In this document: positions 1 to 47,819 of the stretch, piece by piece
Numbering within the stretch: position 1 is the stretch's first letter
How the letters are laid out: each line of letters starts with the position of its first letter
Made by a program: the position numbers and the translations under genes
The notes under the pieces: generated by a model
Database searches by the model: none
What the model was told of the DNA's origin: nothing
The model's input: the letters and a program-made list of their open reading frames with translations, nothing else
Origin: a virus
Lineage: Duplodnaviria; Heunggongvirae; Uroviricota; Caudoviricetes
Virus record (IMG/VR): IMGVR_UViG_2534681833_000010
Length of the DNA: 47,819 nucleotides
Strand: one strand, 5' to 3'

Positions 1-136
1 AGCGGCGGGGCACGCCGTACTTGCCTGTGGAGGGATGGTGCAGTCAGGCCGCCCGTTGAAGCAGGAACCCACCGAAATGATTCAGGCGACAGCCTGAACG
101 TAGCAGGGATCCACGCCCTTCGGGGCGTGGAGGATG

Positions 137-502
137 TCACGCTGCCTCTTTAATGTTGGCGGCTATCCATGCCGCCGTGTGCTGTTTAACCTGGTCCAGG
201 TCGATGTATGTGCCAACATATTGACTCAAGTCCTGTAACGTACCGATAAATGCATCAGTGCTCTGATCGACGAATTTATCAGCCAGGAATTCAGCAACCA
301 GTTTGGGCACACCATCATGTTCCGAAGGTTGTTTTTCTTCGCCACTACCGCCGCCAGACGCGCCGTACCCCATCTGTTGCATGATCTGGTCAATTTCATC
401 GCTGATATCCAGCAACTCCATGCCACTCGCGGTAGCCGCTTTGGACATCAGAGCATCCAACTTATCGCTGAGGTCCATTAACTCAATCGCTGATAGTGTC
501 AT
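137..502 (-). CDS. hypothetical protein, distal gene of dar operon (DdrA-like by synteny)
   Basis: 121-aa ORF overlapping the stop of the DarA-like gene by 4 nt; Gly/Ser-rich central linker; assigned by position only. Confidence 0.35.
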   Translation of the reverse strand: MTLSAIELMDLSDKLDALMSKAATASGMELLDISDEIDQIMQQMGYGASGGGSGEEKQPSEHDGVPKLVAEFLADKFVDQSTDAFIGTLQDLSQYVGTYIDLDQVKQHTAAWIAANIKEAA

Positions 503-2418
503 GCCGCTACCCCCGCTTTCTGGATTGCTACCAGCAGATCAGCCAGGTGGCGAGCTGCGCCATTAACCAGCTCTTCGTTTTCCTCAAAACGCCCGGCAGC
601 CTGAAGGGCTGCAATCGCTTCCCGGACATTACCCCGGGCGTTACGGATCTCCGCCATGTCAGTGCTTTGCATATCCATCACGCTATTGAGATATTCAATG
701 GCTTTATTAGCCTCTGCATCTGCTTCGCTAACCGTTTCATCAGGCTGTGCCGGGACCGGTTCTGGTTGAGTAATCTCACCGACTTCGGCCTGCAATGCAT
801 TGATCATGCTCTGCACCATTTTCTCGGTGCCAGCGCCCCCAGGAAACGCAATATTGGGGAAAGTTTTTTGAAACTGAGTTTTCAGCATTACGCGGAACTC
901 GTCTGGTGAGCTGGTGGCCAGCTCCAGAGCTTTTTGTGCATATTTGCCAAACGGACCATTAGTAAGTGTCTTCGCCAGGAAGTCGAAAGAATCCTCGCGA
1001 GGCAATAACTTCAGGTCGTACTCACTCATTTGCTGATCAGAAAGCGGGGTATCGTAAGTAGCAATGCCGTAGCGTGCATATTCATAATACGGGTCACCTT
1101 CATCAGGGCGCGGCAGAATCGCTTTGTTACCTTCAGGTATTGCGCCAGGGGCCGCCGGACGCATTTGCAGGGCATATCGATATGCACCTACAGAGACTTC
1201 TGGTTCAGGCGAAGAGCTACCGGTATCCTCCGCTGGTTCAGGTTCGACGTTTTCCGGTTTATGTTCTTCTGGTTGGACCAGATATTCCGATACATTACCC
1301 GCTTTATAGGCTTTAAACAGCTTGCCGATCGCATCTGCCATGTCCACACCCTGTATGGATTTAGCCTTGATCATGTATACGCTGCCATCCGGATCGGTTA
1401 ACTGGATATACCCTTCGCCATCCCCAATGAATTGCTTCATTGATGCACCATTACTGAGCGTCGCTTCCCCGTCCATATGCATACGATTTTTGATACTGGC
1501 AAGGCGATCCGTCAGCGCGCGAGAGTGCCCACCAGTCATCCCCGCTGGAGCAATGGTATCGCGCCCACCAGTGCGATTGAGCTGATCAATCTCCGTCTGC
1601 AAACGCTCATTCTCTTCATAAAGAGAATCCGCTTCCGATGCAACAGCGTTAATTTTCTGCTCCAGATCTGCCTTCTGCCCTTCTACCGCTGCCACCTGAT
1701 CCGCGAGGTCGCTCATGGCATCCTCTTTCTGGTCACTGTCAGCCTGTAGTTGGGTTATTTCATCAACAAGGGCTTTTTTCTTCTTCTGCGCACGCTGGAA
1801 TTTTGCCGAGTTTTTCTCTGCAAGGTTGGCAAGTTTCATGGTGACCTGCGCCAGCGTCATATCACGTCCACTCATCGGAGCAACGGTGTGAGTAACGTCT
1901 TTTTTATTCAGTAAGAACTGGAAAGCAACCAGCGTATCGCTATTGGTGATCCGGTTTTCCGCTGTCGGGCTATGAAACAGAATGCTGATAGTCTGACCAT
2001 CACTGAGCGGAATAATGGCTGGCAAGACCGGCAGCCCGTTAACGTTACGTGCCCGGCCAATTTCAGCGCCGCCGATCGCGCGCGCGCCGCTCTGGGCCAC
2101 ATCCCCCGTTTTATCACTCCCCGCAGAGATTCCGGTACCATTCAGCTTCTGGTTCAATGCCCGGACAAATGCCTGCATGGTCCGGTGTAACTGCAAACGA
2201 GTAGAACTAATCGCCTCCAGTAAATCCGTAGCACACCAGTGGATCGGCGTGTCATAGAAGAACGTAGCCTCGATTTCCTCCAGGGTGTTGGATTCCGTCA
2301 TCAGATAGCGGTCCTCACCGGCCATTAATGCGCGATATTCATCATCAGTCACTGGCGGGGGAAGCACGTCAAGCCCAGGCTTGAGCGTCACCCCTTTATT
2401 GATATTGAACTGTTCCAT
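499..2418 (-). CDS. darA: DarA-like defence-against-restriction internal virion protein
   Basis: 639-aa ORF with long central coiled-coil; lies downstream of holin/antiholin-like genes as in the P1 lydA-lydB-darA operon; shares a KNSAKFQ segment with the upstream 203-aa ORF. Confidence 0.5.
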   Translation of the reverse strand: MEQFNINKGVTLKPGLDVLPPPVTDDEYRALMAGEDRYLMTESNTLEEIEATFFYDTPIHWCATDLLEAISSTRLQLHRTMQAFVRALNQKLNGTGISAGSDKTGDVAQSGARAIGGAEIGRARNVNGLPVLPAIIPLSDGQTISILFHSPTAENRITNSDTLVAFQFLLNKKDVTHTVAPMSGRDMTLAQVTMKLANLAEKNSAKFQRAQKKKKALVDEITQLQADSDQKEDAMSDLADQVAAVEGQKADLEQKINAVASEADSLYEENERLQTEIDQLNRTGGRDTIAPAGMTGGHSRALTDRLASIKNRMHMDGEATLSNGASMKQFIGDGEGYIQLTDPDGSVYMIKAKSIQGVDMADAIGKLFKAYKAGNVSEYLVQPEEHKPENVEPEPAEDTGSSSPEPEVSVGAYRYALQMRPAAPGAIPEGNKAILPRPDEGDPYYEYARYGIATYDTPLSDQQMSEYDLKLLPREDSFDFLAKTLTNGPFGKYAQKALELATSSPDEFRVMLKTQFQKTFPNIAFPGGAGTEKMVQSMINALQAEVGEITQPEPVPAQPDETVSEADAEANKAIEYLNSVMDMQSTDMAEIRNARGNVREAIAALQAAGRFEENEELVNGAARHLADLLVAIQKAGVAA

Positions 2419-2419
2419 G

Positions 2420-3031
2420 TTAATTTCCTGCTTTCAGTTGCTTAAGACGACGTTTGAGTTCGCCATTCCGTGCCTTTTCGTTATTGAGTCGGCCCGTCTC
2501 CTTATCCAGCTTCGCCCGCAAATCAGTGATCTGCTGTTGATTGAAAGACACCGAATTCTGCGCGGACTTATAAGCGGCAACCACCTGAGCATTCCGCTGT
2601 TTTGCTTCTTGCAGGCGCTGAAAGTTGGATTTAACTGCCGGTTTCTTGTCTACCGGATTGGCAACACGCTTCGCTTTGGCGATCAGTGATTTCTGGAATT
2701 TTGCGGAGTTTTTGCGGGCCGCCTGTCCCATGACGGTACCAAGCGTCTTGATATCCGGCGACTGAGCGTTAGGAATAGCTTTTCCATTCAGTTTCACAGA
2801 CGATATATCGCCAGTATCGTTTACCTGTATGGCAAGAATTTGTCCGTCGTTAAGAACCAGCTTTGCGGTTTTAACTTTAACGCCATCTTTCGTTGTTGCG
2901 CGGTTGCTGGAGTCAACCTCAATTACCGTAACCCCGGTTTTATTGATCGCCGCGATAAGGGATTTCAGCCCCTTTTCATTAACCTGGTCAAAATCGACCG
3001 TTGCATACTTATTTTTCGTCATCTGACACAT
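2420..3031 (-). CDS. Hdf-like protein (paralogous to a DarA segment)
   Basis: 203-aa ORF; segment ARKNSAKFQ also present in the DarA-like ORF (AEKNSAKFQ); coiled-coil C-terminus; 1-nt gap to darA start. Confidence 0.4.
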   Translation of the reverse strand: MCQMTKNKYATVDFDQVNEKGLKSLIAAINKTGVTVIEVDSSNRATTKDGVKVKTAKLVLNDGQILAIQVNDTGDISSVKLNGKAIPNAQSPDIKTLGTVMGQAARKNSAKFQKSLIAKAKRVANPVDKKPAVKSNFQRLQEAKQRNAQVVAAYKSAQNSVSFNQQQITDLRAKLDKETGRLNNEKARNGELKRRLKQLKAGN

Positions 3032-3452
3032 CCTGTGCGAGATTTATTACGTAACTTCTGCGGATTTGCTGAGTAACAGGGAAAATCCGATACAACGGGT
3101 TAATGAACGAGTCGCCATGCGTAACCATGACGTTGAAATGCCACAGTCGCTCTCCTTTACCCATATATTCAGTGGGTATGTACAACCATTCACTGTTTTC
3201 GCCCTGTTCAGCCGACGTCAGACAACGTTGTTCACCTTCAATCACTGTCGTCGGCTTCTGAACATCGCGGATCCAATATCTGACCGTTGCGCCGCGCAAA
3301 AACGGGAATTTAGACCGGTATTTGAACGGCACCCGGATGAAACCCGGTTTAATTTCCACATCACCAAGTTCTAAATGCGTGATGTCCTTGCGTTTTAGCA
3401 AATAGCGATCGGCTAAGGCTAACGCAAGAACGCATACACCCCAGCCAATCAT
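3009..3452 (-). CDS. LydB-like lysis regulator (antiholin candidate)
   Basis: 147-aa ORF overlapping the holin-like gene stop by 4 nt and lying inside the dar operon; assigned by size and synteny. Confidence 0.35.
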   Translation of the reverse strand: MIGWGVCVLALALADRYLLKRKDITHLELGDVEIKPGFIRVPFKYRSKFPFLRGATVRYWIRDVQKPTTVIEGEQRCLTSAEQGENSEWLYIPTEYMGKGERLWHFNVMVTHGDSFINPLYRIFPVTQQIRRSYVINLAQDVSDDEK

Positions 3453-3778
3453 TTCCCGCCTCCCTTTTTCACCAAACTTGTAAGAACATTCAGAATGCTA
3501 TCGATATTCACTCGTTTCATCCCTGAAATCACCTCATGACCGTTATTGCTGGCTATCGTTACCATTAAGTACGTAATTGATAACTCCCAGCCCTCGTGTT
3601 GCCCCAATAGGTACGCCACCGCGCCAGCTGTCACTGCAACAAAGATCTCCGTAACCAATCCCAACAAATTGCCAGACTGGCGACCGTCTCGGACATCCAT
3701 CAGGAACGTGCCTATCCCACCAATTACTGAAAGCAGGAGCGCAATAGCAACTGGAGCTAATTCCTGTGTGTCAAGCAC
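3449..3778 (-). CDS. holin-like small membrane protein (LydA-like)
   Basis: 109-aa ORF with two to three hydrophobic helices (AIALLLSVIGGIGTFL, IFVAVTAGAVAYLL) and charged C-terminal tail (KKGGGK). Confidence 0.45.
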   Translation of the reverse strand: MLDTQELAPVAIALLLSVIGGIGTFLMDVRDGRQSGNLLGLVTEIFVAVTAGAVAYLLGQHEGWELSITYLMVTIASNNGHEVISGMKRVNIDSILNVLTSLVKKGGGK

Positions 3779-3845
3779 AAGTTCCCTCCTACGTTGTCAG
3801 GAGGTAATGGTATGCAAAGTAACTTCTCAACCGGTCATTTGTTGC

Positions 3846-4196
3846 TTAAGAGGCATTTCTATTGAGGTACGAATCGATAATCCTTTGTGACTTTTCAAGA
3901 ATGAGCCTGTTATTGATGCTGCAAATAATAGTCACGCAATTCTGAAGACTTTCATCCATACCCTTATATTCCGCGAAATACATGCCTATAAAGCCTGCAA
4001 GTACGGCAGCAATACACTCGGCCATCAATTGTCTGCATGACGCTTCGTAACGTTTTTCACGAACCCCATTCAGAAACGAATGCACGCCTCCAAGGATGGT
4101 TATAAAAAATATGGTTAAATCAAACATTAAAGTAACCCCGCTTTTCAATAAAACATCATTGGGGCACGGTATGCACTTTGTGATTTCCACACACAC
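3846..4196 (-). CDS. hypothetical small membrane protein
   Basis: 116-aa ORF in AT-rich DNA with hydrophobic segments (LTIFFITILGG, CIAAVLAGFIGMYF). Confidence 0.3.
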   Translation of the reverse strand: MCVEITKCIPCPNDVLLKSGVTLMFDLTIFFITILGGVHSFLNGVREKRYEASCRQLMAECIAAVLAGFIGMYFAEYKGMDESLQNCVTIICSINNRLILEKSQRIIDSYLNRNAS

Positions 4197-4254
4197 TGGT
4201 TTCTGTTAATTAAAATCCGCAGCTTGCTATGAATAACTATGGTGAGCAGAAAAT

Positions 4255-4481
4255 ATGCTAATTGGCTATGTACGCGTATCAACAAATGAACAAAACACTG
4301 CTTTACAACGAAATGCTCTTGAAAGCGCAGGATGTGAGCTAATTTTTGAGGACAAGGCGAGCGGCAAAAAGGCTGAACGACCAGAGTTAAAAAAATGCTT
4401 TTGAGAGGTGACACTCTGGTCGAATGAAAGTTAGATTGGCTTGGATGCAGTATGCGCTCGCTCTTGAAGCATGAACAGTAA
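4255..4481 (+). pseudogene. cin: decayed serine DNA invertase (Cin/Gin/Pin/Hin family) remnant
   Basis: Translation [49 protein letters not shown] then stop; homology to invertases continues out of frame ([25 protein letters not shown]) with an in-frame stop; catalytic N-terminal motif present, remainder deleted. Confidence 0.7.
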
Positions 4482-4547
4482 TCATCTTATCAGGATGCAC
4501 TGGAACCAGTCGATGCTTCCAGCGATCCAGATATTTCATTAAATGGA

Positions 4548-4697
4548 CTACGCCTCCGGGAACGCTGGCAAATTGACATCTGGTGCAGTGCTGGTATCCG
4601 TTGCGGTCACCGCATCGATATAATCCAGCACAGCGTTAAGACGGGTGGTTTCAGCCTGCGTAAGATTCCGCCCGGCCTGTAATTTCAGTTGAATAGA
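4548..4697 (-). pseudogene. tail fibre assembly protein (Tfa/U family) C-terminal domain fragment
   Basis: Open segment translating to ...LNAVLDYIDAVTATDTSTAPDVNLPAFPEA, resembling the conserved C-terminus of lambda Tfa (..[22 protein letters not shown]..); no start codon; different frame from the upstream 79-aa ORF. Confidence 0.45.
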
Positions 4698-4717
4698 CTA
4701 ATGGAGCCATTGCGGTA

Positions 4718-4957
4718 TCAATCAGCGACTGTTTTTTCTGTTTCAGCGTCAGCTACCAGTTCATCATGAGAACGTTCCGGAGTGGGTGGTGCAGTAAATC
4801 CCCCGTCTGAATACACCCAGCCGATTCCGGGCTGCTCACTGATATCAGAAATATTAATGAGCTGCTGATTATCCGGCACTGTGAATTCAGCCTCGCCATC
4901 CCAGACAATGACATTCACAACCATCCCATTTTCAATAACTGCATATGATGTATTCAT
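4718..4957 (-). CDS. hypothetical protein translationally coupled to tail fibre gene (possible Tfa N-terminal module)
   Basis: ATG overlaps the tail-fibre stop (TAATG); 79 aa from MNTSYAVIENG...; followed out of frame by the Tfa C-terminal fragment. Confidence 0.35.
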   Translation of the reverse strand: MNTSYAVIENGMVVNVIVWDGEAEFTVPDNQQLINISDISEQPGIGWVYSDGGFTAPPTPERSHDELVADAETEKTVAD

Positions 4958-6821
4958 TATGCAAACTCCTCGATAATACAAATCCCTGCAGCGCCTTTCC
5001 CGCCCGTCATACTGGTTCCGCTATAACCGGCATCGTATGCACCACCGCCGCCCGAACCATATGCCCGACCGATAACGCCACCGCCAGCGCCTGCGCGACC
5101 ACCGCCCCCCCAGAACGATGATCCTCCTTCACCACTGACGCTGATATTTCCGGACTGACCGTCTCCTCCATGCCCACCAATAATGCGGACATCACCAGTA
5201 TTCGGCGCGCCTCCATTACCACCGTTCGTGTTTGTGACTCCTACTTTCCCGCCGCCTTCACCGCCAGGGGCTATTACCGTTCCGAACGAGCTATCACCGC
5301 CCTTGAGGCCGTTCGTAGCACCAACACCGCCGCCCCCACCTGCGCCGATAGTGACAGGATAACTATCCTTCGTCAGGGTCAGCGTGACAATTACTGTCCC
5401 GCCGGCCCCACCGCCTGCACCGAAAAACGTTTCGTTATTGGATGTAGCCTGGCAGCCACCCCCTCCGCCACCGCCGCCCGTAATTGTGACCCTGATTCGT
5501 TTAGTTCCTGGTGTCGGGGTGTACGTACCTGATGAAGTGAAAATTCGAGTGTTTACAAGGCGTCCAACGTATCCACTTGCATCGCTCAGGCCAAGGTCAG
5601 CAGTAGTAGGTTTATTTTTAGTGTTATACGCTCTGCGCCATCCAGGTGAATAACTTGAGCCATTAGACACATAGATAAACTCCGCATTAGTGAGTGCACC
5701 AGTGACATTTGTCGTAGTGGCCGTTGTTATTCGAATGGTGTAATTGTTGGTATTATTGCTGAATACTTCTATCACAGCACCCGCCAGTGGAATAATGCCA
5801 CAACCAGTTTCACTGTCTGGTATGGATGCACTATTCGCATACGCCCATGCACAACGAGCGATCCATGCTTTCGTATTGAATGCCCCGTTATTTTGCAACA
5901 AAGTAACTAACTGGGCTGTCGTTATTGACTCACCGTTATTACCTGTTGTTAACCAACCAGTAGGAGATGCCGGGCAACCAATATTTGCTGGTGACAGTGA
6001 AATATTCGCAGAACCGTCAAATGAAACCCCATTAATGGTACGCGCTGTTTGCAATTTGGTAGCCGTAGCTGCATTACCGGTCGTGTTCTGGTTACCAGCA
6101 ATGTTTACACCCGGCAGGTTGATATTGGCGGAGCCATCGAATGACACGCCGCCGATTGTGCGGGCCGTCTGAAGTTTCGTTGCGGTTGCAGCATTACCAG
6201 TCGTGTTCTGGCTACCAGCAATATTCACGCCCGGCAGGTTGATATTGGCGGAGCCATCAAATGAAACGCCACCAATGGTTCTTGCCGTTTGTAATTTCGT
6301 GGCAGACGCCGCATTTCCTGTTGTGTTCTGGTTGCCCGTTGTATTTACGCCCGGTATGGAGTCTTTCGATGTATAGACCTGTGCCCACTCAGACCATGCC
6401 GCATCTGTGTTATCTCTTCTGGAGCGAATTAAGATAGGTGCATGAGCACCACTTGTAGCACTCCAGCCAATGAGTAACTCGCCTTCACCTCTTGATGTGG
6501 CTCCCTTCAGGTGAAGAATGTTCCCGTAAGCCGTAGGATAACCATTGTTGTACGCCTCATACATTTGCAACCCAGCTGCATCGCCTTGCGTTGTTCCGGT
6601 GAGCGCAGTAACACGTCCTCTGGACGTAATTGTTGGGATCGAAATGTCCGCAGAACCATCAAACTGAACACCATTGATGTTTCTCGCCTTTTGCAACTTC
6701 GTAGCCGTTGAAGCATTGCCGTTCAAACTACCATTGATGCCGCCAGTAACATCGAGCCCATTACCGATCGTAACAGTACCATTGGCATTGTTAATGATAA
6801 GCGGCCTTAAATTATTATAGG
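4957..6821 (-). pseudogene. tail fibre protein, distal (C-terminal) portion separated from the rest by IS2
   Basis: Reading frame continues across the IS2 target duplication into the upstream portion (..NSLGTY|NNLRPLIINN..); contains about 31-aa tandem repeats (ATATKLQTARTIGGVSFDGSANINLPGVNIAG.QNTTGNA) and a poly-Gly/Gly-rich C-terminal domain (TITGGGGGGGGCQ..GAGGGAGG..). Confidence 0.75.
5986..6354 (-). repeat. in-frame tandem repeats (about 93 bp unit, nearly 4 copies) within tail fibre gene
   Basis: Near-identical nucleotide and peptide repeats; further copies in the N-terminal portion. Confidence 0.7.
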
Positions 6822-6912
6822 TAGACTGGCCCCCTGAATCTCCAGACAACCAATATCACTTATTTAAGTGATAGTCTTAATACTAGTTTTTAGACTAGTC
6901 ATTGGAGAGCAG

Positions 6913-7278
6913 ATGATTGATGTCTTAGGACCGGAGAAACGCAGACGGCGTACTACACAGGAAAAGATCGCTATTGTTCAGCAGAGTTTTGAACCGGGAA
7001 TGACAGTCTCCCTTGTTGCCCGGCAACACGGTGTGGCAGCCAGCCAGTTATTTCTCTGGCGCAAGCAATACCAGGAGGGAAGTCTTACTGCTGTGGCCGC
7101 AGGAGAACAGGTCGTTCCTGCCTCTGAACTTGCTGCCGCCATGAAGCAGATTAAAGAACTCCAGCGCCTGCTCGGCAAAAAAACGATGGAAAATGAACTC
7201 CTTAAAGAAGCCGTTGAATATGGGCGTGCAAAAAAGTGGATAGCGCACGCGCCCTTATTGCCCGGGGATGGGGAGTAA
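6913..7278 (+). CDS. insC: IS2 transposase OrfA (InsC)
   Basis: [41 protein letters not shown]... helix-turn-helix and leucine-zipper OrfA of IS3 family. Confidence 0.85.
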
Positions 7279-8141
7279 GCTTAGTCAGCCGTTGTCTCCG
7301 GGTGTCGCGTGCGCAGTTGCACGTCATTCTCAGACGAACCGATGACTGGAAAGATGGTCGCCGCAGCCGTCACTCAGATGATACGGATGTGCTTCTCCGT
7401 ATACACCATGTTATCGGAGAGCTGCCCACATATGGTTATCGTCGGGTATGGGCGCTGCTTCGCAGACAGGCCGAACTTGATGGTATGCCTGCGATCAATG
7501 CCAAACGTATTTACCGGATCATGCGCCAGAATGCGCTGTTGCTTGAGCGAAAACCCGCTGTACCGCCATCGAAACGGGCACATACCGGCAGAGTGGCTGT
7601 GAAAGAAAGTAATCAGCGATGGTGCTCTGACGGGTTCGAGTTCCGCTGTGATAACGGAGAAAAACTGCGAGTCACGTTCGCGCTGGACTGCTGTGACCGT
7701 GAGGCACTGCACTGGGCGGTCACTACGGGCGGCTTCAACAGTGAAACAGTACAGGACGTCATGCTGGGAGCGGTGGAACGCCGTTTCGGCAACGAGCTTC
7801 CGGCGTCTCCAGTAGAGTGGCTGACGGATAATGGTTCATGCTACCGGGCTAATGAAACACGGCAGTTTGCCCGGATGTTGGGGCTTGAACCGAAGAACAC
7901 GGCGGTGCGGAGTCCGGAGAGTAACGGCATAGCAGAGAGCTTCGTGAAAACGATAAAGCGTGACTACATCAGTGTCATGCCCAAACCAGACGGGTTAACG
8001 GCAGCAAAGAACCTTGCAGAGGCATTCGAGCATTATAACGAATGGCATCCGCATAGTGCACTGGGTTATCGCTCGCCACGGGAATATCTACGGCAGCAAG
8101 CCAGTAATGGGTTAAGTGATAACAGGTGTCTGGAAATATAG
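7236..8141 (+). CDS. insD: IS2 transposase OrfB (InsD; expressed as InsCD by -1 frameshift)
   Basis: 301-aa ORF with DDE integrase-type catalytic domain (..WCSDGFEF.., ..[11 protein letters not shown].., ..[11 protein letters not shown]..) overlapping insC. Confidence 0.85.
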
Positions 8142-8152
8142 GGGCAAATCCA

Positions 8153-10477
8153 ATAGGTTCCCAGGCTGTTACCCGAATTGGTCAACATGAAATATGTCTT
8201 TGAGCCATCGTTTCGGATAAAGAATCCGTAGCTTCCATAGGCAATGCGGAAACCATTTGCATATCTTGAAACGATCTCACCAGTAGCCGTTAAACCGCCG
8301 TTGAGATTTCCTCCGGTTATTGGTAATGCGCCGACATCCGTGGCGGTCGGTTTAATGTGCGAACTGTAAATAACATATACCGTTCCATCAGTAAGACCAG
8401 TTGGTTTATCTACTGTGTAATTTGGTGATGTATGAATCGTTACGCTGGCGTTACTGGTATAATCCCACTGGATATTTACACCCGTGGCGTAATTACCTAT
8501 TTCAACATAAACATCATAGGTATCACCGGATGTATTCACCCATGCAAAATTAGTAAATCCAACCGATGTCCGTCGCCATAACGCACCAGTAAGACCTTTT
8601 GGATTCCCATTTCCCGCACGAAGAACAAGTTCAGATATACCAGCCTGCATAGGGGAGTTAACATTATATCCAGAACTACCAATCAGGCTTATGTAAACTA
8701 CGGAACTTGCCTGTGGCATGGTTACAGTTGCCAGCTTGAACCATCCTGCACCACCAATAAAAGACATGGTTGTTGAGTTGATCGTGCCTATAGACCTTGG
8801 AGTTAGCTCAATGTTTTTAGAACCGTCAAACGACACCCCATTTATAGTTCTCGCGGTTTGTAACTTGGTCGCTGTAGCCGCGTTACCGGATGTATTCTGA
8901 TTCCCCGCAACGTTAACACCAGGTAAATTAATATTCGCAGTACCATCAAATGCCACACCGCCAATCGTGCGTGCTGTTTTCAATTTCGTCGCGGTGTCGG
9001 CGTTCCCTGTCAGCGCCCCGGTGATCCCACCGTTGAAAGTCTGGCGTGCACTCCATGTGTTAGCCGTGCTCAACAGGGGGATCTTTTCACCGCTGGTACC
9101 GATTTCTCTTAAACCAAGGTATTGGATAACAGCCAGTGTGCTTGTTTTAGCCAGGATATCGCGACCGACTGACGTTAAATCAGTCTGGGAAACAGTGTCT
9201 GTACCGGTAAAGTACGGCAATTTATTTGCGCCAGTCGTAAGGCCAGCGAGCGCTGTTAAAGTTGCATCAAGTGGCTGTTTCCCTGCCAGCGCATTTGTCA
9301 TTGTTGTCGCAAAGTTCGGGTCATTGCCAAGTGCTGCTGCAAGCTCATTCAGGGTATCAAGAGCTTCTGGTGATGAGCCGACCAATGCAGATATAGCAGC
9401 CCGTACGTAAGCAGTCGTAGCGATCTGCGTATTGTTTGTGCCCTGTGCAGCGGTAGGTGCAGTAGGGATACCCGTTAATGCAGGGCTTGCCAAAGGCGCT
9501 TTGAGAGCCAGGGCATTGTTGATAGTTGTGCTGAAATTCGGGTCGTTATTGATCGCAGCCGCAATTTCTTTCAACGTATCCAGTGCTCCAGGAGCACCAT
9601 TGATAAGTGCTGTTATAGCTGCCTTAACAAAGGCTGTGTTTGCGATCTGCGTGCTGTTTGTACTTTGCGCTGCCGTAGGCGCGGTTGGCGTTCCTGTAAG
9701 CTCTGGGCTTTCTATTGGCGCTTTGGTATCAGCCAGCTCTTTTACAGACTTAACGGCTTTAGGGGTAGCCGCCATTGTTTCGCTGTCGCTGTTAGTTGCG
9801 CTACTGAGCTGAACTAATCCCTTTTGTGTTGTGCTTGCATCCTGCGCCGTATACTTGCTTTTCGCCAGATCGTAGGCTTTTTTAACCGCCAGCGAACTTG
9901 CAGCGACATCACTTCTGGTACTGGTTACAGAGTCGGAAATTTCAATGCCTATCGTGAGATCGATGCGGTCGGATACATCTATCATTTCCTGAGTAATAGC
10001 AGATACGCCAGCAGGGATATTCACCGTACAAACAAGCAGTTCCCCATCTCCTAACTGATATGAATCGGTATAGGTTCTGGCAACAAATTCAGCCGCATGA
10101 ATATGTGACGCGGTATTAACCTGATAAGAATCTTCTCCAAGGAGGTATCTTCCCTTCAGCACAATTGCATATTTCTTACCTGCGCTAAGTGCAAGAGAAA
10201 TATCCTTACGCTGCTGAATAGTTACCTGGTAGAATTCACCAATATTCACTGACGCCGCGCCAGCGGTTTTATCACCATCCACTGAGGTGATTAACAGGTT
10301 CATCCCACCGCCAGGCTTCGGCAGGAAACCAGCATAAAATCCAGGGTCAACAATTCCCCTGAATTTTCGGTTTAGCGCGGCTGACAGATATGGTTCGTGG
10401 TATTGCACATCAGCCACCAGAGCCAACGACTCGGGTGATGGGTAAGTAACCGATGTAACAACTGTAACGTCATTCAT
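8153..10477 (-). pseudogene. tail fibre protein, N-terminal portion (IS2-interrupted)
   Basis: Start ATG at 10475-10477 with AAGGA 9 nt upstream (MNDVTVVTSVTYPSPESL...); two about 69-aa repeats (TAPTAAQ.TN.TQIA.TA.V.AAI.AL....P.ALDTL.E.AAA..NDPNF) and fibre-type repeats shared with the distal portion. Confidence 0.75.
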
Positions 10478-10488
10478 CAAGCATATCC

Positions 10489-10923
10489 TTATGCTGTAGT
10501 CGTGTTTATGGCCATAACTGCGGTATATGTTTTGCCCACATACAGCGAGTCTTCCTGGACACAAATAATGGCGATTGGCTTGTTCTCGTTATCCAGAACA
10601 ACCAGAGTGTTGAATGGGTAGTTTTTCCCTTCCTGCAACTGGCTTTGATCAAGGTCCATTCGGACAGTAATTATCCCGCCTGAGTAGGTTGGAACGAGGT
10701 CGATGGTGCAAAATTGACTTGTCAGTTCAGCCAGATCGAAAGCCTTTGGCAGTTCTCCAATCTCATAAGTACCATCTCCTTTCTTAGTAACCAGTGAACT
10801 GGTACCGAAAACGGCCTTACTGATTAAAAATCGAGAGCCTTTGTTAATGGACGATTCAGCGCGCCGCTGATAGTAATAGTCCAACAACTGACTCTTATAG
10901 AGGTTTGTTGAGACGTCAGACAT
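10489..10923 (-). CDS. tail-fibre-associated virion protein (P1 R-like by position)
   Basis: 144-aa ORF immediately upstream of the fibre gene in the same operon. Confidence 0.3.
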   Translation of the reverse strand: MSDVSTNLYKSQLLDYYYQRRAESSINKGSRFLISKAVFGTSSLVTKKGDGTYEIGELPKAFDLAELTSQFCTIDLVPTYSGGIITVRMDLDQSQLQEGKNYPFNTLVVLDNENKPIAIICVQEDSLYVGKTYTAVMAINTTTA

Positions 10924-11001
10924 GATTTTCCCTAATCAATGTTGTGAAGCCTCATTGTAAGAGAAGTAACTTGTCACCCCGCCCTACGGACGGGGTGATT
11001 G

Positions 11002-11841
11002 TCAGGCGTCGCTATCCAGCAACAAATCATCTGCGCGTGTGCGATCAAACGTAGGTGTCGCTTTCACAATAGTGCCACCAGGCGTTGCGGTGATCGGGGC
11101 GCTAATCGACGTAACTCCAGTAAGCGAAGTTGTATCCGAAGTTTCAAACCAGCAGAATGCTTTTTCGGTATCAGAAATCTCGTTCAAAGTGATCATGTCG
11201 GCCTGTTCATTTACAACAACCGACAAATAGAGCGTAAGCCCATCAAACACTATATGCAGTGGCAGTAGAGGCTTTACGAACTGATTAAACTTTCTGAGAA
11301 TTTCTTCTGTAATTGCGGACTGATCTATCGTGCCAGTAATACCCATTGTCCTAGCCAGGTCGTTTATGGGAATACTGATCATCCCTCTGGAAGTCAGAAA
11401 CATCTCGCCGAATGTGCCGCCGGTAGTCTCCAGTGTGCTTTCTGGTATTAGAACTGTGCCATAGGGATGACGCTCAAGGTCCACCGGTGCATATATCGGA
11501 TCCCATAAAACAGAAATACCGTTAAATTCGCGGTAAATTGTCTGGTTTATAGGGCGTTCAGTTCCCTTAAAGTGGATCTCGTCAAGCCGCTGTTGTAACA
11601 GCATTGGTACGGAAGACGAATTCGACGTTCTGATAGTAAAGAACTGGCCAAGTTCATTTGTCCTGGTCTCCAGATCTTCCTTGCTCATGGAGAAAATAGA
11701 CTTCCGGTTGGTAATTCGCTCCAACCATGGGTCAACAAAAGTGTCCATCATTGACTGAACCAAATCAGCCAATGATTTATAGAGCAATGACTTTTGCTTA
11801 GCTGATGTAAGCCGGTTATTAAACCAGGAACGTTGCATCAC
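11002..11841 (-). CDS. baseplate structural protein (gpI/Mu gp48-like position)
   Basis: 279-aa ORF overlapping the upstream gene by 4 nt, between tape-measure-like and fibre genes. Confidence 0.3.
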   Translation of the reverse strand: MMQRSWFNNRLTSAKQKSLLYKSLADLVQSMMDTFVDPWLERITNRKSIFSMSKEDLETRTNELGQFFTIRTSNSSSVPMLLQQRLDEIHFKGTERPINQTIYREFNGISVLWDPIYAPVDLERHPYGTVLIPESTLETTGGTFGEMFLTSRGMISIPINDLARTMGITGTIDQSAITEEILRKFNQFVKPLLPLHIVFDGLTLYLSVVVNEQADMITLNEISDTEKAFCWFETSDTTSLTGVTSISAPITATPGGTIVKATPTFDRTRADDLLLDSDA

Positions 11842-13271
11842 TCCTCCTCATACGAAATATTAAAGGTGGAGTTTTCTGTATCCAGATAAACGAAATCGAA
11901 AAATCCGTTGGACTCATTCCACTCGACAAATTCCAGATAAAAATCGCGGAAATAGCCAAGCGTTTCGATATACGCCCAAACGTCTTTTTTCTTAATCAGG
12001 ATGTACTTACCAACGCGGTTTGGGTCGAAGAAAGCTGAGTCACGCCCGAATTTTGTTTCCAGCGCCGACGTCAGTTCATCGGTCACGTTTTCAATGGTCA
12101 GGCTTGCCGATATCCGCCCGGTGATTGTTATCTTAAATGGTAGTTTTCTGACCTCTTTATAAGAGAATTTCTTGTTCAGCTCATTCGGCACCTTCTTAAA
12201 GGCAGCCAGGATCATTTCTTCAAGTTCTGACTGACTTTTATTTGGATGCCACCCTGAAATAAATATCTTATTGATATTCTGAACATTATAAGCACCATCT
12301 AATTTCTCTTGCTGGCCCTCACCCCATGCCTTTACCCAGGACAGGCCTGGGATGTTACGCACCAGAAAATACGTATAATCCCCGCCCCATACGACCTGAT
12401 CATCATAGGCAAGGTAATATTGTGCACGGTTACGTGTGATCTCCGTTGTTTCAGCATCGGTACCTGCGGTTATAGGTGTCGTTGTCTTAACTGAAATCAA
12501 ATTAGCTAAATTAGCCGCAGAATCGACAGGCGTCAGGTTTTGGCCAGCAACCAGGGTTATATCGCCGTTGGTGCACCATACCTTAAGCGTAATTGTCGAG
12601 CCTTCTGGCGGTATTTGCCCAATTAGCCCATCGCCGAATCGAACCCCCAACTGCTCGGATGGTTTATAAAACTCAACGTAGACCTGGCTTTTACTACCGG
12701 CTAACCGGAACATAGTGCTGGAAGACCACTGCGTGGTCTTACCATCGGTCGTCACGAATACTTCCAGCTTATAGCAGACAGCAGTGAGAGCCTTTGATAA
12801 CACGACTTCCAGAAATTCTTTGGCTGCCGTAACGGTATATGTCACCTCCTGGATTTCCAACTGTGCCACTTCTACCGTACCGGTGCCGTCAACCAACCTG
12901 CATACATCCATAGTCATGTAAGGGTACTGGTCGTCAGATATTAAAGGCATGTTTTTGGGGATTACCGCTGGGGCGTCTTCACTTGTGGCAGTGATCTCAA
13001 TCATCCCCGATGACGGTGTTGGCTTGGTACCAACGTAACTATTCGTTTCTGCCGCTGCCAGGATAGAGGAACGCCGCGTCGCGGTCGATATAAAGCCTTC
13101 AGCCAGCGCCGCATCGGCATACTGAAAGCACCTGTAGACAATCTGGGTAATAAACAATGTCAGCATCGAGACAAATTGAGAGCCGACAAACTTCGACCAG
13201 AATGAATCTTTCTCGACAAGCTCTTCAAACTCTGCACGAATACTGTCTTTAGTCGGTGTTGTTTTACTCAT
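11838..13271 (-). CDS. baseplate protein (J-like by size and position)
   Basis: 477-aa ORF in the baseplate operon; translationally coupled to both neighbours. Confidence 0.3.
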   Translation of the reverse strand: MSKTTPTKDSIRAEFEELVEKDSFWSKFVGSQFVSMLTLFITQIVYRCFQYADAALAEGFISTATRRSSILAAAETNSYVGTKPTPSSGMIEITATSEDAPAVIPKNMPLISDDQYPYMTMDVCRLVDGTGTVEVAQLEIQEVTYTVTAAKEFLEVVLSKALTAVCYKLEVFVTTDGKTTQWSSSTMFRLAGSKSQVYVEFYKPSEQLGVRFGDGLIGQIPPEGSTITLKVWCTNGDITLVAGQNLTPVDSAANLANLISVKTTTPITAGTDAETTEITRNRAQYYLAYDDQVVWGGDYTYFLVRNIPGLSWVKAWGEGQQEKLDGAYNVQNINKIFISGWHPNKSQSELEEMILAAFKKVPNELNKKFSYKEVRKLPFKITITGRISASLTIENVTDELTSALETKFGRDSAFFDPNRVGKYILIKKKDVWAYIETLGYFRDFYLEFVEWNESNGFFDFVYLDTENSTFNISYEEE

Positions 13272-13627
13272 AGCACCACGTCCTGTGTGATAGTTATATC
13301 CCTGATACGAATGGATATTTTCAACTTATCAAAAGCATCTCCCTCGGCAACTGACAAGCCAGAAATCGGTATGTCAGGTAAATCTTCCGTCAGTTTTTGC
13401 AACAGCATTGCCTCAACCGCAATTTGAACATGCGACAAGTTGGTCGGTTCGTGTTTAAACTGCGGTAAAACATTGCCCCATGACGGATCCCCGTATACCT
13501 CACCCTGATAAGTGTTTAGCCACTCATATAAACGAGCGCCCCAGGCCTCCTCCTGGGACTCATACGTTTTTACGCCGGATAACTCCAGCGTCAGCAAAGG
13601 ATCAATTTCGTTATTGTTGGCCATCAA
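13268..13627 (-). CDS. small baseplate component (gp25/W-like by position)
   Basis: 119-aa ORF directly downstream of the Sit-like gene, overlapping by 4 nt. Confidence 0.3.
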   Translation of the reverse strand: MMANNNEIDPLLTLELSGVKTYESQEEAWGARLYEWLNTYQGEVYGDPSWGNVLPQFKHEPTNLSHVQIAVEAMLLQKLTEDLPDIPISGLSVAEGDAFDKLKISIRIRDITITQDVVL

Positions 13628-16600
13628 TCAACTCTCGCGTAGTCATTCATCAACGGATCATCAATTGACAGTGGTACCGTGCGCATAACGCCCGGCTGAG
13701 GCGTGCTGACCTTTACGACAGTTCCCTGGCCTTTCGCCGAGTCTTTGGTGTGCTCTTCAATCCTGGCAAGTAATGAGGTCATCTGCGCAAACAGCCGCTT
13801 CGTTTCACCATCAAGTGAAACGGTATTATCAGCCAACTGCATTGTCGGCTTGGCACCGGAACCACCAAGGTCACTAATAACCTGTCCGTCTATCTGCATA
13901 CGACCGGTTGGTTGCTGCAAATCGTTGGCGGCAGTCGTCACCTGGGACGTGGAGGCTGGTTCAGGCGCATTATTTTTCCGCATCCCCGGCGAGTTGCGGA
14001 GTTTATCGAATAGTCCATCAATCCCCATTTGTGCGCCGAGTTGGTCAAAGTAACTTGAGTTGCTGGTCACCGGACGCGCCTCTTCAACTGGCATCGGAGT
14101 ATCAACATACACATTGCCAGCTGCTGTTGCGGTCCCCTTCCCTCGTGCACGTTCTTCGAGCGTTCCCTGAACGACTTCCCGACGCATACCCCGGCCATTC
14201 ATGAATTTGTTGACCAGATCGTTAACGCCAACAGCATTGCCGATTTTGTCTACCAGACCGCCTTTCTCAAACGGGCTATCACCAGGGGTAAACGCCAGGC
14301 CAGTAGACTGATCGATAACAGCGTTATCAGGCAGTGGTCCCCTCACTCCATATTGCGCCCCACCCTGTGCTCCTGCTCCAGGTGTATAGATTTCACCACC
14401 TAAATAGCGAGCACGATGAGTATTGACCTTGATCGCGTACTCACGGTTTTCTTTCGATAAGTCACCTGTGCCTTTTTTCCACTTATTGATAGTGCCAAAC
14501 CCAGCGTTATATGCAGTGATGGCCTCGTTTAAGTCTCCATTGGCTTGCTTCAGATACTTGCTCATGAGAAGAGCCGCAGCTTCTGCCGATTTCACAGGAT
14601 CAAACGATTCACCTTCAGCTAAGCCAGTCTCTTCACGAGCAATCCCCGTGAACTGAAACATTCCCAGAGCACCGGTTTGGGATTTTGCATACGGATTACC
14701 ACCAGATTCAGTTGCAGCAATCGCGTAAAGAGTGCCTTCTGGAAGACCATATTTATTCTCTAGTTCAGCAAAATACGGAGCCAACTTATCGAGATTTGCC
14801 TTACCTTCAGATCCAAGACTTCCGACTTTTACATCCAAGCGGCCATTGTTGTAGGTATCCGCAGCTTTCTGAATGTCATTCCTGGTGCCAGTGGTATTAA
14901 GCGACGATGATGACGAGCTATTTTGACCAATAGCTTTATCAATTTTCTGCAACGCGCTATTGCCCGTTTCTGCGGCATTTGCATTGATAATCTGATTCGC
15001 AGTTTCTTTAACTGTTTTATTGCTATCTTTCGCCGTGTCCAGTGCCGCATTTATCACGCGGGTAACAATATTAGTCTGTTTGGCATCGGATTCAGTTTTA
15101 GAATCAGATGTCTCCTGGTGGCTATTAACCGGAGCTTTTAACTCTGGAGCGATTTCTTTCGCATTAGCCTCGCCGATCGGATTGGGTATTTTTGATACAA
15201 TCATTGCCGCAGGGGTATTTTTAACGGCATCAACCGCTGCATCTAATGCTTTACCAGGTAAATTTTTAACCCCATCCCAAATATTACCAGCCGCCTCTTT
15301 AATGTGTTTCCCTGGGTTCTTAATGAAATCAATTGCACTATCAATTGCATCACTGAAAACCTGTTTCAGGTTATCAACAGTAAAGAAGTCTTTGATGGCA
15401 TCCAGCTTTTCAAGCAGCTTATTAGATGTATCGCTAAACCATGCTGAAACAGCATCACCAATCTTTGCTGTGTAATCTTCGAACTTGGTAGAAATGGTGT
15501 CGCCAAGGTTAGAAATATATGTTTCTAAGTTGGTAATCCCACTATCAATGGCCTGGGCAATACTTTCCGTCGAAAATGATTGCAACATATTGCCGATATC
15601 CTCAAATCCAAGTGATTTGAGAACCTCACCAATGGCGCTGCTAATACCAGATACCAGTCCCCCCATATCAAGAACATTGGCTAACGTATAAGCGGCTTTT
15701 TGCTGGAATGATGGATCTTGTCCTGATTTAAGCCCAAACGCTCGACGTTGCGCTTCTGTATCATTCCAACCGGTTACCGCATCATAAATACCTCCAGCCA
15801 CTGTGCCGACTAAGGGAATTGCGCGTAACGCCCCTTTACCAACTGCCTTTAATCCAAGTTTACCTGCTGCCCGGGCAGCCAAATCTCCACCTTCATGGGC
15901 GATAGTCTTCTTGCCACCACCGCGTAGCATTCCTACAAGTTTCTTTGCCCCCAGAGCGCCAAAAGCGAGTGCTCCAGCTTTTTTCAGCATGCCACGCCCC
16001 ATTAACAACGACGCGACGCCACCGGCCCCCTTCCCTAACAGGCTAAATAGTTTGGACAGCAAGCCGCCCTTCTTTTTCCCGGTGTTTTTGGCTATCTGAT
16101 CAAGGGCGCTGAGAATCTTGTCATTGCCCTCTTTAATTTCGCTGGTCTGCTCCTGAAGTTCCTGAACTGTCCGTTTTTGGGTGTTAACCTGAACGACATC
16201 GGCACTATTTTGCGATTTACGCCTAAAAAAACCTTTTCTACGGCTGTTATCGTCATTGCCACGAATCACATCGGCAATAGACTTTCTGGCACCATTAAGC
16301 GATCCACCAACTTCTTTTGATATCCCGCCAAGCTCCTTCCCTGCTGCCCACAATGGACCAGCAACGGCATAACCTAACGCATCAACGGCACGAGTCTCTG
16401 AAGGGTTACCTATGCCTTCAGCTACTTTTGACAGTTTTTTTAATAAACCTGATTCAGCATTTAGACGCTCATCATCCTCTTTGCGCCTGGCCTTTTCAGC
16501 ACGTTCAGCACGGGCATCTTCCGCTGCGGCCTTACTCCCTGACTTTCCAATAAAACGACCACGCGCATCGCGTTGGTTTTGGCTTTTTTGCGCACCGCCT

Positions 16601-17313
16601 TTTTGATCGAACATTTCGCGAGCGTGTTCGGCTGCTTCGGTCCGTTGTGCCTTTATATCCTCTGGTATAGCCTTCCTGCGTCGTTTTTTACCCTTTGGTG
16701 TAGTTGATTTGGCCTGCTGTTCCTGTTGAGCAATGCCCTCCTGAACTACACGAGAAACGTCCCCTAAATTAAGCCGTTTCATTGCGTCAACAATAGGGTC
16801 TACTGATGGCGCATTGGCCACAAAGTCTGGCCGGGAATTTTCGATTGTTCGATTTAATGCCGACACACTGCGAGATACTGGGTCAACCGTTGCAACGCGT
16901 TCCCCTTTCAAATCACGAGCGAGTTTGACCGTTTCTAACCGCTGTGCTTTAACATCCTCTGTTATTGCCTCTCTTCGTCTATTTGGGGGATTGTGCGCTG
17001 TTGGTGCAGCCTGCTGTGCACGGTTAGTGACTTTGTCCTCCCGTATACGAGAAACGTCCCCTAAATTAAGCCGTTTTATTGCGTCAACAATAGGGTCCAC
17101 TGATGGCGCATTGGTCACAAAGTCAGGACGTGAATTTTCGATTGTGCGATTTAATGCCGACACACTGCGAGAGACAGGATCAACAGTTGCAACTCGTTCC
17201 CCTTTCAAATCTTCAACAGCTTCCCGAATACCTGCAAGCTCTTCCAGCTCTTTCGCGCTGGCGGTTTCAACTGTCCTTATAACATCGTCAATATTGGCGT
17301 TTTTTCTTTCCAT
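13624..17313 (-). CDS. sit: Sit-like virion protein with lytic transglycosylase domain (tape-measure/injection protein)
   Basis: 1229-aa ORF; SLT-type motif ..AIAATESGGNPYAKSQTGALGMFQF..AYNAG.; Gly/Lys-rich and coiled-coil segments; internal duplicated 55-aa segment. Confidence 0.6.
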   Translation of the reverse strand: MERKNANIDDVIRTVETASAKELEELAGIREAVEDLKGERVATVDPVSRSVSALNRTIENSRPDFVTNAPSVDPIVDAIKRLNLGDVSRIREDKVTNRAQQAAPTAHNPPNRRREAITEDVKAQRLETVKLARDLKGERVATVDPVSRSVSALNRTIENSRPDFVANAPSVDPIVDAMKRLNLGDVSRVVQEGIAQQEQQAKSTTPKGKKRRRKAIPEDIKAQRTEAAEHAREMFDQKGGAQKSQNQRDARGRFIGKSGSKAAAEDARAERAEKARRKEDDERLNAESGLLKKLSKVAEGIGNPSETRAVDALGYAVAGPLWAAGKELGGISKEVGGSLNGARKSIADVIRGNDDNSRRKGFFRRKSQNSADVVQVNTQKRTVQELQEQTSEIKEGNDKILSALDQIAKNTGKKKGGLLSKLFSLLGKGAGGVASLLMGRGMLKKAGALAFGALGAKKLVGMLRGGGKKTIAHEGGDLAARAAGKLGLKAVGKGALRAIPLVGTVAGGIYDAVTGWNDTEAQRRAFGLKSGQDPSFQQKAAYTLANVLDMGGLVSGISSAIGEVLKSLGFEDIGNMLQSFSTESIAQAIDSGITNLETYISNLGDTISTKFEDYTAKIGDAVSAWFSDTSNKLLEKLDAIKDFFTVDNLKQVFSDAIDSAIDFIKNPGKHIKEAAGNIWDGVKNLPGKALDAAVDAVKNTPAAMIVSKIPNPIGEANAKEIAPELKAPVNSHQETSDSKTESDAKQTNIVTRVINAALDTAKDSNKTVKETANQIINANAAETGNSALQKIDKAIGQNSSSSSSLNTTGTRNDIQKAADTYNNGRLDVKVGSLGSEGKANLDKLAPYFAELENKYGLPEGTLYAIAATESGGNPYAKSQTGALGMFQFTGIAREETGLAEGESFDPVKSAEAAALLMSKYLKQANGDLNEAITAYNAGFGTINKWKKGTGDLSKENREYAIKVNTHRARYLGGEIYTPGAGAQGGAQYGVRGPLPDNAVIDQSTGLAFTPGDSPFEKGGLVDKIGNAVGVNDLVNKFMNGRGMRREVVQGTLEERARGKGTATAAGNVYVDTPMPVEEARPVTSNSSYFDQLGAQMGIDGLFDKLRNSPGMRKNNAPEPASTSQVTTAANDLQQPTGRMQIDGQVISDLGGSGAKPTMQLADNTVSLDGETKRLFAQMTSLLARIEEHTKDSAKGQGTVVKVSTPQPGVMRTVPLSIDDPLMNDYARVD
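16750..17211 (-). repeat. two about 165-bp direct repeats (about 95 percent identical, 297 bp apart) inside sit
   Basis: Encode DLKGERVATVDPVSRSVSALNRTIENSRPDFV.NAPSVDPIVDA.KRLNLGDVSR twice (aa 35-89 and 134-188). Confidence 0.8.
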
Positions 17314-17394
17314 GATCTTATCGCCTACCGTTTCGGTTTAAGTTTTTCTTCCAGTTTCTCCAACAGGAAAAACGCATAGGATTCAGTAAGCCTT

Positions 17395-18276
17395 TCAGCG
17401 TCCTGAATCGGTATACCCCCATACAAAACCAGGTTGGACACTAAGGTCTGATAGCTTTTCAATCCCCACCTGTGGAATGAAGTCGGTAGCCCGAAAGGGC
17501 ACCCACAGACGGGTATATGCACCCTCTGTGGACTCCTTTTTATCCTGATTTGGGCATTTATGCGGCGGGAGACGAAGACGCATTTCACCTTTATCGATGT
17601 AGCACGGTAAACCATGTTCGAGCTTTTCATGAGCCAGTCGGATGTGTGCCGCCAGCTTCATAAATTCAGTATCAATGGCCATCCGTTTAATCGTTTCATA
17701 ACGACGCTCAGCCTGATCTTCACGAGTACCGCTAACATCGTTATAAAGCTCACACTGATAAGCGAATTCCCAAAAACGCAAATCAACGATCGCTTCTTTG
17801 AATTCCGCGTCGTCTTCAGGTGGCAATGCTGCACGGCGCATCTCCAGCATTTCCATTGCCCAACCATCAAGCGGCACGATACGCCATTGATAAGGTACTC
17901 CCTCTACAGACACCTCAATATCGTCAATGAAAGGTTCCACTTCCAGGACCTGGATATCTTCAGCCAGAGCATTCATATCGCAATCGTAATAATGCTCTTT
18001 ACCGCAATGTTTACAGGTGTAGGTGAATGTCTCGACCGGTGTTTCACGGGAGCCGGTAAATATCCACCATAACGCGGTAATCCGGTCCTGCGCCGTCCAT
18101 GTCAGGGGATCATGTTTCGCGGGTTCAGCCAGCAAGGCTTTTAAATACGCCGTTGTCTGTTGTTCTTGTTCCTCCGGTGTTATCGAGTTGAAACGCATCG
18201 CATCAGCAATATTTGGCTGACGGAACTGGATCAATTCAGTTGGCCGCGATGGTAGCGGGAAAAGAGGTAAAAGCAT
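17395..18276 (-). CDS. hypothetical virion assembly protein with Cys-rich motifs
   Basis: 293-aa ORF; CKHCGKEHYYDC and CYIDKGEMRLRLPPHKC suggest a zinc-ribbon; upstream of sit. Confidence 0.3.
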   Translation of the reverse strand: MLLPLFPLPSRPTELIQFRQPNIADAMRFNSITPEEQEQQTTAYLKALLAEPAKHDPLTWTAQDRITALWWIFTGSRETPVETFTYTCKHCGKEHYYDCDMNALAEDIQVLEVEPFIDDIEVSVEGVPYQWRIVPLDGWAMEMLEMRRAALPPEDDAEFKEAIVDLRFWEFAYQCELYNDVSGTREDQAERRYETIKRMAIDTEFMKLAAHIRLAHEKLEHGLPCYIDKGEMRLRLPPHKCPNQDKKESTEGAYTRLWVPFRATDFIPQVGIEKLSDLSVQPGFVWGYTDSGR

Positions 18277-18290
18277 CCTTGCTCCTTAAT

Positions 18291-18902
18291 TCAAAGAGAA
18301 AAGCTAAAGCCCAGAAGGGAAGCCAAAGAACTTGAGGATTGGTTAAACGTGCTGTGCAATGCGAAGGTCATTGGGAATGACTTAAATTCAGTAACCTGAT
18401 CTCGCGCATAGGTGACATCGCCGGTAGTGACCGGGAATACCGTCATCTCATTTTCCAGTTTGGTTAAGCCGGAAGACAGCAACCGATAAATACGCACATT
18501 GAGCAAATATTTAGACGGTATATTCCCGGTACCGTCCGGATTGATCACCCGACTTTTTGCCGTCTTAAACCAGTCCAAAACGAGGCCATCAACGGTATCC
18601 CTGACCATCATTGTTATCTGCCCAGGCGAACGCTCCGTTGGTTGAAGGATATTCCCTCCGCCGATTTTAATCGTTTCATATTCGATGCTGTAATCGTGGT
18701 AGGTAATATCTTTGGCAAAGAAGTCTGCCCCCTCCAGTCCATCAACTTCGACAGAGAACTGCCATCCTTGCGCGAACAGCATTTTGTTCATGATGATTGA
18801 CGTCAGCTTACCAACTTCCCGTTCACCAACGCCGGAGCCAAATAATGTCGTCGTTAATGCCGAAGATACATAAGACTTTACTGAAGCAACATTAAACCCC
18901 AT
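18291..18902 (-). CDS. putative tail tube protein (Tub-like by size and position)
   Basis: 203-aa ORF in the tail operon upstream of sit; no motif recognised. Confidence 0.3.
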   Translation of the reverse strand: MGFNVASVKSYVSSALTTTLFGSGVGEREVGKLTSIIMNKMLFAQGWQFSVEVDGLEGADFFAKDITYHDYSIEYETIKIGGGNILQPTERSPGQITMMVRDTVDGLVLDWFKTAKSRVINPDGTGNIPSKYLLNVRIYRLLSSGLTKLENEMTVFPVTTGDVTYARDQVTEFKSFPMTFALHSTFNQSSSSLASLLGFSFSL

Positions 18903-18912
18903 ATCAGCCCTC

Positions 18913-19503
<591 letters not shown>

Positions 19504-19559
19504 TTAACAGATTCTACGAGTTGTCATTTGTGACAGTATGCTCGCAATCGTAGTGATTA

Positions 19560-20099
19560 CTACCACCAACTGCTAGCTTTCTTCTCTCTAGCTTTTCCTT
19601 CGCTTTGCAGTAAATCTTTACTTCCTGTAGAAATATTTCTATTTGCATCAGCCTCAGACTGAATTACATCTGTCTTAGCTGCTCTCTCCTTCAACTCCTG
19701 CTCTATAAAATCGTTTTCTCGCTGGACACGAGCCGCTTTTGCTTGCAGTTCGAGTTTCATGCTTTCGAGTTGCAGCTTGCGAAGCTCATCCTCATAAGCT
19801 TGATCTCGCTTCTTGTCATTTGCTAGCTCGGCTTCTCGTTTCGCTCTACGTTCATTTTCTGCAGCAACACGCTGTTTTTCGCGTGCAGCAGCGGCAGATG
19901 CTGCTTTTTCTCTTCTAATACGTTCAGCTTGTGCTTGTTGGCGAATAAGTTCTTTTCTGGCATCCTCAGCTTGCTGCTCTTTAGCTCGCCCTTCATTTTC
20001 CGCTTGAGCAATAGCAGCAATTTGACTTTGCAACGAGTTAGCCAAGGCAGTGCCTACACTAAACGTAGAAAAGATTAGAAATAAAATAATTTTATTCAT
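19560..20099 (-). CDS. secreted coiled-coil protein (TolA-like Ala/Glu/Lys/Arg-rich repeats)
   Basis: N-terminal signal peptide MNKIILFLIFSTFSVGTALA then highly charged helical repeats (EQQAEDARKELIRQQAQAERIRREKAASAAAAREKQRVAAENERRAKREAEL); AT-rich codon usage. Confidence 0.5.
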   Translation of the reverse strand: MNKIILFLIFSTFSVGTALANSLQSQIAAIAQAENEGRAKEQQAEDARKELIRQQAQAERIRREKAASAAAAREKQRVAAENERRAKREAELANDKKRDQAYEDELRKLQLESMKLELQAKAARVQRENDFIEQELKERAAKTDVIQSEADANRNISTGSKDLLQSEGKAREKKASSWW

Positions 20100-20102
20100 A
20101 AA

Positions 20103-20615
20103 TTATTTCTTTTCTGGACAAGTAGCATTTGGCTGAATTCGAGTTTCATTATCTTTAGTTGAAATAAGCACAGCAAGCCCCGTTGTAAACTGGCATGCTT
20201 TACCAACTTGAGTTGAAGTGAACACCTTAGTTCCTTCTTTATAAGTCAGTGAAACACCTTCAACAATTGTTTTATCACTAACCAAAGAACCAGCCGCTGC
20301 ACCAAGAGCCGCACCACCAGTACCGCCAGCTACAGCACCCAGTGTCGATGTGCCTTTAACATTATAACCGGCAACGCCCCCAGCAACAGCTCCCAGTACC
20401 GCACCAAATGTCTGTGCCGCTTCTTTATTAGCTTTATTATCAACTTTCACTTTAGCTGGAAGCACAGAGATAATATTGACTGTCTTTGTTTCCTGCTTCG
20501 AATTCAATTGAGCGGTATCATAAACATCGGCAGCATAATCAGCACCGCTAGATTGACACCCAGAAAGAAGAATTGCAGATACAACAAGAGCGCATAAAGT
20601 ATACTTTTTAGACAT
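20103..20615 (-). CDS. glycine-zipper lipoprotein
   Basis: Lipobox LLSGC after hydrophobic signal (MSKKYTLCALVVSAILLSGC); Gly/Ala zipper (GAVLGAVAGGVAGY..GAVAGGTGGAALGAAAG); 3 nt upstream of the coiled-coil gene. Confidence 0.5.
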   Translation of the reverse strand: MSKKYTLCALVVSAILLSGCQSSGADYAADVYDTAQLNSKQETKTVNIISVLPAKVKVDNKANKEAAQTFGAVLGAVAGGVAGYNVKGTSTLGAVAGGTGGAALGAAAGSLVSDKTIVEGVSLTYKEGTKVFTSTQVGKACQFTTGLAVLISTKDNETRIQPNATCPEKK

Positions 20616-20905
20616 AAGAATCATCCCAGAAAAACAAAAACCGGCGAGAAGTTACCACAAGAACGGAAAGTAAACAAGAATACTCCCATTGACTTATATC
20701 AATTAATCAACTTTTTATAAGCTATCCCTAACTTATTGTGTATAGCTGAAAAGTCAGAGACAAGTTCACCATCTGCATTATTTCTTAAGTTAATAGTTTA
20801 TTGCTAACTTAATTTATGTATCGACTATTGATATCCATCTTAAAGTTACAATATCCATCTGCATTATTTTTCATCACAAATAATATATCTATTGCACGAC
20901 ACTAA

Positions 20906-20922
20906 TCTGCTCTAATAAATTT
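20906..20922 (+). promoter_or_regulatory. C1 repressor operator (Op51-like)
   Basis: TCTGCTCTAATAAATTT matches P1 C1 operator consensus ATTGCTCTAATAAATTT at 15/17. Confidence 0.65.
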
Positions 20923-20960
20923 GTATTTTTAAGTCGCGAATGCTATCTTTTTGCATCATA

Positions 20961-20989
20961 TTGACCTTTTAATCGTTCAGGCTTATAGT
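20961..20989 (+). promoter_or_regulatory. sigma70-type promoter (P51b-like) for immunity operon
   Basis: TTGACC, 17-bp spacer, TATAGT. Confidence 0.5.
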
Positions 20990-21091
20990 TTCGCCGTCGT
21001 AGCAAATTCTGCGACCGGGTTTAGCAGCCTGAATACTTACGCGGACAACCGCAGATTTCCGATATTGCGGTATTTTTGTGTCCGTAAACCA

Positions 21092-21175
21092 CGTTACGCC
21101 CGAATTATGGTGGGGCGTGATGGGGAGGCTTCGGCCTGCTGGTTTCGTAAGTGCCAGTCTGCTAACCCCGTCACG
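21092..21175 (+). ncRNA. c4: c4-like antisense repressor RNA (coordinates approximate)
   Basis: Noncoding stretch between promoter and icd; segment GTCTGCTAACCCCGTC complementary to repeated target motifs GGGTTTAGCAGCC (21017-21029) and GTTTAGCAGCGGG (21186-21198) flanking it, as in P1 c4 control. Confidence 0.4.
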
Positions 21176-21234
21176 TCCTGCCACCTGTTTAGCAGCGGGT
21201 CGCAGGTTGTTTATCAACTTACGAGGCCGTAACT

Positions 21235-21456
21235 ATGGTTAATGCCAATCCTTGCGCACGCCAAGAATTCATCTGGCGTTTCTATTCCTGCAAAAAACAC
21301 CACTATCACTTCGTCATCGCAGCAACAGAAGACGAAGCACGCTCTCAATTGCCTGATGGCCCCTGCATTTTTACTGCCCGTTTTTCAACTAACTCGCGCA
21401 ATTCACTTAGTTACTGGAACCTCCCCTTCTCTGCCGACGTTCAGGGGGTTTTATGA
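21235..21456 (+). CDS. icd: Icd-like small protein (cell-division interference) translationally coupled to ant
   Basis: 73-aa ORF whose stop overlaps the ant start (ATGA); target repeat immediately upstream. Confidence 0.45.
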   Translation: MVNANPCARQEFIWRFYSCKKHHYHFVIAATEDEARSQLPDGPCIFTARFSTNSRNSLSYWNLPFSADVQGVL

Positions 21457-22496
21457 AAAAACCTCTCGTCACCCGTAATGACATAGCCGAAGCGATCGCC
21501 CTGCATACTGCCTGTATGCCGACACGGGAGATCCCCGGCGCAATTGCCAACTATTTCATGATAACCAGACGTTTTTATACCCGAACAGATAAGGCTGTGA
21601 TCAACAGGCTACTGATAGCCGAGATCAGGGATTATTTGATTGAACAAGGACGTCTACGTTACGCAACGGTGGCAGCAGAAATGAGAAAGGAGGCACATAG
21701 AATGACCAGTAATAATTTGAATGTTAAAAAACCAGCATCTGTTGCTTCAGCTACGCCATCACCAGCTGTGAATGTTATCTCCAACACTGGAGACACAATC
21801 GACAGCCAGACGCTGTTAAAGATGGTCAATGAAGCGCGTAAGTTATGTGGGGAACCAGAGGTTCGGAACAACAAATTCATCAAAAAAATACTCGACGAAT
21901 TAGAAGGTGAGGACGGTTACACAAAAAGTGCAACCGTGCCGCCAGGTGGCGGTACGCCTATGGTTGTCATAACCATGACCTACAAACAAGCCCTGCGAGT
22001 CGCCGCGCGCGAGTCAAAAGCAGTCCGCCGTTCGCTGATCGACAAACTGGAAGAATTGCAGCAGGCAAACTCCCCTGCCCCATCGATCCCCCAAACATTA
22101 CCAGACGCTCTACGCCTGGCTGCCGAGTTGGCAGAACAGAAAATGCAGTTGGAACAACAGCTGGTGGCCGCAGCCCCTAAAGTCGATTTTGCCGACCGGG
22201 TATCAGCGGCTAATGGAATCCTGATCGGGAACTTTGCAAAGGTCGTTGGACTTAAGCAAAACGCCCTTTTCTCATGGTTGCGCCAGAACGGCATTCTCAT
22301 GGCTTTTGGTGCGCGCAAAAACGTACCGCGCCAACAGTACATCAACGCCGGGTATTTCACGGTGAAAGAAGTGGTGCTGGATGATGAAAATGGCTACCAG
22401 ATACGGCTGACGCCCCAATTAACGGGTAAAGGCCAGCAGTGGTTAACTCGCAAGCTACTTGATGCTGGTTTGTTAAAACCAGTAGCAATAGGTTAA
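21453..22496 (+). CDS. ant: antirepressor Ant (Ant1; in-frame internal start for Ant2 at 21702)
   Basis: 347-aa ORF; C-terminal ANT/KilAC-type domain shared with KilA (about 60 percent identity over 135 aa); internal ATG at 21702 preceded by AAGGAGG. Confidence 0.65.
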   Translation: MKKPLVTRNDIAEAIALHTACMPTREIPGAIANYFMITRRFYTRTDKAVINRLLIAEIRDYLIEQGRLRYATVAAEMRKEAHRMTSNNLNVKKPASVASATPSPAVNVISNTGDTIDSQTLLKMVNEARKLCGEPEVRNNKFIKKILDELEGEDGYTKSATVPPGGGTPMVVITMTYKQALRVAARESKAVRRSLIDKLEELQQANSPAPSIPQTLPDALRLAAELAEQKMQLEQQLVAAAPKVDFADRVSAANGILIGNFAKVVGLKQNALFSWLRQNGILMAFGARKNVPRQQYINAGYFTVKEVVLDDENGYQIRLTPQLTGKGQQWLTRKLLDAGLLKPVAIG

Positions 22497-22502
22497 CAAA
22501 AG

Positions 22503-22533
22503 AAAAAACCTGCCAGCAAACTGGCAGGTTTCT
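22503..22533 (+). terminator. rho-independent terminator after ant
   Basis: CCTGCCAG-CAAA-CTGGCAGG hairpin followed by TTTCT. Confidence 0.55.
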
Positions 22534-22573
22534 GAGCAGATCGTCCAACCCGATCTGGATCGAGTCAGAAAAA

Positions 22574-22590
22574 TTTGCTCTAATAAATTT
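22574..22590 (+). promoter_or_regulatory. C1 repressor operator (Op53-like) upstream of kilA-repL
   Basis: TTTGCTCTAATAAATTT, 16/17 to consensus. Confidence 0.7.
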
Positions 22591-22659
22591 CGTTTTCTAA
22601 GTGCAAAGAATCACCATTTCGAGCTGGTGATTGAAGGTTGATGCAAATTTGGAGAAAAA

Positions 22660-23460
22660 ATGCAACAAACATTCAATGCGGATATGAATATATCAAACCT
22701 TCATCAAAATGTCGATCCTTCAACCACTCTGCCCGTTATTTGTGGTGTTGAAATTACGACCGACCGCGCTGGCCGTTACAACCTTAATGCTCTACACAGA
22801 GCGAGCGGACTCGGTGCCCATAAAGCGCCAGCTCAATGGCTAAGAACGCTGTCAGCTAAACAGCTCATCGAAGAGCTTGAAAAAGAAACTATGCAGAATT
22901 GCATAGTTTCGTTCGAAGGCCGTGGCGGCGGCACTTTTGCCCATGAATTGCTCGCTGTGGAGTACGCAGGCTGGATTTCTCCCGCGTTTCGGCTGAAGGT
23001 AAACCAGACATTTATCGACTATCGAGCTGGAAGATTACAACCTGCTATTCCGCAGAGTCTCCCTGAAGCTCTCCGTTTGGCTGCCGACCTGGCAGAGCAA
23101 AAGCAACGGCTGGAGCAAAAAATGCTTATGGATGCACCTAAAGTCGAATTCGCCGAACGCGTTGCTACCGCCAGCGGGGTTCTAATCGGCAACTATGCCA
23201 AAGTGCTCGGCCTGGGCCAAAACTATCTCTTCACCTGGTTGCGTGATAACGGAATTCTGATCGCAACCGGTGAACGCAGGAACGTCCCCAAACAAGAATA
23301 CATATCCCGTGGGTATTTCACCCTTAAAGAAACCGTGATCGATACAAGCAATGGAAGCAGGATTTCTTTCACGACTCGTATAACCGGCAAAGGTCAGCAG
23401 TGGCTTATGAAGCGATTGCTTGATGCTGGTGTGCTGGTGCCTGTCGCGGCGACGCGCTAA
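22660..23460 (+). CDS. kilA: KilA (KilA-N domain with ANT-type C-terminal domain)
   Basis: 266-aa ORF; N-terminal KilA-N-like region; C-terminus paralogous to Ant. Confidence 0.6.
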   Translation: MQQTFNADMNISNLHQNVDPSTTLPVICGVEITTDRAGRYNLNALHRASGLGAHKAPAQWLRTLSAKQLIEELEKETMQNCIVSFEGRGGGTFAHELLAVEYAGWISPAFRLKVNQTFIDYRAGRLQPAIPQSLPEALRLAADLAEQKQRLEQKMLMDAPKVEFAERVATASGVLIGNYAKVLGLGQNYLFTWLRDNGILIATGERRNVPKQEYISRGYFTLKETVIDTSNGSRISFTTRITGKGQQWLMKRLLDAGVLVPVAATR

Positions 23461-23489
23461 CAGACGTAGTAAGAACCACCAGCATTGTA

Positions 23490-24068
23490 ATGCTGGCTAA
23501 AGTCACTTTCCTGAGCTGTATAACGATGAGCGATTTTACTTTTTCTGGCTATGAATTGGCCTGCTTTGTAACACACTCCGGTCTATCCCGTAGCGCCGGG
23601 CATATCTTGTCGCAATGTGCAAATCTCGCGGCAACAACCAGTGAATACTTCATTCACAAGCCTCACCGCCTGATCGCGGCAGAAACTGGTTATAGCCAAT
23701 CAACCGTCGTTCGTGCATTCCGTGAAGCTGTAAACAAAGGAATCCTGTCTGTAGAGATTGTTATCGGCGATCACCGTGAACGTCGCGCTAACCTGTACCG
23801 GTTTACACCATCCTTTTTGGCCTTCGCACAACAAGCCAAAAATGCGCTGATTGAAAGCAAATTAAAGATCTCTTCAGCGGCAACCAAGGTTAAAGCTGTT
23901 CTCGCTAAGACATTGGCTTTATTTAATTTTTTATCCACACCCCCATGTCAAAATGATACCCCCTCCCCCTGTCAGGATGACGTGGCAATAAAGAATAAGA
24001 AGTCACAAGTTAAAAAACAAAAAGATCAGTTTCCGGCGGTGCCGGAACGACCAGACTCAAAAAATTGA
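23490..24068 (+). pseudogene. repL: RepL-like lytic replicon protein, N-terminal part ending at an apparent frameshift
   Basis: ORF downstream of kilA; ends in a Lys-rich tail at an A5 run; reading continues in the +1 frame with no start codon or RBS. Confidence 0.45.
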
Positions 24069-24334
24069 CTTCATGGATCGCTGAGGCAAAAGCAAAGGCT
24101 GACAATCTGCGGTTATCCAAAAAACGCGCTCAAAAACATGAGTTCAAGCAGAAAGTAGAGGCGGCAGCGCGGAAATATGCTTACCTGAAGGACAAGCGTT
24201 CTCCTGATATTGGCGGGATATCAAACTTCGATAATCTGCCGCATTGCATGACGGTAAACGAAGCTCTTAATGCGGTTTTAGCCAAAAATAAAGATAACGA
24301 ACAATGGGGTATACCGGCAGGATTCAGAGGGTGA
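24066..24334 (+). pseudogene. repL: RepL-like C-terminal continuation in shifted frame
   Basis: 89 codons opening with TTG inside the overlap TTGA; combined length 281 aa matches recalled RepL size. Confidence 0.35.
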
Positions 24335-24387
24335 TAGATTGCTCTAATCTGGAGTCACCTGGCGTTTTCGGTTTGAGGTCGGAGATG

Positions 24388-24630
24388 CAATCTGATTTTT
24401 TACAGTTAGCGATCGCTTTTGCAGGATATGTTTGTATTGGCTTCTGTGTATACATGATCAGCCGAAAAATGCTTGTCGATATCGACCGCAAAGAACAAGC
24501 AGAGGAGATCTTAGTATGGATTTTCTTTGGCGCGGTCTGGCCATTAGGGATCATGTTTGCTGCAACATTTCTTCTGATGTGGATATTCACCCTTCCAGGT
24601 GATTTCTATAGAAAAAAAGCCAGACATTGA
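24388..24630 (+). CDS. hypothetical small inner-membrane protein
   Basis: About 80 aa from MQSDF..; two hydrophobic helices (LAIAFAGYVCIGFCVYMI, WIFFGAVWPLGIMFAATFLLMWIF). Confidence 0.3.
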   Translation, partial: QSDFLQLAIAFAGYVCIGFCVYMISRKMLVDIDRKEQAEEILVWIFFGAVWPLGIMFAATFLLMWIFTLPGDFYRKKARH

Positions 24631-24699
24631 TACAATCGTTGCGGGTGCTTGAGGCTATCTGCTTCAGGCATTACCCGAAAAGCAGATAGAAGAAAGCCC

Positions 24700-24795
24700 C
24701 AGATAACATTACGCGTCCTGCAAGACGCTTAACATTAATCTGAGGCCATATCTATGCTTAGCATACGTAGATTAGCCTCTTACCGACCAAAAGGT
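24700..24795 (-). ncRNA. sok: sok-like antisense RNA region of hok/sok locus (coordinates approximate)
   Basis: Inferred from hok/mok arrangement: short mok-like reading frame starts at 24754 overlapping the hok start; sok is expected antisense to the mok initiation region. Confidence 0.25.
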
Positions 24796-24811
24796 CAAGG
24801 AGAAGCAGGCT

Positions 24812-24967
24812 ATGAAGCAGCATAAAGCGATATTAATCGCTCTGATCGTCATCTGTTTAACCGTCATTGTGACGGCACTGGTAACGAGGAAAGACCTCTG
24901 CGAGGTACGAATCCGAACCGGCCAGACGGAGGTCACTGTCTTCACAGCCTACGAATCTGAAAGGTAA
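24812..24967 (+). CDS. hok: Hok/Gef-family type I toxin
   Basis: 51-aa ORF MKQHKAILIALIVICLTVIVTALVTRKDLCEVRIRTGQTEVTVFTAYESER; leader ..TAGCCTCTTACCG..CAAGGAGAAG.. resembles hok mRNA; not in ORF track (below 60 aa). Confidence 0.75.
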   Translation: MKQHKAILIALIVICLTVIVTALVTRKDLCEVRIRTGQTEVTVFTAYESER

Positions 24968-24989
24968 GAGACCTGGCGGGGAGAGATCC

Positions 24990-26328
24990 CATAAGCGCTA
25001 ACTTAAGGGTTGTGGTATTACGCCTGATATGATTTAACGTGCCGATGAATTACTCTCACGATAACTGGTCAGCAATTCTGGCCCATATTGGTAAGCCCGA
25101 AGAACTGGATACTTCGGCACGTAATGCCGGGGCTCTAACCCGCCGCCGCGAAATTCGTGATGCTGCAACTCTGCTACGTCTGGGGCTGGCTTACGGCCCC
25201 GGGGGGATGTCATTACGTGAAGTCACTGCATGGGCTCAGCTCCATGACGTTGCAACATTATCTGACGTGGCTCTCCTGAAGCGGCTGCGGAATGCCGCCG
25301 ACTGGTTTGGCATACTTGCCGCACAAACACTTGCTGTACGCGCCGCAGTTACGGGTTGTACAAGCGGAAAGAGATTGCGTCTTGTCGATGGAACAGCAAT
25401 CAGTGCGCCCGGGGGCGGCAGCGCTGAATGGCGACTACATATGGGATATGATCCTCATACCTGTCAGTTCACTGATTTTGAGCTAACCGACAGCAGAGAC
25501 GCTGAACGGCTGGACCGATTTGCGCAAACGGCAGACGAGATACGCATTGCTGACCGGGGATTCGGTTCGCGTCCCGAATGTATCCGCTCACTTGCTTTTG
25601 GAGAAGCTGATTATATCGTCCGGGTTCACTGGCGAGGATTGCGCTGGTTAACTGCAGAAGGAATGCGCTTTGACATGATGGGTTTTCTGCGCGGGCTGGA
25701 TTGCGGTAAGAACGGTGAAACCACTGTAATGATAGGCAATTCAGGTAATAAAAAAGCCGGAGCTCCCTTTCCGGCACGTCTCATTGCCGTATCACTTCCT
25801 CCCGAAAAAGCATTAATCAGTAAAACCCGACTGCTCAGCGAGAATCGTCGAAAAGGACGAGTAGTTCAGGCGGAAACGCTGGAAGCAGCGGGCCATGTGC
25901 TATTGCTAACATCATTACCGGAAGATGAATATTCAGCAGAGCAAGTGGCTGATTGTTACCGTCTGCGATGGCAAATTGAACTGGCTTTTAAGCGGCTCAA
26001 AAGTTTGCTGCACCTGGATGCTTTGCGTGCAAAGGAACCTGAACTCGCGAAAGCGTGGATATTTGCTAATCTACTCGCCGCATTTTTAATTGACGACATA
26101 ATCCAGCCATCGCTGGATTTCCCCCCCAGAAGTGCCGGATCCGAAAAGAAGAACTAACTCGTTGTGGAGAATAACAAAAATGGTCATCTGGAGCTTACAG
26201 GTGGCCATTCGTGGGACAGTATCCCTGACAGCCTACAAAACGCAATTGAAGAACGCGAGGCATCGTCTTAACGAGGCACCGAGGCGTCGCATTCTTCAGA
26301 TGGTTCAACCCTTAAGTTAGCGCTTATG
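24990..26328 (+). mobile_element. IS186 (IS4 family), complete, with 10-bp target duplication GGAGAGATCC
   Basis: Terminal inverted repeats CATAAGCGCTAACTTAAGGGTTG at both ends; direct repeats at 24980-24989 and 26329-26338; target is a GC-rich palindrome. Confidence 0.85.
25045..26157 (+). CDS. insL: IS186 transposase
   Basis: MNYSHDNWSAILAHIGKPEELDTSARNAGALTRRREIRD... recognised as IS186 transposase. Confidence 0.85.
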   Translation: MNYSHDNWSAILAHIGKPEELDTSARNAGALTRRREIRDAATLLRLGLAYGPGGMSLREVTAWAQLHDVATLSDVALLKRLRNAADWFGILAAQTLAVRAAVTGCTSGKRLRLVDGTAISAPGGGSAEWRLHMGYDPHTCQFTDFELTDSRDAERLDRFAQTADEIRIADRGFGSRPECIRSLAFGEADYIVRVHWRGLRWLTAEGMRFDMMGFLRGLDCGKNGETTVMIGNSGNKKAGAPFPARLIAVSLPPEKALISKTRLLSENRRKGRVVQAETLEAAGHVLLLTSLPEDEYSAEQVADCYRLRWQIELAFKRLKSLLHLDALRAKEPELAKAWIFANLLAAFLIDDIIQPSLDFPPRSAGSEKKN

Positions 26329-26390
26329 GGAGAGATCCCCGCCACTCTTCGTGTGTCAGGTATCCTCAATGCACCCTTTCCTCTCCAAAT

Positions 26391-26417
26391 AAAAAAGCTC
26401 CCGAAGGAGCTTTAAAA
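26391..26417 (-). terminator. bidirectional rho-independent terminator
   Basis: AAAAAAGCTCC-CGAA-GGAGCTTT; U-run on the minus-strand reading terminates the convergent virion operon. Confidence 0.5.
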
Positions 26418-26432
26418 TACAAGGGATGACTC

Positions 26433-26942
26433 TTAATCCCAATCAATCCAGTTGTAGACGATACGAAGTGACGGGCGCACAGCAGCAGTCACATCTTCGG
26501 TACTAAAGTCGATTGCATCACTGTAGATTTTGCAGTCCAACATTTCAATTGTTGTAGCAGCTTTTGTCACAGCGTTAACCCCGGAAGATTTGGATTCAGG
26601 GGTAGCAGCCATCGTGATATCAACATAGTCCTTCGCCGCAATGCGATCTTTAATGAACTGAAGAATATCGCCTTCGATAGTCTCCACGCACTGGACCTGG
26701 ATTTCCCCGGAGTTACGGATTGGACCGTGCTGGTTGAACTTCACACCATTCGGACCATAGTCCTCCACATCCTCGCGGGTCATTTCAGGAATTTGCGACG
26801 TGCGAACCAGTACGCTGATATCTTCATGGCCTGCAAAAGTGAGCTGGAATTCAGAAGATACCAGTCGTTCGCCTTTGGCCGCGTTGGCAGTATAGCGGCC
26901 CTTAATAAATTTACGGTTTCCCTTAGTGTTATTGTGCCCCAT
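26433..26942 (-). CDS. hypothetical virion (tail/baseplate) protein
   Basis: 169-aa ORF, last gene of the minus-strand structural operon. Confidence 0.3.
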   Translation of the reverse strand: MGHNNTKGNRKFIKGRYTANAAKGERLVSSEFQLTFAGHEDISVLVRTSQIPEMTREDVEDYGPNGVKFNQHGPIRNSGEIQVQCVETIEGDILQFIKDRIAAKDYVDITMAATPESKSSGVNAVTKAATTIEMLDCKIYSDAIDFSTEDVTAAVRPSLRIVYNWIDWD

Positions 26943-26953
26943 ATAAAATCCTT

Positions 26954-27535
26954 TTACTGGAACGCCCGAACAATATCGGAGCTATTATATATCGAAGAAC
27001 CGGTCAACTGGAGGTTGACGGTGTTTTTCAGGAAATGCCCATTGCTGTCCCTGGGCGCATCGAGATCGAAACTTATGTCCTGGATAGCGACATCAATGAT
27101 GTTGATCCGGCGACCAATGTTTAGCGTCACACGCTCCGGGATTCGACCACCAATGCTGGCATCTTTAAGTTCCGGGCTAATCATCGCTGACAATGCGGCG
27201 ATAGCTCCTGAAACCTCCGTGAATGGGTCAAACAAAGCGATGAAAGTTACTGGCAGCGTGAAAGTCGGCGGTGTTCCCCCCTCCCAAACCATTAAGCTGT
27301 TCCAACGGGCCACCGACGTTGTTTCAGTACCAACCTGCGCAAAACCACTGAAAGCACCAGCAACAGACCCCATGGACATACCGGTAAACGGCGCTTCCCA
27401 ATTCTGGGCCATGTTCATTGCTGCCCCCTGGCTGATATATCCGGTAACCTGGTACTGAGAGTTCGTTAAAGTAACTTTCAGAAATGGCGATACACCGTCA
27501 GCCTGGCTGTAAACCCCATAAGGTATAGGTGCCAT
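26954..27535 (-). CDS. hypothetical virion protein
   Basis: 193-aa ORF in structural operon. Confidence 0.3.
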   Translation of the reverse strand: MAPIPYGVYSQADGVSPFLKVTLTNSQYQVTGYISQGAAMNMAQNWEAPFTGMSMGSVAGAFSGFAQVGTETTSVARWNSLMVWEGGTPPTFTLPVTFIALFDPFTEVSGAIAALSAMISPELKDASIGGRIPERVTLNIGRRINIIDVAIQDISFDLDAPRDSNGHFLKNTVNLQLTGSSIYNSSDIVRAFQ

Positions 27536-27570
27536 TCAAGTTAAAGGCCGGAGTTCTCCGGCCTCCTCCT

Positions 27571-28386
27571 TTAGCCAAGGCGCTTACGGCGCAGTTTCAT
27601 TGACTTTTTGCGGGCAAGTTTTGCCGCGCCGGTCTGGGCTTTTCGACGCGCTTTTTTCAGCGCCGATTTTTGAGCCGCAGTCAGACGTTTTTTACGCAGG
27701 CGTTTACGGATGAGTTTGATCTCACCGTTACGAACAACCTTCTTAAATGCTTCAGTCAGCATTTCATCAGAAGTGCCAGCAACAACAAACGCCGCTTCCA
27801 GTTCGTCGCGGTCGTCGCTATCTAAACCAGCGATAGAGGCACCAACATCAGCAGCAGCGTCGTCGTCTTCATCGTCAGCCAGTGCTTCGATCAGGTCATC
27901 ATCTACACCGCATGCTGCGAGGAAGTCAGCAACATTTGCCCATGCTTCGTTATAGGCATCGTCCTGTTCTTCTGTAACTTCGGAGTCGTCGTCATCAGAG
28001 ATACCAGCGATAGCCTGAACGAAACCATCAAGGGAGTCGAAAGTCAGATCACCGCTATCAGCCCAGGAGAAAACGGCGTCGGCCGCATCACTCAACGCAT
28101 TCTGCATAGCACTTCGATTTGCAGCTTCCAGAATCATCTGGTGCGCCTGTTCGACGGTCCATTCTTTACCATCTTTCCCTTCCAGGATTTGCTCAGGAGC
28201 CGGATCAGATGGAACATTATCGTTAGTCTGTGCCGCCGGTTCCGGATTATTATTAATAACCGGATCTGTTGGCGGTTCGGCGCTTGCTCGGGCAGACTCC
28301 ATCAGCTGCACAGGATCAGAGTTCAAAGCGAAACGGGACAGTCCATTCCCCAAAAATGCCCCGGATTGAAAAAAGTTTTTGCTCAT
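27571..28386 (-). CDS. hypothetical protein with poly-acidic core and Lys/Arg-rich C-terminal tail
   Basis: 271 aa; DDDSEVTEEQDD..ADDEDDDAAAD then KLIRKRLRKKRLTAAQKSALKKARRKAQTGAAKLARKKSMKLRRKRLG. Confidence 0.3.
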   Translation of the reverse strand: MSKNFFQSGAFLGNGLSRFALNSDPVQLMESARASAEPPTDPVINNNPEPAAQTNDNVPSDPAPEQILEGKDGKEWTVEQAHQMILEAANRSAMQNALSDAADAVFSWADSGDLTFDSLDGFVQAIAGISDDDDSEVTEEQDDAYNEAWANVADFLAACGVDDDLIEALADDEDDDAAADVGASIAGLDSDDRDELEAAFVVAGTSDEMLTEAFKKVVRNGEIKLIRKRLRKKRLTAAQKSALKKARRKAQTGAAKLARKKSMKLRRKRLG

Positions 28387-28395
28387 TGTATTCCC

Positions 28396-29985
28396 TTACT
28401 TAATAAGCAGCGGTACGCCCTGGATACGACGGGCTACGCCAGTCGGGCAGCAGGCCCAGACTACTTCCCATTTATCGAATTCCGCCTGCGTAACTTTCAG
28501 CACATACGGTTCTGTACCGTCAGCATCGGGATCACGAGGAGCCACCAGAGCGCCGGAGGCGACAAAGCGATCTAAAAGTTTGGTCATCCCTTTAGTCAGG
28601 CCAGCCGCAGTAATACCGTCCGGGCTATGCTTCATCTGTCGGGCTAACTGGACAAAGAAACGGCTGATTGCATTCATCAGGGATGGGACGTGCTGGAAGT
28701 GCAGATAGTTATCCTGCGTGCAGCAAGTTAAAGCATCGTCGATGATCATCTGGCCAGAGGTGCCAACAGATACTTTATTGAGACGGCCCTTGACCATTGC
28801 TTCTTCGTCCGGGGTATCTTCCGGATACAGCGGTTGAATTGACGCACGAGCAATGACGGCACGTTCTTCACCAGCCGGTGAGTAATGCCAACCGCCGACA
28901 TCAGAGTTTTTCTTGACGCCATGAGCTTTCGCCGCATACGCCACGCCAGACAGACCAAAGACCACACGGGATTGGGTCCATTTGTCTTTGCAGGAGAACG
29001 GGTAGTGATAGACAGAACAGCTTACATAATCGGTACCAAGTAAACCGGTACCCTCAACAGCTGTTAGTGCTTCTGCGTACCTTAATGTCGGTTTGACATC
29101 AAAGAAGCCATCAATCAGGCGATCTGCACAGATTTTACCTAATGCGGTGATAGCCGCATTGTCATAGCAGCCCAGGCCAAGAACAGCGGTGTACATGTAC
29201 GGCGCATTGTTCAGCACTTTCACCGCACGCAGGTACGCAGCGGTTGAGATTTTCGACTGATCACCGTTGGTACCACCAGTGAACGCCAACGATTTTTTGT
29301 TTGTTACTTTCGCTGTAGAAATCAGATCTTCATTAACAACCGCGCGCAGATATTTAGAACGAGCTTCCAGAGCCGTAGGCAGATAACACAAGCGGCCCAT
29401 GTCATCTTTCGCTTCTTCCGCCAAAGACACAGTGTGTGTCTCCAGGGTCGTTACCACACCAAGCGAAGTCGTCTGGGTCAGTTTTAAGATGAAGCGTTCA
29501 TTACTCGCGCTGTCCGCTGTTGCCGTTTCGATGGTTAACTCACGGGTAGGTGAAATACACGGATCACCATCATCAACGTAGATAGCAAAGGCTTCGCCGC
29601 TATCAAGTTCAATTTCAGAACCGTATGGCAACGCACTGTAAGCCGGTTCGCCTGATTCATCGAACATAATAATCGGGAACTTCGCATCATCCGGAACAGC
29701 ACGGACAACATAACCAGACGTTTGCTGAATAGCTTCGTATACATGGCGAATTGGTTCGAACTGTGGGCCGGAAGACGGCTTCAGCGGTTCGCCGAGAACA
29801 TCTTCGTAATTGGACTCAGTAACCGCAAGAACAGTAAACGGCTTGCCACGCGCAAATACGCCAATACCAGCCCACAAGCTGCTATTTAATGCAACACCGG
29901 TAGATAACGTCGCATCGGCATTGATCGGGCTAACCGCGACGCCGGATGCATTACCTAATGACTGTTGAATTGAATATTGAGACAT
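28396..29985 (-). CDS. putative contractile tail sheath protein (gp22-like by size and position)
   Basis: 529-aa ORF between the capsid-like gene and small tail genes; no motif recognised. Confidence 0.35.
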   Translation of the reverse strand: MSQYSIQQSLGNASGVAVSPINADATLSTGVALNSSLWAGIGVFARGKPFTVLAVTESNYEDVLGEPLKPSSGPQFEPIRHVYEAIQQTSGYVVRAVPDDAKFPIIMFDESGEPAYSALPYGSEIELDSGEAFAIYVDDGDPCISPTRELTIETATADSASNERFILKLTQTTSLGVVTTLETHTVSLAEEAKDDMGRLCYLPTALEARSKYLRAVVNEDLISTAKVTNKKSLAFTGGTNGDQSKISTAAYLRAVKVLNNAPYMYTAVLGLGCYDNAAITALGKICADRLIDGFFDVKPTLRYAEALTAVEGTGLLGTDYVSCSVYHYPFSCKDKWTQSRVVFGLSGVAYAAKAHGVKKNSDVGGWHYSPAGEERAVIARASIQPLYPEDTPDEEAMVKGRLNKVSVGTSGQMIIDDALTCCTQDNYLHFQHVPSLMNAISRFFVQLARQMKHSPDGITAAGLTKGMTKLLDRFVASGALVAPRDPDADGTEPYVLKVTQAEFDKWEVVWACCPTGVARRIQGVPLLIK

Positions 29986-30045
29986 AACTTTCCCTGTTAT
30001 GCGCCCCGCACGGGGGCGCTATGTTAAACGGAGAACTTCCCCTGA

Positions 30046-31773
30046 TTACTCAGAGTCACCGGCATCAATCGTGTCGCCGCTAATGAAGTTAAGCCCGCCT
30101 TTTTTGGCCATTGTCAGCGTTACACGAGTGAAGTAATCAGCGCCGTTGCGTGGGTGCATATCGTTGATAGCCGAACCCCACAGCGTGGTACGGTTGACCA
30201 GCGCCGGAGTGGTCGGATGCTGGAACGGGATGGCCGGGACAGCATCACCAGTCACGAAGCCTGCTTTACCCGGATTTTCATCACGGACGTAGCACAGCAC
30301 ATCCATCGAGCTGAACTGAATGTTCTCTGTCGTTAAGTTCTTACAAATACCAGCAGGTACTTCGTACACTTTCACGTTACCGAACAGGGTACCGATGTAG
30401 TGAACATACGGAGTCTGGATATAGTCTTCGGCTGGCTGGAAGAAATCCTTCGGCAACTGTTTGAAGAAAGATGCTGCATCAGCACCAGCAAACATCCCCA
30501 TCGCACCAGAAGATTTAACGCGCTCAATAATGTCGCGATATACAGTCTGGAATTTGCCACGAATGATGGTTGCCCATACATCAAAGGACTGGTTAACCGG
30601 CAGAGCGATGTCAAAGGTGTCGGTCGCAAGAGTACGCCAGATCATGATGCGAAGACGCAGCATATCCTGTTCATGAGACAGGTATTCCTTCAGGGTGCGG
30701 AACTGTAGGGAACCCAGGTCCAGACCAAATTCACGCTGTGCTTCATACGCCGCCTGTACCGTGTGCTCAGCCGCGATAACGAACTGGCTTGGGAACAGGG
30801 TGTATTTCTTCATTTCGTGGTTGATCAGCGGGATCAGCTCAGGAGCGGCTTCAATATTGATTTCCGTCTCAATTGCGATCTCAGTGCCTTTATCCGGCGC
30901 TTTGGAGAACGACAGGGCAATCTGACCAATGTTGTAGTTCAGAGAGCAGGTAACAGTGATTTGCTCACCAGCAGCATTAGTAAACGAGTGAAGTAGGCTG
31001 CCGGAACCGTTATCAACAACAGACTTAATACGGTTAACGTAGATGTTAGTACGACCTTTTCGGATTGGTACATTCTGGCCTTCGAAGTCTTCCATCTTGA
31101 AGGTTGCGGTTTTGCTGGTGCCATCGGAGCTTGCCACCAGCACATAGCGGCGACGTAACTGGCTGTACACACCGACGGATTGCATGTCCAGAACATCACC
31201 AGCAGCATAAGAACCAAAAGAGGAACCTGCCACGTTAAAGACTTCATAGATGTCGGACTGGTCACGCGTAACCGGAATGAAGGTACACGCATCAGCGGTA
31301 GCTGCCCCCAACTGAACAGGCAGGATCATCGCGAGGAATAAAGGCAGACGCATAACACCGTCAGAAACGCTCATCATCTCTGCTGCGACGGATTCCAGCA
31401 TCGCTTTATTAGTGGCATCCATGCTATTGCGGGTGGACTCAATCAGGCAGTTTTCCAGCGTCTGGTGGCAGGAGGCCAGAATTTCCGGACGCGGCATAGA
31501 TTTATGTGCTGCGGCGTAGTCAGCCAGTGCACTTGCCCACGCTGTAGCGATTTGAGCGGTGGCATTATCAGAGATACCCGCAAAAACCGGGTCTTTACGT
31601 GCAGCTTCAAGGATAGATGCGGCACGCGCGGCATCATCTTTAATGAATTGGTTATCAGTACCGAACTGCGCAGTGCTTGCCCAGCCAAGCACAGCTTTAG
31701 AGCGTTTTGCGATATCTGCAATACGATTCTGGTATTCGCGTAAGTTACTCAATTTACTCTTCCTTAAACACAA
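30046..31773 (-). CDS. putative major head protein (gp23-like by size and position)
   Basis: About 570-aa ORF; likely true start is TTG at about 31749 with AAGGAAG upstream. Confidence 0.35.
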   Translation of the reverse strand: MCLRKSKLSNLREYQNRIADIAKRSKAVLGWASTAQFGTDNQFIKDDAARAASILEAARKDPVFAGISDNATAQIATAWASALADYAAAHKSMPRPEILASCHQTLENCLIESTRNSMDATNKAMLESVAAEMMSVSDGVMRLPLFLAMILPVQLGAATADACTFIPVTRDQSDIYEVFNVAGSSFGSYAAGDVLDMQSVGVYSQLRRRYVLVASSDGTSKTATFKMEDFEGQNVPIRKGRTNIYVNRIKSVVDNGSGSLLHSFTNAAGEQITVTCSLNYNIGQIALSFSKAPDKGTEIAIETEINIEAAPELIPLINHEMKKYTLFPSQFVIAAEHTVQAAYEAQREFGLDLGSLQFRTLKEYLSHEQDMLRLRIMIWRTLATDTFDIALPVNQSFDVWATIIRGKFQTVYRDIIERVKSSGAMGMFAGADAASFFKQLPKDFFQPAEDYIQTPYVHYIGTLFGNVKVYEVPAGICKNLTTENIQFSSMDVLCYVRDENPGKAGFVTGDAVPAIPFQHPTTPALVNRTTLWGSAINDMHPRNGADYFTRVTLTMAKKGGLNFISGDTIDAGDSE

Positions 31774-31884
31774 GGCACTTGTGTGAATCCCTTTTCGGAA
31801 GAGATTTTATTGAAAGTCACTTGTTGACTTTCTCGTGACAAGCAATTTTTTTATTTTTTTCGGGAGTAGGGGAGGAAGGTAAAA

Positions 31885-31976
31885 TCCAAGGTGAAGTCGT
31901 GGCGATTTCACCTTGAAATTTTAGAGGGATTTACTTTAAAAACAGTAGTTTAATAGTGAAATTTGAATGGCGAAAG
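31885..31976 (-). promoter_or_regulatory. parS: parS partition site
   Basis: Directly downstream of parB; heptamer boxA-like ATTTCAC/GTGAAAT and hexamer boxB TCGCCA (ATTTCAAGGTGAAATCGCCACGACTTCACC; CGCCATTCAAATTTCAC) flanking an AT-rich putative IHF site. Confidence 0.65.
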
Positions 31977-31977
31977 T

Positions 31978-32979
31978 TTAAGGCTTCGGCTTTTTATCGA
32001 GGCTCTTTCTAAGGATATGCCCAATCATCCTGTCGAGTTCTTCCTGTAGCTCTTTTGAAAGTCGATTAAACTCATAAGAAAATGCACGGCCTTTCACGCG
32101 CTTCCTTGCAAAGCGATCCTTGTCCTCAAATTTCCATAATTCAGTAACTACGGACTTATCTTTAGAACCTTTATCCGTGAGTAGTGAGGCTTCCTTTGTT
32201 ATCAAGCGCAGGATTTTATTTTTAACTTCATCTTCGGCCATTTCTTCAATGGATAAGATGTCGTTTATTTCCGGGGATATATTTTGAATAAGCTGATCAA
32301 ACTCTAAATTCTTGTTCCCCATTTCGTCGCCAACAGCACAAAGCGTTTTGTAGTCCGAAAAGGTTAATTCCGACTGCACAGGGAAAAGGGCGACTAATTC
32401 TTCCGGAGCACTCGCTGCCTGGAGAGCACGCGTGACCTTCGCCTGAGACAGCCCTTCTTTGGCTGCAATATCCTTCTGACTCATCCCATCATTTTTCATT
32501 CGCATCAAACGCAGACCTATTTCTCGAATGCTGTGCTGCAATGCTGTCTGAACGTCTTTCGCTAAATTTAGCGCTTCCTGAACGCTGATCTCCTGGTCCG
32601 TGACTAAAACCCGCAACCCTACGTTCTCTAAGATGGCAGAAGCTCGACGCCGGGAACCATCCAAAATTTCAATTTTCCCTGTTGCCCGTCTAACACCTAT
32701 TGCAGGGTAAAATTGCTGATGCTTAATAGTGCTTCGGATACTTTTTAATGATTTTGGCGTAAGAGATGCCTGGTCACGCCCGTTGTTATGCTGATCAACA
32801 AAGGTATCGCTTTCTACCTGGTTCGGAGGTATTACCTCTTCAATAAATGTGGCCTGGCGACCAGTTGATAACTTGAATACCTGCTCGACTCGATCGCCAG
32901 AGGCTGAAGAACTATCAAATCCGCTTAATATTGAAGGATTAAGGGTTCGCCCAATTGTTGGTCTGTTTTTCTTTGACAT
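31978..32979 (-). CDS. parB: partition protein ParB
   Basis: 333-aa ORF with ParB-type domain (..KIEILDGSRRRASAIL..), downstream of parA and adjacent to parS. Confidence 0.85.
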   Translation of the reverse strand: MSKKNRPTIGRTLNPSILSGFDSSSASGDRVEQVFKLSTGRQATFIEEVIPPNQVESDTFVDQHNNGRDQASLTPKSLKSIRSTIKHQQFYPAIGVRRATGKIEILDGSRRRASAILENVGLRVLVTDQEISVQEALNLAKDVQTALQHSIREIGLRLMRMKNDGMSQKDIAAKEGLSQAKVTRALQAASAPEELVALFPVQSELTFSDYKTLCAVGDEMGNKNLEFDQLIQNISPEINDILSIEEMAEDEVKNKILRLITKEASLLTDKGSKDKSVVTELWKFEDKDRFARKRVKGRAFSYEFNRLSKELQEELDRMIGHILRKSLDKKPKP

Positions 32980-32995
32980 GGGGGTTTCTTACTCC

Positions 32996-34192
32996 TCAGT
33001 TAGATCTGATAAATTCAATACGGTCAAAAACTGCTTTAGCAAAATCTTCCGCGGCAATTCGCGCGTTCTTCAATGCATCAGCACTACCAACATACGTTGC
33101 CGGGTTAGCTGAAATAACAGTGTCAAAAGACTCGCCGCAACGTTCAAAACCGTCAAGGCGAGGGAGGACGACATCGAGCATATCCCCACCGAACACTTCT
33201 TTAGCCAGGCTATGGCAATACTTATGATCTGCCTTGTTACTCAACTTGGACATAAAACCAATGTTAGTCGCAAGCTGGCACTCGCAGCCTTCATCCGAAA
33301 TGAGTTTCACCAACTCAGGAAGGCGGGCAACGTATTTAAGCGATGAGTGGAAATCGACAGTTGCTGGCGGCAGAGGTGTAAACAGTATATTGGCCGAGGC
33401 CAAAGCATTTTTCAGGAAGGCGTCAAGGTGAGGACCACTATCAACGAGGATAAAATCATAATCGCTCTTCAGCTTATCAATCACATTTTCTTTCAGGACA
33501 GCATGGATGTTCTGACCCGGTAGATGCTCATTGCACAGCTCTCTCCAATCGGATGCAATAAAGGCATCGTCAATCGACGCAGGCATAACGTCAACCCCAG
33601 GTACAACAGAAGGAACAATAAACTCCTCTAACAGCTCTTCACGGCTTACATTCTGCAACATAGCCTGTGCAGATGTTGCGTTTACGATACCAATAGAGTG
33701 TTTATGGCTTAAAAACATCGTTGCTGAAGATTGCGGATCAAGGTCAATAACCAGAATCCTTAAATCTTCCATCAGAAGATGAGGGTGAGCACGCATTGCA
33801 TGCGCCAGAGAAACCGTCGATACAGTTTTTGACACACCGCCTTTAAGATTGGAGATGAAAATCACATACGCTTCGCTGTAGCGATCCCGGTATTTTGGCA
33901 CTCCGCGATGTTCATATATGTCAATGATGTTCTGAATTGACATCGCATATTTCATTGAAGAGCCAGCAGGGCGCTTATCGAAAACATAACCCTTTTCTTC
34001 CATTTCACTTACAGCATAGTCAACGTTCGCTCGAGTCAGTAGAGGCAATTTTGCCAGTGCCGCTTTCGCATAGACCTGGTAAAACTCGTTCGCGTGTAGC
34101 TCATCCTTTTGCAACTGTACTTGTTCAGTCAGAACATTGAGCATTCTATTTGCTCTTTGAGCAACCTTGTGAAGCTGGCTGGAATCACTCAT
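32996..34192 (-). CDS. parA: partition ATPase ParA (type Ia, with N-terminal DNA-binding extension)
   Basis: 398-aa ORF; deviant Walker A KGGVSKT; Walker B-like ..ILVIDLDPQ.. Confidence 0.85.
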   Translation of the reverse strand: MSDSSQLHKVAQRANRMLNVLTEQVQLQKDELHANEFYQVYAKAALAKLPLLTRANVDYAVSEMEEKGYVFDKRPAGSSMKYAMSIQNIIDIYEHRGVPKYRDRYSEAYVIFISNLKGGVSKTVSTVSLAHAMRAHPHLLMEDLRILVIDLDPQSSATMFLSHKHSIGIVNATSAQAMLQNVSREELLEEFIVPSVVPGVDVMPASIDDAFIASDWRELCNEHLPGQNIHAVLKENVIDKLKSDYDFILVDSGPHLDAFLKNALASANILFTPLPPATVDFHSSLKYVARLPELVKLISDEGCECQLATNIGFMSKLSNKADHKYCHSLAKEVFGGDMLDVVLPRLDGFERCGESFDTVISANPATYVGSADALKNARIAAEDFAKAVFDRIEFIRSN

Positions 34193-34336
34193 CGAAAGTC
34201 ATCCTTTATGCTGTATTTTTGAATTTAATTAAAAAAGCTGCATAAAATAATAATGTATGCGTAGATGCTTGTACATAGCATTCTCTGCGTGTTTGGTTCA
34301 TTTTGCACGATTGAGAGTTACAAGGAGGGCACAAAA

Positions 34337-34358
34337 AAGCCCCGTTCAGGGGCATCAG
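34337..34358 (-). terminator. rho-independent terminator ending the T5orf172 cassette
   Basis: Minus-strand reading GCCCCTGAACGGGGC followed by TTTTTTGT, just upstream of the par promoter region. Confidence 0.45.
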
Positions 34359-34360
34359 TG

Positions 34361-34621
34361 TTATTTGCTAAGAGCAGCGAATAATCGTTCGAAATCGATA
34401 GTATCTATAGCACGCGTAAGCGCCGGAAGTTCAGCCTCAAAGTACCCATGTCGATCGTAAAAGATGGGACCGAAGAGCGAGGCATGTTGGATTCTACTTC
34501 GCCCCAGCCCGGACACACAGTTAAGCCCATTACCGGCTAAAAGGCTAAAAAACTTCTCTGGATTATCGTGGTAAAGCTGGGAATCAATGGTGGCGGTTAA
34601 CTCTTCCATAGGGAAGCACAC
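34361..34621 (-). CDS. hypothetical protein
   Basis: 86-aa ORF downstream of the T5orf172 gene, same strand. Confidence 0.3.
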   Translation of the reverse strand: MCFPMEELTATIDSQLYHDNPEKFFSLLAGNGLNCVSGLGRSRIQHASLFGPIFYDRHGYFEAELPALTRAIDTIDFERLFAALSK

Positions 34622-34642
34622 CCGCCCTGTATCCCAGGGATA

Positions 34643-35170
34643 TTAAGTCCGAAGCATAAACATTGCTTTCAGCAATTCACACTGAGCGCGGATCGCGTCC
34701 GGTTCATAGCCAGATATGGAGACATAAGCCACGTCCCTCATTCCTGCGTCATCTTTGAAAGTCACGATAGAAGTAACATCCAGCTCTTTTTCGAAAGAGC
34801 AAGCAGCATCTACTGGACGCTGAAGTAAATCATTCGACTTAATGCGCTCGAGAATCCCTCCCCACATATCATTTAGATATTCGATATGAGCCAAAACCTT
34901 ATCAAGACACTCTCGTGTAAACCATTCAGTATGCCCGCCACCTGCGCTTTTCTCCCACGGCGCATTCCAGGGGAAAAAGGTTGCGTGTAAAGCCCGCTCA
35001 AGATTAACCATTGCCAAACGCGTACCACGATAGACCCGTGAAAGCGCAAAATCGGGACTCACTTGTAGCCCTTTAAACCGTGCCAATGGACCACATGAAA
35101 TGCCGATTTTAAAAGTATCTCCGTTCTCCGGCACCAGAACGTAGAGGTAGTGTTGTTTCTCTTCTTGCAT
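34643..35170 (-). CDS. T5orf172 / GIY-YIG-superfamily domain protein
   Basis: YLYVLV..GDTFKIGIS...R........E....H.......EWF arrangement typical of T5orf172 (MUG113) domains. Confidence 0.45.
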   Translation of the reverse strand: MQEEKQHYLYVLVPENGDTFKIGISCGPLARFKGLQVSPDFALSRVYRGTRLAMVNLERALHATFFPWNAPWEKSAGGGHTEWFTRECLDKVLAHIEYLNDMWGGILERIKSNDLLQRPVDAACSFEKELDVTSIVTFKDDAGMRDVAYVSISGYEPDAIRAQCELLKAMFMLRT

Positions 35171-35199
35171 ATCAATACCACTGCTTGATGAGAACCGCG

Positions 35200-35462
35200 C
35201 AAATGTTGACTATGCGCGAAAGTTAATGTGAATAGTTGACTATGCGCGATGTGACTACAGTCAAAAGTTGACTGTAGTCGATTTAACTCCACCAAAAATC
35301 GACTATGTAAGATATTGTCGGGAGAAACGTTGACTATACGCGATGAAATGACCCTAAAAGCCATCTCAATAGCGACTTGCAGAATATTGACGCCAGCAAA
35401 AATCCACCAGCGTCAACGAATGTCGCCTATAGTCAACTTCTCGCTATCGCATATAGTCAATA
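35200..35462 (+). repeat. incA-like iteron array downstream of repA (about 8 copies, both orientations)
   Basis: Repeats of GTTGACTATGCGCGA and variants (35205, 35235, 35267, 35329; inverted copies GCCTATAGTCAAC at 35425 and CGCATATAGTCAAT at 35447). Confidence 0.6.
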
Positions 35463-36404
35463 TTATGGATTGCGCTTATGGATCTGGAAGCCGATTTTCC
35501 TGCCGTTTTTTATCTCTGAAAATTTAAGATATTCAATAGCTTCCAAATCTTTCATAGCTTTTCTGATAACGCTATTTTGCACGCTAACGGATGATTTGAG
35601 ATTAAGCCTTGCTCTAAGGCGCTCAATGCTGACAGGTGCCGGGTTGGCGGGTAGAGCCTCAAAGAATGTATACAGCACCTTGGCCGTCTCTTTGCGCCCG
35701 AGCTTATCCAGCATCTTCAGCTTCAGGATTCGCTTATAGTCAACATAGTAAAGTTCAGATAGCTGTTTCTGCGGCTGGATCTCGATAACATCAAGCTCGG
35801 TATTCAGGCTGCTATATGCCAACAAGTTGACGTTAATGTTATTGAGATGACCTTTTGCCGCCGGGAAGCGGAATTTGACAACTGTCTGCTGAATGCGTGT
35901 CAGAGAGTCATCAATACTTTTACGGAACGCCTTTGAAAGGCGCTTACGTGGATAGCCGCATCGATCGGCAAACTCGGAGAATGGCAGGGTGATTATGCCG
36001 TCATCATCAGGTGCGTAGTCAAACAACGCGGAGGTTATGCCCACCCACACCTTAAAATCAGTATCCATATCCAGGCGTGGACCATGTATTTCAATTCCCT
36101 CATAGCCTTCCTGCTCAACAATTTTGAGGCTTGATAGTTCTTCGGTTGCGTTCGTTGTGTTTGTAGTAACTGACGATCCGCGACGTAGTGCCACATTGGT
36201 AGATTTTAAGGTTGGCACAAACACACCTAAGCGCAACAAAGCGATGGGTTGTATAGTGCTATTGTTATTGGGTTTCAGGCTGTGGATTTCTCCTGTATTT
36301 CCTGCAACTTCTTCAACGCTAAGGAAGCCTTTATTTTCTTCCGGCATCGTGGTTTCTCCATATGTGGCGCGGCCTGGCGTCATCTGGATTGCAGTTATCA
36401 ACAA
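35463..36404 (-). CDS. repA: iteron-binding replication initiator RepA
   Basis: Recalled RepA-family segments (QPIALLRLGVFVP, GPRLDMDTDFK, YTFFEALPANPAPVS); flanked by iteron arrays; true start may be the internal MPEENK. Confidence 0.7.
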   Translation of the reverse strand: MLITAIQMTPGRATYGETTMPEENKGFLSVEEVAGNTGEIHSLKPNNNSTIQPIALLRLGVFVPTLKSTNVALRRGSSVTTNTTNATEELSSLKIVEQEGYEGIEIHGPRLDMDTDFKVWVGITSALFDYAPDDDGIITLPFSEFADRCGYPRKRLSKAFRKSIDDSLTRIQQTVVKFRFPAAKGHLNNINVNLLAYSSLNTELDVIEIQPQKQLSELYYVDYKRILKLKMLDKLGRKETAKVLYTFFEALPANPAPVSIERLRARLNLKSSVSVQNSVIRKAMKDLEAIEYLKFSEIKNGRKIGFQIHKRNP

Positions 36405-36426
36405 CTGTGAATAGTCAGGCTCTAAA

Positions 36427-36528
36427 ATCGCGTACAGTCAATGTTTCTGTCGCGTATAGTCAACAATAAATCGCGTGCAGTCAACAATAAATCGTGCACA
36501 GTCAACATAAAATCGCGTATAGTCAATG
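36427..36528 (+). repeat. origin iterons (5 direct repeats, 21-22 bp spacing)
   Basis: ATCGCGTACAGTCAATG / GTCGCGTATAGTCAACAA / ATCGCGTGCAGTCAACAA / ATCGTGCACAGTCAACAT / ATCGCGTATAGTCAATG. Confidence 0.75.
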
Positions 36529-36530
36529 TT

Positions 36531-36638
36531 GATCCCATTTCAGGCCAGAAATGGCGCGGCTTACAGCGATCCGGGATCTTCTTTGGATCTTCCTAGGTTC
36601 TCTTTAGGATCTGTTTATTGGATCTATGCTGTGGATAA
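36531..36638 (+). promoter_or_regulatory. origin GATC cluster (6 sites in 94 bp) and DnaA box
   Basis: GATC at 36531, 36568, 36575, 36586, 36608, 36621; TGTGGATAA (TTATCCACA) at 36630-36638. Confidence 0.6.
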
Positions 36639-36681
36639 GTTGAATAAACCGGCCAATAAAGCCGGTTGGAAGGAAGCCGTA

Positions 36682-37074
36682 TTATTCTACGCTCTCGATA
36701 AGAAGACCATGTTCATAACATTTAAGCTCATCGCCTTCGTACAGGAATTGGTATCCAACACCACCATCTTCATGGACATTAGGGAATAACTCATAACTCA
36801 CTGAAGAGCAAATCACACCAATGCAGCGATCAACTCCTTCTCGTTCTTCAGTGCAGAAAAAATCCTCTTCGGTAAGAACATGAGTACATTGCTCATCAGC
36901 ATAGGTCGGAAATACATGCTCAATGCAATCCGGGTGTTTTAAACCAAGCTGATCGGCAAGCTCGAAAGCACGACGGTATTGTTCAGATCCTGGCTTGCCA
37001 ACAGTGATTTGCTCAATTTTGTAGATTGAAGTCGCTTTGTTGATAGTTTGCTTTACTGTTACTTTATCAGACAT
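36682..37074 (-). CDS. hypothetical Cys-containing protein
   Basis: 130-aa ORF with several Cys/His; last gene of the spanin/PAAR operon. Confidence 0.3.
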   Translation of the reverse strand: MSDKVTVKQTINKATSIYKIEQITVGKPGSEQYRRAFELADQLGLKHPDCIEHVFPTYADEQCTHVLTEEDFFCTEEREGVDRCIGVICSSVSYELFPNVHEDGGVGYQFLYEGDELKCYEHGLLIESVE

Positions 37075-37085
37075 AAAAATCCCTT

Positions 37086-37418
37086 TTAGTTACCGCTGAT
37101 AGCGCGGTTGTAATCATTAACGTTGCGATTCTTCCTGTTAATCCCCATCAGCATCGTTTCTGTATCAAGGATATAGGCTGGCAGATCATCAAAATATTCA
37201 CTGCTAAACTCTGGCATCCTGCACATAAATGCACTTTTGGGGGCAGGGTGATTAACCTTTGTCGGCGTCGGCGTTAAATTCGCTGATCGACTCCCGGAGC
37301 AACCGCTGAGTGTCAACAGGAATGCGCTGGCGAACACTACCCGACGCAACCAGTTGTTTCTGAACTTCAGCTTTTCGTTCCATTTGTCTGTCTGCATACT
37401 TCGCTTGTTCTGATTCAT
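37086..37418 (-). CDS. o-spanin-like outer-membrane lipoprotein (Rz1-like), overlapping the i-spanin gene
   Basis: Lipobox LTLSGC after a hydrophobic stretch; Pro-rich mature region; starts inside the upstream gene in another frame. Confidence 0.4.
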   Translation of the reverse strand: MNQNKRSMQTDKWNEKLKFRNNWLRRVVFASAFLLTLSGCSGSRSANLTPTPTKVNHPAPKSAFMCRMPEFSSEYFDDLPAYILDTETMLMGINRKNRNVNDYNRAISGN

Positions 37419-37674
37419 TTTTCACTTCCTGGCTGTGAAAATGTTGATCCGCTTTATTCATCGTCTCAATGGTCTGGTTAAGATCAATGATTGACTTATC
37501 GCGCTCCTTAACAGCCTGATCAAGGCTGCCAATTTTTTCCAAGGCTTGCTTTAACTGATAACGTTCCCATGCAAACCCAGCACCAACAAGTGCGCAAATC
37601 AGGACAAGAACACCAGTAACAGCAAGTTTCTCCTTCAAAGACAAAGCTGTTTTTAACGTTGAAAAAAACGACAT
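37252..37674 (-). CDS. i-spanin-like protein (Rz-like: N-terminal TM helix plus periplasmic coiled-coil)
   Basis: TM segment LAVTGVLVLICALVGAGFAW then coiled-coil; 3-prime part overlaps the lipoprotein ORF. Confidence 0.4.
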   Translation of the reverse strand: MSFFSTLKTALSLKEKLAVTGVLVLICALVGAGFAWERYQLKQALEKIGSLDQAVKERDKSIIDLNQTIETMNKADQHFHSQEVKNESEQAKYADRQMERKAEVQKQLVASGSVRQRIPVDTQRLLRESISEFNADADKG

Positions 37675-37713
37675 TTCTTCCTCCTGAAGAAAAATTATCT
37701 GTGAAGTCCTTTG

Positions 37714-46477: not shown

Positions 46478-47803
46478 TGAATCCCCTAATGATTTTGGTA
46501 AAAATCATTAAGTTAAGGTGGATACACATCTTGTCATATGATCAAATGGTTTCGCGAAAAATCAATAATCAGACAACAAGATGTGCGAACTCGATATTTT
46601 ACACGACTCTCTTTACCAATTCTGCCCCGAATTACACTTAAAACGACTCAACAGCTTAACGTTGGCTTGCCACGCATTACTTGACTGTAAAACTCTCACT
46701 CTTACCGAACTTGGCCGTAACCTGCCAACCAAAGCGAGAACAAAACATAACATCAAACGAATCGACCGATTGTTAGGTAATCGTCACCTCCACAAAGAGC
46801 GACTCGCTGTATACCGTTGGCATGCTAGCTTTATCTGTTCGGGCAATACGATGCCCATTGTACTTGTTGACTGGTCTGATATTCGTGAGCAAAAACGACT
46901 TATGGTATTGCGAGCTTCAGTCGCACTACACGGTCGTTCTGTTACTCTTTATGAGAAAGCGTTCCCGCTTTCAGAGCAATGTTCAAAGAAAGCTCATGAC
47001 CAATTTCTAGCCGACCTTGCGAGCATTCTACCGAGTAACACCACACCGCTCATTGTCAGTGATGCTGGCTTTAAAGTGCCATGGTATAAATCCGTTGAGA
47101 AGCTGGGTTGGTACTGGTTAAGTCGAGTAAGAGGAAAAGTACAATATGCAGACCTAGGAGCGGAAAACTGGAAACCTATCAGCAACTTACATGATATGTC
47201 ATCTAGTCACTCAAAGACTTTAGGCTATAAGAGGCTGACTAAAAGCAATCCAATCTCATGCCAAATTCTATTGTATAAATCTCGCTCTAAAGGCCGAAAA
47301 AATCAGCGCTCGACACGGACTCATTGTCACCACCCGTCACCTAAAATCTACTCAGCGTCGGCAAAGGAGCCATGGGTTCTAGCAACTAACTTACCTGTTG
47401 AAATTCGAACACCCAAACAACTTGTTAATATCTATTCGAAGCGAATGCAGATTGAAGAAACCTTCCGAGACTTGAAAAGTCCTGCCTACGGACTAGGCCT
47501 ACGCCATAGCCGAACGAGCAGCTCAGAGCGTTTTGATATCATGCTGCTAATCGCCCTGATGCTTCAACTAACATGTTGGCTTGCGGGCGTTCATGCTCAG
47601 AAACAAGGTTGGGACAAGCACTTCCAGGCTAACACAGTCAGAAATCGAAACGTACTCTCAACAGTTCGCTTAGGCATGGAAGTTTTGCGGCATTCTGGCT
47701 ACACAATAACAAGGGAAGACTTACTCGTGGCTGCAACCCTACTAGCTCAAAATTTATTCACACATGGTTACGCTTTGGGGGAAATTATGAGGGGATCTCT
47801 CAG
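46474..47803 (+). mobile_element. IS10 (Tn10-type, IS4 family)
   Basis: Outside end CTGATGAATCCCCTAATGATTTTGGTAAAAATCATTAAG at 46474; inside end ..GGGGATCTCTCAG ending 47803; no matching 9-bp target duplication. Confidence 0.85.
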
Positions 47804-47819
47804 TGCTCAGCATGTTTGA
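46581..47819 (+). CDS. IS10 transposase (C-terminus altered and extended to window end)
   Basis: MCELDILHDSLYQFCPELHLKRL... recognised as IS10 transposase; run of five G at 47776-47781 where four are recalled shifts the frame at the C-terminus (..GYALGEIMRGSLSAQHV). Confidence 0.8.
   Translation: MCELDILHDSLYQFCPELHLKRLNSLTLACHALLDCKTLTLTELGRNLPTKARTKHNIKRIDRLLGNRHLHKERLAVYRWHASFICSGNTMPIVLVDWSDIREQKRLMVLRASVALHGRSVTLYEKAFPLSEQCSKKAHDQFLADLASILPSNTTPLIVSDAGFKVPWYKSVEKLGWYWLSRVRGKVQYADLGAENWKPISNLHDMSSSHSKTLGYKRLTKSNPISCQILLYKSRSKGRKNQRSTRTHCHHPSPKIYSASAKEPWVLATNLPVEIRTPKQLVNIYSKRMQIEETFRDLKSPAYGLGLRHSRTSSSERFDIMLLIALMLQLTCWLAGVHAQKQGWDKHFQANTVRNRNVLSTVRLGMEVLRHSGYTITREDLLVAATLLAQNLFTHGYALGEIMRGSLSAQHV

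Follow-up and report, generated by a model that had tools for sequence, protein, structure and literature searches.

Inversion switches of P1 and related elements

The closest described counterpart of the locus analysed here is the Cin/cix switch of phage P1 (NC_005856), a member of the Din family (Cin, Gin, Hin, Pin, Min) that lies between lydC and the tail-fibre genes S and R. The same layout is still intact in pSBF45b (NZ_CP067234.1), which has the backbone of our element and keeps a 186-aa Cin, exact cixL and cixR sites and a P1-type Sv'/U' arm, together with an arm of tfa and glycine-rich Sv that matches ours at 95% identity. On other phage backbones, the P2-like phage 500465-2 (NC_049343) and the PEC422 prophage near tonB carry an invertase followed by an Sv'-tfa' cassette converging on tfa-Sv, with the invertase and both cassettes intact; in PEC422, a chromosomal prophage, both arms have glycine-rich tips. 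A prophage beside tonB/yciI in NZ_CM168005.1 (2864109-2876434) contains an intact recombinase, two glycine-rich fibre-tip cassettes and convergent tfa genes, and an IS3-family element (IS2-like) sits between its two tfa genes.

Degenerate versions of the switch have also been described. Venturini et al. 2019 (Sci Rep 9:18861, PMC6906374) noted a 'partial invertase orf' in pSvP1, in which the switch was presumably lost, and reported P1-like plasmids without a complete C-segment, the host range of which is possibly restricted. Other surveys treat lydC-cin-Sv'-U'-U-S as a hypervariable region of P1-like plasmids, and the inversion region has been surveyed as the part most exchanged between the P1 and D6 types. 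The truncation of cin and the lost switch are therefore already known, since they have been published for this lineage and are reflected in a pseudogene call in RefSeq.

The window and its relatives

The window, which is the whole stretch of 47,819 nt that was analysed, is part of a P1-like phage-plasmid of Escherichia coli and originates from the draft contig AIGE01000007.1 (assembly GCA_000249775.2). It covers 47.8 kb of that 52-kb contig, and statements on absences from the whole replicon rest on the complete 139-kb sibling pSvP1_F (NZ_MN510446.1), with which the window shares 99.96-99.99% identity over ~44 kb. The gene order ddrA-darA-hdf-lydB-lydA-lydC-cin'-tfa-S-R-16-bplA is that of P1 around cin and the C segment, and the backbone is of the Punavirus type (90-95% nucleotide identity in NC_005856 order), with the lydC-cin stretch matching P1 at ~90% identity by megablast. 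The features discussed below are as follows.

137-4127: ddrA (137-502), darA (499-2418), hdf, lydB, lydA and lydC (3846-4127), in that order
4255-4456, plus strand: cin' pseudogene, corresponding to P1 cin nt 1-212 and Cin residues 1 to ~71
4273-4344, plus strand: orphaned recombinational enhancer of Cin-mediated inversion, within the cin 5' end
4457-4486: deletion junction between the cin and tfa' remnants, the breakpoint being placeable only within ~30 nt
4487-4547, plus strand: 3'-terminal tfa' remnant, about the last 20 codons with a 5-bp insertion, convergent with tfa
4548-4957, minus strand: tfa, the cognate assembly gene (gpU equivalent), 136 aa in relatives and with three 1-bp indels here
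4957-6821, minus strand: distal part of S, codons 774-1394, glycine-rich receptor-binding tip (Pfam Gly_rich_2)
6822-8152, plus strand: IS2, 1331 bp, inserted in S after codon 773 with ATAGG duplicated
8153-10477, minus strand: proximal part of S, codons 1-773, with Sc, the first 134 bp of the C-segment inverted repeat and a mosaic Sv
9104-9129: orphan cixR, the crossover site where Sc meets Sv (S codons ~451-457)
Beyond the minus-strand fibre gene: R (10489-10923), gene 16 and bplA

Compared with P1, the window retains the 5' end of cin (88-97% nucleotide identity), the enhancer (71/72), cixR (20/20), and Sc with the first 134 bp of the inverted repeat (95%). It differs from P1 in possessing only frameshifted Cin residues 1 to ~74 and in lacking cixL, Sv' and U', which makes inversion impossible; its Sv is a mosaic with a glycine-rich tip instead of the P1 Sv, and its chaperone is a 136-aa lambda-Tfa-type protein instead of P1 U. 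The sibling pSvP1_F, a phage-like plasmid of porcine ETEC O157, is identical to the window in the sequences of the cin stub, junction, tfa' remnant, cixR and S, and differs in that its S is uninterrupted, its tfa is intact and its IS2 lies in sit; it is also rearranged and fused to F-plasmid DNA.

The cin stub and its enhancer

The plus-strand ORF at 4255-4404 encodes 49 aa that are 94% identical to P1 Cin residues 1-49 (tblastn, E 1e-26) and match positions 2-55 of the 145 positions of Pfam Resolvase (E 4.7e-13), so that the original prediction of an invertase reduced to its first 49 codons is borne out. In the nucleotide comparison, P1 cin nt 1-212 pairs with 4200-4456 at 88% (blastn, E 7e-98), and this alignment to the P1 invertase region, which had been proposed as a check, places a 10-bp deletion between 4395 and 4396 (P1 GGTACTCCGT). 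The deletion shifts the cin frame and thereby produces the stop at 4402-4404. Downstream of the stop, Cin-like codons in another frame can be followed as far as residue ~74, at ~4466 (tblastn with Cin 1-49 and 47-74), after which homology stops; these are the frameshifted, stop-containing remnants that had been anticipated. Residues 1 to ~74 are thus all that is left here of a serine recombinase that, when intact, comprises ~186 aa with a full catalytic domain and a C-terminal helix-turn-helix. In RefSeq relatives, the stub carries the PGAP label 'recombinase family protein; frameshifted; incomplete; missing C-terminus' and lies next to genes for a tail-fibre assembly protein and a 1394-aa tail fibre, both of them intact.

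Within the stub, 71 of the 72 nt at 4273-4344 agree with the NC_005856 feature 'enhancer of Cin-mediated C-segment inversion', and a predicted Fis-dependent recombinational enhancer is accordingly still present in cis. The first ~140 nt of cin, in which the enhancer is included, are 97-99% identical to P1. A minus-strand ORF of 50 aa at 4387-4539 was dismissed as a gene, as it overlaps both the stub and the tfa' remnant and its conservation is broken by T-run indels in relatives.

The deletion scar

P1 cin homology at the nucleotide level stops at 4456, and tfa' homology is secure from 4487 onwards and can be followed, more weakly, as far back as ~4462; the intervening 4457-4486 does not convincingly resemble either parent. 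Across 4487-4559, the window is 76-78% identical at the nucleotide level to the region of P2-like phages in which convergent tfa' and tfa genes overlap at their 3' ends, and the plus-strand translation YQDALEPVDASSDPDI aligns with the tfa' C-terminus DYLDALELVDTSGAPDIEWPTPP. In phage 500465-2, tfa' is the second gene, situated in the invertible arm beside the invertase. According to the multiple alignment, ~60-85 nt of the tfa' 3' end are left in the window, and pEC18-3 keeps 18 more nt of the remnant. A peptide in the '+3' frame, SSYQDALEPVDASS, had been considered as degenerate Cin (RSLTDSIDTST), a candidate that was rejected given that both DNA and protein align to tfa' C-termini. The locus therefore contains a deletion scar, in which codon ~71 of cin now adjoins the final ~20-30 codons of a tfa' gene of convergent orientation.

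The comparison with pSBF45b gives the extent of the loss, as ~2.5 kb of that plasmid (14621-12084 of its compared locus) are missing from the window. No cix-like site was found within 4255-4957 when up to 6 mismatches in 20 were allowed or when the 26-nt Din consensus was used. A Cin-mediated deletion that left a hybrid cix at the junction was thus rejected, the sole site lying at 9104-9129, and the absence of cix-like sequence from the junction indicates that the deletion was illegitimate rather than mediated by Cin.

An orphan crossover site and the loss of the switch

The single cix site of the window is well preserved, with 9107-9126 identical to P1 cixR at 20 of 20 positions. Searching with the 26-nt Din-type cix consensus returned one match in the window, at 9104-9129 with 2 mismatches, and none in 100 shuffles. 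Neither the window nor the complete 139-kb pSvP1_F contains a second cix site, each having one; no long inverted repeats were detected in 3800-11000, and no other invertase or second tfa was found in the window or in the complete sibling. Instead of two inverted cix sites flanking a segment and two alternative fibre cassettes, each with an assembly gene, there are one site, one Sv and one tfa. The original prediction had reported no convincing cix-like site, which holds for the interval 4255-4957 and fails for the wider locus, where the exact cixR lies outside that interval. The intact invertase and second fibre cassette elsewhere on the replicon that would have contradicted the prediction were not encountered in the complete sibling used as a stand-in, and the alternative cassette had rightly been called deleted, since cixL, the Sv'/tfa' cassette and the paired inverted repeats are all gone.

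It could be argued that the switch still functions, with its missing parts located at another place on the replicon, or with Pin or another chromosomal member of the Din family supplying invertase in trans. Din-family invertases complement one another across phages, and both cixR and the enhancer are well preserved, which fits such a possibility. Inversion nevertheless needs two inverted cix sites on one molecule, and the window and the complete sibling have one each, with no second tfa/Sv cassette or invertase in either and no inverted repeats around the fibre genes. A functional switch is thus largely refuted and must be considered extremely unlikely; inversion is impossible when a single cix site and no recombinase are left.

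A related proposal is that the orphan cixR, together with the enhancer, serves as a landing site at which a chromosomal Din-family invertase of the Pin type recombines the fibre gene with cix-type sites in the fibre cassettes of resident prophages and so swaps fibre tips. Such exchange between replicons would be occasional and would need no resident invertase. A mosaic Sv and the presence of the cin'-tfa-Sv module in both P1-like and D6-like plasmids are compatible with this proposal and are equally explained by ordinary homologous recombination. At 95% identity, homology to P1 extends from R across Sc and cixR and continues for 134 bp inside the former inverted repeat of the C segment. The acquisition of a new Sv by exchange exactly at the cix crossover was rejected on this ground, and the extension of P1 homology 134 bp past the crossover point also disfavours landing-site exchange at cix, so that the proposal as a whole appears highly improbable, and occasional exchange between replicons without a resident invertase no less so.

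The tail-fibre gene and its IS2 insertion

The original prediction had taken the fibre gene as intact, whereas S is split by an insertion sequence. The element at 6822-8152 is an IS2 (IS3 family), with the ends TAGACTGGCC...GGGGCAAATCCA and ORFs of 136 and 301 aa; it is 95-99% identical to IS2 copies annotated in phage records, and its 5-bp target duplication, ATAGG, can be read directly at 6817-6821 and 8153-8157. When the IS2 and one duplicate were removed in silico, a 1394-aa ORF was restored that is 98.9% identical to the intact S of NZ_CP116245.1. The proximal part, starting at an ATG at 10477, contains Pfam Phage_fiber_2 and Gp34_trimer and is covered by the 95% identity to P1 S that extends from 11000 down to 8973. 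The distal part with the receptor-binding tip is cut off from the promoter-proximal part by IS2.

The proposal that the element is locked in one host-range state is therefore right in that inversion is impossible and falls short in that the sole remaining state is broken too. This copy is probably fibre-defective rather than merely locked, and judging from its sequence the element most likely persists as a plasmid, without adsorbing virions.

In pSvP1_F, IS2 occupies sit (14330-15672 of its compared segment), and the equivalent position in the window, 14926-14931, is an empty site within the 1229-aa sit gene at 13624-17313. The siblings thus carry IS2 in different tail genes.

The assembly gene tfa

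The start of tfa overlaps the stop of S (TAATG at 4955-4959). From the ATG at 4957, the reading frame yields a 79-aa ORF ending at 4718, and the C-terminal domain (4697-4551) follows out of frame and ends at the TAG at 4550-4548. This piece matches positions 87-131 of the 131 positions of Pfam Caudo_TAP (PF02413; E 4e-9), which places it in the family, and is 98% identical to residues 89-136 of the Tfa of an intact relative, which itself matches Caudo_TAP positions 25-131 (E 1.8e-22). The description of a Tfa C-terminal domain (4548-4697) out of frame behind a 79-aa ORF is thereby confirmed by both Pfam and alignment. Its interpretation as a remnant of the lost switch did not stand, as the gene belongs to the retained fibre and is separated from the intact gene of the sibling by three indels only: relative to pSvP1_F, an A is missing after 4695, another A is missing after 4704, and there is an extra T at 4741. 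Undoing the three indels in silico gives a protein 100% identical to the 136-aa Tfa of the sibling. Whether the indels are real or artefactual, tfa is the chaperone cognate to the fibre that was kept, rather than a leftover from the deleted cassette.

The indels themselves could probably be attributed to sequencing or assembly errors in the draft contig, in which case tfa would be truly intact and IS2 alone would disable the fibre operon. Over ~44.5 kb aligned to pSvP1_F, there are 4 indels in total and a handful of substitutions; 3 of the 4 indels fall within 47 bp, a clustering with a chance of ~4e-6 under random placement, and they are accompanied by zero substitutions across 1-6822. The source is a draft WGS contig, tfa is intact in all six aligned relatives, the three-indel allele is absent from 5,426 complete E. 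coli genomes, and the 79-aa product appears on the source contig only in the gene-position index, which offers no independent confirmation of the indels. A possible cause would be consensus errors from co-assembled reads of paralogous prophage tfa genes, as an E. coli genome has tfa-like sequence at as many as 5 loci, most of them on the chromosome. Against an artefact, the indels lie in runs of 1-3 nt, unlike the long homopolymers typical of pyrosequencing errors, the remainder of the contig is very clean, and relaxed selection downstream of the IS2-disrupted S makes real decay plausible.

Should the frameshifts be real, tfa would be a recent strain-level pseudogene and, together with S::IS2 and a frameshift at 24017, would indicate a phage-plasmid degrading to a plain plasmid. 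Such decay would agree with the IS2 in S, with the further 1-bp deletion that splits a 281-aa gene at 23490-24334, with the shortening of ban beside a transposase at 46581, and with the description of P1-like plasmids, the sibling included, as riddled with IS elements and probably defective. Three independent indels in 47 bp with zero substitutions across 6.8 kb are nevertheless an unlikely natural pattern, a single frameshift would suffice for inactivation, and the variant occurs in no second assembly. Real decay is a serious contender on this evidence, and an artefact is somewhat more likely.

Several observations were made on the remainder of the window. The deletion at 24017, in an A-run, is the only indel relative to pSvP1_F outside tfa; it leaves the 281-aa gene, annotated with a helix-turn-helix in the sibling and situated at the P1 repL position after kilA, as two ORFs (192 and 89 aa) and may reflect a sequencing error in the homopolymer. 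The DnaB-like helicase gene at the P1 ban position (45554-47819 region) ends after 307 aa with half of the DnaB_C domain and is followed by a DDE transposase ORF from 46581 to the end of the window, which suggests that the ban-position gene was disrupted by another IS insertion. An IS4-family transposase (DDE_Tnp_1, 372 aa) lies at 25039-26157, with the repL-like gene on one side and the stretch collinear with the partition and replication genes of P1 on the other; across this element, the window and the sibling are only 99.4% identical.

Distribution of the stub

The lesion is lineage-wide and not peculiar to the element in the window. P1 cin matches were found in 464 plasmids, full-length in 219 of them, and the junction (4380-4560) is present at full length in 44 PLSDB plasmids at 82-100% identity, all from E. 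coli, non-mobilizable and 80-140 kb in size. Two D6-like plasmids, NZ_CP058619.1 and CP099081.1 (rep_cluster_1704), have the same stub, tfa' remnant and tfa module at 5948-6748. In both, similarity to the window sets in within the first ~60 nt of cin, a start point that indicates exchange of the entire fibre module, with its pseudogene, between the P1-like and D6-like groups. A 5.17-Mb chromosome record (NZ_CP097001.1, 496724-499488) also contains this module of cin stub, tfa and fibre gene; the record could reflect an integrated P1-like element or an assembly joining a plasmid to the chromosome.

This distribution might suggest that the stub is kept for a new role, as a promoter or Fis-binding enhancer driving antisense transcription into tfa and S, or as the source of a 49-aa peptide. 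Persistence in 44 plasmids, the near-identity to P1 of the first ~140 nt with the enhancer, and the almost invariant sequence of 4320-4500 across 7 aligned relatives, including the D6-like ones, would all fit. The ORF is nevertheless not conserved: an A-run has 6 or 7 residues, and PGAP reports internal stops and differing frameshifts. Promoter and terminator scans over 3700-5200 yielded nothing exceeding shuffled expectation, and recent common ancestry with module exchange accounts for the high identity. Lineage-specific extra indels occur in the stub, and the pEC18-3 lineage, at 82% identity, carries such indels, as neutral decay predicts. A retained function is thus very doubtful, and the differing indels between lineages suggest that the stub is decaying neutrally.

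A proposed history of the locus

Taken together, the locus is very probably the fossil of a Cin/cix tail-fibre inversion switch of a P1-like phage-plasmid, which arose through a single illegitimate deletion followed by later lesions. We infer the following order of events. The ancestral layout, of the type still intact in pSBF45b, would have had lydC, then cin and a cixL-Sv'-tfa' arm reading in one direction and converging on tfa-Sv-cixR-Sc and R reading in the other. One illegitimate deletion of ~2.5 kb would then have brought cin codon ~71 up against the final ~20-30 codons of tfa', removing two-thirds of the recombinase with its DNA-binding domain, cixL, the alternative fibre tip and its chaperone. 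Since the recombinase, one crossover site and the alternative arm would have been deleted together, the R-S-tfa operon would have been fixed in a single configuration with the glycine-rich tip. Subsequently, the stub would have drifted neutrally, through the 10-bp deletion, the variable length of the A-run and further deletions that differ between lineages, and it would have passed, by inheritance or by exchange within the fibre module, to no fewer than 44 phage-plasmids of E. coli, of both the P1-like and the D6-like types. The copy in the window would have received two later lesions, namely IS2 in S after codon 773 and the indels in tfa, be they real or assembly errors.

Two points weigh against this history. 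The breakpoint is not placeable to the nucleotide, and pSBF45b itself has a shorter tfa' remnant downstream of tfa, between the P1-type U' and tfa, so that the remnant in the window may have come with an imported glycine-rich cassette instead of deriving from a cassette deleted in the window lineage.

Implications for P1-like phage-plasmids

The finding has little significance beyond correct annotation, as the fibre region of P1-like elements is a recognised recombination hot-spot. Its contribution lies in the nucleotide-level reconstruction of the scar, between cin codon ~71 and the tfa' 3' end, and in the retention of an orphan cixR. Being present in at least 44 plasmids, the scar could serve as a lineage marker. 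With its sequence taken at face value, the element in the window would be a prophage without functional tail fibres that persists only as a plasmid, and the disruption of the sole remaining fibre gene by IS2 bears on the phage spread of this ETEC-associated element.

Follow-up and report, generated by a model that had tools for sequence, protein, structure and literature searches.

The glycine-rich end of the interrupted tail-fibre gene S of a P1-like phage-plasmid and its relationship to phage Pam3 gp24

On the minus strand of IMG/VR virus record IMGVR_UViG_2534681833_000010 (a stretch of 47,819 nucleotides, referred to here as the window), a tail-fibre reading frame ends in a region rich in glycine and is followed by a chaperone gene that is out of frame. 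This raises the question of which kind of fibre end the region encodes, to which of the known glycine-rich phage proteins it is related, and whether the nature of the tip can account for the state of the chaperone gene.

Fibre gene S, its interruption by IS2 and its repeats

The glycine-rich stretch was found at the C-terminal end of an ORF of 630 aa (4957..6849, minus strand). Upstream of it lies a second ORF of 832 aa (8066..10564, minus strand), which contains Phage_fiber_2 repeats and a T4 gp34-type trimerisation domain. An IS2 element of the IS3 family (6822..8152, plus strand; 1331 bp), delimited by its terminal sequences and carrying orfA (6868..7278) and orfB (7236..8141), splits gene S after codon 775 and is flanked by a target-site duplication of 5 bp, ATAGG, on its left (6817..6821) and right (8153–8157). 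The element is 99.85–100% identical to IS3-family copies in sister plasmids, where the annotation describes an IS3-family transposase with programmed frameshift. Removal of IS2 together with one copy of ATAGG (6822–8157) resulted in a single ORF of 1394 aa that does not differ in any amino acid from the fibre encoded intact by plasmid pSvP1_F of E. coli (NZ_MN510446.1). As removal of IS2 rebuilds the pSvP1_F fibre, the region in question represents the 619 codons at the distal end of tail-fibre gene S. The TTG 'start' of the 630-aa ORF lies inside the IS2 end, and its real frame is the continuation of the interrupted S.

The proximal part of S (codons 1–775; 8153..10477, minus strand), assigned from the ATG at 10477, matches to Pfam PF03406 and PF21446 and the codon count, consists of a P1/Mu S-type constant region, the Phage_fiber_2 repeats, two units of 40 aa and the T4 gp34-type trimerisation domain. 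Against PDB sequences it matched Mu S (5yvq, E 4e-22), with T4 gp34 (5nxh/5nxf) also matched. The distal part (4957..6816, minus strand) comprises codons 776–1394 and the stop codon (4957–4959). It includes a Mu S'-type fibre domain at residues 286–430 of the 630-aa ORF (5560..5994, minus strand), identified by phmmer through PDB 8ju3_A ('Tail fiber protein S,S''; E 3e-28, query residues 249–429). Three plus-strand ORFs that overlie this part (5170..5532, 5384..5653 and 5744..6172) were rejected as antisense by-products of the glycine and repeat codons, the minus-strand frame being the one with strong homologues.

The constant N-terminal region is homologous to that of P1/Mu S and the gene is placed between R and tfa/U. 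The genes around S are of P1 type (R, baseplate genes, lydA/B, ddrA and darA-type genes), and the P1 record matches the window at 81% nucleotide identity. In this P1-like phage-plasmid, which is one of pig ETEC, the region forms the variable distal part of the S tail fibre. The SvETEC genome paper names just an 'incomplete P1-like phage' and does not mention the fibre. No record in the plasmid, phage and E. coli collections contained the IS2/S junction or the frameshifted tfa of the window, and neither the fibre nor tfa had a match in NCBIfam.

Within the distal fragment, Tandem Repeats Finder detected an array at 6002–6354 (score 391) with a period of 120 nt (40 aa) and 2.9 copies. The earlier note on this DNA had described almost four tandem copies of a 31-aa unit in this position. 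The repeat is indeed present, and the edge of the array at 6354 is the end that had been claimed for it, but the unit is of 40 aa and there are 2.9 copies. What had been taken for the unit is the conserved core of the 40-aa unit, GNAATATKLQTARTIGGVSFDGSANINLPGV, and the supposed fourth copy is a solitary, diverged unit at residues 36–75 of the 630-aa ORF (6625..6744, minus strand), which shares 52–57% identity with the tandem units and sits 134 aa upstream of the array, not adjacent to it. A period of 31 aa was rejected, as Tandem Repeats Finder gave the 120-nt period alone and the motif spacing is exactly 40 aa. The three tandem units (5983..6342, minus strand; residues 170–209, 210–249 and 250–289) are 80–90% identical to each other as protein and 69–77% as DNA. 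They represent old duplications which have been kept by selection on the protein.

The full fibre contains six such units, with an ATKLQTAR-type motif at residues 496, 536, 813, 947, 987 and 1027; two of the six are in the proximal fragment. In a comparison of repeat number across relatives, which had been proposed as a check, the distal array consisted of 2, 3 or 4 units. The modules of 134 aa and 277 aa between units were also found to differ in their order among relatives. This variation in array size and module order suggests that the 40-aa unit serves as a joint at which shaft modules recombine. The single PDB match to the unit was a weak one, to the stalk of phage L Dec (E 0.025).

The tip cassette and its chaperone gene

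Residues 431–630 of the 630-aa ORF contain 33.5% glycine, against 10–14% in the remainder. The glycine runs that had been pointed out in this C-terminal region are present as described, including GGGGGGGG at residues 458–465 and GAGGGAGG at residues 477–484; GGGGG is found at residues 504–508. Residues 439–627 (4969–5535, minus strand) match the Pfam family Gly_rich_2 (PF21722), scoring 46.3 bits when the whole ORF is searched and 50.5 bits with a 231-aa fragment, the gathering cut-off being 24.3 bits. When 1.8 billion cluster representatives were scanned with HMMER (E<=1e-3), the domain was found in 8165 clusters (50% identity), in which it is nearly always C-terminal. A full-text literature search returned no paper on PF21722 or Gly_rich_2. 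In the window, the domain stops 3 residues short of the stop codon of S, and this stop codon is overlapped by tfa.

The domain forms part of an exchangeable tip cassette of 212 aa (residues 419–630; 4960..5595, minus strand), in which a short linker starting with LGLSDASGYVGR is followed by the domain that is TNF-like as well as glycine-rich. From LGLSDASGYVGR onwards it shares 90% identity with the end of the 583-aa gpH fibres found in P2-like prophages of E. coli, the alignment beginning at residue 419 with none before that point. The next gene in these prophages encodes a Caudo_TAP protein of 137 aa whose identity to the product of the intact pSvP1_F tfa is 90%. In the cultured jumbo phage Goslar, the fibre Goslar_00090 ends in a tip with 72% identity (unmasked Smith-Waterman alignment) and is followed by a tfa with 68% identity to the intact pSvP1_F tfa; Goslar was the sole match in a 'distant' blastn search of the phage collection with the cassette. 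Of 5426 complete E. coli genomes, 288 carry the cassette at a nucleotide identity of at least 80%, in most cases on the chromosome. In the relative pSBF45b, tip and tfa constitute one of the two arms of a Cin-invertible segment that is complete: its inverted repeats are of 201 nt, Cin is intact (186 aa), and the opposite arm consists of an alternative pair, Sv' (527 aa) and U' (178 aa).

The cassette has defined boundaries, is inherited together with tfa and belongs to an invertible segment in a relative. It had been suggested that this is not a typical exchangeable P1/Mu fibre end. The invertible arm of pSBF45b and the occurrence of the tip on P2-like gpH and on the Goslar fibre contradict this, and the tip is an ordinary exchangeable fibre end of P1/Mu type, which, by analogy, is probably also dependent on its chaperone. 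That fibre ends are traded in mosaic fashion among P1, P2 and Mu-type phages is textbook knowledge.

The chaperone gene of the window, tfa/U (Caudo_TAP; 4548..4957, minus strand), was delimited by alignment with four relatives. It had been described as degenerate, and this proved correct, the gene being an out-of-frame pseudogene. Compared with the four relatives it has three 1-bp indels within 49 bp (an additional A at 4741–4743, a missing T at ~4705 and another at ~4695) and zero substitutions, with a premature stop at 4718–4720, after 79 codons. The product of the intact gene, of 136 aa, matches PF02413 and the PHROG tail-fibre assembly families. An intact gene is found in pSvP1_F and ETEC1731, sister plasmids with a tip sequence that is 100% identical, and also in CP057799, CP116245, AP026785, pSBF45b, the P2-like prophages and Goslar. 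Divergence of tfa also tracks that of the tip, with identities of 90% and 90%, respectively, in the P2-like prophages and 68% and 72% in Goslar. The suggestion that the type of tip explains the degenerate chaperone gene could therefore not be upheld, because every other carrier of the tip that was examined keeps an intact cognate tfa; the sisters with an identical fibre end retain the gene, and tip and tfa travel together.

An alternative to be considered is that the tfa frameshifts are errors of sequencing or assembly, with the IS2 insertion alone being real. All three are single-base changes in length within runs of 2–3 identical bases and are unaccompanied by substitutions, and the window is otherwise 99.96–100% identical to two sister plasmids. 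However, 4 indels were found in the ~34 kb aligned to pSvP1_F and 3 of these lie within 49 bp, whereas random homopolymer errors would be expected to scatter, and the runs concerned are short. The frameshifts may represent a local assembly glitch, but errors as the whole explanation are considered possible rather than likely. As S itself is broken in the window, genuine loss of tfa fits a general decay of the module.

Further signs of this decay are found beyond tfa. A remnant of the cin invertase gene (4255..4404, plus strand) consists of an ORF of 49 codons which matches the first ~44 of the 186 codons of pSBF45b Cin and then runs out of register. The same truncation of cin is present in relatives, for which RefSeq gives 'recombinase family protein, frameshifted, incomplete'. 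Neither a second Sv-U arm nor an intact invertase was found in the window. With the alternative arm and the rest of cin deleted, the glycine-rich end is fixed, and inversion does not occur. The fibre module of the window is dead, with S split by IS2, three frameshifts in tfa, and cin and the alternative arm deleted. A functional fibre cannot be made from the window gene, and the mechanism proposed below describes the intact allele of pSvP1_F.

The same copy of IS2 occurs in each of three near-identical P1-like plasmids of pig ETEC at different tail-gene sites, namely in sit in pSvP1_F, at codon 775 of S in the window and in S, with a deletion of 4.5 kb, in ETEC1731. The window documents a route by which a P1 phage-plasmid loses infectivity. 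The IS2 hits and the cluster of tfa frameshifts could be read as repeated selection for silencing of the virion or its fibre, in a passage from phage-plasmid to pure plasmid, as opposed to neutral decay, although this is put forward as a speculation that is rather improbable. A separate suggestion, that the cassette might recognise a class of receptor new to the family, is regarded as equally speculative.

A tip that folds without a chaperone, leaving tfa dispensable and decaying, would also agree with the out-of-frame gene of the window. It is very unlikely, as the window alone has the three indels, the identical tip is accompanied by an intact tfa in pSvP1_F and ETEC1731, the other tip carriers likewise have an intact gene and tfa co-varies with the tip. 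Furthermore, the related fibre protein gp24 of the cyanophage Pam3 was solved together with a Tfa-like chaperone, gp25, in a complex of 3:3 stoichiometry, and the authors propose that this chaperone drives folding and assembly of the fibre (PMC9608196).

Fold of the tip

A monomer model of the tip was produced with AlphaFold2 from an alignment of 80 sequences and had a mean pLDDT of 92.8 and a pTM of 0.86. The glycine-rich segments were modelled with a pLDDT of 95–99 and were assigned by DSSP as neither helix nor strand. When the model was compared to the PDB with Foldseek, it matched 7ypx_A (E 7e-9, TM 0.67). A profile of the 80-homologue alignment searched against PDB sequences also identified the Pam3 fibre chains 7ypx/7yfw over the whole domain (E 3e-22), with the match to 7ypx_A (E 2.9e-22) aligning chain residues 24–285. 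Pam3 gp24 possesses a four-layer lattice of 12 glycine-rich motifs (PMC9608196), and the same number was counted within residues 457–622 of the window ORF, where the GGGGxGG motifs L1 and L6 (central loops) of Pam3 have GGGGGGGG and GSGGGG as their counterparts in the alignment. The domain is a Gly_rich_2 domain with the fold of a TNF-like beta-sandwich and glycine-rich lattice. A polyglycine form of this lattice is predicted for the tip from the homology and from the high-confidence segments that are neither helix nor strand.

Conservation within the family is concentrated in the glycines. In the alignment, 36 glycine columns are at least 80% conserved, and the mean entropy is 1.15 bits in glycine columns versus 2.53 bits in other columns. 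Conserved glycine columns with variable residues between them are the pattern expected of a fixed scaffold that displays variable binding residues.

The earlier note had regarded the tip as resembling the gp38-type adhesins of T-even phages and had proposed structure prediction as a check. The part of this that stands is that a glycine-scaffold receptor-recognition domain is present and that the prediction gives it as folded, while the family is Gly_rich_2/Pam3 gp24, and not gp38, and the closest solved structure is likewise that of Pam3 gp24. The authors of the Pam3 study themselves liken gp24 to gp38 of phage S16 and to ALK (PMC9608196). As for the tip being an actual gp38-type module (a polyglycine-II sandwich) fused to a P1 fibre, a Pfam scan at E<=10 returned Gly_rich_2 alone with GP38 absent, S16 gp38 appeared in neither of the lists from the structural searches against the PDB, and no significant match in global fold to S16 gp38 (6F45) was obtained. 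Such a fusion is largely refuted and retains only a slight probability. A low-complexity, disordered or collagen-like spacer without a specific fold, which the high glycine content and the masking of the stretch by the BLAST low-complexity filter might suggest, is refuted by the pLDDT of 95–99 across the domain, its homology to a solved globular domain, the specific conservation of glycine positions and the absence of Gly-X-Y periodicity, and its probability is negligible.

It is thus highly probable that the distal part of S is a fibre end of P1 type with a Gly_rich_2 tip of the Pam3 gp24 family, which is exchanged with its cognate tfa and is disabled in the window. The family, its fold, its partnership with a chaperone and its resemblance to gp38 and ALK have already been published, and identical proteins have already been deposited as 'glycine-rich domain-containing protein' or 'tail fiber protein'.

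Proposed working of the tip and comparison with known systems

In the full protein of 1394 aa, the P1/Mu-type constant region at the proximal end attaches to the baseplate, and is followed by a shaft of modules spaced by the conserved 40-aa joint unit, by the Mu S'-type domain and then by the terminal 212-aa cassette. The core of the cassette is a TNF-like beta-sandwich carrying the 12 glycine-rich motifs packed as a lattice. By analogy with Pam3, the fibre is probably a homotrimer, which would end in three glycine-lattice domains. The invariant glycines would form the rigid scaffold of the tip, with the receptor-binding surface presented by the variable residues, other than glycine, that lie between them. 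A role of the tip in receptor binding, with lipopolysaccharide as the most likely receptor, is suggested by Pam3 and by homologues of gp24 in the Klebsiella phages SCNJ1-Y and MMNM, which recognise lipopolysaccharide and in which host-range mutations fall within the glycine-rich domain (PMC12671077). Folding of the tip would need, again by analogy, the Caudo_TAP chaperone that is encoded directly downstream and co-inherited with it.

In evolutionary terms, cassette and chaperone are a single unit traded among fibres of P1-like, P2-like and Goslar type, and in some P1-like plasmids this unit serves as one Cin-invertible arm. The tip of 212 aa and the cognate tfa form a naturally portable unit with clean boundaries, present on these three types of fibre. 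It is therefore a candidate module with which P1 or P2 particles, or tailocins, could be retargeted once the receptor is known.

The S/U systems of P1 and Mu have in common with the window the gene order R-S-tfa-(cin), the constant region and the Mu S'-type domain, while the reference phages P1 and Mu have terminal receptor-binding domains other than that of the window tip. In the P2-like gpH (Phage_tail_fib, Phage_fiber_2 and Gly_rich_2) and Goslar fibres, the cassette begins at the same LGL(S/A)D junction as in the window. The proximal part of gpH is unrelated to the window fibre. That of Goslar is a P1-S-like fibre, in which four tandem 40-aa units are fused directly to the tip and the Mu S'-type domain is absent.

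A likeness also exists to ALK/LTK (PDB 7LIR, 7LS0 and 7NX3), metazoan receptor tyrosine kinases with an extracellular supradomain of TNF-like plus glycine-rich (TG) type that binds cytokines; the number of glycine helices differs from that of the window tip and there is no functional relation. The gp38 proteins of T-even phages (Salmonella phage S16, PDB 6F45; T2 and PP01) resemble the tip in having a rigid scaffold of glycine motifs with variable receptor-binding segments at the end of the fibre. However, gp38 is a separate, monomeric protein of ~250 aa which caps gp37 and is attached non-covalently, whereas the window domain forms the C-terminal end of the S frame of 1394 aa. The middle domain of gp38 is a beta-helix in place of the TNF-like sandwich, sequence homology between the two was not detected, and the gene downstream of the window tip encodes a Caudo_TAP chaperone and not an adhesin of gp38 type. 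Among the closest known systems is gp24/gp25 of Pam3 (PDB 7YPX and 7YFW), which has its domain family in common with the window tip at an identity of just 27–30%. Pam3 gp24 is a minimal fibre of 280–290 aa, made up of a helical shaft and the tip, whereas in the window the same type of domain caps a modular P1-type fibre of 1394 aa, following the Mu S'-type domain.

Shaft modules of the tail fibre

Six copies of a conserved 40-aa unit were found in the tail fibre of this P1-like phage-plasmid (window 8153-10477 and 4957-6816). Among the relatives compared (loci L002 and L009-L012), the modules of 134 and 277 aa which lie between the units were found to be permuted or absent, and the arrays of the unit differ in length, from two to four. 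The rearranged modules and the variable array length suggest that the 40-aa unit acts as a recombination joint for the shuffling of shaft modules.

Relatives of the glycine-rich tip (window 4960-5595, minus strand) were also encountered on Escherichia coli chromosomes. Some of these copies, of 308 aa, are labelled "carbohydrate kinase" in NCBI records, a name that seems to have been given in error to the remnant of a prophage fibre. Other copies overlap a gene called stfP.

The assembly chaperone gene and the cin remnant

Directly downstream of the tail-fibre gene S, the assembly chaperone gene tfa contains three single-base indels (+A, -T and -T) within 49 bp (window 4695-4743). These are peculiar to the window among the plasmids compared and make up three of the four indels in the entire alignment of approximately 34 kb with its sister plasmid pSvP1_F (NZ_MN510446.1). 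They may represent either real mutations or an assembly fault.

Adjoining tfa, the invertase gene cin is reduced to an ORF of 49 codons (window 4255-4404, plus strand), matching approximately 44 of the 186 Cin codons. Relative to pSBF45b, in which the Cin-invertible segment is complete, approximately 2.6 kb is gone, and with it U' and Sv', the inverted repeat on the right and the greater part of cin. Many P1-like plasmids are annotated with the same remnant, and the deletion is therefore old in this lineage.

Larger rearrangements

Window 18182-36716 is inverted relative to pSvP1_F, in which both ends of the equivalent block hold an IS91 copy, the two in opposite orientation. An IS4-like IS421 segment within the block (window 24974-26344) is oriented opposite to its surroundings. 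This rearrangement is likely to have been IS-mediated. Window 36700-46473, encoding a dam methyltransferase, dnaB-type helicase, RdgC and SPFH protein and carrying IS91, shares 100% identity with the ETEC1731 plasmid (NZ_CP122822.1) but gave no alignment to the fetched 49-kb stretch of pSvP1_F.

IS2 insertions in the sister plasmids

The same IS2 was found at differing tail-gene sites in three almost identical P1-like plasmids of pig ETEC. In the window (6822-8152) it interrupts S behind codon 775, and in pSvP1_F (L005 14330-15672) it occupies the sit/transglycosylase gene. In the ETEC1731 plasmid NZ_CP122822.1 (L013 5595-6925) it also lies in S, in inverted orientation, and is accompanied by a deletion that starts near codon 97 (window 10188) and extends to window 5670. 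The three plasmids are each defective in their own way.

Follow-up and report, generated by a model that had tools for sequence, protein, structure and literature searches.

An apparently recent IS2 insertion splits the tail-fibre gene S of a P1-like phage-plasmid

The window analysed here, a 47,819-nucleotide stretch of viral DNA (IMG/VR record IMGVR_UViG_2534681833_000010), carries a complete copy of the insertion sequence IS2 within a long tail-fibre gene, dividing it into two parts. The account favoured here, to which a probability of roughly 0.9 is given, is that IS2 insertion broke gene S of a P1-like phage-plasmid, that the fibre was lost and that the element persists as a plasmid. The event itself is real and ordinary, and of a kind that is already known.

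Gene order and similarity place the window in a P1-like phage-plasmid (Punavirus), of which it covers the stretch from the end of tnpB beside ddrA through to ban. P1, P7 and RCS47 have about 97% nucleotide identity to it, around 40 P1 proteins were matched in order along its length, and searches with P1 proteins (tblastn) recovered the synteny 16-R-S-(U)-cin remnant-lydC. The parA and parB genes are 99.7% identical to those of P1 and RepA is only 41% identical, therefore the replicon type differs from that of P1; parA, parB and the rep gene are all intact. The preliminary description of this DNA did not recognise the P1-like phage-plasmid, gpS, or the dead cin/C-segment switch.

The interrupted gene is, on homology, the gpS tail-fibre homologue of this element, in a long and non-invertible variant. 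The proximal part of S (8066–10477, minus strand) is an 803-codon ORF comprising S residues 1–775 followed by 28 IS-encoded residues, with its stop codon (8066–8068) lying inside the right inverted repeat (IRR) of the IS, and the distal part (4957–6821, minus strand) encodes residues 776–1394, including a C-terminal glycine-rich domain. P1 gpS shares 94.6% identity with S residues 1–518 (tblastn with P1 proteins), and the other traits of a gpS-type gene are also present, namely the constant N-terminal part (Sc), the location downstream of R and the late promoter LPs, and the adjacent gene 16. Pfam models matched to the rebuilt protein were Phage_fiber_2 repeats, Gp34_trimer (residues 706–783) and Gly_rich_2 (residues 1203–1391). 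Homology to P1 gpS suggests that virions use the protein as their adsorption fibre. No gene of the element is larger than S, which makes up about 4% of it.

The organisation around S is similar to the R-S-U operon of P1 (NC_005856), in that LPs, R, the constant N-terminal part of S (94.6% over 518 aa) and cixR are conserved. Gene R (10489–10923, minus strand), with which the R-S-U late operon begins, has 98.6% identity to P1 gpR, and LPs (10954–10972, minus strand), the native source of transcription into S, retains the -22 box AAGTTACTT and the -10 TACAAT, with one spacer base differing and the rest conserved. Unlike in P1, however, the distal module of S is different and longer (1394 aa as opposed to 987 aa), with Gp34_trimer-like and glycine-rich domains, and the window has a single U-like gene, a stump of cin and no cixL. 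This U-like (tfa-like) tail-fibre assembly gene (4548–4957, minus strand) overlaps the S stop codon (TAATG) and is frameshifted by 1-bp indels at three places (near 4694, 4704 and 4741), all of them unique to the window. The relic cixR (9107–9126, plus strand) matches P1 cixR at 20 of 20 positions and sits at the boundary of the constant and variable parts of S; a second cix site was not found in the window with up to four mismatches allowed, nor was a U' homologue or a second Sv cassette. What remains of the cin invertase gene (4255–4466, plus strand) covers approximately 74 of the 186 P1 Cin residues (1–49 and 47–74), in two frames with stops, and in relatives cin is an annotated pseudogene. 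Because only a stump of cin and a single cix site remain, cixL being absent, the fibre tip cannot switch, and rescue of the fibre by inversion of the C-segment was rejected.

The inserted element (6822–8152, plus strand) is a full-length IS2 of the IS3 family, 1331 bp long, for which the length, the terminal repeats, the two-ORF frameshift layout and the 5-bp duplication were all found, along with identity matches and NCBIfam profile scores. Its termini, established by direct reading and by script, are TAGACTGGCCCCCTGAATCTCC on the left and GGAAATATAGGGGCAAATCCA on the right, and its terminal inverted repeats are imperfect, with the left repeat (IRL) beginning TAGACTGG and IRR ending AAATCCA. 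IRL forms the low-coordinate end and IRR the high-coordinate end, so that the transposase genes are on the plus strand, antisense to S. The first of these, orfA (6913–7278, plus strand; 121 aa), encodes the repressor TnpA/InsC and scored 276 bits against NCBIfam PRK09413 "IS2 repressor TnpA" (curated cut-off 229), and orfB (7236–8141, plus strand; 301 aa), the DDE transposase part, is uninterrupted and scored 710 bits against PRK09409 "IS2 transposase TnpB" (curated cut-off 597). The two overlap, with an A6G -1 frameshift window, AAAAAAG, at 7230–7236. Across all 1331 bp the element is 100% identical to annotated IS2 copies in several E. coli genomes; the chromosome of strain ETEC1731 has IS2 in 20 places, with at least one copy at 100% identity over the full length.

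IS2 generates target-site duplications of 5 bp, and direct reading and a script both placed a perfect ATAGG repeat on each side of the element, at 6817–6821 (left copy) and 8153–8157 (right copy); the chance of a 5-bp flanking repeat arising at random is about 1/1024. When 6822–8157 is deleted in silico, a single minus-strand frame is restored from the Met at 10477 to the stop at 4957–4959, with zero internal stops, giving an S protein of 1394 aa with the peptide NSGNSLGTYNNLRPLIINNANG over the join. The structure was therefore as the preliminary description had it, which reported a 1331-bp IS2 between perfect ATAGG repeats and a frame restored on removal of the IS and one repeat copy, and the junction peptide it quoted was matched exactly.

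Comparison with IS-free relatives, which had been proposed as a check, also agreed. Intact S alleles of 4185 nt with a single ATAGG are present in pIPCEC31_2, NCCP15734 and NIST0056; in pIPCEC31_2 this one ATAGG lies at the homologous site, and in an IS-free relative (locus L001) the single copy is at 9597–9601. The rebuilt S has 98.6% identity to the pIPCEC31_2 allele, with no indels. These intact alleles and the split frame support the earlier claim that a tail-fibre gene of around 1400 aa has been divided and its full-length product abolished. The insertion looks recent, as was also suggested before, because the IS2 matches other copies at 100% identity and both halves of S are undamaged apart from it, and a sister plasmid with a different lesion is consistent with this. 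The junction between IS2 and S was not found in 5,426 complete E. coli genomes, nor among the best-scoring 5,000 records of PLSDB (72,556 plasmid records).

The sister in question, plasmid unnamed6 of ETEC1731, differs from the window by 5 substitutions over about 40.6 kb and by four single-base indels. In its S locus an inverted, 100% identical IS2 replaces the region corresponding to window positions 5671–10187, with no duplication. Because the IS has the opposite orientation and sequence on both sides of it has been deleted, this structure cannot have come from that of the window in one step; reaching it would take two steps or more, whether the ancestor was intact or window-like, and descent may have run in either direction. 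Two plasmids only 5 substitutions apart with different IS2-linked lesions in S may suggest that loss of the fibre is favoured, either as S is a hot spot for IS2 or as its inactivation is selected in this plasmid lineage, and a known IS2 hot-target region in P1 is cited in a reference list. If true, this would mean that phage-plasmids can be converted rapidly and repeatably into non-infectious plasmids in IS2-rich porcine E. coli. However, the lesions need not be independent, since the ETEC1731 deletion spans the ATAGG site and could have arisen from a window-like ancestor. S is also the largest gene of the element (around 4%) in a host lineage that is rich in IS2, and the two plasmids are set apart by further events involving IS10, IS91 and IS186-type elements, as would fit a general flux of IS elements under relaxed selection. 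A selective benefit is likewise not obvious, because loss of the fibre would still not protect the host from lysis. That S is a preferred or selected target of IS2, with independent losses in the two sisters, is thus considered unlikely.

The structure in the window is best explained by a simple insertion. The source would be an active IS2, most likely a chromosomal copy of the host, which transposed into codons 774–775 of S and produced the usual 5-bp duplication. Transcription from LPs would still enter R and S, but translation would stop 28 codons into the IS, yielding, in place of a full-length fibre of about 145 kDa, an 803-aa stump of about 86 kDa that keeps the baseplate-proximal part and is without the distal 619 residues, the tip domain among them. 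For the distal part no start signal is available that could be used, and it would be preceded by 1.3 kb of antisense IS RNA that is not translated, where Rho-dependent polarity may be expected; for these two reasons little or no distal product is predicted. Any that was made would probably be unable to attach to the baseplate, and induced particles, being without functional fibres, should not adsorb. Given its intact parA, parB and rep gene, the element would still be able to persist as a plasmid. That the split gene could instead encode a functional two-piece fibre was rejected, because the IS lies inside the Gp34_trimer-like domain (residues 706–783) and truncates it, and because the distal piece is without translation start signals.

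The preliminary description had gone further in proposing that the distal fragment begins with an ATG inside the IS2 terminus at 6847–6849 and that outward transcription from the IS end could yield a receptor-binding fragment. The start codon was misread, as CAA on the plus strand is TTG on the coding strand. This TTG at 6849, inside IRL, is the first possible start of the distal fragment and lacks a Shine-Dalgarno sequence; an ATG in frame does not occur until 6564, which is 95 codons further on, and an in-frame TTG at 6570 is preceded by a Shine-Dalgarno-like sequence. The frame is nevertheless open from 6849 to 4957, which would allow a distal tip fragment of about 630 aa starting within the IS terminus, and a perfect TATAAT in the flank (6819–6814) is 19 nt from a weak -35-like TGGAGA (4/6 match) in IRL. 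Low-level transcription into the distal fragment from this pair may occur. Fusion promoters formed by IS2 are also documented elsewhere, at ampC (Jaurin and Normark, 1983) and in the activation of acrEF (reviewed in PMC9330008), and the window resembles these in that coding sequence lies directly against an IS2 end and a -10-like hexamer is available in the flank. In the known cases, however, IRR supplies the -35, which points in the direction of the transposase, whereas the fragment in the window adjoins IRL and reads the opposite way, and the only -35-like match there is weak and has a 19-nt spacer. In the literature, IS2 has its outward-facing -35 at the opposite end, in IRR, and PIRL, the promoter of IRL, transcribes inward (PMC9330008; PMC3299598). 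An IRR -35 placed 16–18 nt from a flank -10 and reading into the gene was not found at the distal S fragment, which adjoins IRL. In a strict promoter scan the number of hits did not exceed that in shuffled sequence, and no hit pointed outward from the IS end; under lenient settings, the strongest outward candidates were TTAAGA-17-GATATT (start at about 6845) and the junction hybrid TGGAGA-19-TATAAT (start at about 6807), and both would initiate downstream of the TTG at 6849. Without residues 1–775, among them the Sc part conserved with P1, the fragment would be unable to join the baseplate, and the downstream assembly gene is frameshifted in the window sequence. Taken together, this leaves the proposed outward transcription and receptor-binding fragment unsupported, and production of such a fragment from the IS2 end very improbable.

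That mis-joined, repeat-containing contigs placed IS2 into a gene that is really intact is scarcely credible, for although IS2 is multicopy in the lineage (up to 20 places in the chromosome of a related host), the window ends 16 nt past an IS10 and the four odd 1-bp indels relative to the near-identical plasmid hint at imperfect sequence, mis-joins do not yield an exact 5-bp duplication, complete IS ends and perfect restoration of the frame, the ATAGG duplicated here is single-copy in relatives, and the flanks on both sides are collinear with relatives for kilobases. The four indels do raise some doubt over the base-level accuracy of the assembly; the IS junctions are unaffected.

The closest known counterpart to the insertion of IS2 into S is on pSvP1, where IS2 lies in the sit gene of a P1-like element between 5-bp direct repeats of ACCAA (Venturini et al., 2019; PMC6906374). 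Both cases involve the same IS, the same plasmid family, a complete IS with 5-bp repeats and a late tail gene, and both elements retain part of cin, lack the C-segment and have an IS186-type element, with the repeat GGATCTCTCC, in place of rlfA, rlfB and pmgF. They differ in that the target is S in the window and sit in pSvP1, and the window junction was not found in the collections searched.

Beyond annotation, the significance of the insertion is small. This P1-like copy probably cannot make infectious particles and, where the spread of cargo is concerned, should be treated as a plasmid and not as a transducing phage. P1-like phage-plasmids have been described to decay into plain plasmids as genes are lost and transposases insert (Pfeifer and Rocha, 2024; PMC10879196), and the window is similar in that genes of the lytic cycle are damaged (S, with further lesions in ban and possibly in the tfa-like gene and repL), while the partition and replication genes are intact. 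The frameshifts in the tfa-like gene (4694–4741) and in repL (24011) may be sequencing errors. The element in the window differs in being at an early stage, with nearly all structural genes at full length. It offers a clean, datable case of IS-driven decay of a phage-plasmid, for which the near-identical ETEC1731 plasmid provides a paired comparison.

The preliminary description's main point, that a recently inserted IS2 interrupts a tail-fibre gene, is real and was rightly read, and the insertion is an ordinary insertional knock-out of the minus-strand gene S. Direct reading of 6700-8300 bore out a 1331 bp IS2 with a perfect 5-bp duplication, the element occupying 6822-8152 (left end TAGACTGGCCCCCTGAATCTCCAGAC..., right end ...GGAAATATAGGGGCAAATCCA) and being directly flanked by two copies of ATAGG at 6817-6821 and 8153-8157. 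Two minus-strand ORFs lie at the locus (4957-6849 and 8066-10564), and deletion of 6822-8157 fuses them with zero internal stops across the same join peptide that had been reported (...NSGNSLGTYNNLRPLIINNANG...). The rebuilt S comprises 1394 aa counted from the Met at 10477, with IS2 positioned after codon 775, within a Gp34_trimer-like domain. In NCBIfam the ORFs of the IS score as IS2 TnpA and IS2 TnpB, above the curated cut-offs. Its A6G frameshift window is intact (7230-7236), and over its whole length the element matches IS2 copies from several E. coli genomes at 100% identity.

Over its first 25 kb the window is ~97% identical to phages P1, P7, RCS47 and related phage-plasmids, and tblastn matches to annotated P1 proteins follow the P1 order from ddrA to ban. 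On sequence similarity the split gene is a homologue of P1 gene S, with 94.6% identity to gpS over residues 1-518, gene R (10489-10923) and the late promoter LPs (10954-10972) upstream, and a U-like assembly gene downstream. Past the constant part of S, the fibre diverges from that of P1, with Pfam matches to Phage_fiber_2 repeats, to a Gp34_trimer-like domain at residues 706-783 and, at the C-terminus, to a Gly_rich_2 domain (1203-1391). This 4185-nt allele is intact in pIPCEC31_2, strain NCCP 15734 and a plasmid of strain NIST0056. The comparison with an IS-free relative that had been proposed is provided by pIPCEC31_2, which has one ATAGG at the homologous position and whose fibre protein aligns with the rebuilt one at 98.6% identity and without indels.

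With IS2 in place, the proximal ORF stops at 8066-8068, giving a product of 803 aa that consists of S residues 1-775 and 28 residues from the antisense strand of the IS2 right end (IRR). No intrinsic terminator-like sites were found in 6500-8500 on either strand, so transcripts from LPs may run into IS2, where they would continue untranslated for >1.2 kb past the premature stop. Going by the general polarity of IS insertions in E. coli, such a stretch would be expected to provoke Rho-dependent termination.

The more speculative suggestion, that a distal fragment is expressed from a start codon and an outward promoter in the IS2 end, fails on the sequence itself. The proposed ATG at 6847-6849 is CAA on the plus strand and thus TTG on the coding strand; the distal frame begins with this TTG at 6849, 28 nt into the left end (IRL), no Shine-Dalgarno match is present in the preceding ...AAGTGATATTGG, and the earliest in-frame ATG is at 6564. 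As S is antisense to the transposase genes, the distal fragment adjoins IRL, just within which the resident promoter PIRL is directed into the element; Pjunc and fusion promoters are built from the outward-facing -35 located in IRR (PMC3299598, PMC9330008). In the window, IRR faces the proximal S fragment in the antisense direction. A strict consensus scan of 6500-8500 returned 2 promoter-like sites against 2.2 expected from shuffles, with 0 directed out of the IS end. A lenient scan gave two candidates. One, TTAAGA-17-GATATT (6880 to 6852), would start transcription near 6845; the other, TGGAGA-19-TATAAT (6844 to 6814), is a hybrid formed at the junction, with a perfect -10 that belongs to native S, and would start near 6807. 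Each start point is downstream of the TTG, which rules out expression of the proposed ORF from either candidate. Any shorter distal product would be without all 775 baseplate-proximal residues. The perfect TATAAT of the target site (CCTATAATAAT; 6814-6819, minus strand) directly abuts IRL; it belongs to native S and also occurs in IS-free relatives.

In P1, according to the record annotation, Cin-mediated inversion of the C-segment can swap the tip of S. The window keeps a perfect cixR site (9107-9126) but contains no second cix site, cin is left as fragments (~74 of 186 residues, with stops), and tblastn with P1 proteins found neither a U' gene nor an alternative Sv cassette in the window, so the IS-bearing distal part is the only tip of this element. 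Judged on this gene content, inversion cannot rescue the fibre.

That the insertion is recent is upheld by the perfect duplication, the identity of IS2 to other active copies, and the freedom of both S halves from stops and frameshifts. A search of 5,426 complete E. coli genomes did not turn up the IS2-S junction, nor was it present among the best-scoring 5,000 of 72,556 PLSDB records. Most informative is the comparison with unnamed6 (NZ_CP122822.1), a plasmid of the porcine strain ETEC1731. This plasmid runs collinear with the window for ~40.6 kb and differs there by only 5 substitutions and 4 single-base indels. At its S locus, an IS2 of 100% identity and reversed orientation stands in place of window 5671-10187 (4.5 kb of S); no target duplication accompanies it, the flanks being GACAC and GTGCA. 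The ETEC1731 chromosome matches this IS2 in 20 places, at least one at 100% over full length. In this lineage IS movement clearly outpaces point mutation. The ATAGG site was lost in the ETEC1731 deletion, so the two S lesions may or may not be independent.

Other genes of the element are also damaged. The U-like tail-fibre assembly gene (4548-4957, minus strand) has its frame shifted by three 1-bp indels, near 4694, 4704 and 4741 and all inside 48 bp. These indels are specific to the window: the frame is open in four relatives, among them the ETEC1731 sequence, which is otherwise identical. The lytic replication initiator gene repL (23490-24331) has A6 at ~24011, against A7 in P1 and ETEC1731, which shifts the frame after residue 178 of 281 and is the sole ETEC1731 difference across 851 bp. 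These four indels are suspect, being almost as many as the 5 substitutions and including a cluster of three; sequencing error, and not mutation, may account for them. Within 45560-47819, the DnaB-like helicase gene ban, intact in the ETEC1731 plasmid, is interrupted at codon 305 of 454 by IS10 (46475 to ~47803), 16 nt past the end of which the window ends; no matching 9-bp repeat surrounds this IS10 (sides TACAGAGCT and TGCTCAGCA), so it is not a simple insertion in ban. The remaining P1-homologous genes are all full length and in one frame, with no damage to parA, parB or the plasmid rep gene.

This kind of event is already known, IS2 with 5-bp repeats having been described in a late tail gene of the P1-like plasmid pSvP1 (sit::IS2; PMC6906374). 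Both pSvP1 and the window have a partial cin, no C-segment and an IS186-type element with the repeat GGATCTCTCC. P1-like phage-plasmids are also documented to decay to plain plasmids via gene loss and transposase insertion (PMC10879196). The IS186/IS421-type element of the window (24974-26344, ORF 25039-26157) lies between 10-bp repeats (GGAGAGATCC), a repeat also reported for IS186B in pSvP1. It occupies the place of rlfA, rlfB and pmgF of P1, and its orientation is opposite to that in the ETEC1731 plasmid.

The plasmid replication protein (35463-36404), adjoined by a GIY-YIG nuclease gene (34643-35170), is assigned to the RepB family in the sister-plasmid annotation and is only 41% identical to P1 RepA, so the replicon type is not that of P1, though parA/parB are 99.7% identical. 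The window begins within the 3' end of an InsQ/TnpB gene (1-97; IS200/IS605-family, IS609-like), whose place in the ETEC1731 plasmid is between ddrB and ddrA; upfB of that plasmid also holds an IS91, absent from the window. Other genes stand where P1 has simABC and tciABC (19560-20624 and 43345-45171), encoding a DUF5384 protein, a hypothetical protein, an SPFH-domain protein and a 'crAss001_48 related' ORF, the last of which (43431-43844) divides the upl region.

Follow-up and report, generated by a model that had tools for sequence, protein, structure and literature searches.

In phage P1, sim causes superinfection exclusion (Kliem and Dreiseikelmann, 1989, as cited in PMC8546580 and PMC9177967). 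The proteins SimA, SimB and SimC are also associated with superimmunity. In Escherichia coli, loss of the outer-membrane lipoprotein YfgH leads to SDS/EDTA sensitivity (bioRxiv 10.64898/2025.12.22.696046; PMC3219608). YfgH interacts with many outer-membrane proteins and its overexpression rescues knock-downs of outer-membrane biogenesis; stabilization of the outer membrane is its experimentally established activity, and ring formation was modeled only (bioRxiv 10.64898/2025.12.22.696046). That study does not mention the neighboring gene yfgI, and the sole recorded phenotype of YfgI is the sensitivity of a yfgI mutant to nalidixic acid (bioRxiv 10.64898/2025.12.22.696046; PMC3536626). SlyB (PDB 7OJF/7OJG) is a stress-induced outer-membrane lipoprotein, which encloses outer-membrane proteins and lipid in rings. 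TraT, the lipoprotein of F-like plasmids that acts in surface exclusion and serum resistance, represents a chromosomal ring lipoprotein which was co-opted by plasmids (PMC11733297).

The window analyzed here is a complete stretch of 47,819 nt assigned to the Caudoviricetes (IMG/VR record IMGVR_UViG_2534681833_000010). Its source is a P7-like punavirus, a phage-plasmid of the P1/P7 type. According to the list of open reading frames, the region 19560-20950 comprises two genes, both on the minus strand, and a 326-bp low-GC tract upstream of them. To the left lies the tail-tube operon with pmgC/tubA, tub, pmgB and sit, as named from the P7 and P1 annotation. Its late promoter LPsit (about 19511-19530, minus strand; coordinates transferred from the same annotation through alignments) is a backbone element at the left edge. 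The right edge is formed by the C1 repressor operator Oc4/Op(c4) (20906-20922, plus strand), which shows two mismatches to ATTGCTCTAATAAATTT, matches the P7 and P1 annotation and is likewise backbone, outside the cargo; in the whole window five operator-type sites were observed vs. 0.24 expected. Further to the right follow c4-a1b1 (20983-21035), the C4 RNA (21103-21188), icd and ant. The placement between the virion operon and the c4/icd/ant module, given by the original prediction, is therefore correct. In an Rfam scan the two genes and their upstream region remained without matches, and only the known C4 elements to their right were found. Both genes are already annotated in P7 as upf50.5 and upf50.0, which the original prediction had missed together with their paralogy to the host genes yfgH and yfgI.

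The homology to P1 is interrupted between 19531/19532 and 20907/20908, and in blastn comparisons with P1, Ro157c2YLVW and 673R5 it stops at 19531-19536 and restarts at 20887-20908. Since these breakpoints flank both genes and their AT-rich leader, all of these form one exchangeable cassette (19532-20907, minus strand), corresponding to the "sim slot" of P1-like phages. The P1 annotation shows simABC between the same breakpoints and on the same strand; like simABC, the cassette lies between LPsit/pmgC and Oc4 and is divergent from c4. In Ro157c2YLVW, a third phage type, the slot is filled by two other signal-peptide proteins. A signal peptide stands at the very start of six of the seven cargo proteins (SimB, SimC, the Ro157c2YLVW pair and the pair described here), and in SimA, the seventh, it follows a 9-residue extension. 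The cargo is thus secreted in all three slot types.

As sim is a proven exclusion determinant in the same slot, with identical orientation and breakpoints, these findings favor an alternative in which the cassette functionally replaces simABC. The lipoprotein it encodes, as a ring and perhaps together with the rod-like second protein, would then act against incoming P1-like or other phages by blocking their adsorption, tail penetration or DNA transit; conjugative DNA might be blocked too, in analogy to the ring-forming TraT of F plasmids. Such superinfection or surface exclusion appears possible but doubtful. The phenotype was established experimentally for Sim. BLASTP of the cassette proteins against SimA, SimB and SimC yielded a best E-value of only 0.18, and thus no similarity, and the PHROG families of both sets of proteins differ. 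A known defense system was rejected, as PADLOC gave no match. Furthermore, P1 adsorbs to the LPS core and not to a protein receptor, which counts against exclusion. A location in the variable region is also usual, and equally typical, for unrelated cargo (PMC9603915). The earlier proposal of a superinfection-exclusion candidate is therefore backed circumstantially by the shared slot and breakpoints, but not by similarity to the Sim proteins.

The upf50.5-type gene (20103-20624, minus strand) codes for a predicted lipoprotein of 173 amino acids belonging to the YfgH/SlyB glycine-zipper family; its true start is likely the ATG at position 20615 (MSKKYTL...), giving 170 amino acids. The lipobox LSGC is located at residues 20-23, with Cys23 as the acylated residue, which is invariant across 58 homologues. 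It is followed by Gln at position +2 and not by Asp, i.e., the inner-membrane retention signal is missing, and the outer membrane would be the destination of the protein. GxxxG/A repeats span residues 74-112, and G74, G78, G82, G104 and G108 are invariant in the alignment of homologues. The glycine-zipper lipoprotein of the original prediction is thereby confirmed, although the Pfam match to Glycine zipper 2TM (E 0.0023) stays under the cut-off. The family profile matches SlyB (7ojf) with an E-value of 1.4e-9. The structural model, with predicted helices at 64-88 and 94-113, is poor (pLDDT 54.6), and therefore only the SlyB match was taken from it: in a Foldseek search with this low-confidence model SlyB was the best match (E 2e-6, TM-score 0.48-0.57). 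Judged by its sequence, the lipoprotein is a member of the SlyB/YfgH glycine-zipper family. It is 100% identical to Upf50.5 of P7. In RefSeq it bears the name "DNA methyltransferase," which is wrong.

The upf50.0-type gene (19560-20099, minus strand) starts 3 nt downstream of the lipoprotein gene and encodes a predicted secreted protein of 179 amino acids. It matches Pfam DUF5384 (PF17358), the YfgI family, with an E-value of 3e-43 and 147.8 bits (cut-off 25) over profile positions 4-145 of 145. The protein is 100% identical to Upf50.0 of P7, for which a signal peptide of 20 amino acids is annotated, and its N-terminal signal peptide ends with ALA|NS, a cleavable AxA type. The mature protein consists of 19% alanine and 41% charged residues. 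AlphaFold2 models it as one helix from residue 3 to 178 (mean pLDDT 86.7), so that a continuous helix of about 23 nm is predicted. The secreted, helical protein rich in Ala, Glu, Lys and Arg described at first is thus found as expected. Among 213 DUF5384 homologues, 154 end with WF, WW or FF, and in four a C-terminal transmembrane segment precedes Lys-rich residues. Together with the single-helix prediction, these C-terminal features count for a rod model.

The same protein had been compared with the central domain of TolA, with which it shares a long periplasmic Ala/Glu/Lys-rich alpha-helix. Kinship was rejected: TolA families are absent among the Pfam and NCBIfam matches at E-values up to 0.1, the N-terminal anchor and the C-terminal domain of TolA are missing, and the likeness is compositional only. 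It is confined to the Ala/Glu/Lys/Arg-rich stretch, a variable spacer that shows the lowest conservation within the DUF5384 family.

The lipoprotein shows 67% amino-acid identity to YfgH of E. coli K-12 over 171 amino acids, and the DUF5384 protein 47% to YfgI. In sequence terms, the phage pair is a diverged paralogue of the core operon yfgH-yfgI (b2505-b2506). The host operon is present in 5420 of 5426 E. coli genomes, and because it is nearly universal, the benefit does not lie in simple complementation. The divergence of the second copy from that of the host rather suggests an altered function. The GC3 values of the pair (0.24 and 0.31) lie below those of the flanking phage genes (0.46-0.51) and, like the breakpoints of the cassette, bear out the horizontal acquisition assumed at the outset. 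The donor lineage was searched for among species-representative genomes, but the closest chromosomal DUF5384 proteins, from Xenorhabdus, Pantoea and Citrobacter, are only 51-55% identical, so that the search yielded no donor.

In P7 and the other P7-like phage records both ORFs are intact and their products 100% identical; among PLSDB plasmids, 163 carry the lipoprotein with at least 99% identity. About 506 sequenced plasmids carry a P1-type PmgC (at least 95% identity), and about 188 of them also the lipoprotein gene (at least 80%), which makes it conserved cargo. An anciently diverged second allele (84%) is retained in the same slot. Compared with this allele, dN/dS values of 0.06 and 0.04 were obtained at saturated dS, which reveals strong purifying selection on the gene pair. 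The DUF5384 score, the identity in the phage records and these dN/dS values show that the genes are real, and selection together with GC3 points to a cassette that is both functional and foreign. That the pair is a passive hitch-hiker, captured foreign DNA without function for phage or host, is very improbable: the low GC content and the known variable region would fit, but purifying selection over saturated synonymous divergence, intact ORFs, the near-identity in phages and plasmids and the retention of an old second allele do not. Next to the 84% allele lies a membrane-anchored DUF559/REase-like gene; this neighborhood suggests a hotspot of competition and speaks for exclusion.

In all 13 other loci examined, which comprise chromosomes, P1-like plasmids, a Vibrio conjugative plasmid and a 7.5-kb ColRNAI plasmid, the DUF5384 gene follows the lipoprotein gene. 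This pairing in varied loci suggests a portable, general envelope function; on chromosomes and non-phage plasmids phage exclusion is not an obvious role, which weakens that alternative. On the ColRNAI plasmid the pair adjoins a phosphoethanolamine transferase gene. Several apparent further phage carriers were rejected. TL-2011b, the only non-P1 match in the phage collection, includes host flank (yfgG-yfgH-yfgI) in its record, all 66-69% matches in IMG/VR are located at or near contig ends and represent host flank, and the same probably holds for an island in E. coli that adjoins P2-like tail genes. Diverged pairs with PHROG-positive neighbors were found on two contigs of about 100 kb from Salmonella and Enterobacter hormaechei, for which megablast against phage records gave no match.

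The AT-rich leader (20625-20905, minus strand, about 30% GC) moves with the cassette. The tract 20625-20950 comprises 326 bp with a GC content of 30.4% vs. 47.8% for the whole window, in agreement with the very AT-rich upstream region of about 330 bp originally described. The GC minimum of the window falls here with sliding windows of 326 bp and 1391 bp alike; the fraction of windows at or below the GC content of the locus is 0.0025 and 0.0019, respectively. The leader is unrelated to the upstream region of E. coli yfgHI and holds a 15-bp direct repeat (20769-20783 and 20855-20869). It also contains an FNR-like box (20689-20702) with one mismatch, and the aligned site in the 84% allele matches perfectly. 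Since FNR-like matches are not enriched in the window (5 vs. 2.55 expected), the box is kept only as a lead.

Scans of the cassette revealed neither a convincing sigma-70 promoter nor a terminator. Consensus sites were no more common than in shuffled sequence, and a custom scan gave weak candidates only, none of them conserved in the 84% allele. The best minus-strand candidate has its −35 element at 20891-20886, 15 bp from the C1 operator, so that its repression by C1 in lysogens is conceivable. This proximity would fit a role in the lytic cycle, in which the pair is made early after infection or induction and holds the outer membrane together until programmed lysis, or else confers resistance to lysis from without or acts as a spanin-like pair of lipoprotein and periplasmic coiled-coil protein. 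Such a role is improbable, since the promoter candidate is weak and lacks conservation, the genes are located outside the lysis cassette beside tail and immunity genes, and their nearest relatives are core host genes. The superficial likeness to two-component spanins includes a PHROG match to an Rz-like spanin (E 0.038), which covers the signal peptide region only. An Rz/Rz1-type pair was rejected on topology, size and location: the DUF5384 protein carries a cleavable signal peptide instead of the N-terminal membrane anchor of an i-spanin, and the lipoprotein is of the SlyB type with about 150-173 amino acids and not a short, proline-rich o-spanin.

The explanation favored here, with about an even chance of being right, is that the cassette is a horizontally acquired yfgHI paralogue serving as an envelope-stabilizing lysogenic-conversion module, which would act by analogy with YfgH. 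The identities to YfgH and YfgI, the gene order and coupling, the activity of YfgH and the relation to SlyB count for it. The lipoprotein would be exported, lipidated at Cys23 and routed to the outer membrane, where its glycine-zipper helical hairpin would enter the membrane and oligomerize into SlyB-like rings, keeping outer-membrane proteins and lipid in place during stress. The DUF5384 protein would be secreted via Sec and form the rod of about 23 nm, in which the conserved aromatic-ended C-terminal domain probably points to the inner membrane and the conserved motif at the N-terminus probably to the lipoprotein. Made from the plasmid prophage in addition to host yfgHI, the pair would strengthen the envelope of the lysogen or change its make-up. 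This would be lysogenic conversion to the benefit of the carrier cell, with the hindrance of incoming phages as a possible added effect.

If the outer membrane is stabilized in this way, widespread phage-plasmids would raise the tolerance of their hosts to detergents, bile or antibiotics. Many of these phage-plasmids carry resistance genes. If phages are excluded instead, a new exclusion mechanism would have arisen from a host stress module, which bears on P1 transduction and phage therapy. A more specific version seems rather unlikely: P1-family phage-plasmids would have co-opted that stress module as an alternative, Sim-independent system of superinfection or surface exclusion, a trans-envelope device whose lipoprotein ring lies in the outer membrane and whose 23-nm rod has its aromatic or membrane-anchored C-terminus at the inner membrane. 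F plasmids would offer the parallel, having co-opted chromosomal TraT, and the "sim slot" would be a locus at which three or more types of envelope-acting exclusion cassettes are exchanged. As regards the host proteins, YfgI seems worth studying jointly with YfgH, in view of the strict pairing and of the predicted helix of periplasm length.

With TraT the lipoprotein shares its predicted outer-membrane location and a Gly/Ala-rich helical membrane hairpin, after which beta strands follow, but TraT is about 70 amino acids longer, has an extracellular ring domain and acts alone. The similarity is partial and weak. Pfam TraT (PF05818) matches with an E-value of 7e-5 and 23.1 bits, under the cut-off of 31, hhalign against a single TraT sequence gives 90% probability (E 1.5e-6) over 73 columns in a Gly/Ala-biased region, and the Foldseek match of the model to TraT is not significant (E 0.35). 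For exclusion thus speak the hhalign and Pfam matches, the precedent of a chromosomal ring lipoprotein taken up by plasmids (PMC11733297) and the contact of YfgH with many outer-membrane proteins (bioRxiv 10.64898/2025.12.22.696046), and against it the Pfam score under the cut-off and the missing fold match. With SlyB the lipoprotein shares a full-length profile match and the architecture of lipoprotein, glycine-zipper hairpin and beta-domain. However, the sequence identity is only about 24%, SlyB lacks a DUF5384 partner, and its rings are solved, whereas those of the YfgH branch are only modeled. The closest counterpart is YfgH-YfgI, which forms a core chromosomal operon with the same gene order and tight coupling. 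Lipobox, glycine zipper, signal peptide, aromatic C-terminus and two invariant Cys residues of the C-terminal domain are common to both pairs. They differ in GC3, which is 0.43 and 0.49 in E. coli, and in location, as the phage copy resides on a phage-plasmid in addition to the copy of the host.

Region 19400-21300 of the window showed 98-99.6% nucleotide identity to phages and phage-plasmids of the P1 family (P7, RCS47, SJ46, JL22 and several records named P1), and the P7 annotation transfers directly onto it. This annotation places the late tail-tube operon sit, tubC/pmgB, tubB/tub and tubA/pmgC with its promoter LPsit on the left, and the C1 operator of the c4 operon, the C4 antisense RNA, icd, ant1/2, kilA and repL on the right. 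The C1 operator was located by a consensus match (20906-20922), the C4 RNA (21103-21188) and its target a1b1 (20983-21035) by Rfam matches. A sub-threshold Rfam match to the Hfq-binding sRNA isrK (20996-21077; 47.9 bits, cut-off 50) overlaps the c4 a1b1 leader.

Between these modules, two minus-strand ORFs separated by only 3 nt occupy 19560-20624. The ORF at 20103..20624 codes for a lipoprotein of 173 amino acids with the lipobox LSGC, whose Cys is followed by Gln, and closely spaced GxxxG/A repeats in residues 74-112. The ORF at 19560..20099 codes for a protein of 179 amino acids, whose classical signal peptide ends in ALA, followed by NS; the mature protein consists of 41% charged residues and 19% Ala. 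These genes are upf50.5 and upf50.0 of P7, respectively, with 100% protein identity for both. The GC content of the 326 bp upstream (20625-20950) is 30.4%, compared to 47.8% window-wide, and sliding windows of both 326 bp and 1391 bp have their minimum exactly at this region. The GC3 values of the two genes are 0.24 and 0.31, those of their neighbours 0.46-0.51. The original prediction of an AT-rich island thus agrees with all three measures, and its description of the ORFs, lipobox, repeats, signal peptide and position was accurate in every descriptive respect.

In blastn comparisons with P1, Ro157c2YLVW and 673R5, identity was about 97% up to window 19531-19536 and about 94% again from 20887-20908, while nothing in between aligned in any of the three. 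Homology breaks on both sides, and the exchangeable cassette therefore spans 19532-20907, including its own AT-rich leader, flanked by LPsit and the C1 operator. Between the same points, P1 carries simA-simB-simC, and Ro157c2YLVW encodes an unrelated pair of proteins, 215 and 158 amino acids long. SimB, SimC, both Ro157c2YLVW proteins and both cassette proteins start with a signal peptide; in SimA, the same signal peptide is preceded by a 9-residue N-terminal extension. Past this extension, the 52-residue SimA (L002, P1, 3771-3929) matches the N-terminus of the secreted 215-amino-acid protein (L014, Ro157c2YLVW, 2167-2814), and the same 48-residue fragment occurs in many PLSDB plasmids. Judging from this match, simA looks like a 5′ remnant of the Ro157c2YLVW gene, left when simBC replaced most of it. 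In separate PLSDB searches, whose rough counts form no strict partition, PmgC was encoded at at least 95% identity by 506 plasmids, the lipoprotein at at least 80% identity by about 188, SimC by 140 and the full 215-amino-acid protein by 84. In a published survey of P1-like phage-plasmids, simABC is listed among eight regions that vary and are low in GC (PMC9603915).

The sim locus is cited as the superinfection-exclusion determinant of P1 in passages of PMC8546580 and PMC9177967. The slot shared with sim and the secreted cargo common to all slot types argue for superinfection exclusion as the function of the cassette, as does a partial, sub-threshold similarity of the lipoprotein to TraT, a lipoprotein of surface exclusion. 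TraT is a ring lipoprotein of chromosomal origin that plasmids have co-opted (PMC11733297). However, the cassette proteins show no similarity to the Sim proteins and have no PADLOC match. This main rival reading, which is testable, is a tentative possibility.

The leader contains an exact direct repeat CCATCTGCATTATTT (20769-20783 and 20855-20869, 86 bp apart) and a second one, ATATCCATCT (20831-20840 and 20851-20860). They are only partly conserved in a second allele of the cassette and are possible regulator sites. An FNR-like box on the gene strand, TTGATATAAGTCAA (20689-20702), has one mismatch to the consensus; the aligned position in the second allele is a perfect TTGATATACATCAA within the best-conserved upstream block. 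FNR-like matches are not statistically enriched in the window (5 versus 2.55 expected). Among sigma-70-like candidates only one stands out; it is 15 bp away from the C1 operator, a position that would suit a role of the cassette in the lytic cycle. This candidate is weak, however, and lacks conservation, and such a role appears improbable. The gap from the cassette to the start codon of pmgC contains a strong, conserved hairpin with 18-nt arms (19480-19526, minus strand; MFE -34.6 kcal/mol for a 101-nt stretch, z -5.2). This hairpin overlaps LPsit and seems to occlude the Shine-Dalgarno sequence of pmgC (GAGG). It belongs to the backbone, and P1 has it too. Its possible roles are a block to read-through from the cassette or translational control of the late leader.

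In a distant DNA search, 5,420 out of the 5,426 complete genomes of E. coli contained a copy of about 69% identity, annotated yfgH-yfgI, and the near-identical phage copy was present in 182 genomes. Protein identity to K-12 is 67% for YfgH and 47% for YfgI, with conserved gene order. The family profile of the lipoprotein gave a full-length match to the solved structure of SlyB (E 1.4e-9); SlyB was also its sole significant fold match, the AlphaFold model being weak (pLDDT 54.6). The lipoprotein is labelled "DNA methyltransferase" in NC_050152 (P7), NC_042128 (RCS47), NC_031129 (SJ46), NC_019445 (TL-2011b) and PHROG 1277, and phage record phi456 names the pair "minor tail protein" and "tail tip protein". 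Neither naming fits the lipobox, the glycine zipper or the homology to YfgH/SlyB, and both look like propagated misannotation.

The upf50.0 product matched Pfam DUF5384 (147.8 bits, cut-off 25), a small family (316 clusters at 50% identity in a set of 1.84 billion representatives); a search for a solved structural relative found none. AlphaFold predicts a single continuous helix over residues 3-178 with good confidence (pLDDT 86.7), so that the mature protein would be a rod of roughly 23 nm at about 0.15 nm per residue. Conservation within the family resides in a C-terminal domain of 85 residues with a terminal aromatic pair and in a short motif at the N-terminal end (SLQxQLSAVAQAE), with the Ala/Glu/Lys/Arg-rich stretch forming a spacer of variable length. 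This stretch had suggested a resemblance to TolA, but family profile searches including Pfam gave no TolA match. The C-terminus is WF, WW or FF in 154 of 213 near-full-length members; four others instead have a hydrophobic transmembrane segment with Lys-rich residues after it. From these ends we infer that the C-terminus may be located at the inner membrane.

The second allele, found in the same slot of IncY P1-like plasmids, has 84% and 80% amino acid identity. Its dN/dS values relative to the window are 0.06 and 0.04 with saturated dS, and its flanks are about 96% identical; the two alleles are therefore old, functional and exchanged as units. A reading of the cassette as junk DNA is contradicted by these values. 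Low GC3 is common to both alleles, unlike E. coli yfgHI, and a search for a donor among species representatives found none, the nearest chromosomal DUF5384 proteins being 51-55% identical. In pLR-25_1 (L011, 3889-5148), this allele is accompanied by an extra gene for a membrane-anchored protein of 419 amino acids. The protein combines hydrophobic segments at its N-terminus with KPL-type repeats and a nuclease-like domain (DUF559/REase_MTES_1575), and the gene looks like a defence-type addition to the slot.

The DUF5384 gene directly follows the lipoprotein gene in 13 of 13 loci inspected, and the pair is a module. These loci comprise chromosomes of K-12, Xenorhabdus, Pantoea and Citrobacter, an E. 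coli genomic island, the second P1-like allele, a Vibrio conjugative plasmid, a 7.5-kb ColRNAI plasmid and two contigs of about 100 kb. On the small mobilizable ColRNAI plasmid pYLMB10c (3118-6210), the pair (77% and 54%) lies immediately downstream of a phosphoethanolamine transferase gene and IS1; its DUF5384 gene is absent from the PLSDB gene table. An E. coli contig (L017, 3104-4378, near torT/torR) carries a diverged yfgHI pair (73% and 50%) adjoining a PLDc_2 gene of the phospholipase D/cardiolipin-synthase type, a neighbour worth noting since suppressors of the yfgH deletion phenotype map to clsA (bioRxiv 10.64898/2025.12.22.696046). Dozens of predicted prophage contigs (IMG/VR, L040-L101) and the TL-2011b GenBank record terminate in or just past host yfgG-yfgH-yfgI, which suggests a prophage integration site adjoining yfgI and inclusion of host flank in "viral" records.

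Among related proteins, YfgH is the closest one that has been studied by experiment. It resides in the outer membrane, is induced by defects in outer-membrane biogenesis, is required for SDS/EDTA tolerance and protects when overexpressed (bioRxiv 10.64898/2025.12.22.696046; PMC3219608). It was modelled as SlyB-like rings in a study whose text does not mention yfgI (bioRxiv 10.64898/2025.12.22.696046). A yfgI mutant is sensitive to nalidixic acid (PMC3536626), and SdiA regulates the orthologous pair in Salmonella Typhi (PMC11619404). Because of the 67% identity, the phage lipoprotein is expected to have the same molecular activity as YfgH. Given this expected activity, the cassette is best explained as an envelope-stabilising or envelope-remodelling conversion module, which it may well be.

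The genes and their likeness to E. coli membrane proteins are already known from the P7 GenBank annotation, and the variability of the slot has been published (PMC9603915). New in the present analysis are the precise limits of the cassette, the three-way pattern of secreted cargo, the strict YfgH-YfgI pairing, the predicted rod with its likely orientation and the selection analysis.

Follow-up and report, generated by a model that had tools for sequence, protein, structure and literature searches.

A probable secondary-immunity operon of a P1/P7-like phage-plasmid and its predicted c4 RNA recognition sequence

The region examined in this study, located in a 47,819-nucleotide stretch of viral DNA (hereafter, the window), is most likely the operon for secondary immunity (immI; c4-icd-ant1/ant2) of a P1/P7-like phage-plasmid, which in all likelihood works in the manner of P1 (probability about 0.9). 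The module itself is ordinary and already explained, and its exact sequence is already present in public plasmids. Its sole novelty is the predicted RNA recognition sequence, composed of elements a and b, which equals neither that of P1 nor that of P7. It is element b, rather than a, that covers the icd ribosome-binding site and departs from both of these phages.

The c4-icd-ant operon and its control elements

The features of the module are collected in Table 1. Positions 20906-22533 are collinear with the annotated records, with 94.5% DNA identity to P1 and 96.6% to P7. The preliminary description of this DNA, which was made from the sequence without database searches, had proposed a c4-icd-ant immunity module, and this designation is upheld by the matches to the Rfam C4 and c4-a1b1 families, the collinearity with P1 and P7, the identity of Icd and Ant1 to their counterparts and the presence of a KilAC domain. 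The mechanism of immI, in which an anti-repressor is kept silent by a small antisense RNA, is summarised in PMC8198154 and in the GenBank notes of P1 (AF234172). The genes upstream of the module are of the P7 type (the lipoprotein upf50.5 and DUF5384), at a place where P1 harbors simABC. The plasmid pSvP1 is nearly identical to the window over positions 19000-25012, i.e., 6 kb (reported as 100.0%, with one indel found). In PLSDB, the region occurs in 575 plasmids. Relative to pSvP1, the repL gene of the window shows a 1-nt deletion within a poly-A run, by which the module itself is unaffected; judging from this deletion, the element that hosts the module is possibly a defective phage.

Table 1. 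Features of the c4-icd-ant region; positions are those of the window
Feature	Position	Strand	Description and basis
C1 operator Oc4 (formerly Op51)	20906-20922	+	TCTGCTCTAATAAATTT; 15/17 vs the C1 consensus; aligns with the P1 and P7 operators
Promoter P2c4 (P51a)	20920-20949	+	-35 TTTGTAT 20920-20926, -10 TATCTT 20944-20949; alignment with P1 annotation
Promoter P1c4 (P51b)	20961-20989	+	TTGACC 20961-20966, 17 nt, TATAGT 20984-20989; consensus 10/12
Leader	20996-21041	+	Hairpin 1 20996-21015, hairpin 2 21016-21031; Rfam c4-a1b1 match
Target a1	21021-21027	+	UUAGCAG; displayed by hairpin 2 in an 8-nt loop
Target b1	21035-21041	+	ACUUACG; single-stranded, 3' of hairpin 2
Hairpin	21048-21077	+	ACCGCA...UGCGGU, then A + UUUUU; lies between b1 and c4; candidate intrinsic terminator, weak
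c4 antisense RNA gene	21109-21185	+	77 nt; Rfam C4; ends mapped from P1/P7 annotation
b'	21146-21152	+	CGUAAGU; in c4 hairpin loop
a'	21159-21165	+	CUGCUAA; in c4 single-stranded junction
Target a2	21189-21195	+	UUAGCAG; the annotated a2 of P1 by alignment
Target b2	21217-21223	+	ACUUACG; the annotated b2 of P1; abuts/overlaps icd Shine-Dalgarno GAGG 21223-21226
icd	21235-21456	+	73 aa, cell-division inhibitor, translation needed for ant expression; ORF, function from P1/P7 annotation
ant1	21453-22496	+	347 aa, antirepressor; ORF, Pfam ANT/KilAC domain E = 5e-31
ant2	21687-22496	+	264 aa, in frame within ant1; Shine-Dalgarno AAGGAGG 21687-21693, 8 nt, ATG 21702
GC-rich terminator-like hairpin after ant	22504-22533		13-bp stem found on minus strand

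Five operator-like C1 sites occur in the window, compared to 0.24 expected. Promoter P51a overlaps the C1 operator of the module and carries the same hexamers as in P1, and P51b lies downstream of the operator. The latter had been described at the outset as a TTGACC-17-TATAGT promoter some 40 bp past the operator and is indeed present, its -35 hexamer starting 38 nt after the operator; P51a, the second promoter, was absent from that description. P51b coincides with the P1c4/P51b promoter annotated in P1, and its site is unchanged across P1, P7 and MH422554. It is identified by homology to P1, because the consensus scan by itself is at chance level and cannot tell P51b from a random match (3 promoter-like matches in the region vs 3.1 expected). 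On the pattern of P1, we take P51b to be a constitutive promoter and P51a to be controlled by C1.

Icd is 95.9% identical to that of P1 and 98.6% to that of P7; the corresponding values for Ant1 are 92.5% and 90.0%. The ATGA overlap of icd and ant noted earlier is found as in the P1 and P7 annotations (icd stop at 21456, ant1 start at 21453), and this -4 overlap is kept in the Ant1-like homologues. A hairpin around the ant1 Shine-Dalgarno and start, considered as a structural basis for translational coupling, did not stand out from shuffled controls (z = 0.22). The internal AAGGAGG-ATG start was likewise correctly recognized in the preliminary description; it corresponds to codon 84 of ant1, as in the annotated ant2 of both P1 and P7. 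Of 71 Ant1-like ORFs in related loci, 67 retain this Ant2 Shine-Dalgarno-ATG combination, and it persists even in some whose identity to the Ant1 of the window is as low as 52-56%. On the plus strand, the hairpin that follows ant has a folding energy of -19.3 kcal/mol (z = -3.95) and a UUUCU tail.

The c4 RNA, its paired targets and their covariation

The c4 segment matches Rfam C4 (RF01695) with 70.8 bits, compared to a gathering score of 45, and the leader matches Rfam c4-a1b1 (RF03163) with 55.3 bits vs 46.7. RNA folding and duplex prediction, which had been suggested as a check, gave a c4 minimum free energy of -45.7 kcal/mol (z = -5.19), in a fold that leaves both b' and a' unpaired, and full cognate duplexes of -22.8 kcal/mol for a1b1 and -24.4 kcal/mol for a2b2. 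The c4 RNA offers a 7-bp Watson-Crick match at all four targets in the window (a1, b1, a2 and b2), and the last G of b2 doubles as the first base of the icd Shine-Dalgarno GAGG.

The duplicated motif flanking a complementary segment, from which antisense control was originally proposed, is present as described: GTTTAGCAGC occurs in exactly two copies in 47.8 kb (21019-21028 and 21187-21196, vs 0.09 expected), and GTCTGCTAACC at 21157-21167 is partly complementary to it, with a true Watson-Crick core of 7 bp (UUAGCAG:CUGCUAA). The motif covers element a only, however, and the second element, b, had been missed. The 7-mer of b, by itself, occurs 7 times in the window vs 3.9 expected and is thus not a rare sequence. 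A fourth CGTAAGT copy, inside ant (21837-21843), was rejected as a chance occurrence, as it does not track the type of b in P1 or P7.

The following scheme combines sequence, structure, homology and covariation from the present analysis with RNA processing, translational coupling, polarity and Ant-C1 binding from the P1 literature and annotation. Binding of C1 to the operator (20906-20922) would shut P51a, and P51b would still transcribe the leader, c4, icd and ant. The 77-nt c4 (21109-21185) would be cut from the P51b transcript; in P1, RNase P generates the 5' end of this RNA. The c4 loop b', together with the invariant UUU on its 5' side, would pair with b2 and the Shine-Dalgarno (21217-21226), and the junction a' with a2 (21189-21195), such that translation of icd would be blocked. 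In P1, untranslated icd RNA is terminated prematurely by Rho-dependent polarity. The block of icd would therefore also keep Ant1 and the internally started Ant2 from being made, owing to the position of the ant1 start within the icd stop (ATGA) and to polarity. Ant1 and Ant2 together would otherwise inactivate C1. The upstream elements a1 and b1 would likewise pair with c4.

The pairing was assessed in 120 related IMG/VR loci with complete flanks, of which 52 distinct sequences were used for pair counts. In all 120 loci, a1 and a2 are identical to each other and to the reverse complement of a', and the same is true for b1, b2 and b'. Every position of a and b forms a standard pair in 52 of the 52 distinct sequences, with changes on both sides in 8 of the 14 pairs (2/7 in a and 6/7 in b) and no one-sided changes. 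For the downstream targets, conservation of pairing is complete in both a':a2 (two pairs changed on both sides) and b':b2 (six of seven pairs so changed); when the partner was slid by 1-3 columns as a control, 33-54% of positions were paired. Lack of conserved complementarity in homologs had been named as an argument against c4 control; compensatory changes keep the pairing in all 52 distinct leaders. To our knowledge, the covariation of a1/b1 is the first comparative evidence for selection on these "putative" upstream sites.

Two alleles of a and at least seven of b were distinguished among the 120 loci, and 12 of the 14 possible combinations were encountered, with phage D6 adding a 13th. The type of the window (the a element of P7 with b ACUUAC) accounts for 14% of the sampled loci. 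Since the elements are interleaved along the leader (a1, b1, b', a', a2, b2), single crossovers cannot have assorted a and b freely, as is observed; gene conversion over very short patches, or coevolution in repeated steps, would be required. Moreover, a1b1 always co-varies with the remaining elements though it is unneeded for the icd block, so that a1b1 would have to be functional. A joint reading may be offered only tentatively, as it is rather unlikely to hold in full: a two-part barcode, matched at three sites for each part, would set many orthogonal superinfection-immunity groups, would have diversified by short conversion or coevolution, and would include a functional a1b1. In contigs that contain more than one module, the c4 types differ in 14 of 14 pairs, a result which is not significant, as random pairs differ in about 87% of cases. 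No published list of c4 types emerged from a literature search of incomplete coverage, and an earlier description is possible.

Predicted immunity specificity and alternative readings

The recognition code of the window consists of a = UUAGCAG, as in P7, and a b core of ACUUAC, as in D6, SJ46 and pSvP1. Of the 6 variable positions of the b core, 4 are unlike P7 (GAUUGU), and this holds for each of the three copies; the module is therefore not assigned to the P7 specificity group. It also lies outside the P1 group, from which it differs in both elements (a UUGACAG and b GUUAGU in P1, with 5 of 6 b positions changed). By comparison, P1 and P7 are separated by 2 nt in each recognition element, and the two phages are heteroimmune. 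The predicted duplexes follow these differences: the c4 of the window on P1 and P7 targets yields -11 to -16 kcal/mol (-11.2 and -15.8 on those of P1), in contrast to the full cognate duplexes given above. When only the b loop is considered, the cognate duplex amounts to about -11 to -12 kcal/mol (b':b2 -10.9 to -11.1), and the cross values are -1.5 and -1.7 between the window and P7, and -0.9 and -3.4 between the window and P1. We infer that the window belongs to a separate c4 specificity group; the model predicts that its element is not repressed by the c4 of P1, and probably not by that of P7. Partial cross-repression by P7 c4 is possible, a being identical to that of P7.

A first alternative, in which P7 c4 would repress the module through the shared a/a' alone, making it P7-immune in function and leaving no separate specificity group, is considered unlikely. 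It would accord with the identity of a1, a' and a2 to those of P7, with the energy of the a duplex by itself (-8.5 to -10 kcal/mol), and with the -18.1 kcal/mol predicted for P7 c4 on the a2b2 of the window, albeit vs -24.4 for the cognate RNA. One IMG/VR contig with two co-resident modules, which have b in common and differ only in a, also suggests that a alone may matter. Nevertheless, it is b2 that covers the Shine-Dalgarno, and the b of the window is unlike that of P7 at the 4 of 6 variable positions, with a cross b duplex of -1.5 to -1.7 vs -11 kcal/mol for the cognate one. P1 and P7 are heteroimmune despite differing by just 2 nt in each element, and tolerated mismatches in b would not leave perfect three-site b covariation in 52 of 52 sequences.

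A second alternative concerns the leader and is modeled on IsrK of Gifsy-1. Some of the P51b transcripts would stop at the hairpin at 21048-21077, freeing a trans-acting RNA of about 80 nt with a1 and b1, which would titrate c4 or activate the read-through mRNA; a1b1 would then be an anti-antisense element and not a passive target. The isrK model of Rfam (RF01394) spans 20996-21077 from end to end with 47.9 bits, starting about 7 nt past the P51b -10 hexamer, but this score is under the gathering score of 50. The hairpin and its U-run are nearly invariant in the 52 leaders, and a divergent locus (L106) preserves the hairpin by a compensatory CCGCU/AGCGG change plus U7; the hairpin may act as a weak terminator. 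On the other hand, at -8.5 kcal/mol (z = -1.95) and with a loop of 10-12 nt it has little stability, its U-run is interrupted by an A, the terminator scan did not call it, and the P1 record annotates no terminator at this place. The constant tracking of c4 by a1/b1, with only a2/b2 being needed for the icd block, and the published biology of IsrK (PMC4825925) speak in favor of this alternative, which we nonetheless hold to be improbable. As for the role of a functional a1b1 within the tentative barcode reading above, an IsrK-like leader RNA of about 80 nt, ending at 21077 and titrating c4, is possibly involved.

The former annotation, according to which the segment between the repeats would encode a protein repressor, can be dismissed with near certainty: ORFs do exist (93 aa at 20951-21232 and 54 aa at 21078-21242) and the old record X15639 gives c4 as a CDS, but the variation is of the RNA type, with paired compensatory changes at three separated sites, the Rfam C4 match is strong and the fold very stable, the present P1 and P7 annotations have c4 as misc_RNA, and a protein c4 was already refuted for both phages by Citron and Schuster 1990, as cited in PMC8198154.

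Significance and comparison with known systems

The survey suggests that natural c4 specificity in P1-like phage-plasmids is combinatorial, with at least 13 types matched at three sites, and extends beyond "P1 or P7". P1-like elements contribute to the dissemination of resistance genes in E. coli and Salmonella, and the coexistence or mutual induction of such elements should depend on the a/b code. If so, cross-immunity could be forecast in part by typing two short stretches, the 2-nt switch in a and the 6-nt core of b. The a/b group of the window is common in the sample, and the modest value of the work lies in the allele survey and not in the module.

Like the window, the immI of P7 (AF503408: Op(c4), c4, icd, ant1/ant2) has the same order of parts, the same a1/a'/a2 and the same upstream neighbors; it differs in b and in its Ant1, which is 90% identical and one residue shorter. 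Each annotated feature of the P1 immI (AF234172) is matched in the window at equal spacing, with an Ant1 of 347 aa and ant2 at codon 84 in both, whereas a, b and the upstream genes (simABC) differ. The exact a and b type of the window is carried by the Salmonella phage SJ46 and by pSvP1. D6 has the b ACUUAC of the window but the a element of P1, and downstream of its c4-icd a Roi-like antirepressor of 235 aa takes the place of Ant1/Ant2. The records of D6, SJ46 and pSvP1 annotate neither c4 nor its specificity.

The CI RNA of the satellite phage P4 acts by premature transcription termination of replication genes, and not by occlusion of the ribosome-binding site of an antirepressor operon. As in the scheme proposed here, CI (seqA, seqB, seqC) is processed from the leader of its own operon and pairs both up- and downstream (PMC4825925). 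The IsrK/STnc1160-orf45-anrP locus of Gifsy-1 in Salmonella is also alike, in that it combines a two-hairpin leader and terminator with a c4-like RNA, followed by a small ORF to which an antirepressor is translationally coupled (PMC4825925). The short leader RNA of Gifsy-1, however, is a trans-acting activator of translation (PMC4825925), whereas the known regulator in P1 and P7 is the downstream repressor c4 RNA.

Organization of the immI operon

The window contains a c4-icd-ant1/ant2 secondary immunity (immI) operon of the kind carried by P1/P7-like phage-plasmids (Table). The module proposed in the preliminary description is real and was correctly interpreted there, and the system is a textbook one. 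Its non-coding leader, within window 20900-22600, comprises 245 nt. Both hexamers of the proposed TTGACC-17-TATAGT promoter align exactly with the annotated P1c4 promoter (formerly P51b) of AF234172 and are invariant; a consensus scan by itself would not set this promoter apart (3 promoter-like sites versus 3.1 expected). The operator placed before it is the C1 operator Oc4, which ends 38 nt ahead of the -35 hexamer, as in P1. A second promoter, P51a (P2c4), had been overlooked.

Table. Features of the immI operon and its immediate surroundings in the window
Feature	Position	Remarks
C1-type operator (Oc4, formerly Op51)	20906-20922	
P51a promoter hexamers	20920-20926 and 20944-20949	Same as P1; P51a overlaps the operator
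Sigma-70 promoter TTGACC-17-TATAGT (P51b)	20961-20989	
c4-a1b1 target motif	20983-21035	Rfam, 55.3 bits (gathering score 46.7)
a1, UUAGCAG	21021-21027	Pairs with a'
b1, ACUUACG	21035-21041	Pairs with b'
C4 antisense RNA	21103-21188	Rfam, 70.8 bits (gathering score 45)
b', CGUAAGU	21146-21152	Within c4
a', CUGCUAA	21159-21165	Within c4
a2	21189-21195	Pairs with a'
b2	21217-21223	Pairs with b'
icd, 73-aa ORF	21235-21456	
ant1, 347-aa ORF	21453-22496	Overlaps icd by ATGA
GC-rich hairpin	22504-22533	
Second operator	22574-22590	Ahead of a KilA-N/KilAC gene

The overlap of icd and ant, noted earlier, lies at the position of the annotated ant1 of P1 and P7, and the nested Ant2 start (AAGGAGG-N8-ATG at 21702, codon 84 of ant1) coincides with the annotated ant2 of both phages. 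This internal Shine-Dalgarno sequence and ATG are retained in 67 of 71 Ant1-like ORFs, including homologues just 52-56% identical to the window Ant1. Icd is 95.9% identical to that of P1 and 98.6% to that of P7; for Ant1, which contains a KilAC domain, the values are 92.5% and 90.0%, respectively.

Megablast places the segment among the P1-like phage-plasmids (Punavirus), with identities of 97.9% to MH422554, 96.6% to P7 and 94.5% to P1. The E. coli plasmid pSvP1, in which a further copy of the region lies at another site, is essentially identical over window 19000-25012 (reported as 100.0%, with one indel found). In PLSDB the region occurs in 575 plasmids, 84 of which match the window leader at 99% identity or more; the exact sequence of the module is already public. 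Collinearity with the P7 tail-fibre, sit and darA genes extends over the first 24 kb of the window. As in P7, the lipoprotein upf50.5 (173 aa) and a DUF5384 protein (179 aa) are encoded upstream of the operator (19560-20624, minus strand), whereas P1 has simABC at this place.

Covariation of the recognition elements

The duplicated motif GTTTAGCAGC has two copies in the window as a whole, and both lie in this region (0.09 expected). It represents target element a; the second target, b, had escaped notice. The P1 record annotates both, with one copy of each before c4 (a1, b1) and one after it (a2, b2). c4 is predicted to fold (-45.7 kcal/mol, z = -5.19) with b' in a 9-nt hairpin loop and a' as a 7-nt single-stranded junction, and the folding and duplex predictions proposed as a check yield -22.8 kcal/mol for c4 with its own a1b1 and -24.4 kcal/mol with a2b2. 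The final G of b2 doubles as the first base of GAGG (21223-21226), the icd Shine-Dalgarno sequence. Judging from the sequence, the duplex could extend over this site via an invariant UUU 5' of b', a reading with which the stronger predicted b2 energy agrees.

In a four-way alignment, element a is common to the window and P7. Element b of the window (ACUUAC) differs from those of P1 (GUUAGU) and P7 (GAUUGU), all three copies being altered together. To see whether such joint changes hold more widely, IMG/VR and GTDB genomes were scanned with the conserved c4 core, leaving the a' and b' positions free, which yielded at least 120 viral and 3 genomic loci. Among the 120 listed sequences with complete flanks there are at least two a and seven b alleles; in every one of them a1 and a2 are identical and are the reverse complement of a', and the same holds for b1, b2 and b'. 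At least 12 of the 14 possible (a,b) combinations are represented among the 120 IMG/VR loci listed, and phage D6, with b as in the window and a as in P1, supplies a 13th. The window type (P7 a with b ACUUAC) accounts for 17 of these 120 loci, the second commonest type among the matches listed, and is shared by Salmonella phage SJ46 and pSvP1.

Loss of complementarity in homologues had been named as grounds for rejecting the module. Instead, complementarity is kept through compensatory change in an alignment of 52 distinct 260-nt leaders taken from the matches listed: pairing is 100% in all four intermolecular helices, two of the seven a pairs and six of the seven b pairs show changes on both sides, and no unpaired or one-sided cell was found in these helices. 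Sliding the partner by 1-3 columns reduces pairing to 33-54%. Despite their interleaved copies, the alleles of a and b show almost independent assortment (Cramer's V = 0.38), and linkage with each element is limited to immediately adjacent polymorphisms. Together, these patterns point either to conversion over very short tracts or to stepwise coevolution that occurred repeatedly.

Leader, antirepressors and other features of the window

The immI leader has an IsrK-like architecture, with two hairpins, b1, and a hairpin with a U-run ahead of c4. The Rfam isrK model, representing the Gifsy-1 RNA, aligns end to end with 20996-21077 (47.9 bits, just missing the gathering score of 50), a segment comprising hairpin 1, the a1 hairpin, b1 and the hairpin ACCGCA...UGCGGU followed by A and U5. 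At -8.5 kcal/mol (z = -1.95) this last hairpin is weak, and no terminator is annotated at its position in the P1 record. The 52 leaders retain it almost without variation, and the divergent locus L106 keeps it via a compensatory pair, with U7. In Gifsy-1 the homologous short RNA ends at this hairpin, with the read-through mRNA as its target in trans (PMC4825925). No mismatch of a1 or b1 with c4 was seen among the listed sequences with complete flanks or the 52 distinct leaders. A single b1-b' crossover would produce a mismatch of this kind without affecting repression through a2b2, and its absence from these sequences argues that a1 and b1 are under selection.

In the related loci, the c4-icd cassette is joined to differing antirepressor genes: Ant1/Ant2-type genes with the ATGA overlap, 363-384-aa Ant1-like proteins (52-56% identity) and, in at least 15 loci, an unrelated 235-aa protein equal in length to the Roi-like antirepressor of D6. 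Some P1-like elements carry two to four separate c4 leader modules (L019, L054, L102 and L124 on one 97-kb contig; L016, L078 and L107 on one of 103 kb), and five further IMG/VR contigs carry two each. Co-resident modules differ in (a,b) type in 14 of 14 pairs, which is not significant, given that about 87% of random pairs would differ. A module of exactly the window's type on a 2.9-kb contig of a 'Bacillota' MAG (L126, JAFAFU010000019.1) most likely entered the bin as contamination by a P1-like element of enterobacterial origin.

Elsewhere in the window, the lytic replication initiator gene repL (23490-24335) is frameshifted by an indel near 24012-24017 (A6 versus A7 in pSvP1), which shortens the product from 281 to 192 aa; either a sequencing error in the homopolymer or a true pseudogene could account for this. 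A hok/sok toxin-antitoxin locus (24643-24817, plus strand; Rfam sok, 114.9 bits) lies directly 3' of repL, a site at which related plasmids have a Hok/Gef gene and then IS421. RNA-OUT, the IS10 antisense RNA (46519-46588, minus strand; 98.8 bits), and three tRNA genes (42840-42912, 42918-42990 and 45199-45271, plus strand) are also present. The whole window contains five operator-like sites (0.24 expected), the additional C1 operator matches being at 38877-38893, 42153-42169 (plus) and 42164-42180 (minus); the last two, overlapping and inverted at 42153-42180, resemble a bivalent operator.

Mechanism and specificity compared with P1 and P7

The P1/P7 mechanism is reportedly described in work by Citron and Schuster (1990), Biere et al. 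(1992), Riedel et al. (1993) and Hartmann et al. (1995). By analogy, C1 would repress P51a at the operator while the leader-c4-icd-ant transcript would still be made from P51b, and c4 would be excised from it, its 5' end being generated by RNase P. Pairing of b' and a' with b2 and a2 would then occlude the icd ribosome-binding site; with icd untranslated, ant translation would fail (ATGA coupling) and its transcription would remain incomplete (Rho-dependent polarity). Where c4 is insufficient or non-cognate, for instance when a heterotypic phage superinfects, synthesis of Icd, Ant1 and Ant2 would follow and Ant would inactivate C1. This scheme draws on the P1 GenBank notes and the summary in PMC8198154, together with the P1/P7 work named above. 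The parts, their order, fold, pairing and covariation are established for the window; expression, processing and protein activities are proposed by analogy with P1 and P7.

The sole non-trivial addition is that the c4 recognition code of the window is unlike that of both characterised phages and is one among at least 13 natural (a,b) combinations. Our literature search, which did not cover Gilcrease and Casjens 2018 or the P1 genome paper, found no published catalogue of such combinations. The duplex predictions set cognate pairs apart from non-cognate ones: against P1 or P7 targets, the window c4 gives predicted duplexes of -11 to -16 kcal/mol. For the b loop alone, cognate pairs reach a predicted -11 to -12 kcal/mol, compared with -1.5 and -1.7 between the window and P7 and -0.9 and -3.4 between the window and P1. 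P1 and P7 are heteroimmune via the immI locus (established; see also PMC6906374); element a separates them by just 2 nt, and element b by 2 of 6 nt. Relative to P7, the window is changed at 4 of 6 positions in b; relative to P1, at 5 of 6 together with a switch of a. We therefore predict that the window forms a separate c4 specificity group, although the a element common to the window and P7 leaves room for partial cross-talk with that phage.

Follow-up and report, generated by a model that had tools for sequence, protein, structure and literature searches.

Gene Organization of the Lytic Replicon

The stretch of DNA analysed here (the window, 47,819 nucleotides) is a P1/P7-type phage-plasmid with an ordinary kilA-repL lytic replicon. 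For the interval 23400-24400, identities of 97-99.9% were obtained with Punavirus phages and with over 500 plasmids from E. coli, Salmonella, and Klebsiella, the matched features being annotated as KilA and RepL. The operator Op53 (OrepL), which is controlled by C1 and overlaps the promoter P53/PkilA of the kilA-repL operon, is present at positions 22574-22590 of the plus strand as an exact match to P1 (NC_005856), and the P53/PkilA promoter region differs from that of P1 by one base. The first gene of the lytic operon, kilA, is intact (22660-23460, plus strand; 266 amino acids) and agrees in coordinates and length with the annotations in P1, P7, and their relatives. The repL gene is found 3' of this intact kilA and under the C1-repressed P53/Op53.

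The repL gene itself is distributed over two reading frames of the plus strand. The first ORF (23490-24068) consists of 192 codons, which represent residues 1-176 of native RepL followed by 16 out-of-frame residues (QKDQFPAVPERPDSKN) and a TGA stop codon at 24066-24068. The native C-terminal frame (residues ~176-281) is open from 24014 to 24334, directly preceded by a TAA at 24011-24013, and contains an ORF of 89 codons, extending from a TTG at 24065 to 24334, whose start codon overlaps the stop codon of the first ORF (TTGA). The first-pass annotation had described repL as interrupted and continuing in another frame, and both halves indeed correspond to P1/P7 RepL, their combined length of 192 + 89 = 281 amino acids being that of P1 RepL. 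It was also right in assigning no ATG or ribosome-binding site to the downstream part, since the 89-codon ORF starts with TTG and neither an ATG nor a Shine-Dalgarno-like motif was found upstream of it. The frame of this part, given there as +1, has to be corrected to -1 (equivalent to +2) relative to the first ORF, as the starting positions 23490 and 24065 correspond to 0 and 2 modulo 3, respectively.

Precomputed assignments to the Pfam family PF26868 (Phage_P1_RepL) exist for both fragments, as recorded for products identical to those of the window, and the PHROGs database contains separate families for the RepL halves: the 5' fragment is represented by phrog_8046 and phrog_2418, the C-terminal one by phrog_7057. 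After restoring a single frame, phrog_2418 covers residues 1-281 of the repaired RepL (E = 1e-157), and the repaired protein is homologous to P1/P7 RepL over its full length. Scans of the repaired protein against local copies of Pfam and NCBIfam, which are devoid of a model for it, returned no family except for a sub-threshold match to MarR_2, so that the RepL assignment rests on the precomputed PF26868 entries, the PHROGs, and direct identity. Intact genes of this type form a single ORF of about 260-285 codons, whereas the one in the window stops after 192. A natural stop at this position followed by an independent gene, which would have spoken against a frameshift, is not seen in the homologs: RepL proteins with identities down to 45-50% from Enterobacter and metagenomes are all encoded by single ORFs (261-283 amino acids). 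The break is located in a variable and poorly conserved basic linker, which separates a conserved N-terminal domain from motifs of the C-terminus retained in distant RepL homologs. The latter motifs, for example ARKYA[YF]L, are absent from the truncated product. The 89-codon ORF is thus identified, by its predicted product, as the native C-terminus of RepL, and repL as written represents either a pseudogene or a gene that has been mis-called.

Position of the Missing Base

The lesion maps to positions 24012-24017 of the plus strand, where the window contains A6 instead of the A7 tract of intact repL (repL nucleotides 523-529; codons Lys175-Lys176-Thr177), as supported by alignments, a panel of related loci, and repair of the sequence. 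The tract consists of seven A residues in P1, P7, pSvP1_F, the ETEC1731 plasmid, and all 66 panel loci, and nearly all database matches are one base longer than the query segment to which they align (1002 vs. 1001). Inserting one A at 24012-24017 generates a protein of 281 amino acids which is 100% identical to the RepL proteins of P7 and pSvP1_F, so the earlier prediction that one added A would join the two frames was borne out by repair in silico. The site proposed for it was a different one: the first-pass annotation had located the lesion in an A5 run immediately before the stop codon. That run actually consists of six A residues (24059-24064, plus strand) and is identical in the aligned intact relatives, while the alignment with P1-like relatives places the missing base 47 nucleotides further upstream. 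Adding the base at 24059-24064 was also tried and fuses the frames as well, yet was rejected because 16 non-native residues remain in the product. Apart from the missing base, the window shows no mismatches over 846 nucleotides to the A7-containing loci L002 and L010. The split is a difference of one nucleotide in an otherwise identical gene and not a chance pattern.

The Lesion within the Lytic Origin

The A tract overlaps with the AT2 element of oriL, an A/T-rich region required in cis when replication is driven by RepL (Huan et al., 2023; PMC9948254), which was assigned to positions 23984-24028 of the window and is 1 bp shorter than in P1; these boundaries are approximate, as they were taken from a machine-read supplementary figure of that study. 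AT2 was described there as a segment of 43 bp with about 80% A/T, located roughly at nucleotides 495-540 of repL, and a fragment containing only AT2 was sufficient as target. The element terminates in a 13-mer-like motif, GATCTTTTTGTTT (PMC9948254), which is found in the window as the reverse complement of 24015-24027 (bottom strand), and the A/T content reaches its maximum at 23987-24028. The wild-type primers of the same study show A7, and its substitutions SL6 and SL7 fall at and in the run; single substitutions in AT2 reduced the activity only modestly (PMC9948254). The missing base is located inside AT2, the experimentally defined core of oriL and the best current candidate for its unwinding element. 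The lesion therefore changes the reading frame of the initiator and at the same time takes 1 bp from its target.

Directly 5' of AT2, two direct repeats are present at 23940-23980, CCCCC-A-TGTCAAAATGA and CCCCC-TGTCAGGATGA, which encode the peptides PPCQND and PSPCQDD. Their consensus, CCCCC-N-TGTCA-RR-ATGA, is conserved on the DNA level in the loci L019 and L020, which encode RepL homologs of only about 48% protein identity. The repeats represent iteron-like candidate binding sites for the initiator. The A7 run itself is specific for the P1 lineage and is absent from distant homologs.

Distribution of the A6 Allele

Exact matches to the A6 allele over 81 nucleotides were obtained for two of 514 plasmids in PLSDB and two of 518 RefSeq records of E. 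coli, corresponding to three distinct records in all. Among the IMG/VR contigs, 65 carry A7 and five A6, while an A8 allele was not found in any of them. In public assemblies, A6 occurs on at least six haplotypes of kilA-repL, apparently contributed by many projects. It is present in read-level assemblies of SRR10310403, SRR10186984, and ERR9855646, whose accession numbers suggest dates of 2019-2022, and in the closed plasmid CP121349, and a related allele combining A6 with a C>T exchange is found in CP051361 and CP088422. The haplotype of the window is recorded with A6 in three NCBI assemblies, of which AIGC01 and AIGA01 belong to one WGS block and AKNH01 to another, and in the read-level assembly of SRR490739, from which a contig identical to the window is obtained. 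The A6 loci L011, L017, and L018 are contained in the window without any change, and these four sequences differ from the A7 loci L002 and L010 by nothing else over 1.8 kb.

The 89-residue C-terminal ORF is annotated on 75 + 210 and further contigs. Its count was rejected as a measure of the A6 frequency, because other upstream lesions yield this ORF as well. Likewise, the protein P0032 (109 amino acids, labeled "partial") was discarded as a witness for A7, being an N-terminal fragment frameshifted at a T-run and silent on the A-run. No repL frameshift is reported in the description of the O111:H8 P1-like plasmid (PMC13596339).

Mutation or Homopolymer Under-Call

The first-pass annotation had offered three explanations, of which a deletion and a sequencing error both agree with the observed single-base deficit in an A homopolymer, while a slippery-run frameshift is not supported, given that relatives normally possess a fused ORF with A7 and the potential heptamer is out of register. 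Of the two which stand, a heritable slippage mutation in a decaying prophage-plasmid, affecting a site which mutates repeatedly in P1-like plasmids, has in our estimate an even chance of being correct. The alternative states that the isolate contains A7 and an intact repL gene for 281 amino acids, and that one base of the homopolymer was dropped in its draft assembly. It falls somewhat short of an even chance, and the real mutation is rated only slightly above it.

Under-calling of homopolymers by one base is a known tendency of 454, Ion Torrent, and Nanopore data. The general quality of the window argues against this explanation. Compared to the near-identical closed plasmid NZ_CP122822.1, 43.4 kb were aligned with only six single-base substitutions outside of an inverted IS186, and 61 of the 63 homopolymers of at least six bases agree; the mismatches are the repL run and a C-run in IS186, and in the latter case it is the comparator which is frameshifted, not the window. 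In the survey against the 66-locus A7 panel, for which gaps were left-normalised, since BLAST places homopolymer gaps differently on either strand, 34 of 35 long homopolymers are correct in the window, among them 12 further 7-mers and one 8-mer, and the repL run is the sole long-run deviation. With the other long homopolymers being correct, the failure of one site in every assembly of the sequencing project to which the window apparently belongs is not accounted for by under-calling at a generic rate.

An under-call also disagrees with the occurrence of A6 on related haplotypes in assemblies from elsewhere, some of them made from runs whose accession numbers are of a later style. The presence of the window's own haplotype with A6 in NCBI assemblies of two accession blocks and in SRR490739 likewise speaks for a real mutation. 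Because it is found on at least six haplotypes from apparently many projects, the A6 allele exists in nature and arose repeatedly. Moreover, elements with A6 are enriched for independent lesions in kilA (about three of 20 non-redundant A6 elements vs. one of 61 with A7; p = 0.045). Among these lesions are an insertion outside of homopolymers and a case in which kilA is truncated internally at its 5' side, adjoining a transposase gene, and their enrichment suggests a real decay of the operon.

An under-call is in turn favored by the origin of the contigs. All five A6 contigs in IMG/VR apparently derive from one draft project of the 2012 era, the same as that of the window. Four of them apparently correspond to AIFB, AIFV, AIGA, and AIGF, which belong to the consecutive block GCA_000249195-795, whereas the fifth is tied to this 2012-era batch only by neighboring IMG and SRA numbers. 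None of the at least 64 other IMG/VR contigs contains A6 (p < 1e-6), and the A6 contigs of the project span at least four repL haplotypes. A natural allele frequency of about 1% cannot give such a clustering without a project-specific cause, and the clustering in one project fits better to an artefact of the technology or pipeline than to biology. The AIF and AIG series of drafts presumably represents the genomes of the "DECA collection," which we take to be 454-based, and the AKNH draft is assumed to be a 454-based genome of another center (an FDA CVM strain). The contig of the window traverses both IS2 and IS186, as would presumably be expected from mate-pair assembly of the 454/Celera type rather than from short reads.

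Further observations point in the same direction. The A6 allele is rare in closed plasmids, and two of the three exact records occur in obviously error-ridden sequence; visible errors accumulate in the A6 records CP016549 (a duplicate), CP090325, and JAPWWC01. Among closed sequences, pSvP1_F and the ETEC1731 plasmid are most closely related to the window, and across kilA-repL both are identical to it except for containing A7. A second long A-run, CGCCTTT-A8-GAGG, is also one base short in the loci of the project (2/2 vs. 2/25; p = 0.017), and over all runs of at least seven bases, deviations were recorded for two of 21 in the project loci and three of 195 in the others (p = 0.075). Finally, the window contains a patch of three private small indels at 4695-4743, which are shared by none of 56 plasmid records, so the assembly is not error-free.

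Potential Roles of the Split Gene

The A7 tract, in which the RepL reading frame and the unwinding element overlap, may serve as a natural toggle, with slippage to A6 disabling the initiator and perhaps the origin, thereby locking the phage-plasmid in a harmless plasmid-only state which would be repeatedly selected in its hosts. This is considered improbable; if true, phage-plasmids would have been domesticated convergently by way of a single hypermutable base, and this would be reflected in the repeated appearance of A6 on six or more haplotypes and in its association with independent kilA lesions.

Even less probable, and very unlikely in absolute terms, is that full-length RepL is still produced from the A6 allele, either by -1 slippage of tRNA-Lys or by RNA polymerase slippage adding one A, or else that the tract alternates between A7 and A6 as a reversible ON/OFF switch of lytic replication. 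The logic of the sequence would allow it, as a -1 slip in the P-site on AAA-AAA, followed by ACA, would restore the wild-type protein exactly. A switch would also be compatible with the occurrence of A7 and A6 on one and the same haplotype and the repeated origin of A6, and a high RepL activity is possibly cytotoxic (PMC9948254), so that an OFF state could be advantageous. However, about 99% of the more than 500 related plasmids possess a fused A7 ORF, and the two-frame arrangement is not conserved, as the exact A6 allele is missing from all but two of the 514 plasmid records and from all but two of the 518 records of E. coli. The zero frame reads GTT-AAA-AAA-CAA and does not form an X-XXY-YYZ heptamer: the run is phased AAA-AAA-C, so the heptamer A-AAA-AAC is out of register by one. 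Single-tRNA slippage in the P-site is thus the only conceivable kind, and nothing suggests that it exceeds the background. As to stimulating elements, no GGAGG-like motif is present in the 27 nucleotides upstream of the run. An inverted repeat (TTCCGGC-GGT-GCCGGAA; 24031-24047, plus strand) starts 14 nucleotides 3' of the A tract, instead of the 5-9 nucleotides typical of a downstream stimulator; it also occurs in intact relatives, and the hairpin folds no better than shuffled sequences (z = -1.18). An A6 run is below the length required for efficient slippage of E. coli RNA polymerase. A reversible switch is further disfavored by the lack of A8 alleles among the sequences found, by the absence of the run from distant homologs, and by the occurrence of other, irreversible lesions in repL, which suggest plain decay. 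Programmed frameshifting is therefore not supported.

The least credible proposal is that the 192-residue fragment and an independently translated 89-residue fragment, initiated by stop-coupling at the TTG at 24065, reassemble as an active initiator: the position of the break in the basic linker between the conserved N-terminal domain and the C-terminal motifs, the overlapping stop and start codons (TTGA), and the wide annotation of the 89-residue ORF would agree with this, but the TTG lacks a Shine-Dalgarno sequence, 16 linker residues are replaced or lost, the split is the normal architecture in no relative, and the calls of the 89-residue ORF are a mechanical by-product of the frameshift.

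Expected Consequences for the Element

If a heritable slippage mutation is assumed, one A:T pair would have been lost from the A7 tract during replication, shifting translation after Lys176 into 16 unrelated residues and the stop codon at 24066-24068. The predicted product would keep the N-terminal winged-helix part without the conserved C-terminal 105 residues of RepL, and so should not initiate replication. The unwinding element of the origin would at the same time be shorter by 1 bp. With the loss of RepL and a shorter AT2, the element would therefore be expected to persist via its RepA/oriR plasmid replicon without lytic amplification; the initiation of lytic replication would probably be lost, whereas the plasmid replicon should be unaffected. 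The repL gene is listed among the known essential genes of P1, and was missed by a CRISPRi knockdown screen.

Additional lesions are present in the window. The tail-fibre gene S is split by an IS2 with a 5-bp target duplication, and an IS186 is located 3' of repL, at the place where gene loss has been reported for pSvP1: in this closely related element, rlfA, rlfB, and pmgF are lost beside IS186B (PMC6906374). The lesion in repL fits an element which is already damaged in lytic functions elsewhere.

If the base is really missing, the element would be incapable of lytic replication and represent a plasmid-locked, decaying prophage, a state which bears on the question of whether such elements still move between hosts as virions. 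A recurrent lesion inside AT2 further implies that one slippage event would hit the lytic replicon both in trans and in cis. For annotation, a single repL pseudogene should replace the two ORFs, or a single intact gene in case the reads show A7, and the 89-residue proteins listed in databases as "RepL" or "hypothetical" should be regarded as products of the frameshift. The link between the allele and one sequencing project calls for caution against counting such frameshifts as evolution without support from reads.

Relation to Known Records and Systems

The split repL allele is already present in public data and is neither a new mechanism nor a new kind of feature. The drafts AIGC01, AIGA01, and AKNH01 contain the identical A6 allele with the same products of 192 + 89 amino acids, and the equivalent repL gene in NZ_CP090325.1 is labeled as "frameshifted" pseudogene by PGAP. 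Comparable splits are recorded for the Salmonella plasmid p28322-3 (CP051361.1; 176 + 89 amino acids) and phage vB_EcoM-673R5 (154 + 117 amino acids). Breaks at other sites of repL are found in further records, namely at a C-run at nucleotide 476, a T-run at nucleotide 438, a C at nucleotide 530, and in the neighboring A5 run. What is added here is the correct location of the lesion, its position inside AT2 of oriL, and the recognition of a recurrent allele which is heavily confounded by the sequencing project.

Programmed -1 frameshifting, as known from dnaX and the transposases of the IS3 family, likewise involves an A-rich slippery stretch read by tRNA-Lys and a downstream frame at -1. In contrast to these sites, the heptamer of repL is out of phase and accompanied neither by a Shine-Dalgarno-like motif nor by a well-spaced structural stimulator, and the split form is a rare allele rather than the conserved state. 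The gene also shares with phase-variable contingency genes a homopolymer within the coding sequence, which changes recurrently and varies in length by one residue among elements that are identical in all other positions. Both tract lengths were indeed found in otherwise identical elements, and recurrently, although part of this may be technical. Unlike in contingency genes, however, the tract is short (seven residues) and shows contraction only, and the enrichment in a single project suggests that the signal is partly of technical origin.

With the lytic replicon of P1 and P7, composed of P53/Op53, kilA, and repL with oriL inside of it, the window shares the gene order, the operator, and kilA. 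The DNA identity of the region amounts to 98.0% with P1 and 99.8% with P7 (95% of the query aligned), and the repL gene of the window is distinguished from that of P7 by a single substitution in addition to the missing base. The repL genes of P1 and P7 are uninterrupted, whereas the ORF of the window is broken at codon 177 and its AT2 is 1 bp shorter. Differences extend to the region 3' of repL, which is occupied by rlfA and rlfB in P1, and in the window by an ORF for 81 amino acids, hok, and IS186, as in pSvP1 and the ETEC1731 plasmid. By homology, gene order, and operator, the locus is a member of the kilA-repL-oriL lytic replicons of the P1 type, from which it departs in the integrity of the repL ORF and, by 1 bp, in the length of AT2.

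Insertion sequences in the window and its closest relative

The window and the closed, near-identical plasmid NZ_CP122822.1 (CP122822) are 99.99-100% identical over the 20 kb on each side of an IS91 insertion that is present in CP122822 (positions 52563-54389) and absent from the window at 37876/37877, and the two therefore differ almost only by IS events. An IS2-type element of 1331 bp, bordered by a 5-bp target duplication (ATAGG), occupies window positions 6822-8152 and breaks the tail-fibre gene S in two, leaving flanking minus-strand ORFs of 832 codons (8066-10564) and 630 codons (4957-6849). The same IS2-type element adjoins a deletion in CP122822 instead of splitting the gene. The element represented by the window is probably devoid of the capacity to form infectious particles.

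An IS186/IS421-type element lies downstream of repL at 24974-26344 and carries an intact transposase ORF of 372 codons (25039-26157), whereas the corresponding transposase of CP122822 is annotated as frameshifted, with a C6 run in place of the C7 of the window. Its target site is common to the window, CP122822, and the closely related P1-like plasmid pSvP1, as is the flanking 10-bp duplication (GGAGAGATCC/GGATCTCTCC), but the window copy is reversed with respect to its flanks. This reversal could reflect an independent insertion at a hot-spot or an inversion in place, or the orientation of the repeat could be arbitrary in a draft assembly. Similarity to CP122822 stops at 46473, and the different sequence over approximately 46474-47819 opens with CTGATGAATCCCCTAATGATTTTGGTAAAAATCATTAAG, which we take to be an IS10 terminal repeat; given this presumed end, the region would be a further IS insertion in the window element.

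Three single-base indels (two deletions and one insertion), at 4695, 4704, and 4743, fall inside a 50-bp stretch of the tail-fibre-assembly/C-segment region. None of the 56 plasmid records with a match here shares them, and each has the CP122822 version. The cause is probably a misassembly confined to this part of an invertible, repeated segment, or else a cluster of mutations private to the window.

Length variation and lesions in related loci

A second long A-run, at the site CGCCTTT-A(n)-GAGG, which is absent from the window, consists of eight residues in 23 of 27 related loci and of seven in the remaining four (L013, L034, L038, and L100). Because each of these four belongs to a different haplotype, and two come from the draft project of the window and two from elsewhere, one-base length variation of long A-runs is recurrent among P1-like elements in public assemblies. 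Independent kilA lesions occur in the related loci L034/L104, L108, L025/L035, and L046, namely an inserted A leading to a stop at codon 96, a deleted A, and an internal 5' truncation beside a Y1 transposase gene. The kilA-damaged elements mostly also bear the repL A6 allele, the tract short by one A; kilA is broken in only one of the 61 loci with the intact A7 tract in repL.

At the end of the RefSeq "complete" plasmid NZ_CP016549.1, the ant-kilA-repL-hok region occurs a second time in low quality (L006; 120824-126046), with each gene annotated as frameshifted and repL carrying 10 gaps. An intact copy is present elsewhere in the record. Failure to trim and polish an overlap in a long-read assembly most likely accounts for the terminal one.

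Direct repeats beside the lytic origin core

Directly upstream of AT2, the A/T-rich core of oriL inside repL, two direct repeats of the form CCCCC-N-TGTCA-RR-ATGA are found at 23940-23980, encoding the peptides PPCQND and PSPCQDD. They are kept at the DNA level in RepL homologs with about 48% protein identity (L019 from Enterobacter and L020 from a metagenome). The RepL binding sites were left undefined in the study of oriL (Huan et al., 2023; PMC9948254), and the repeats may be these sites. The order of elements here, iteron-like repeats and then an A/T-rich element, is like that of a classical origin.
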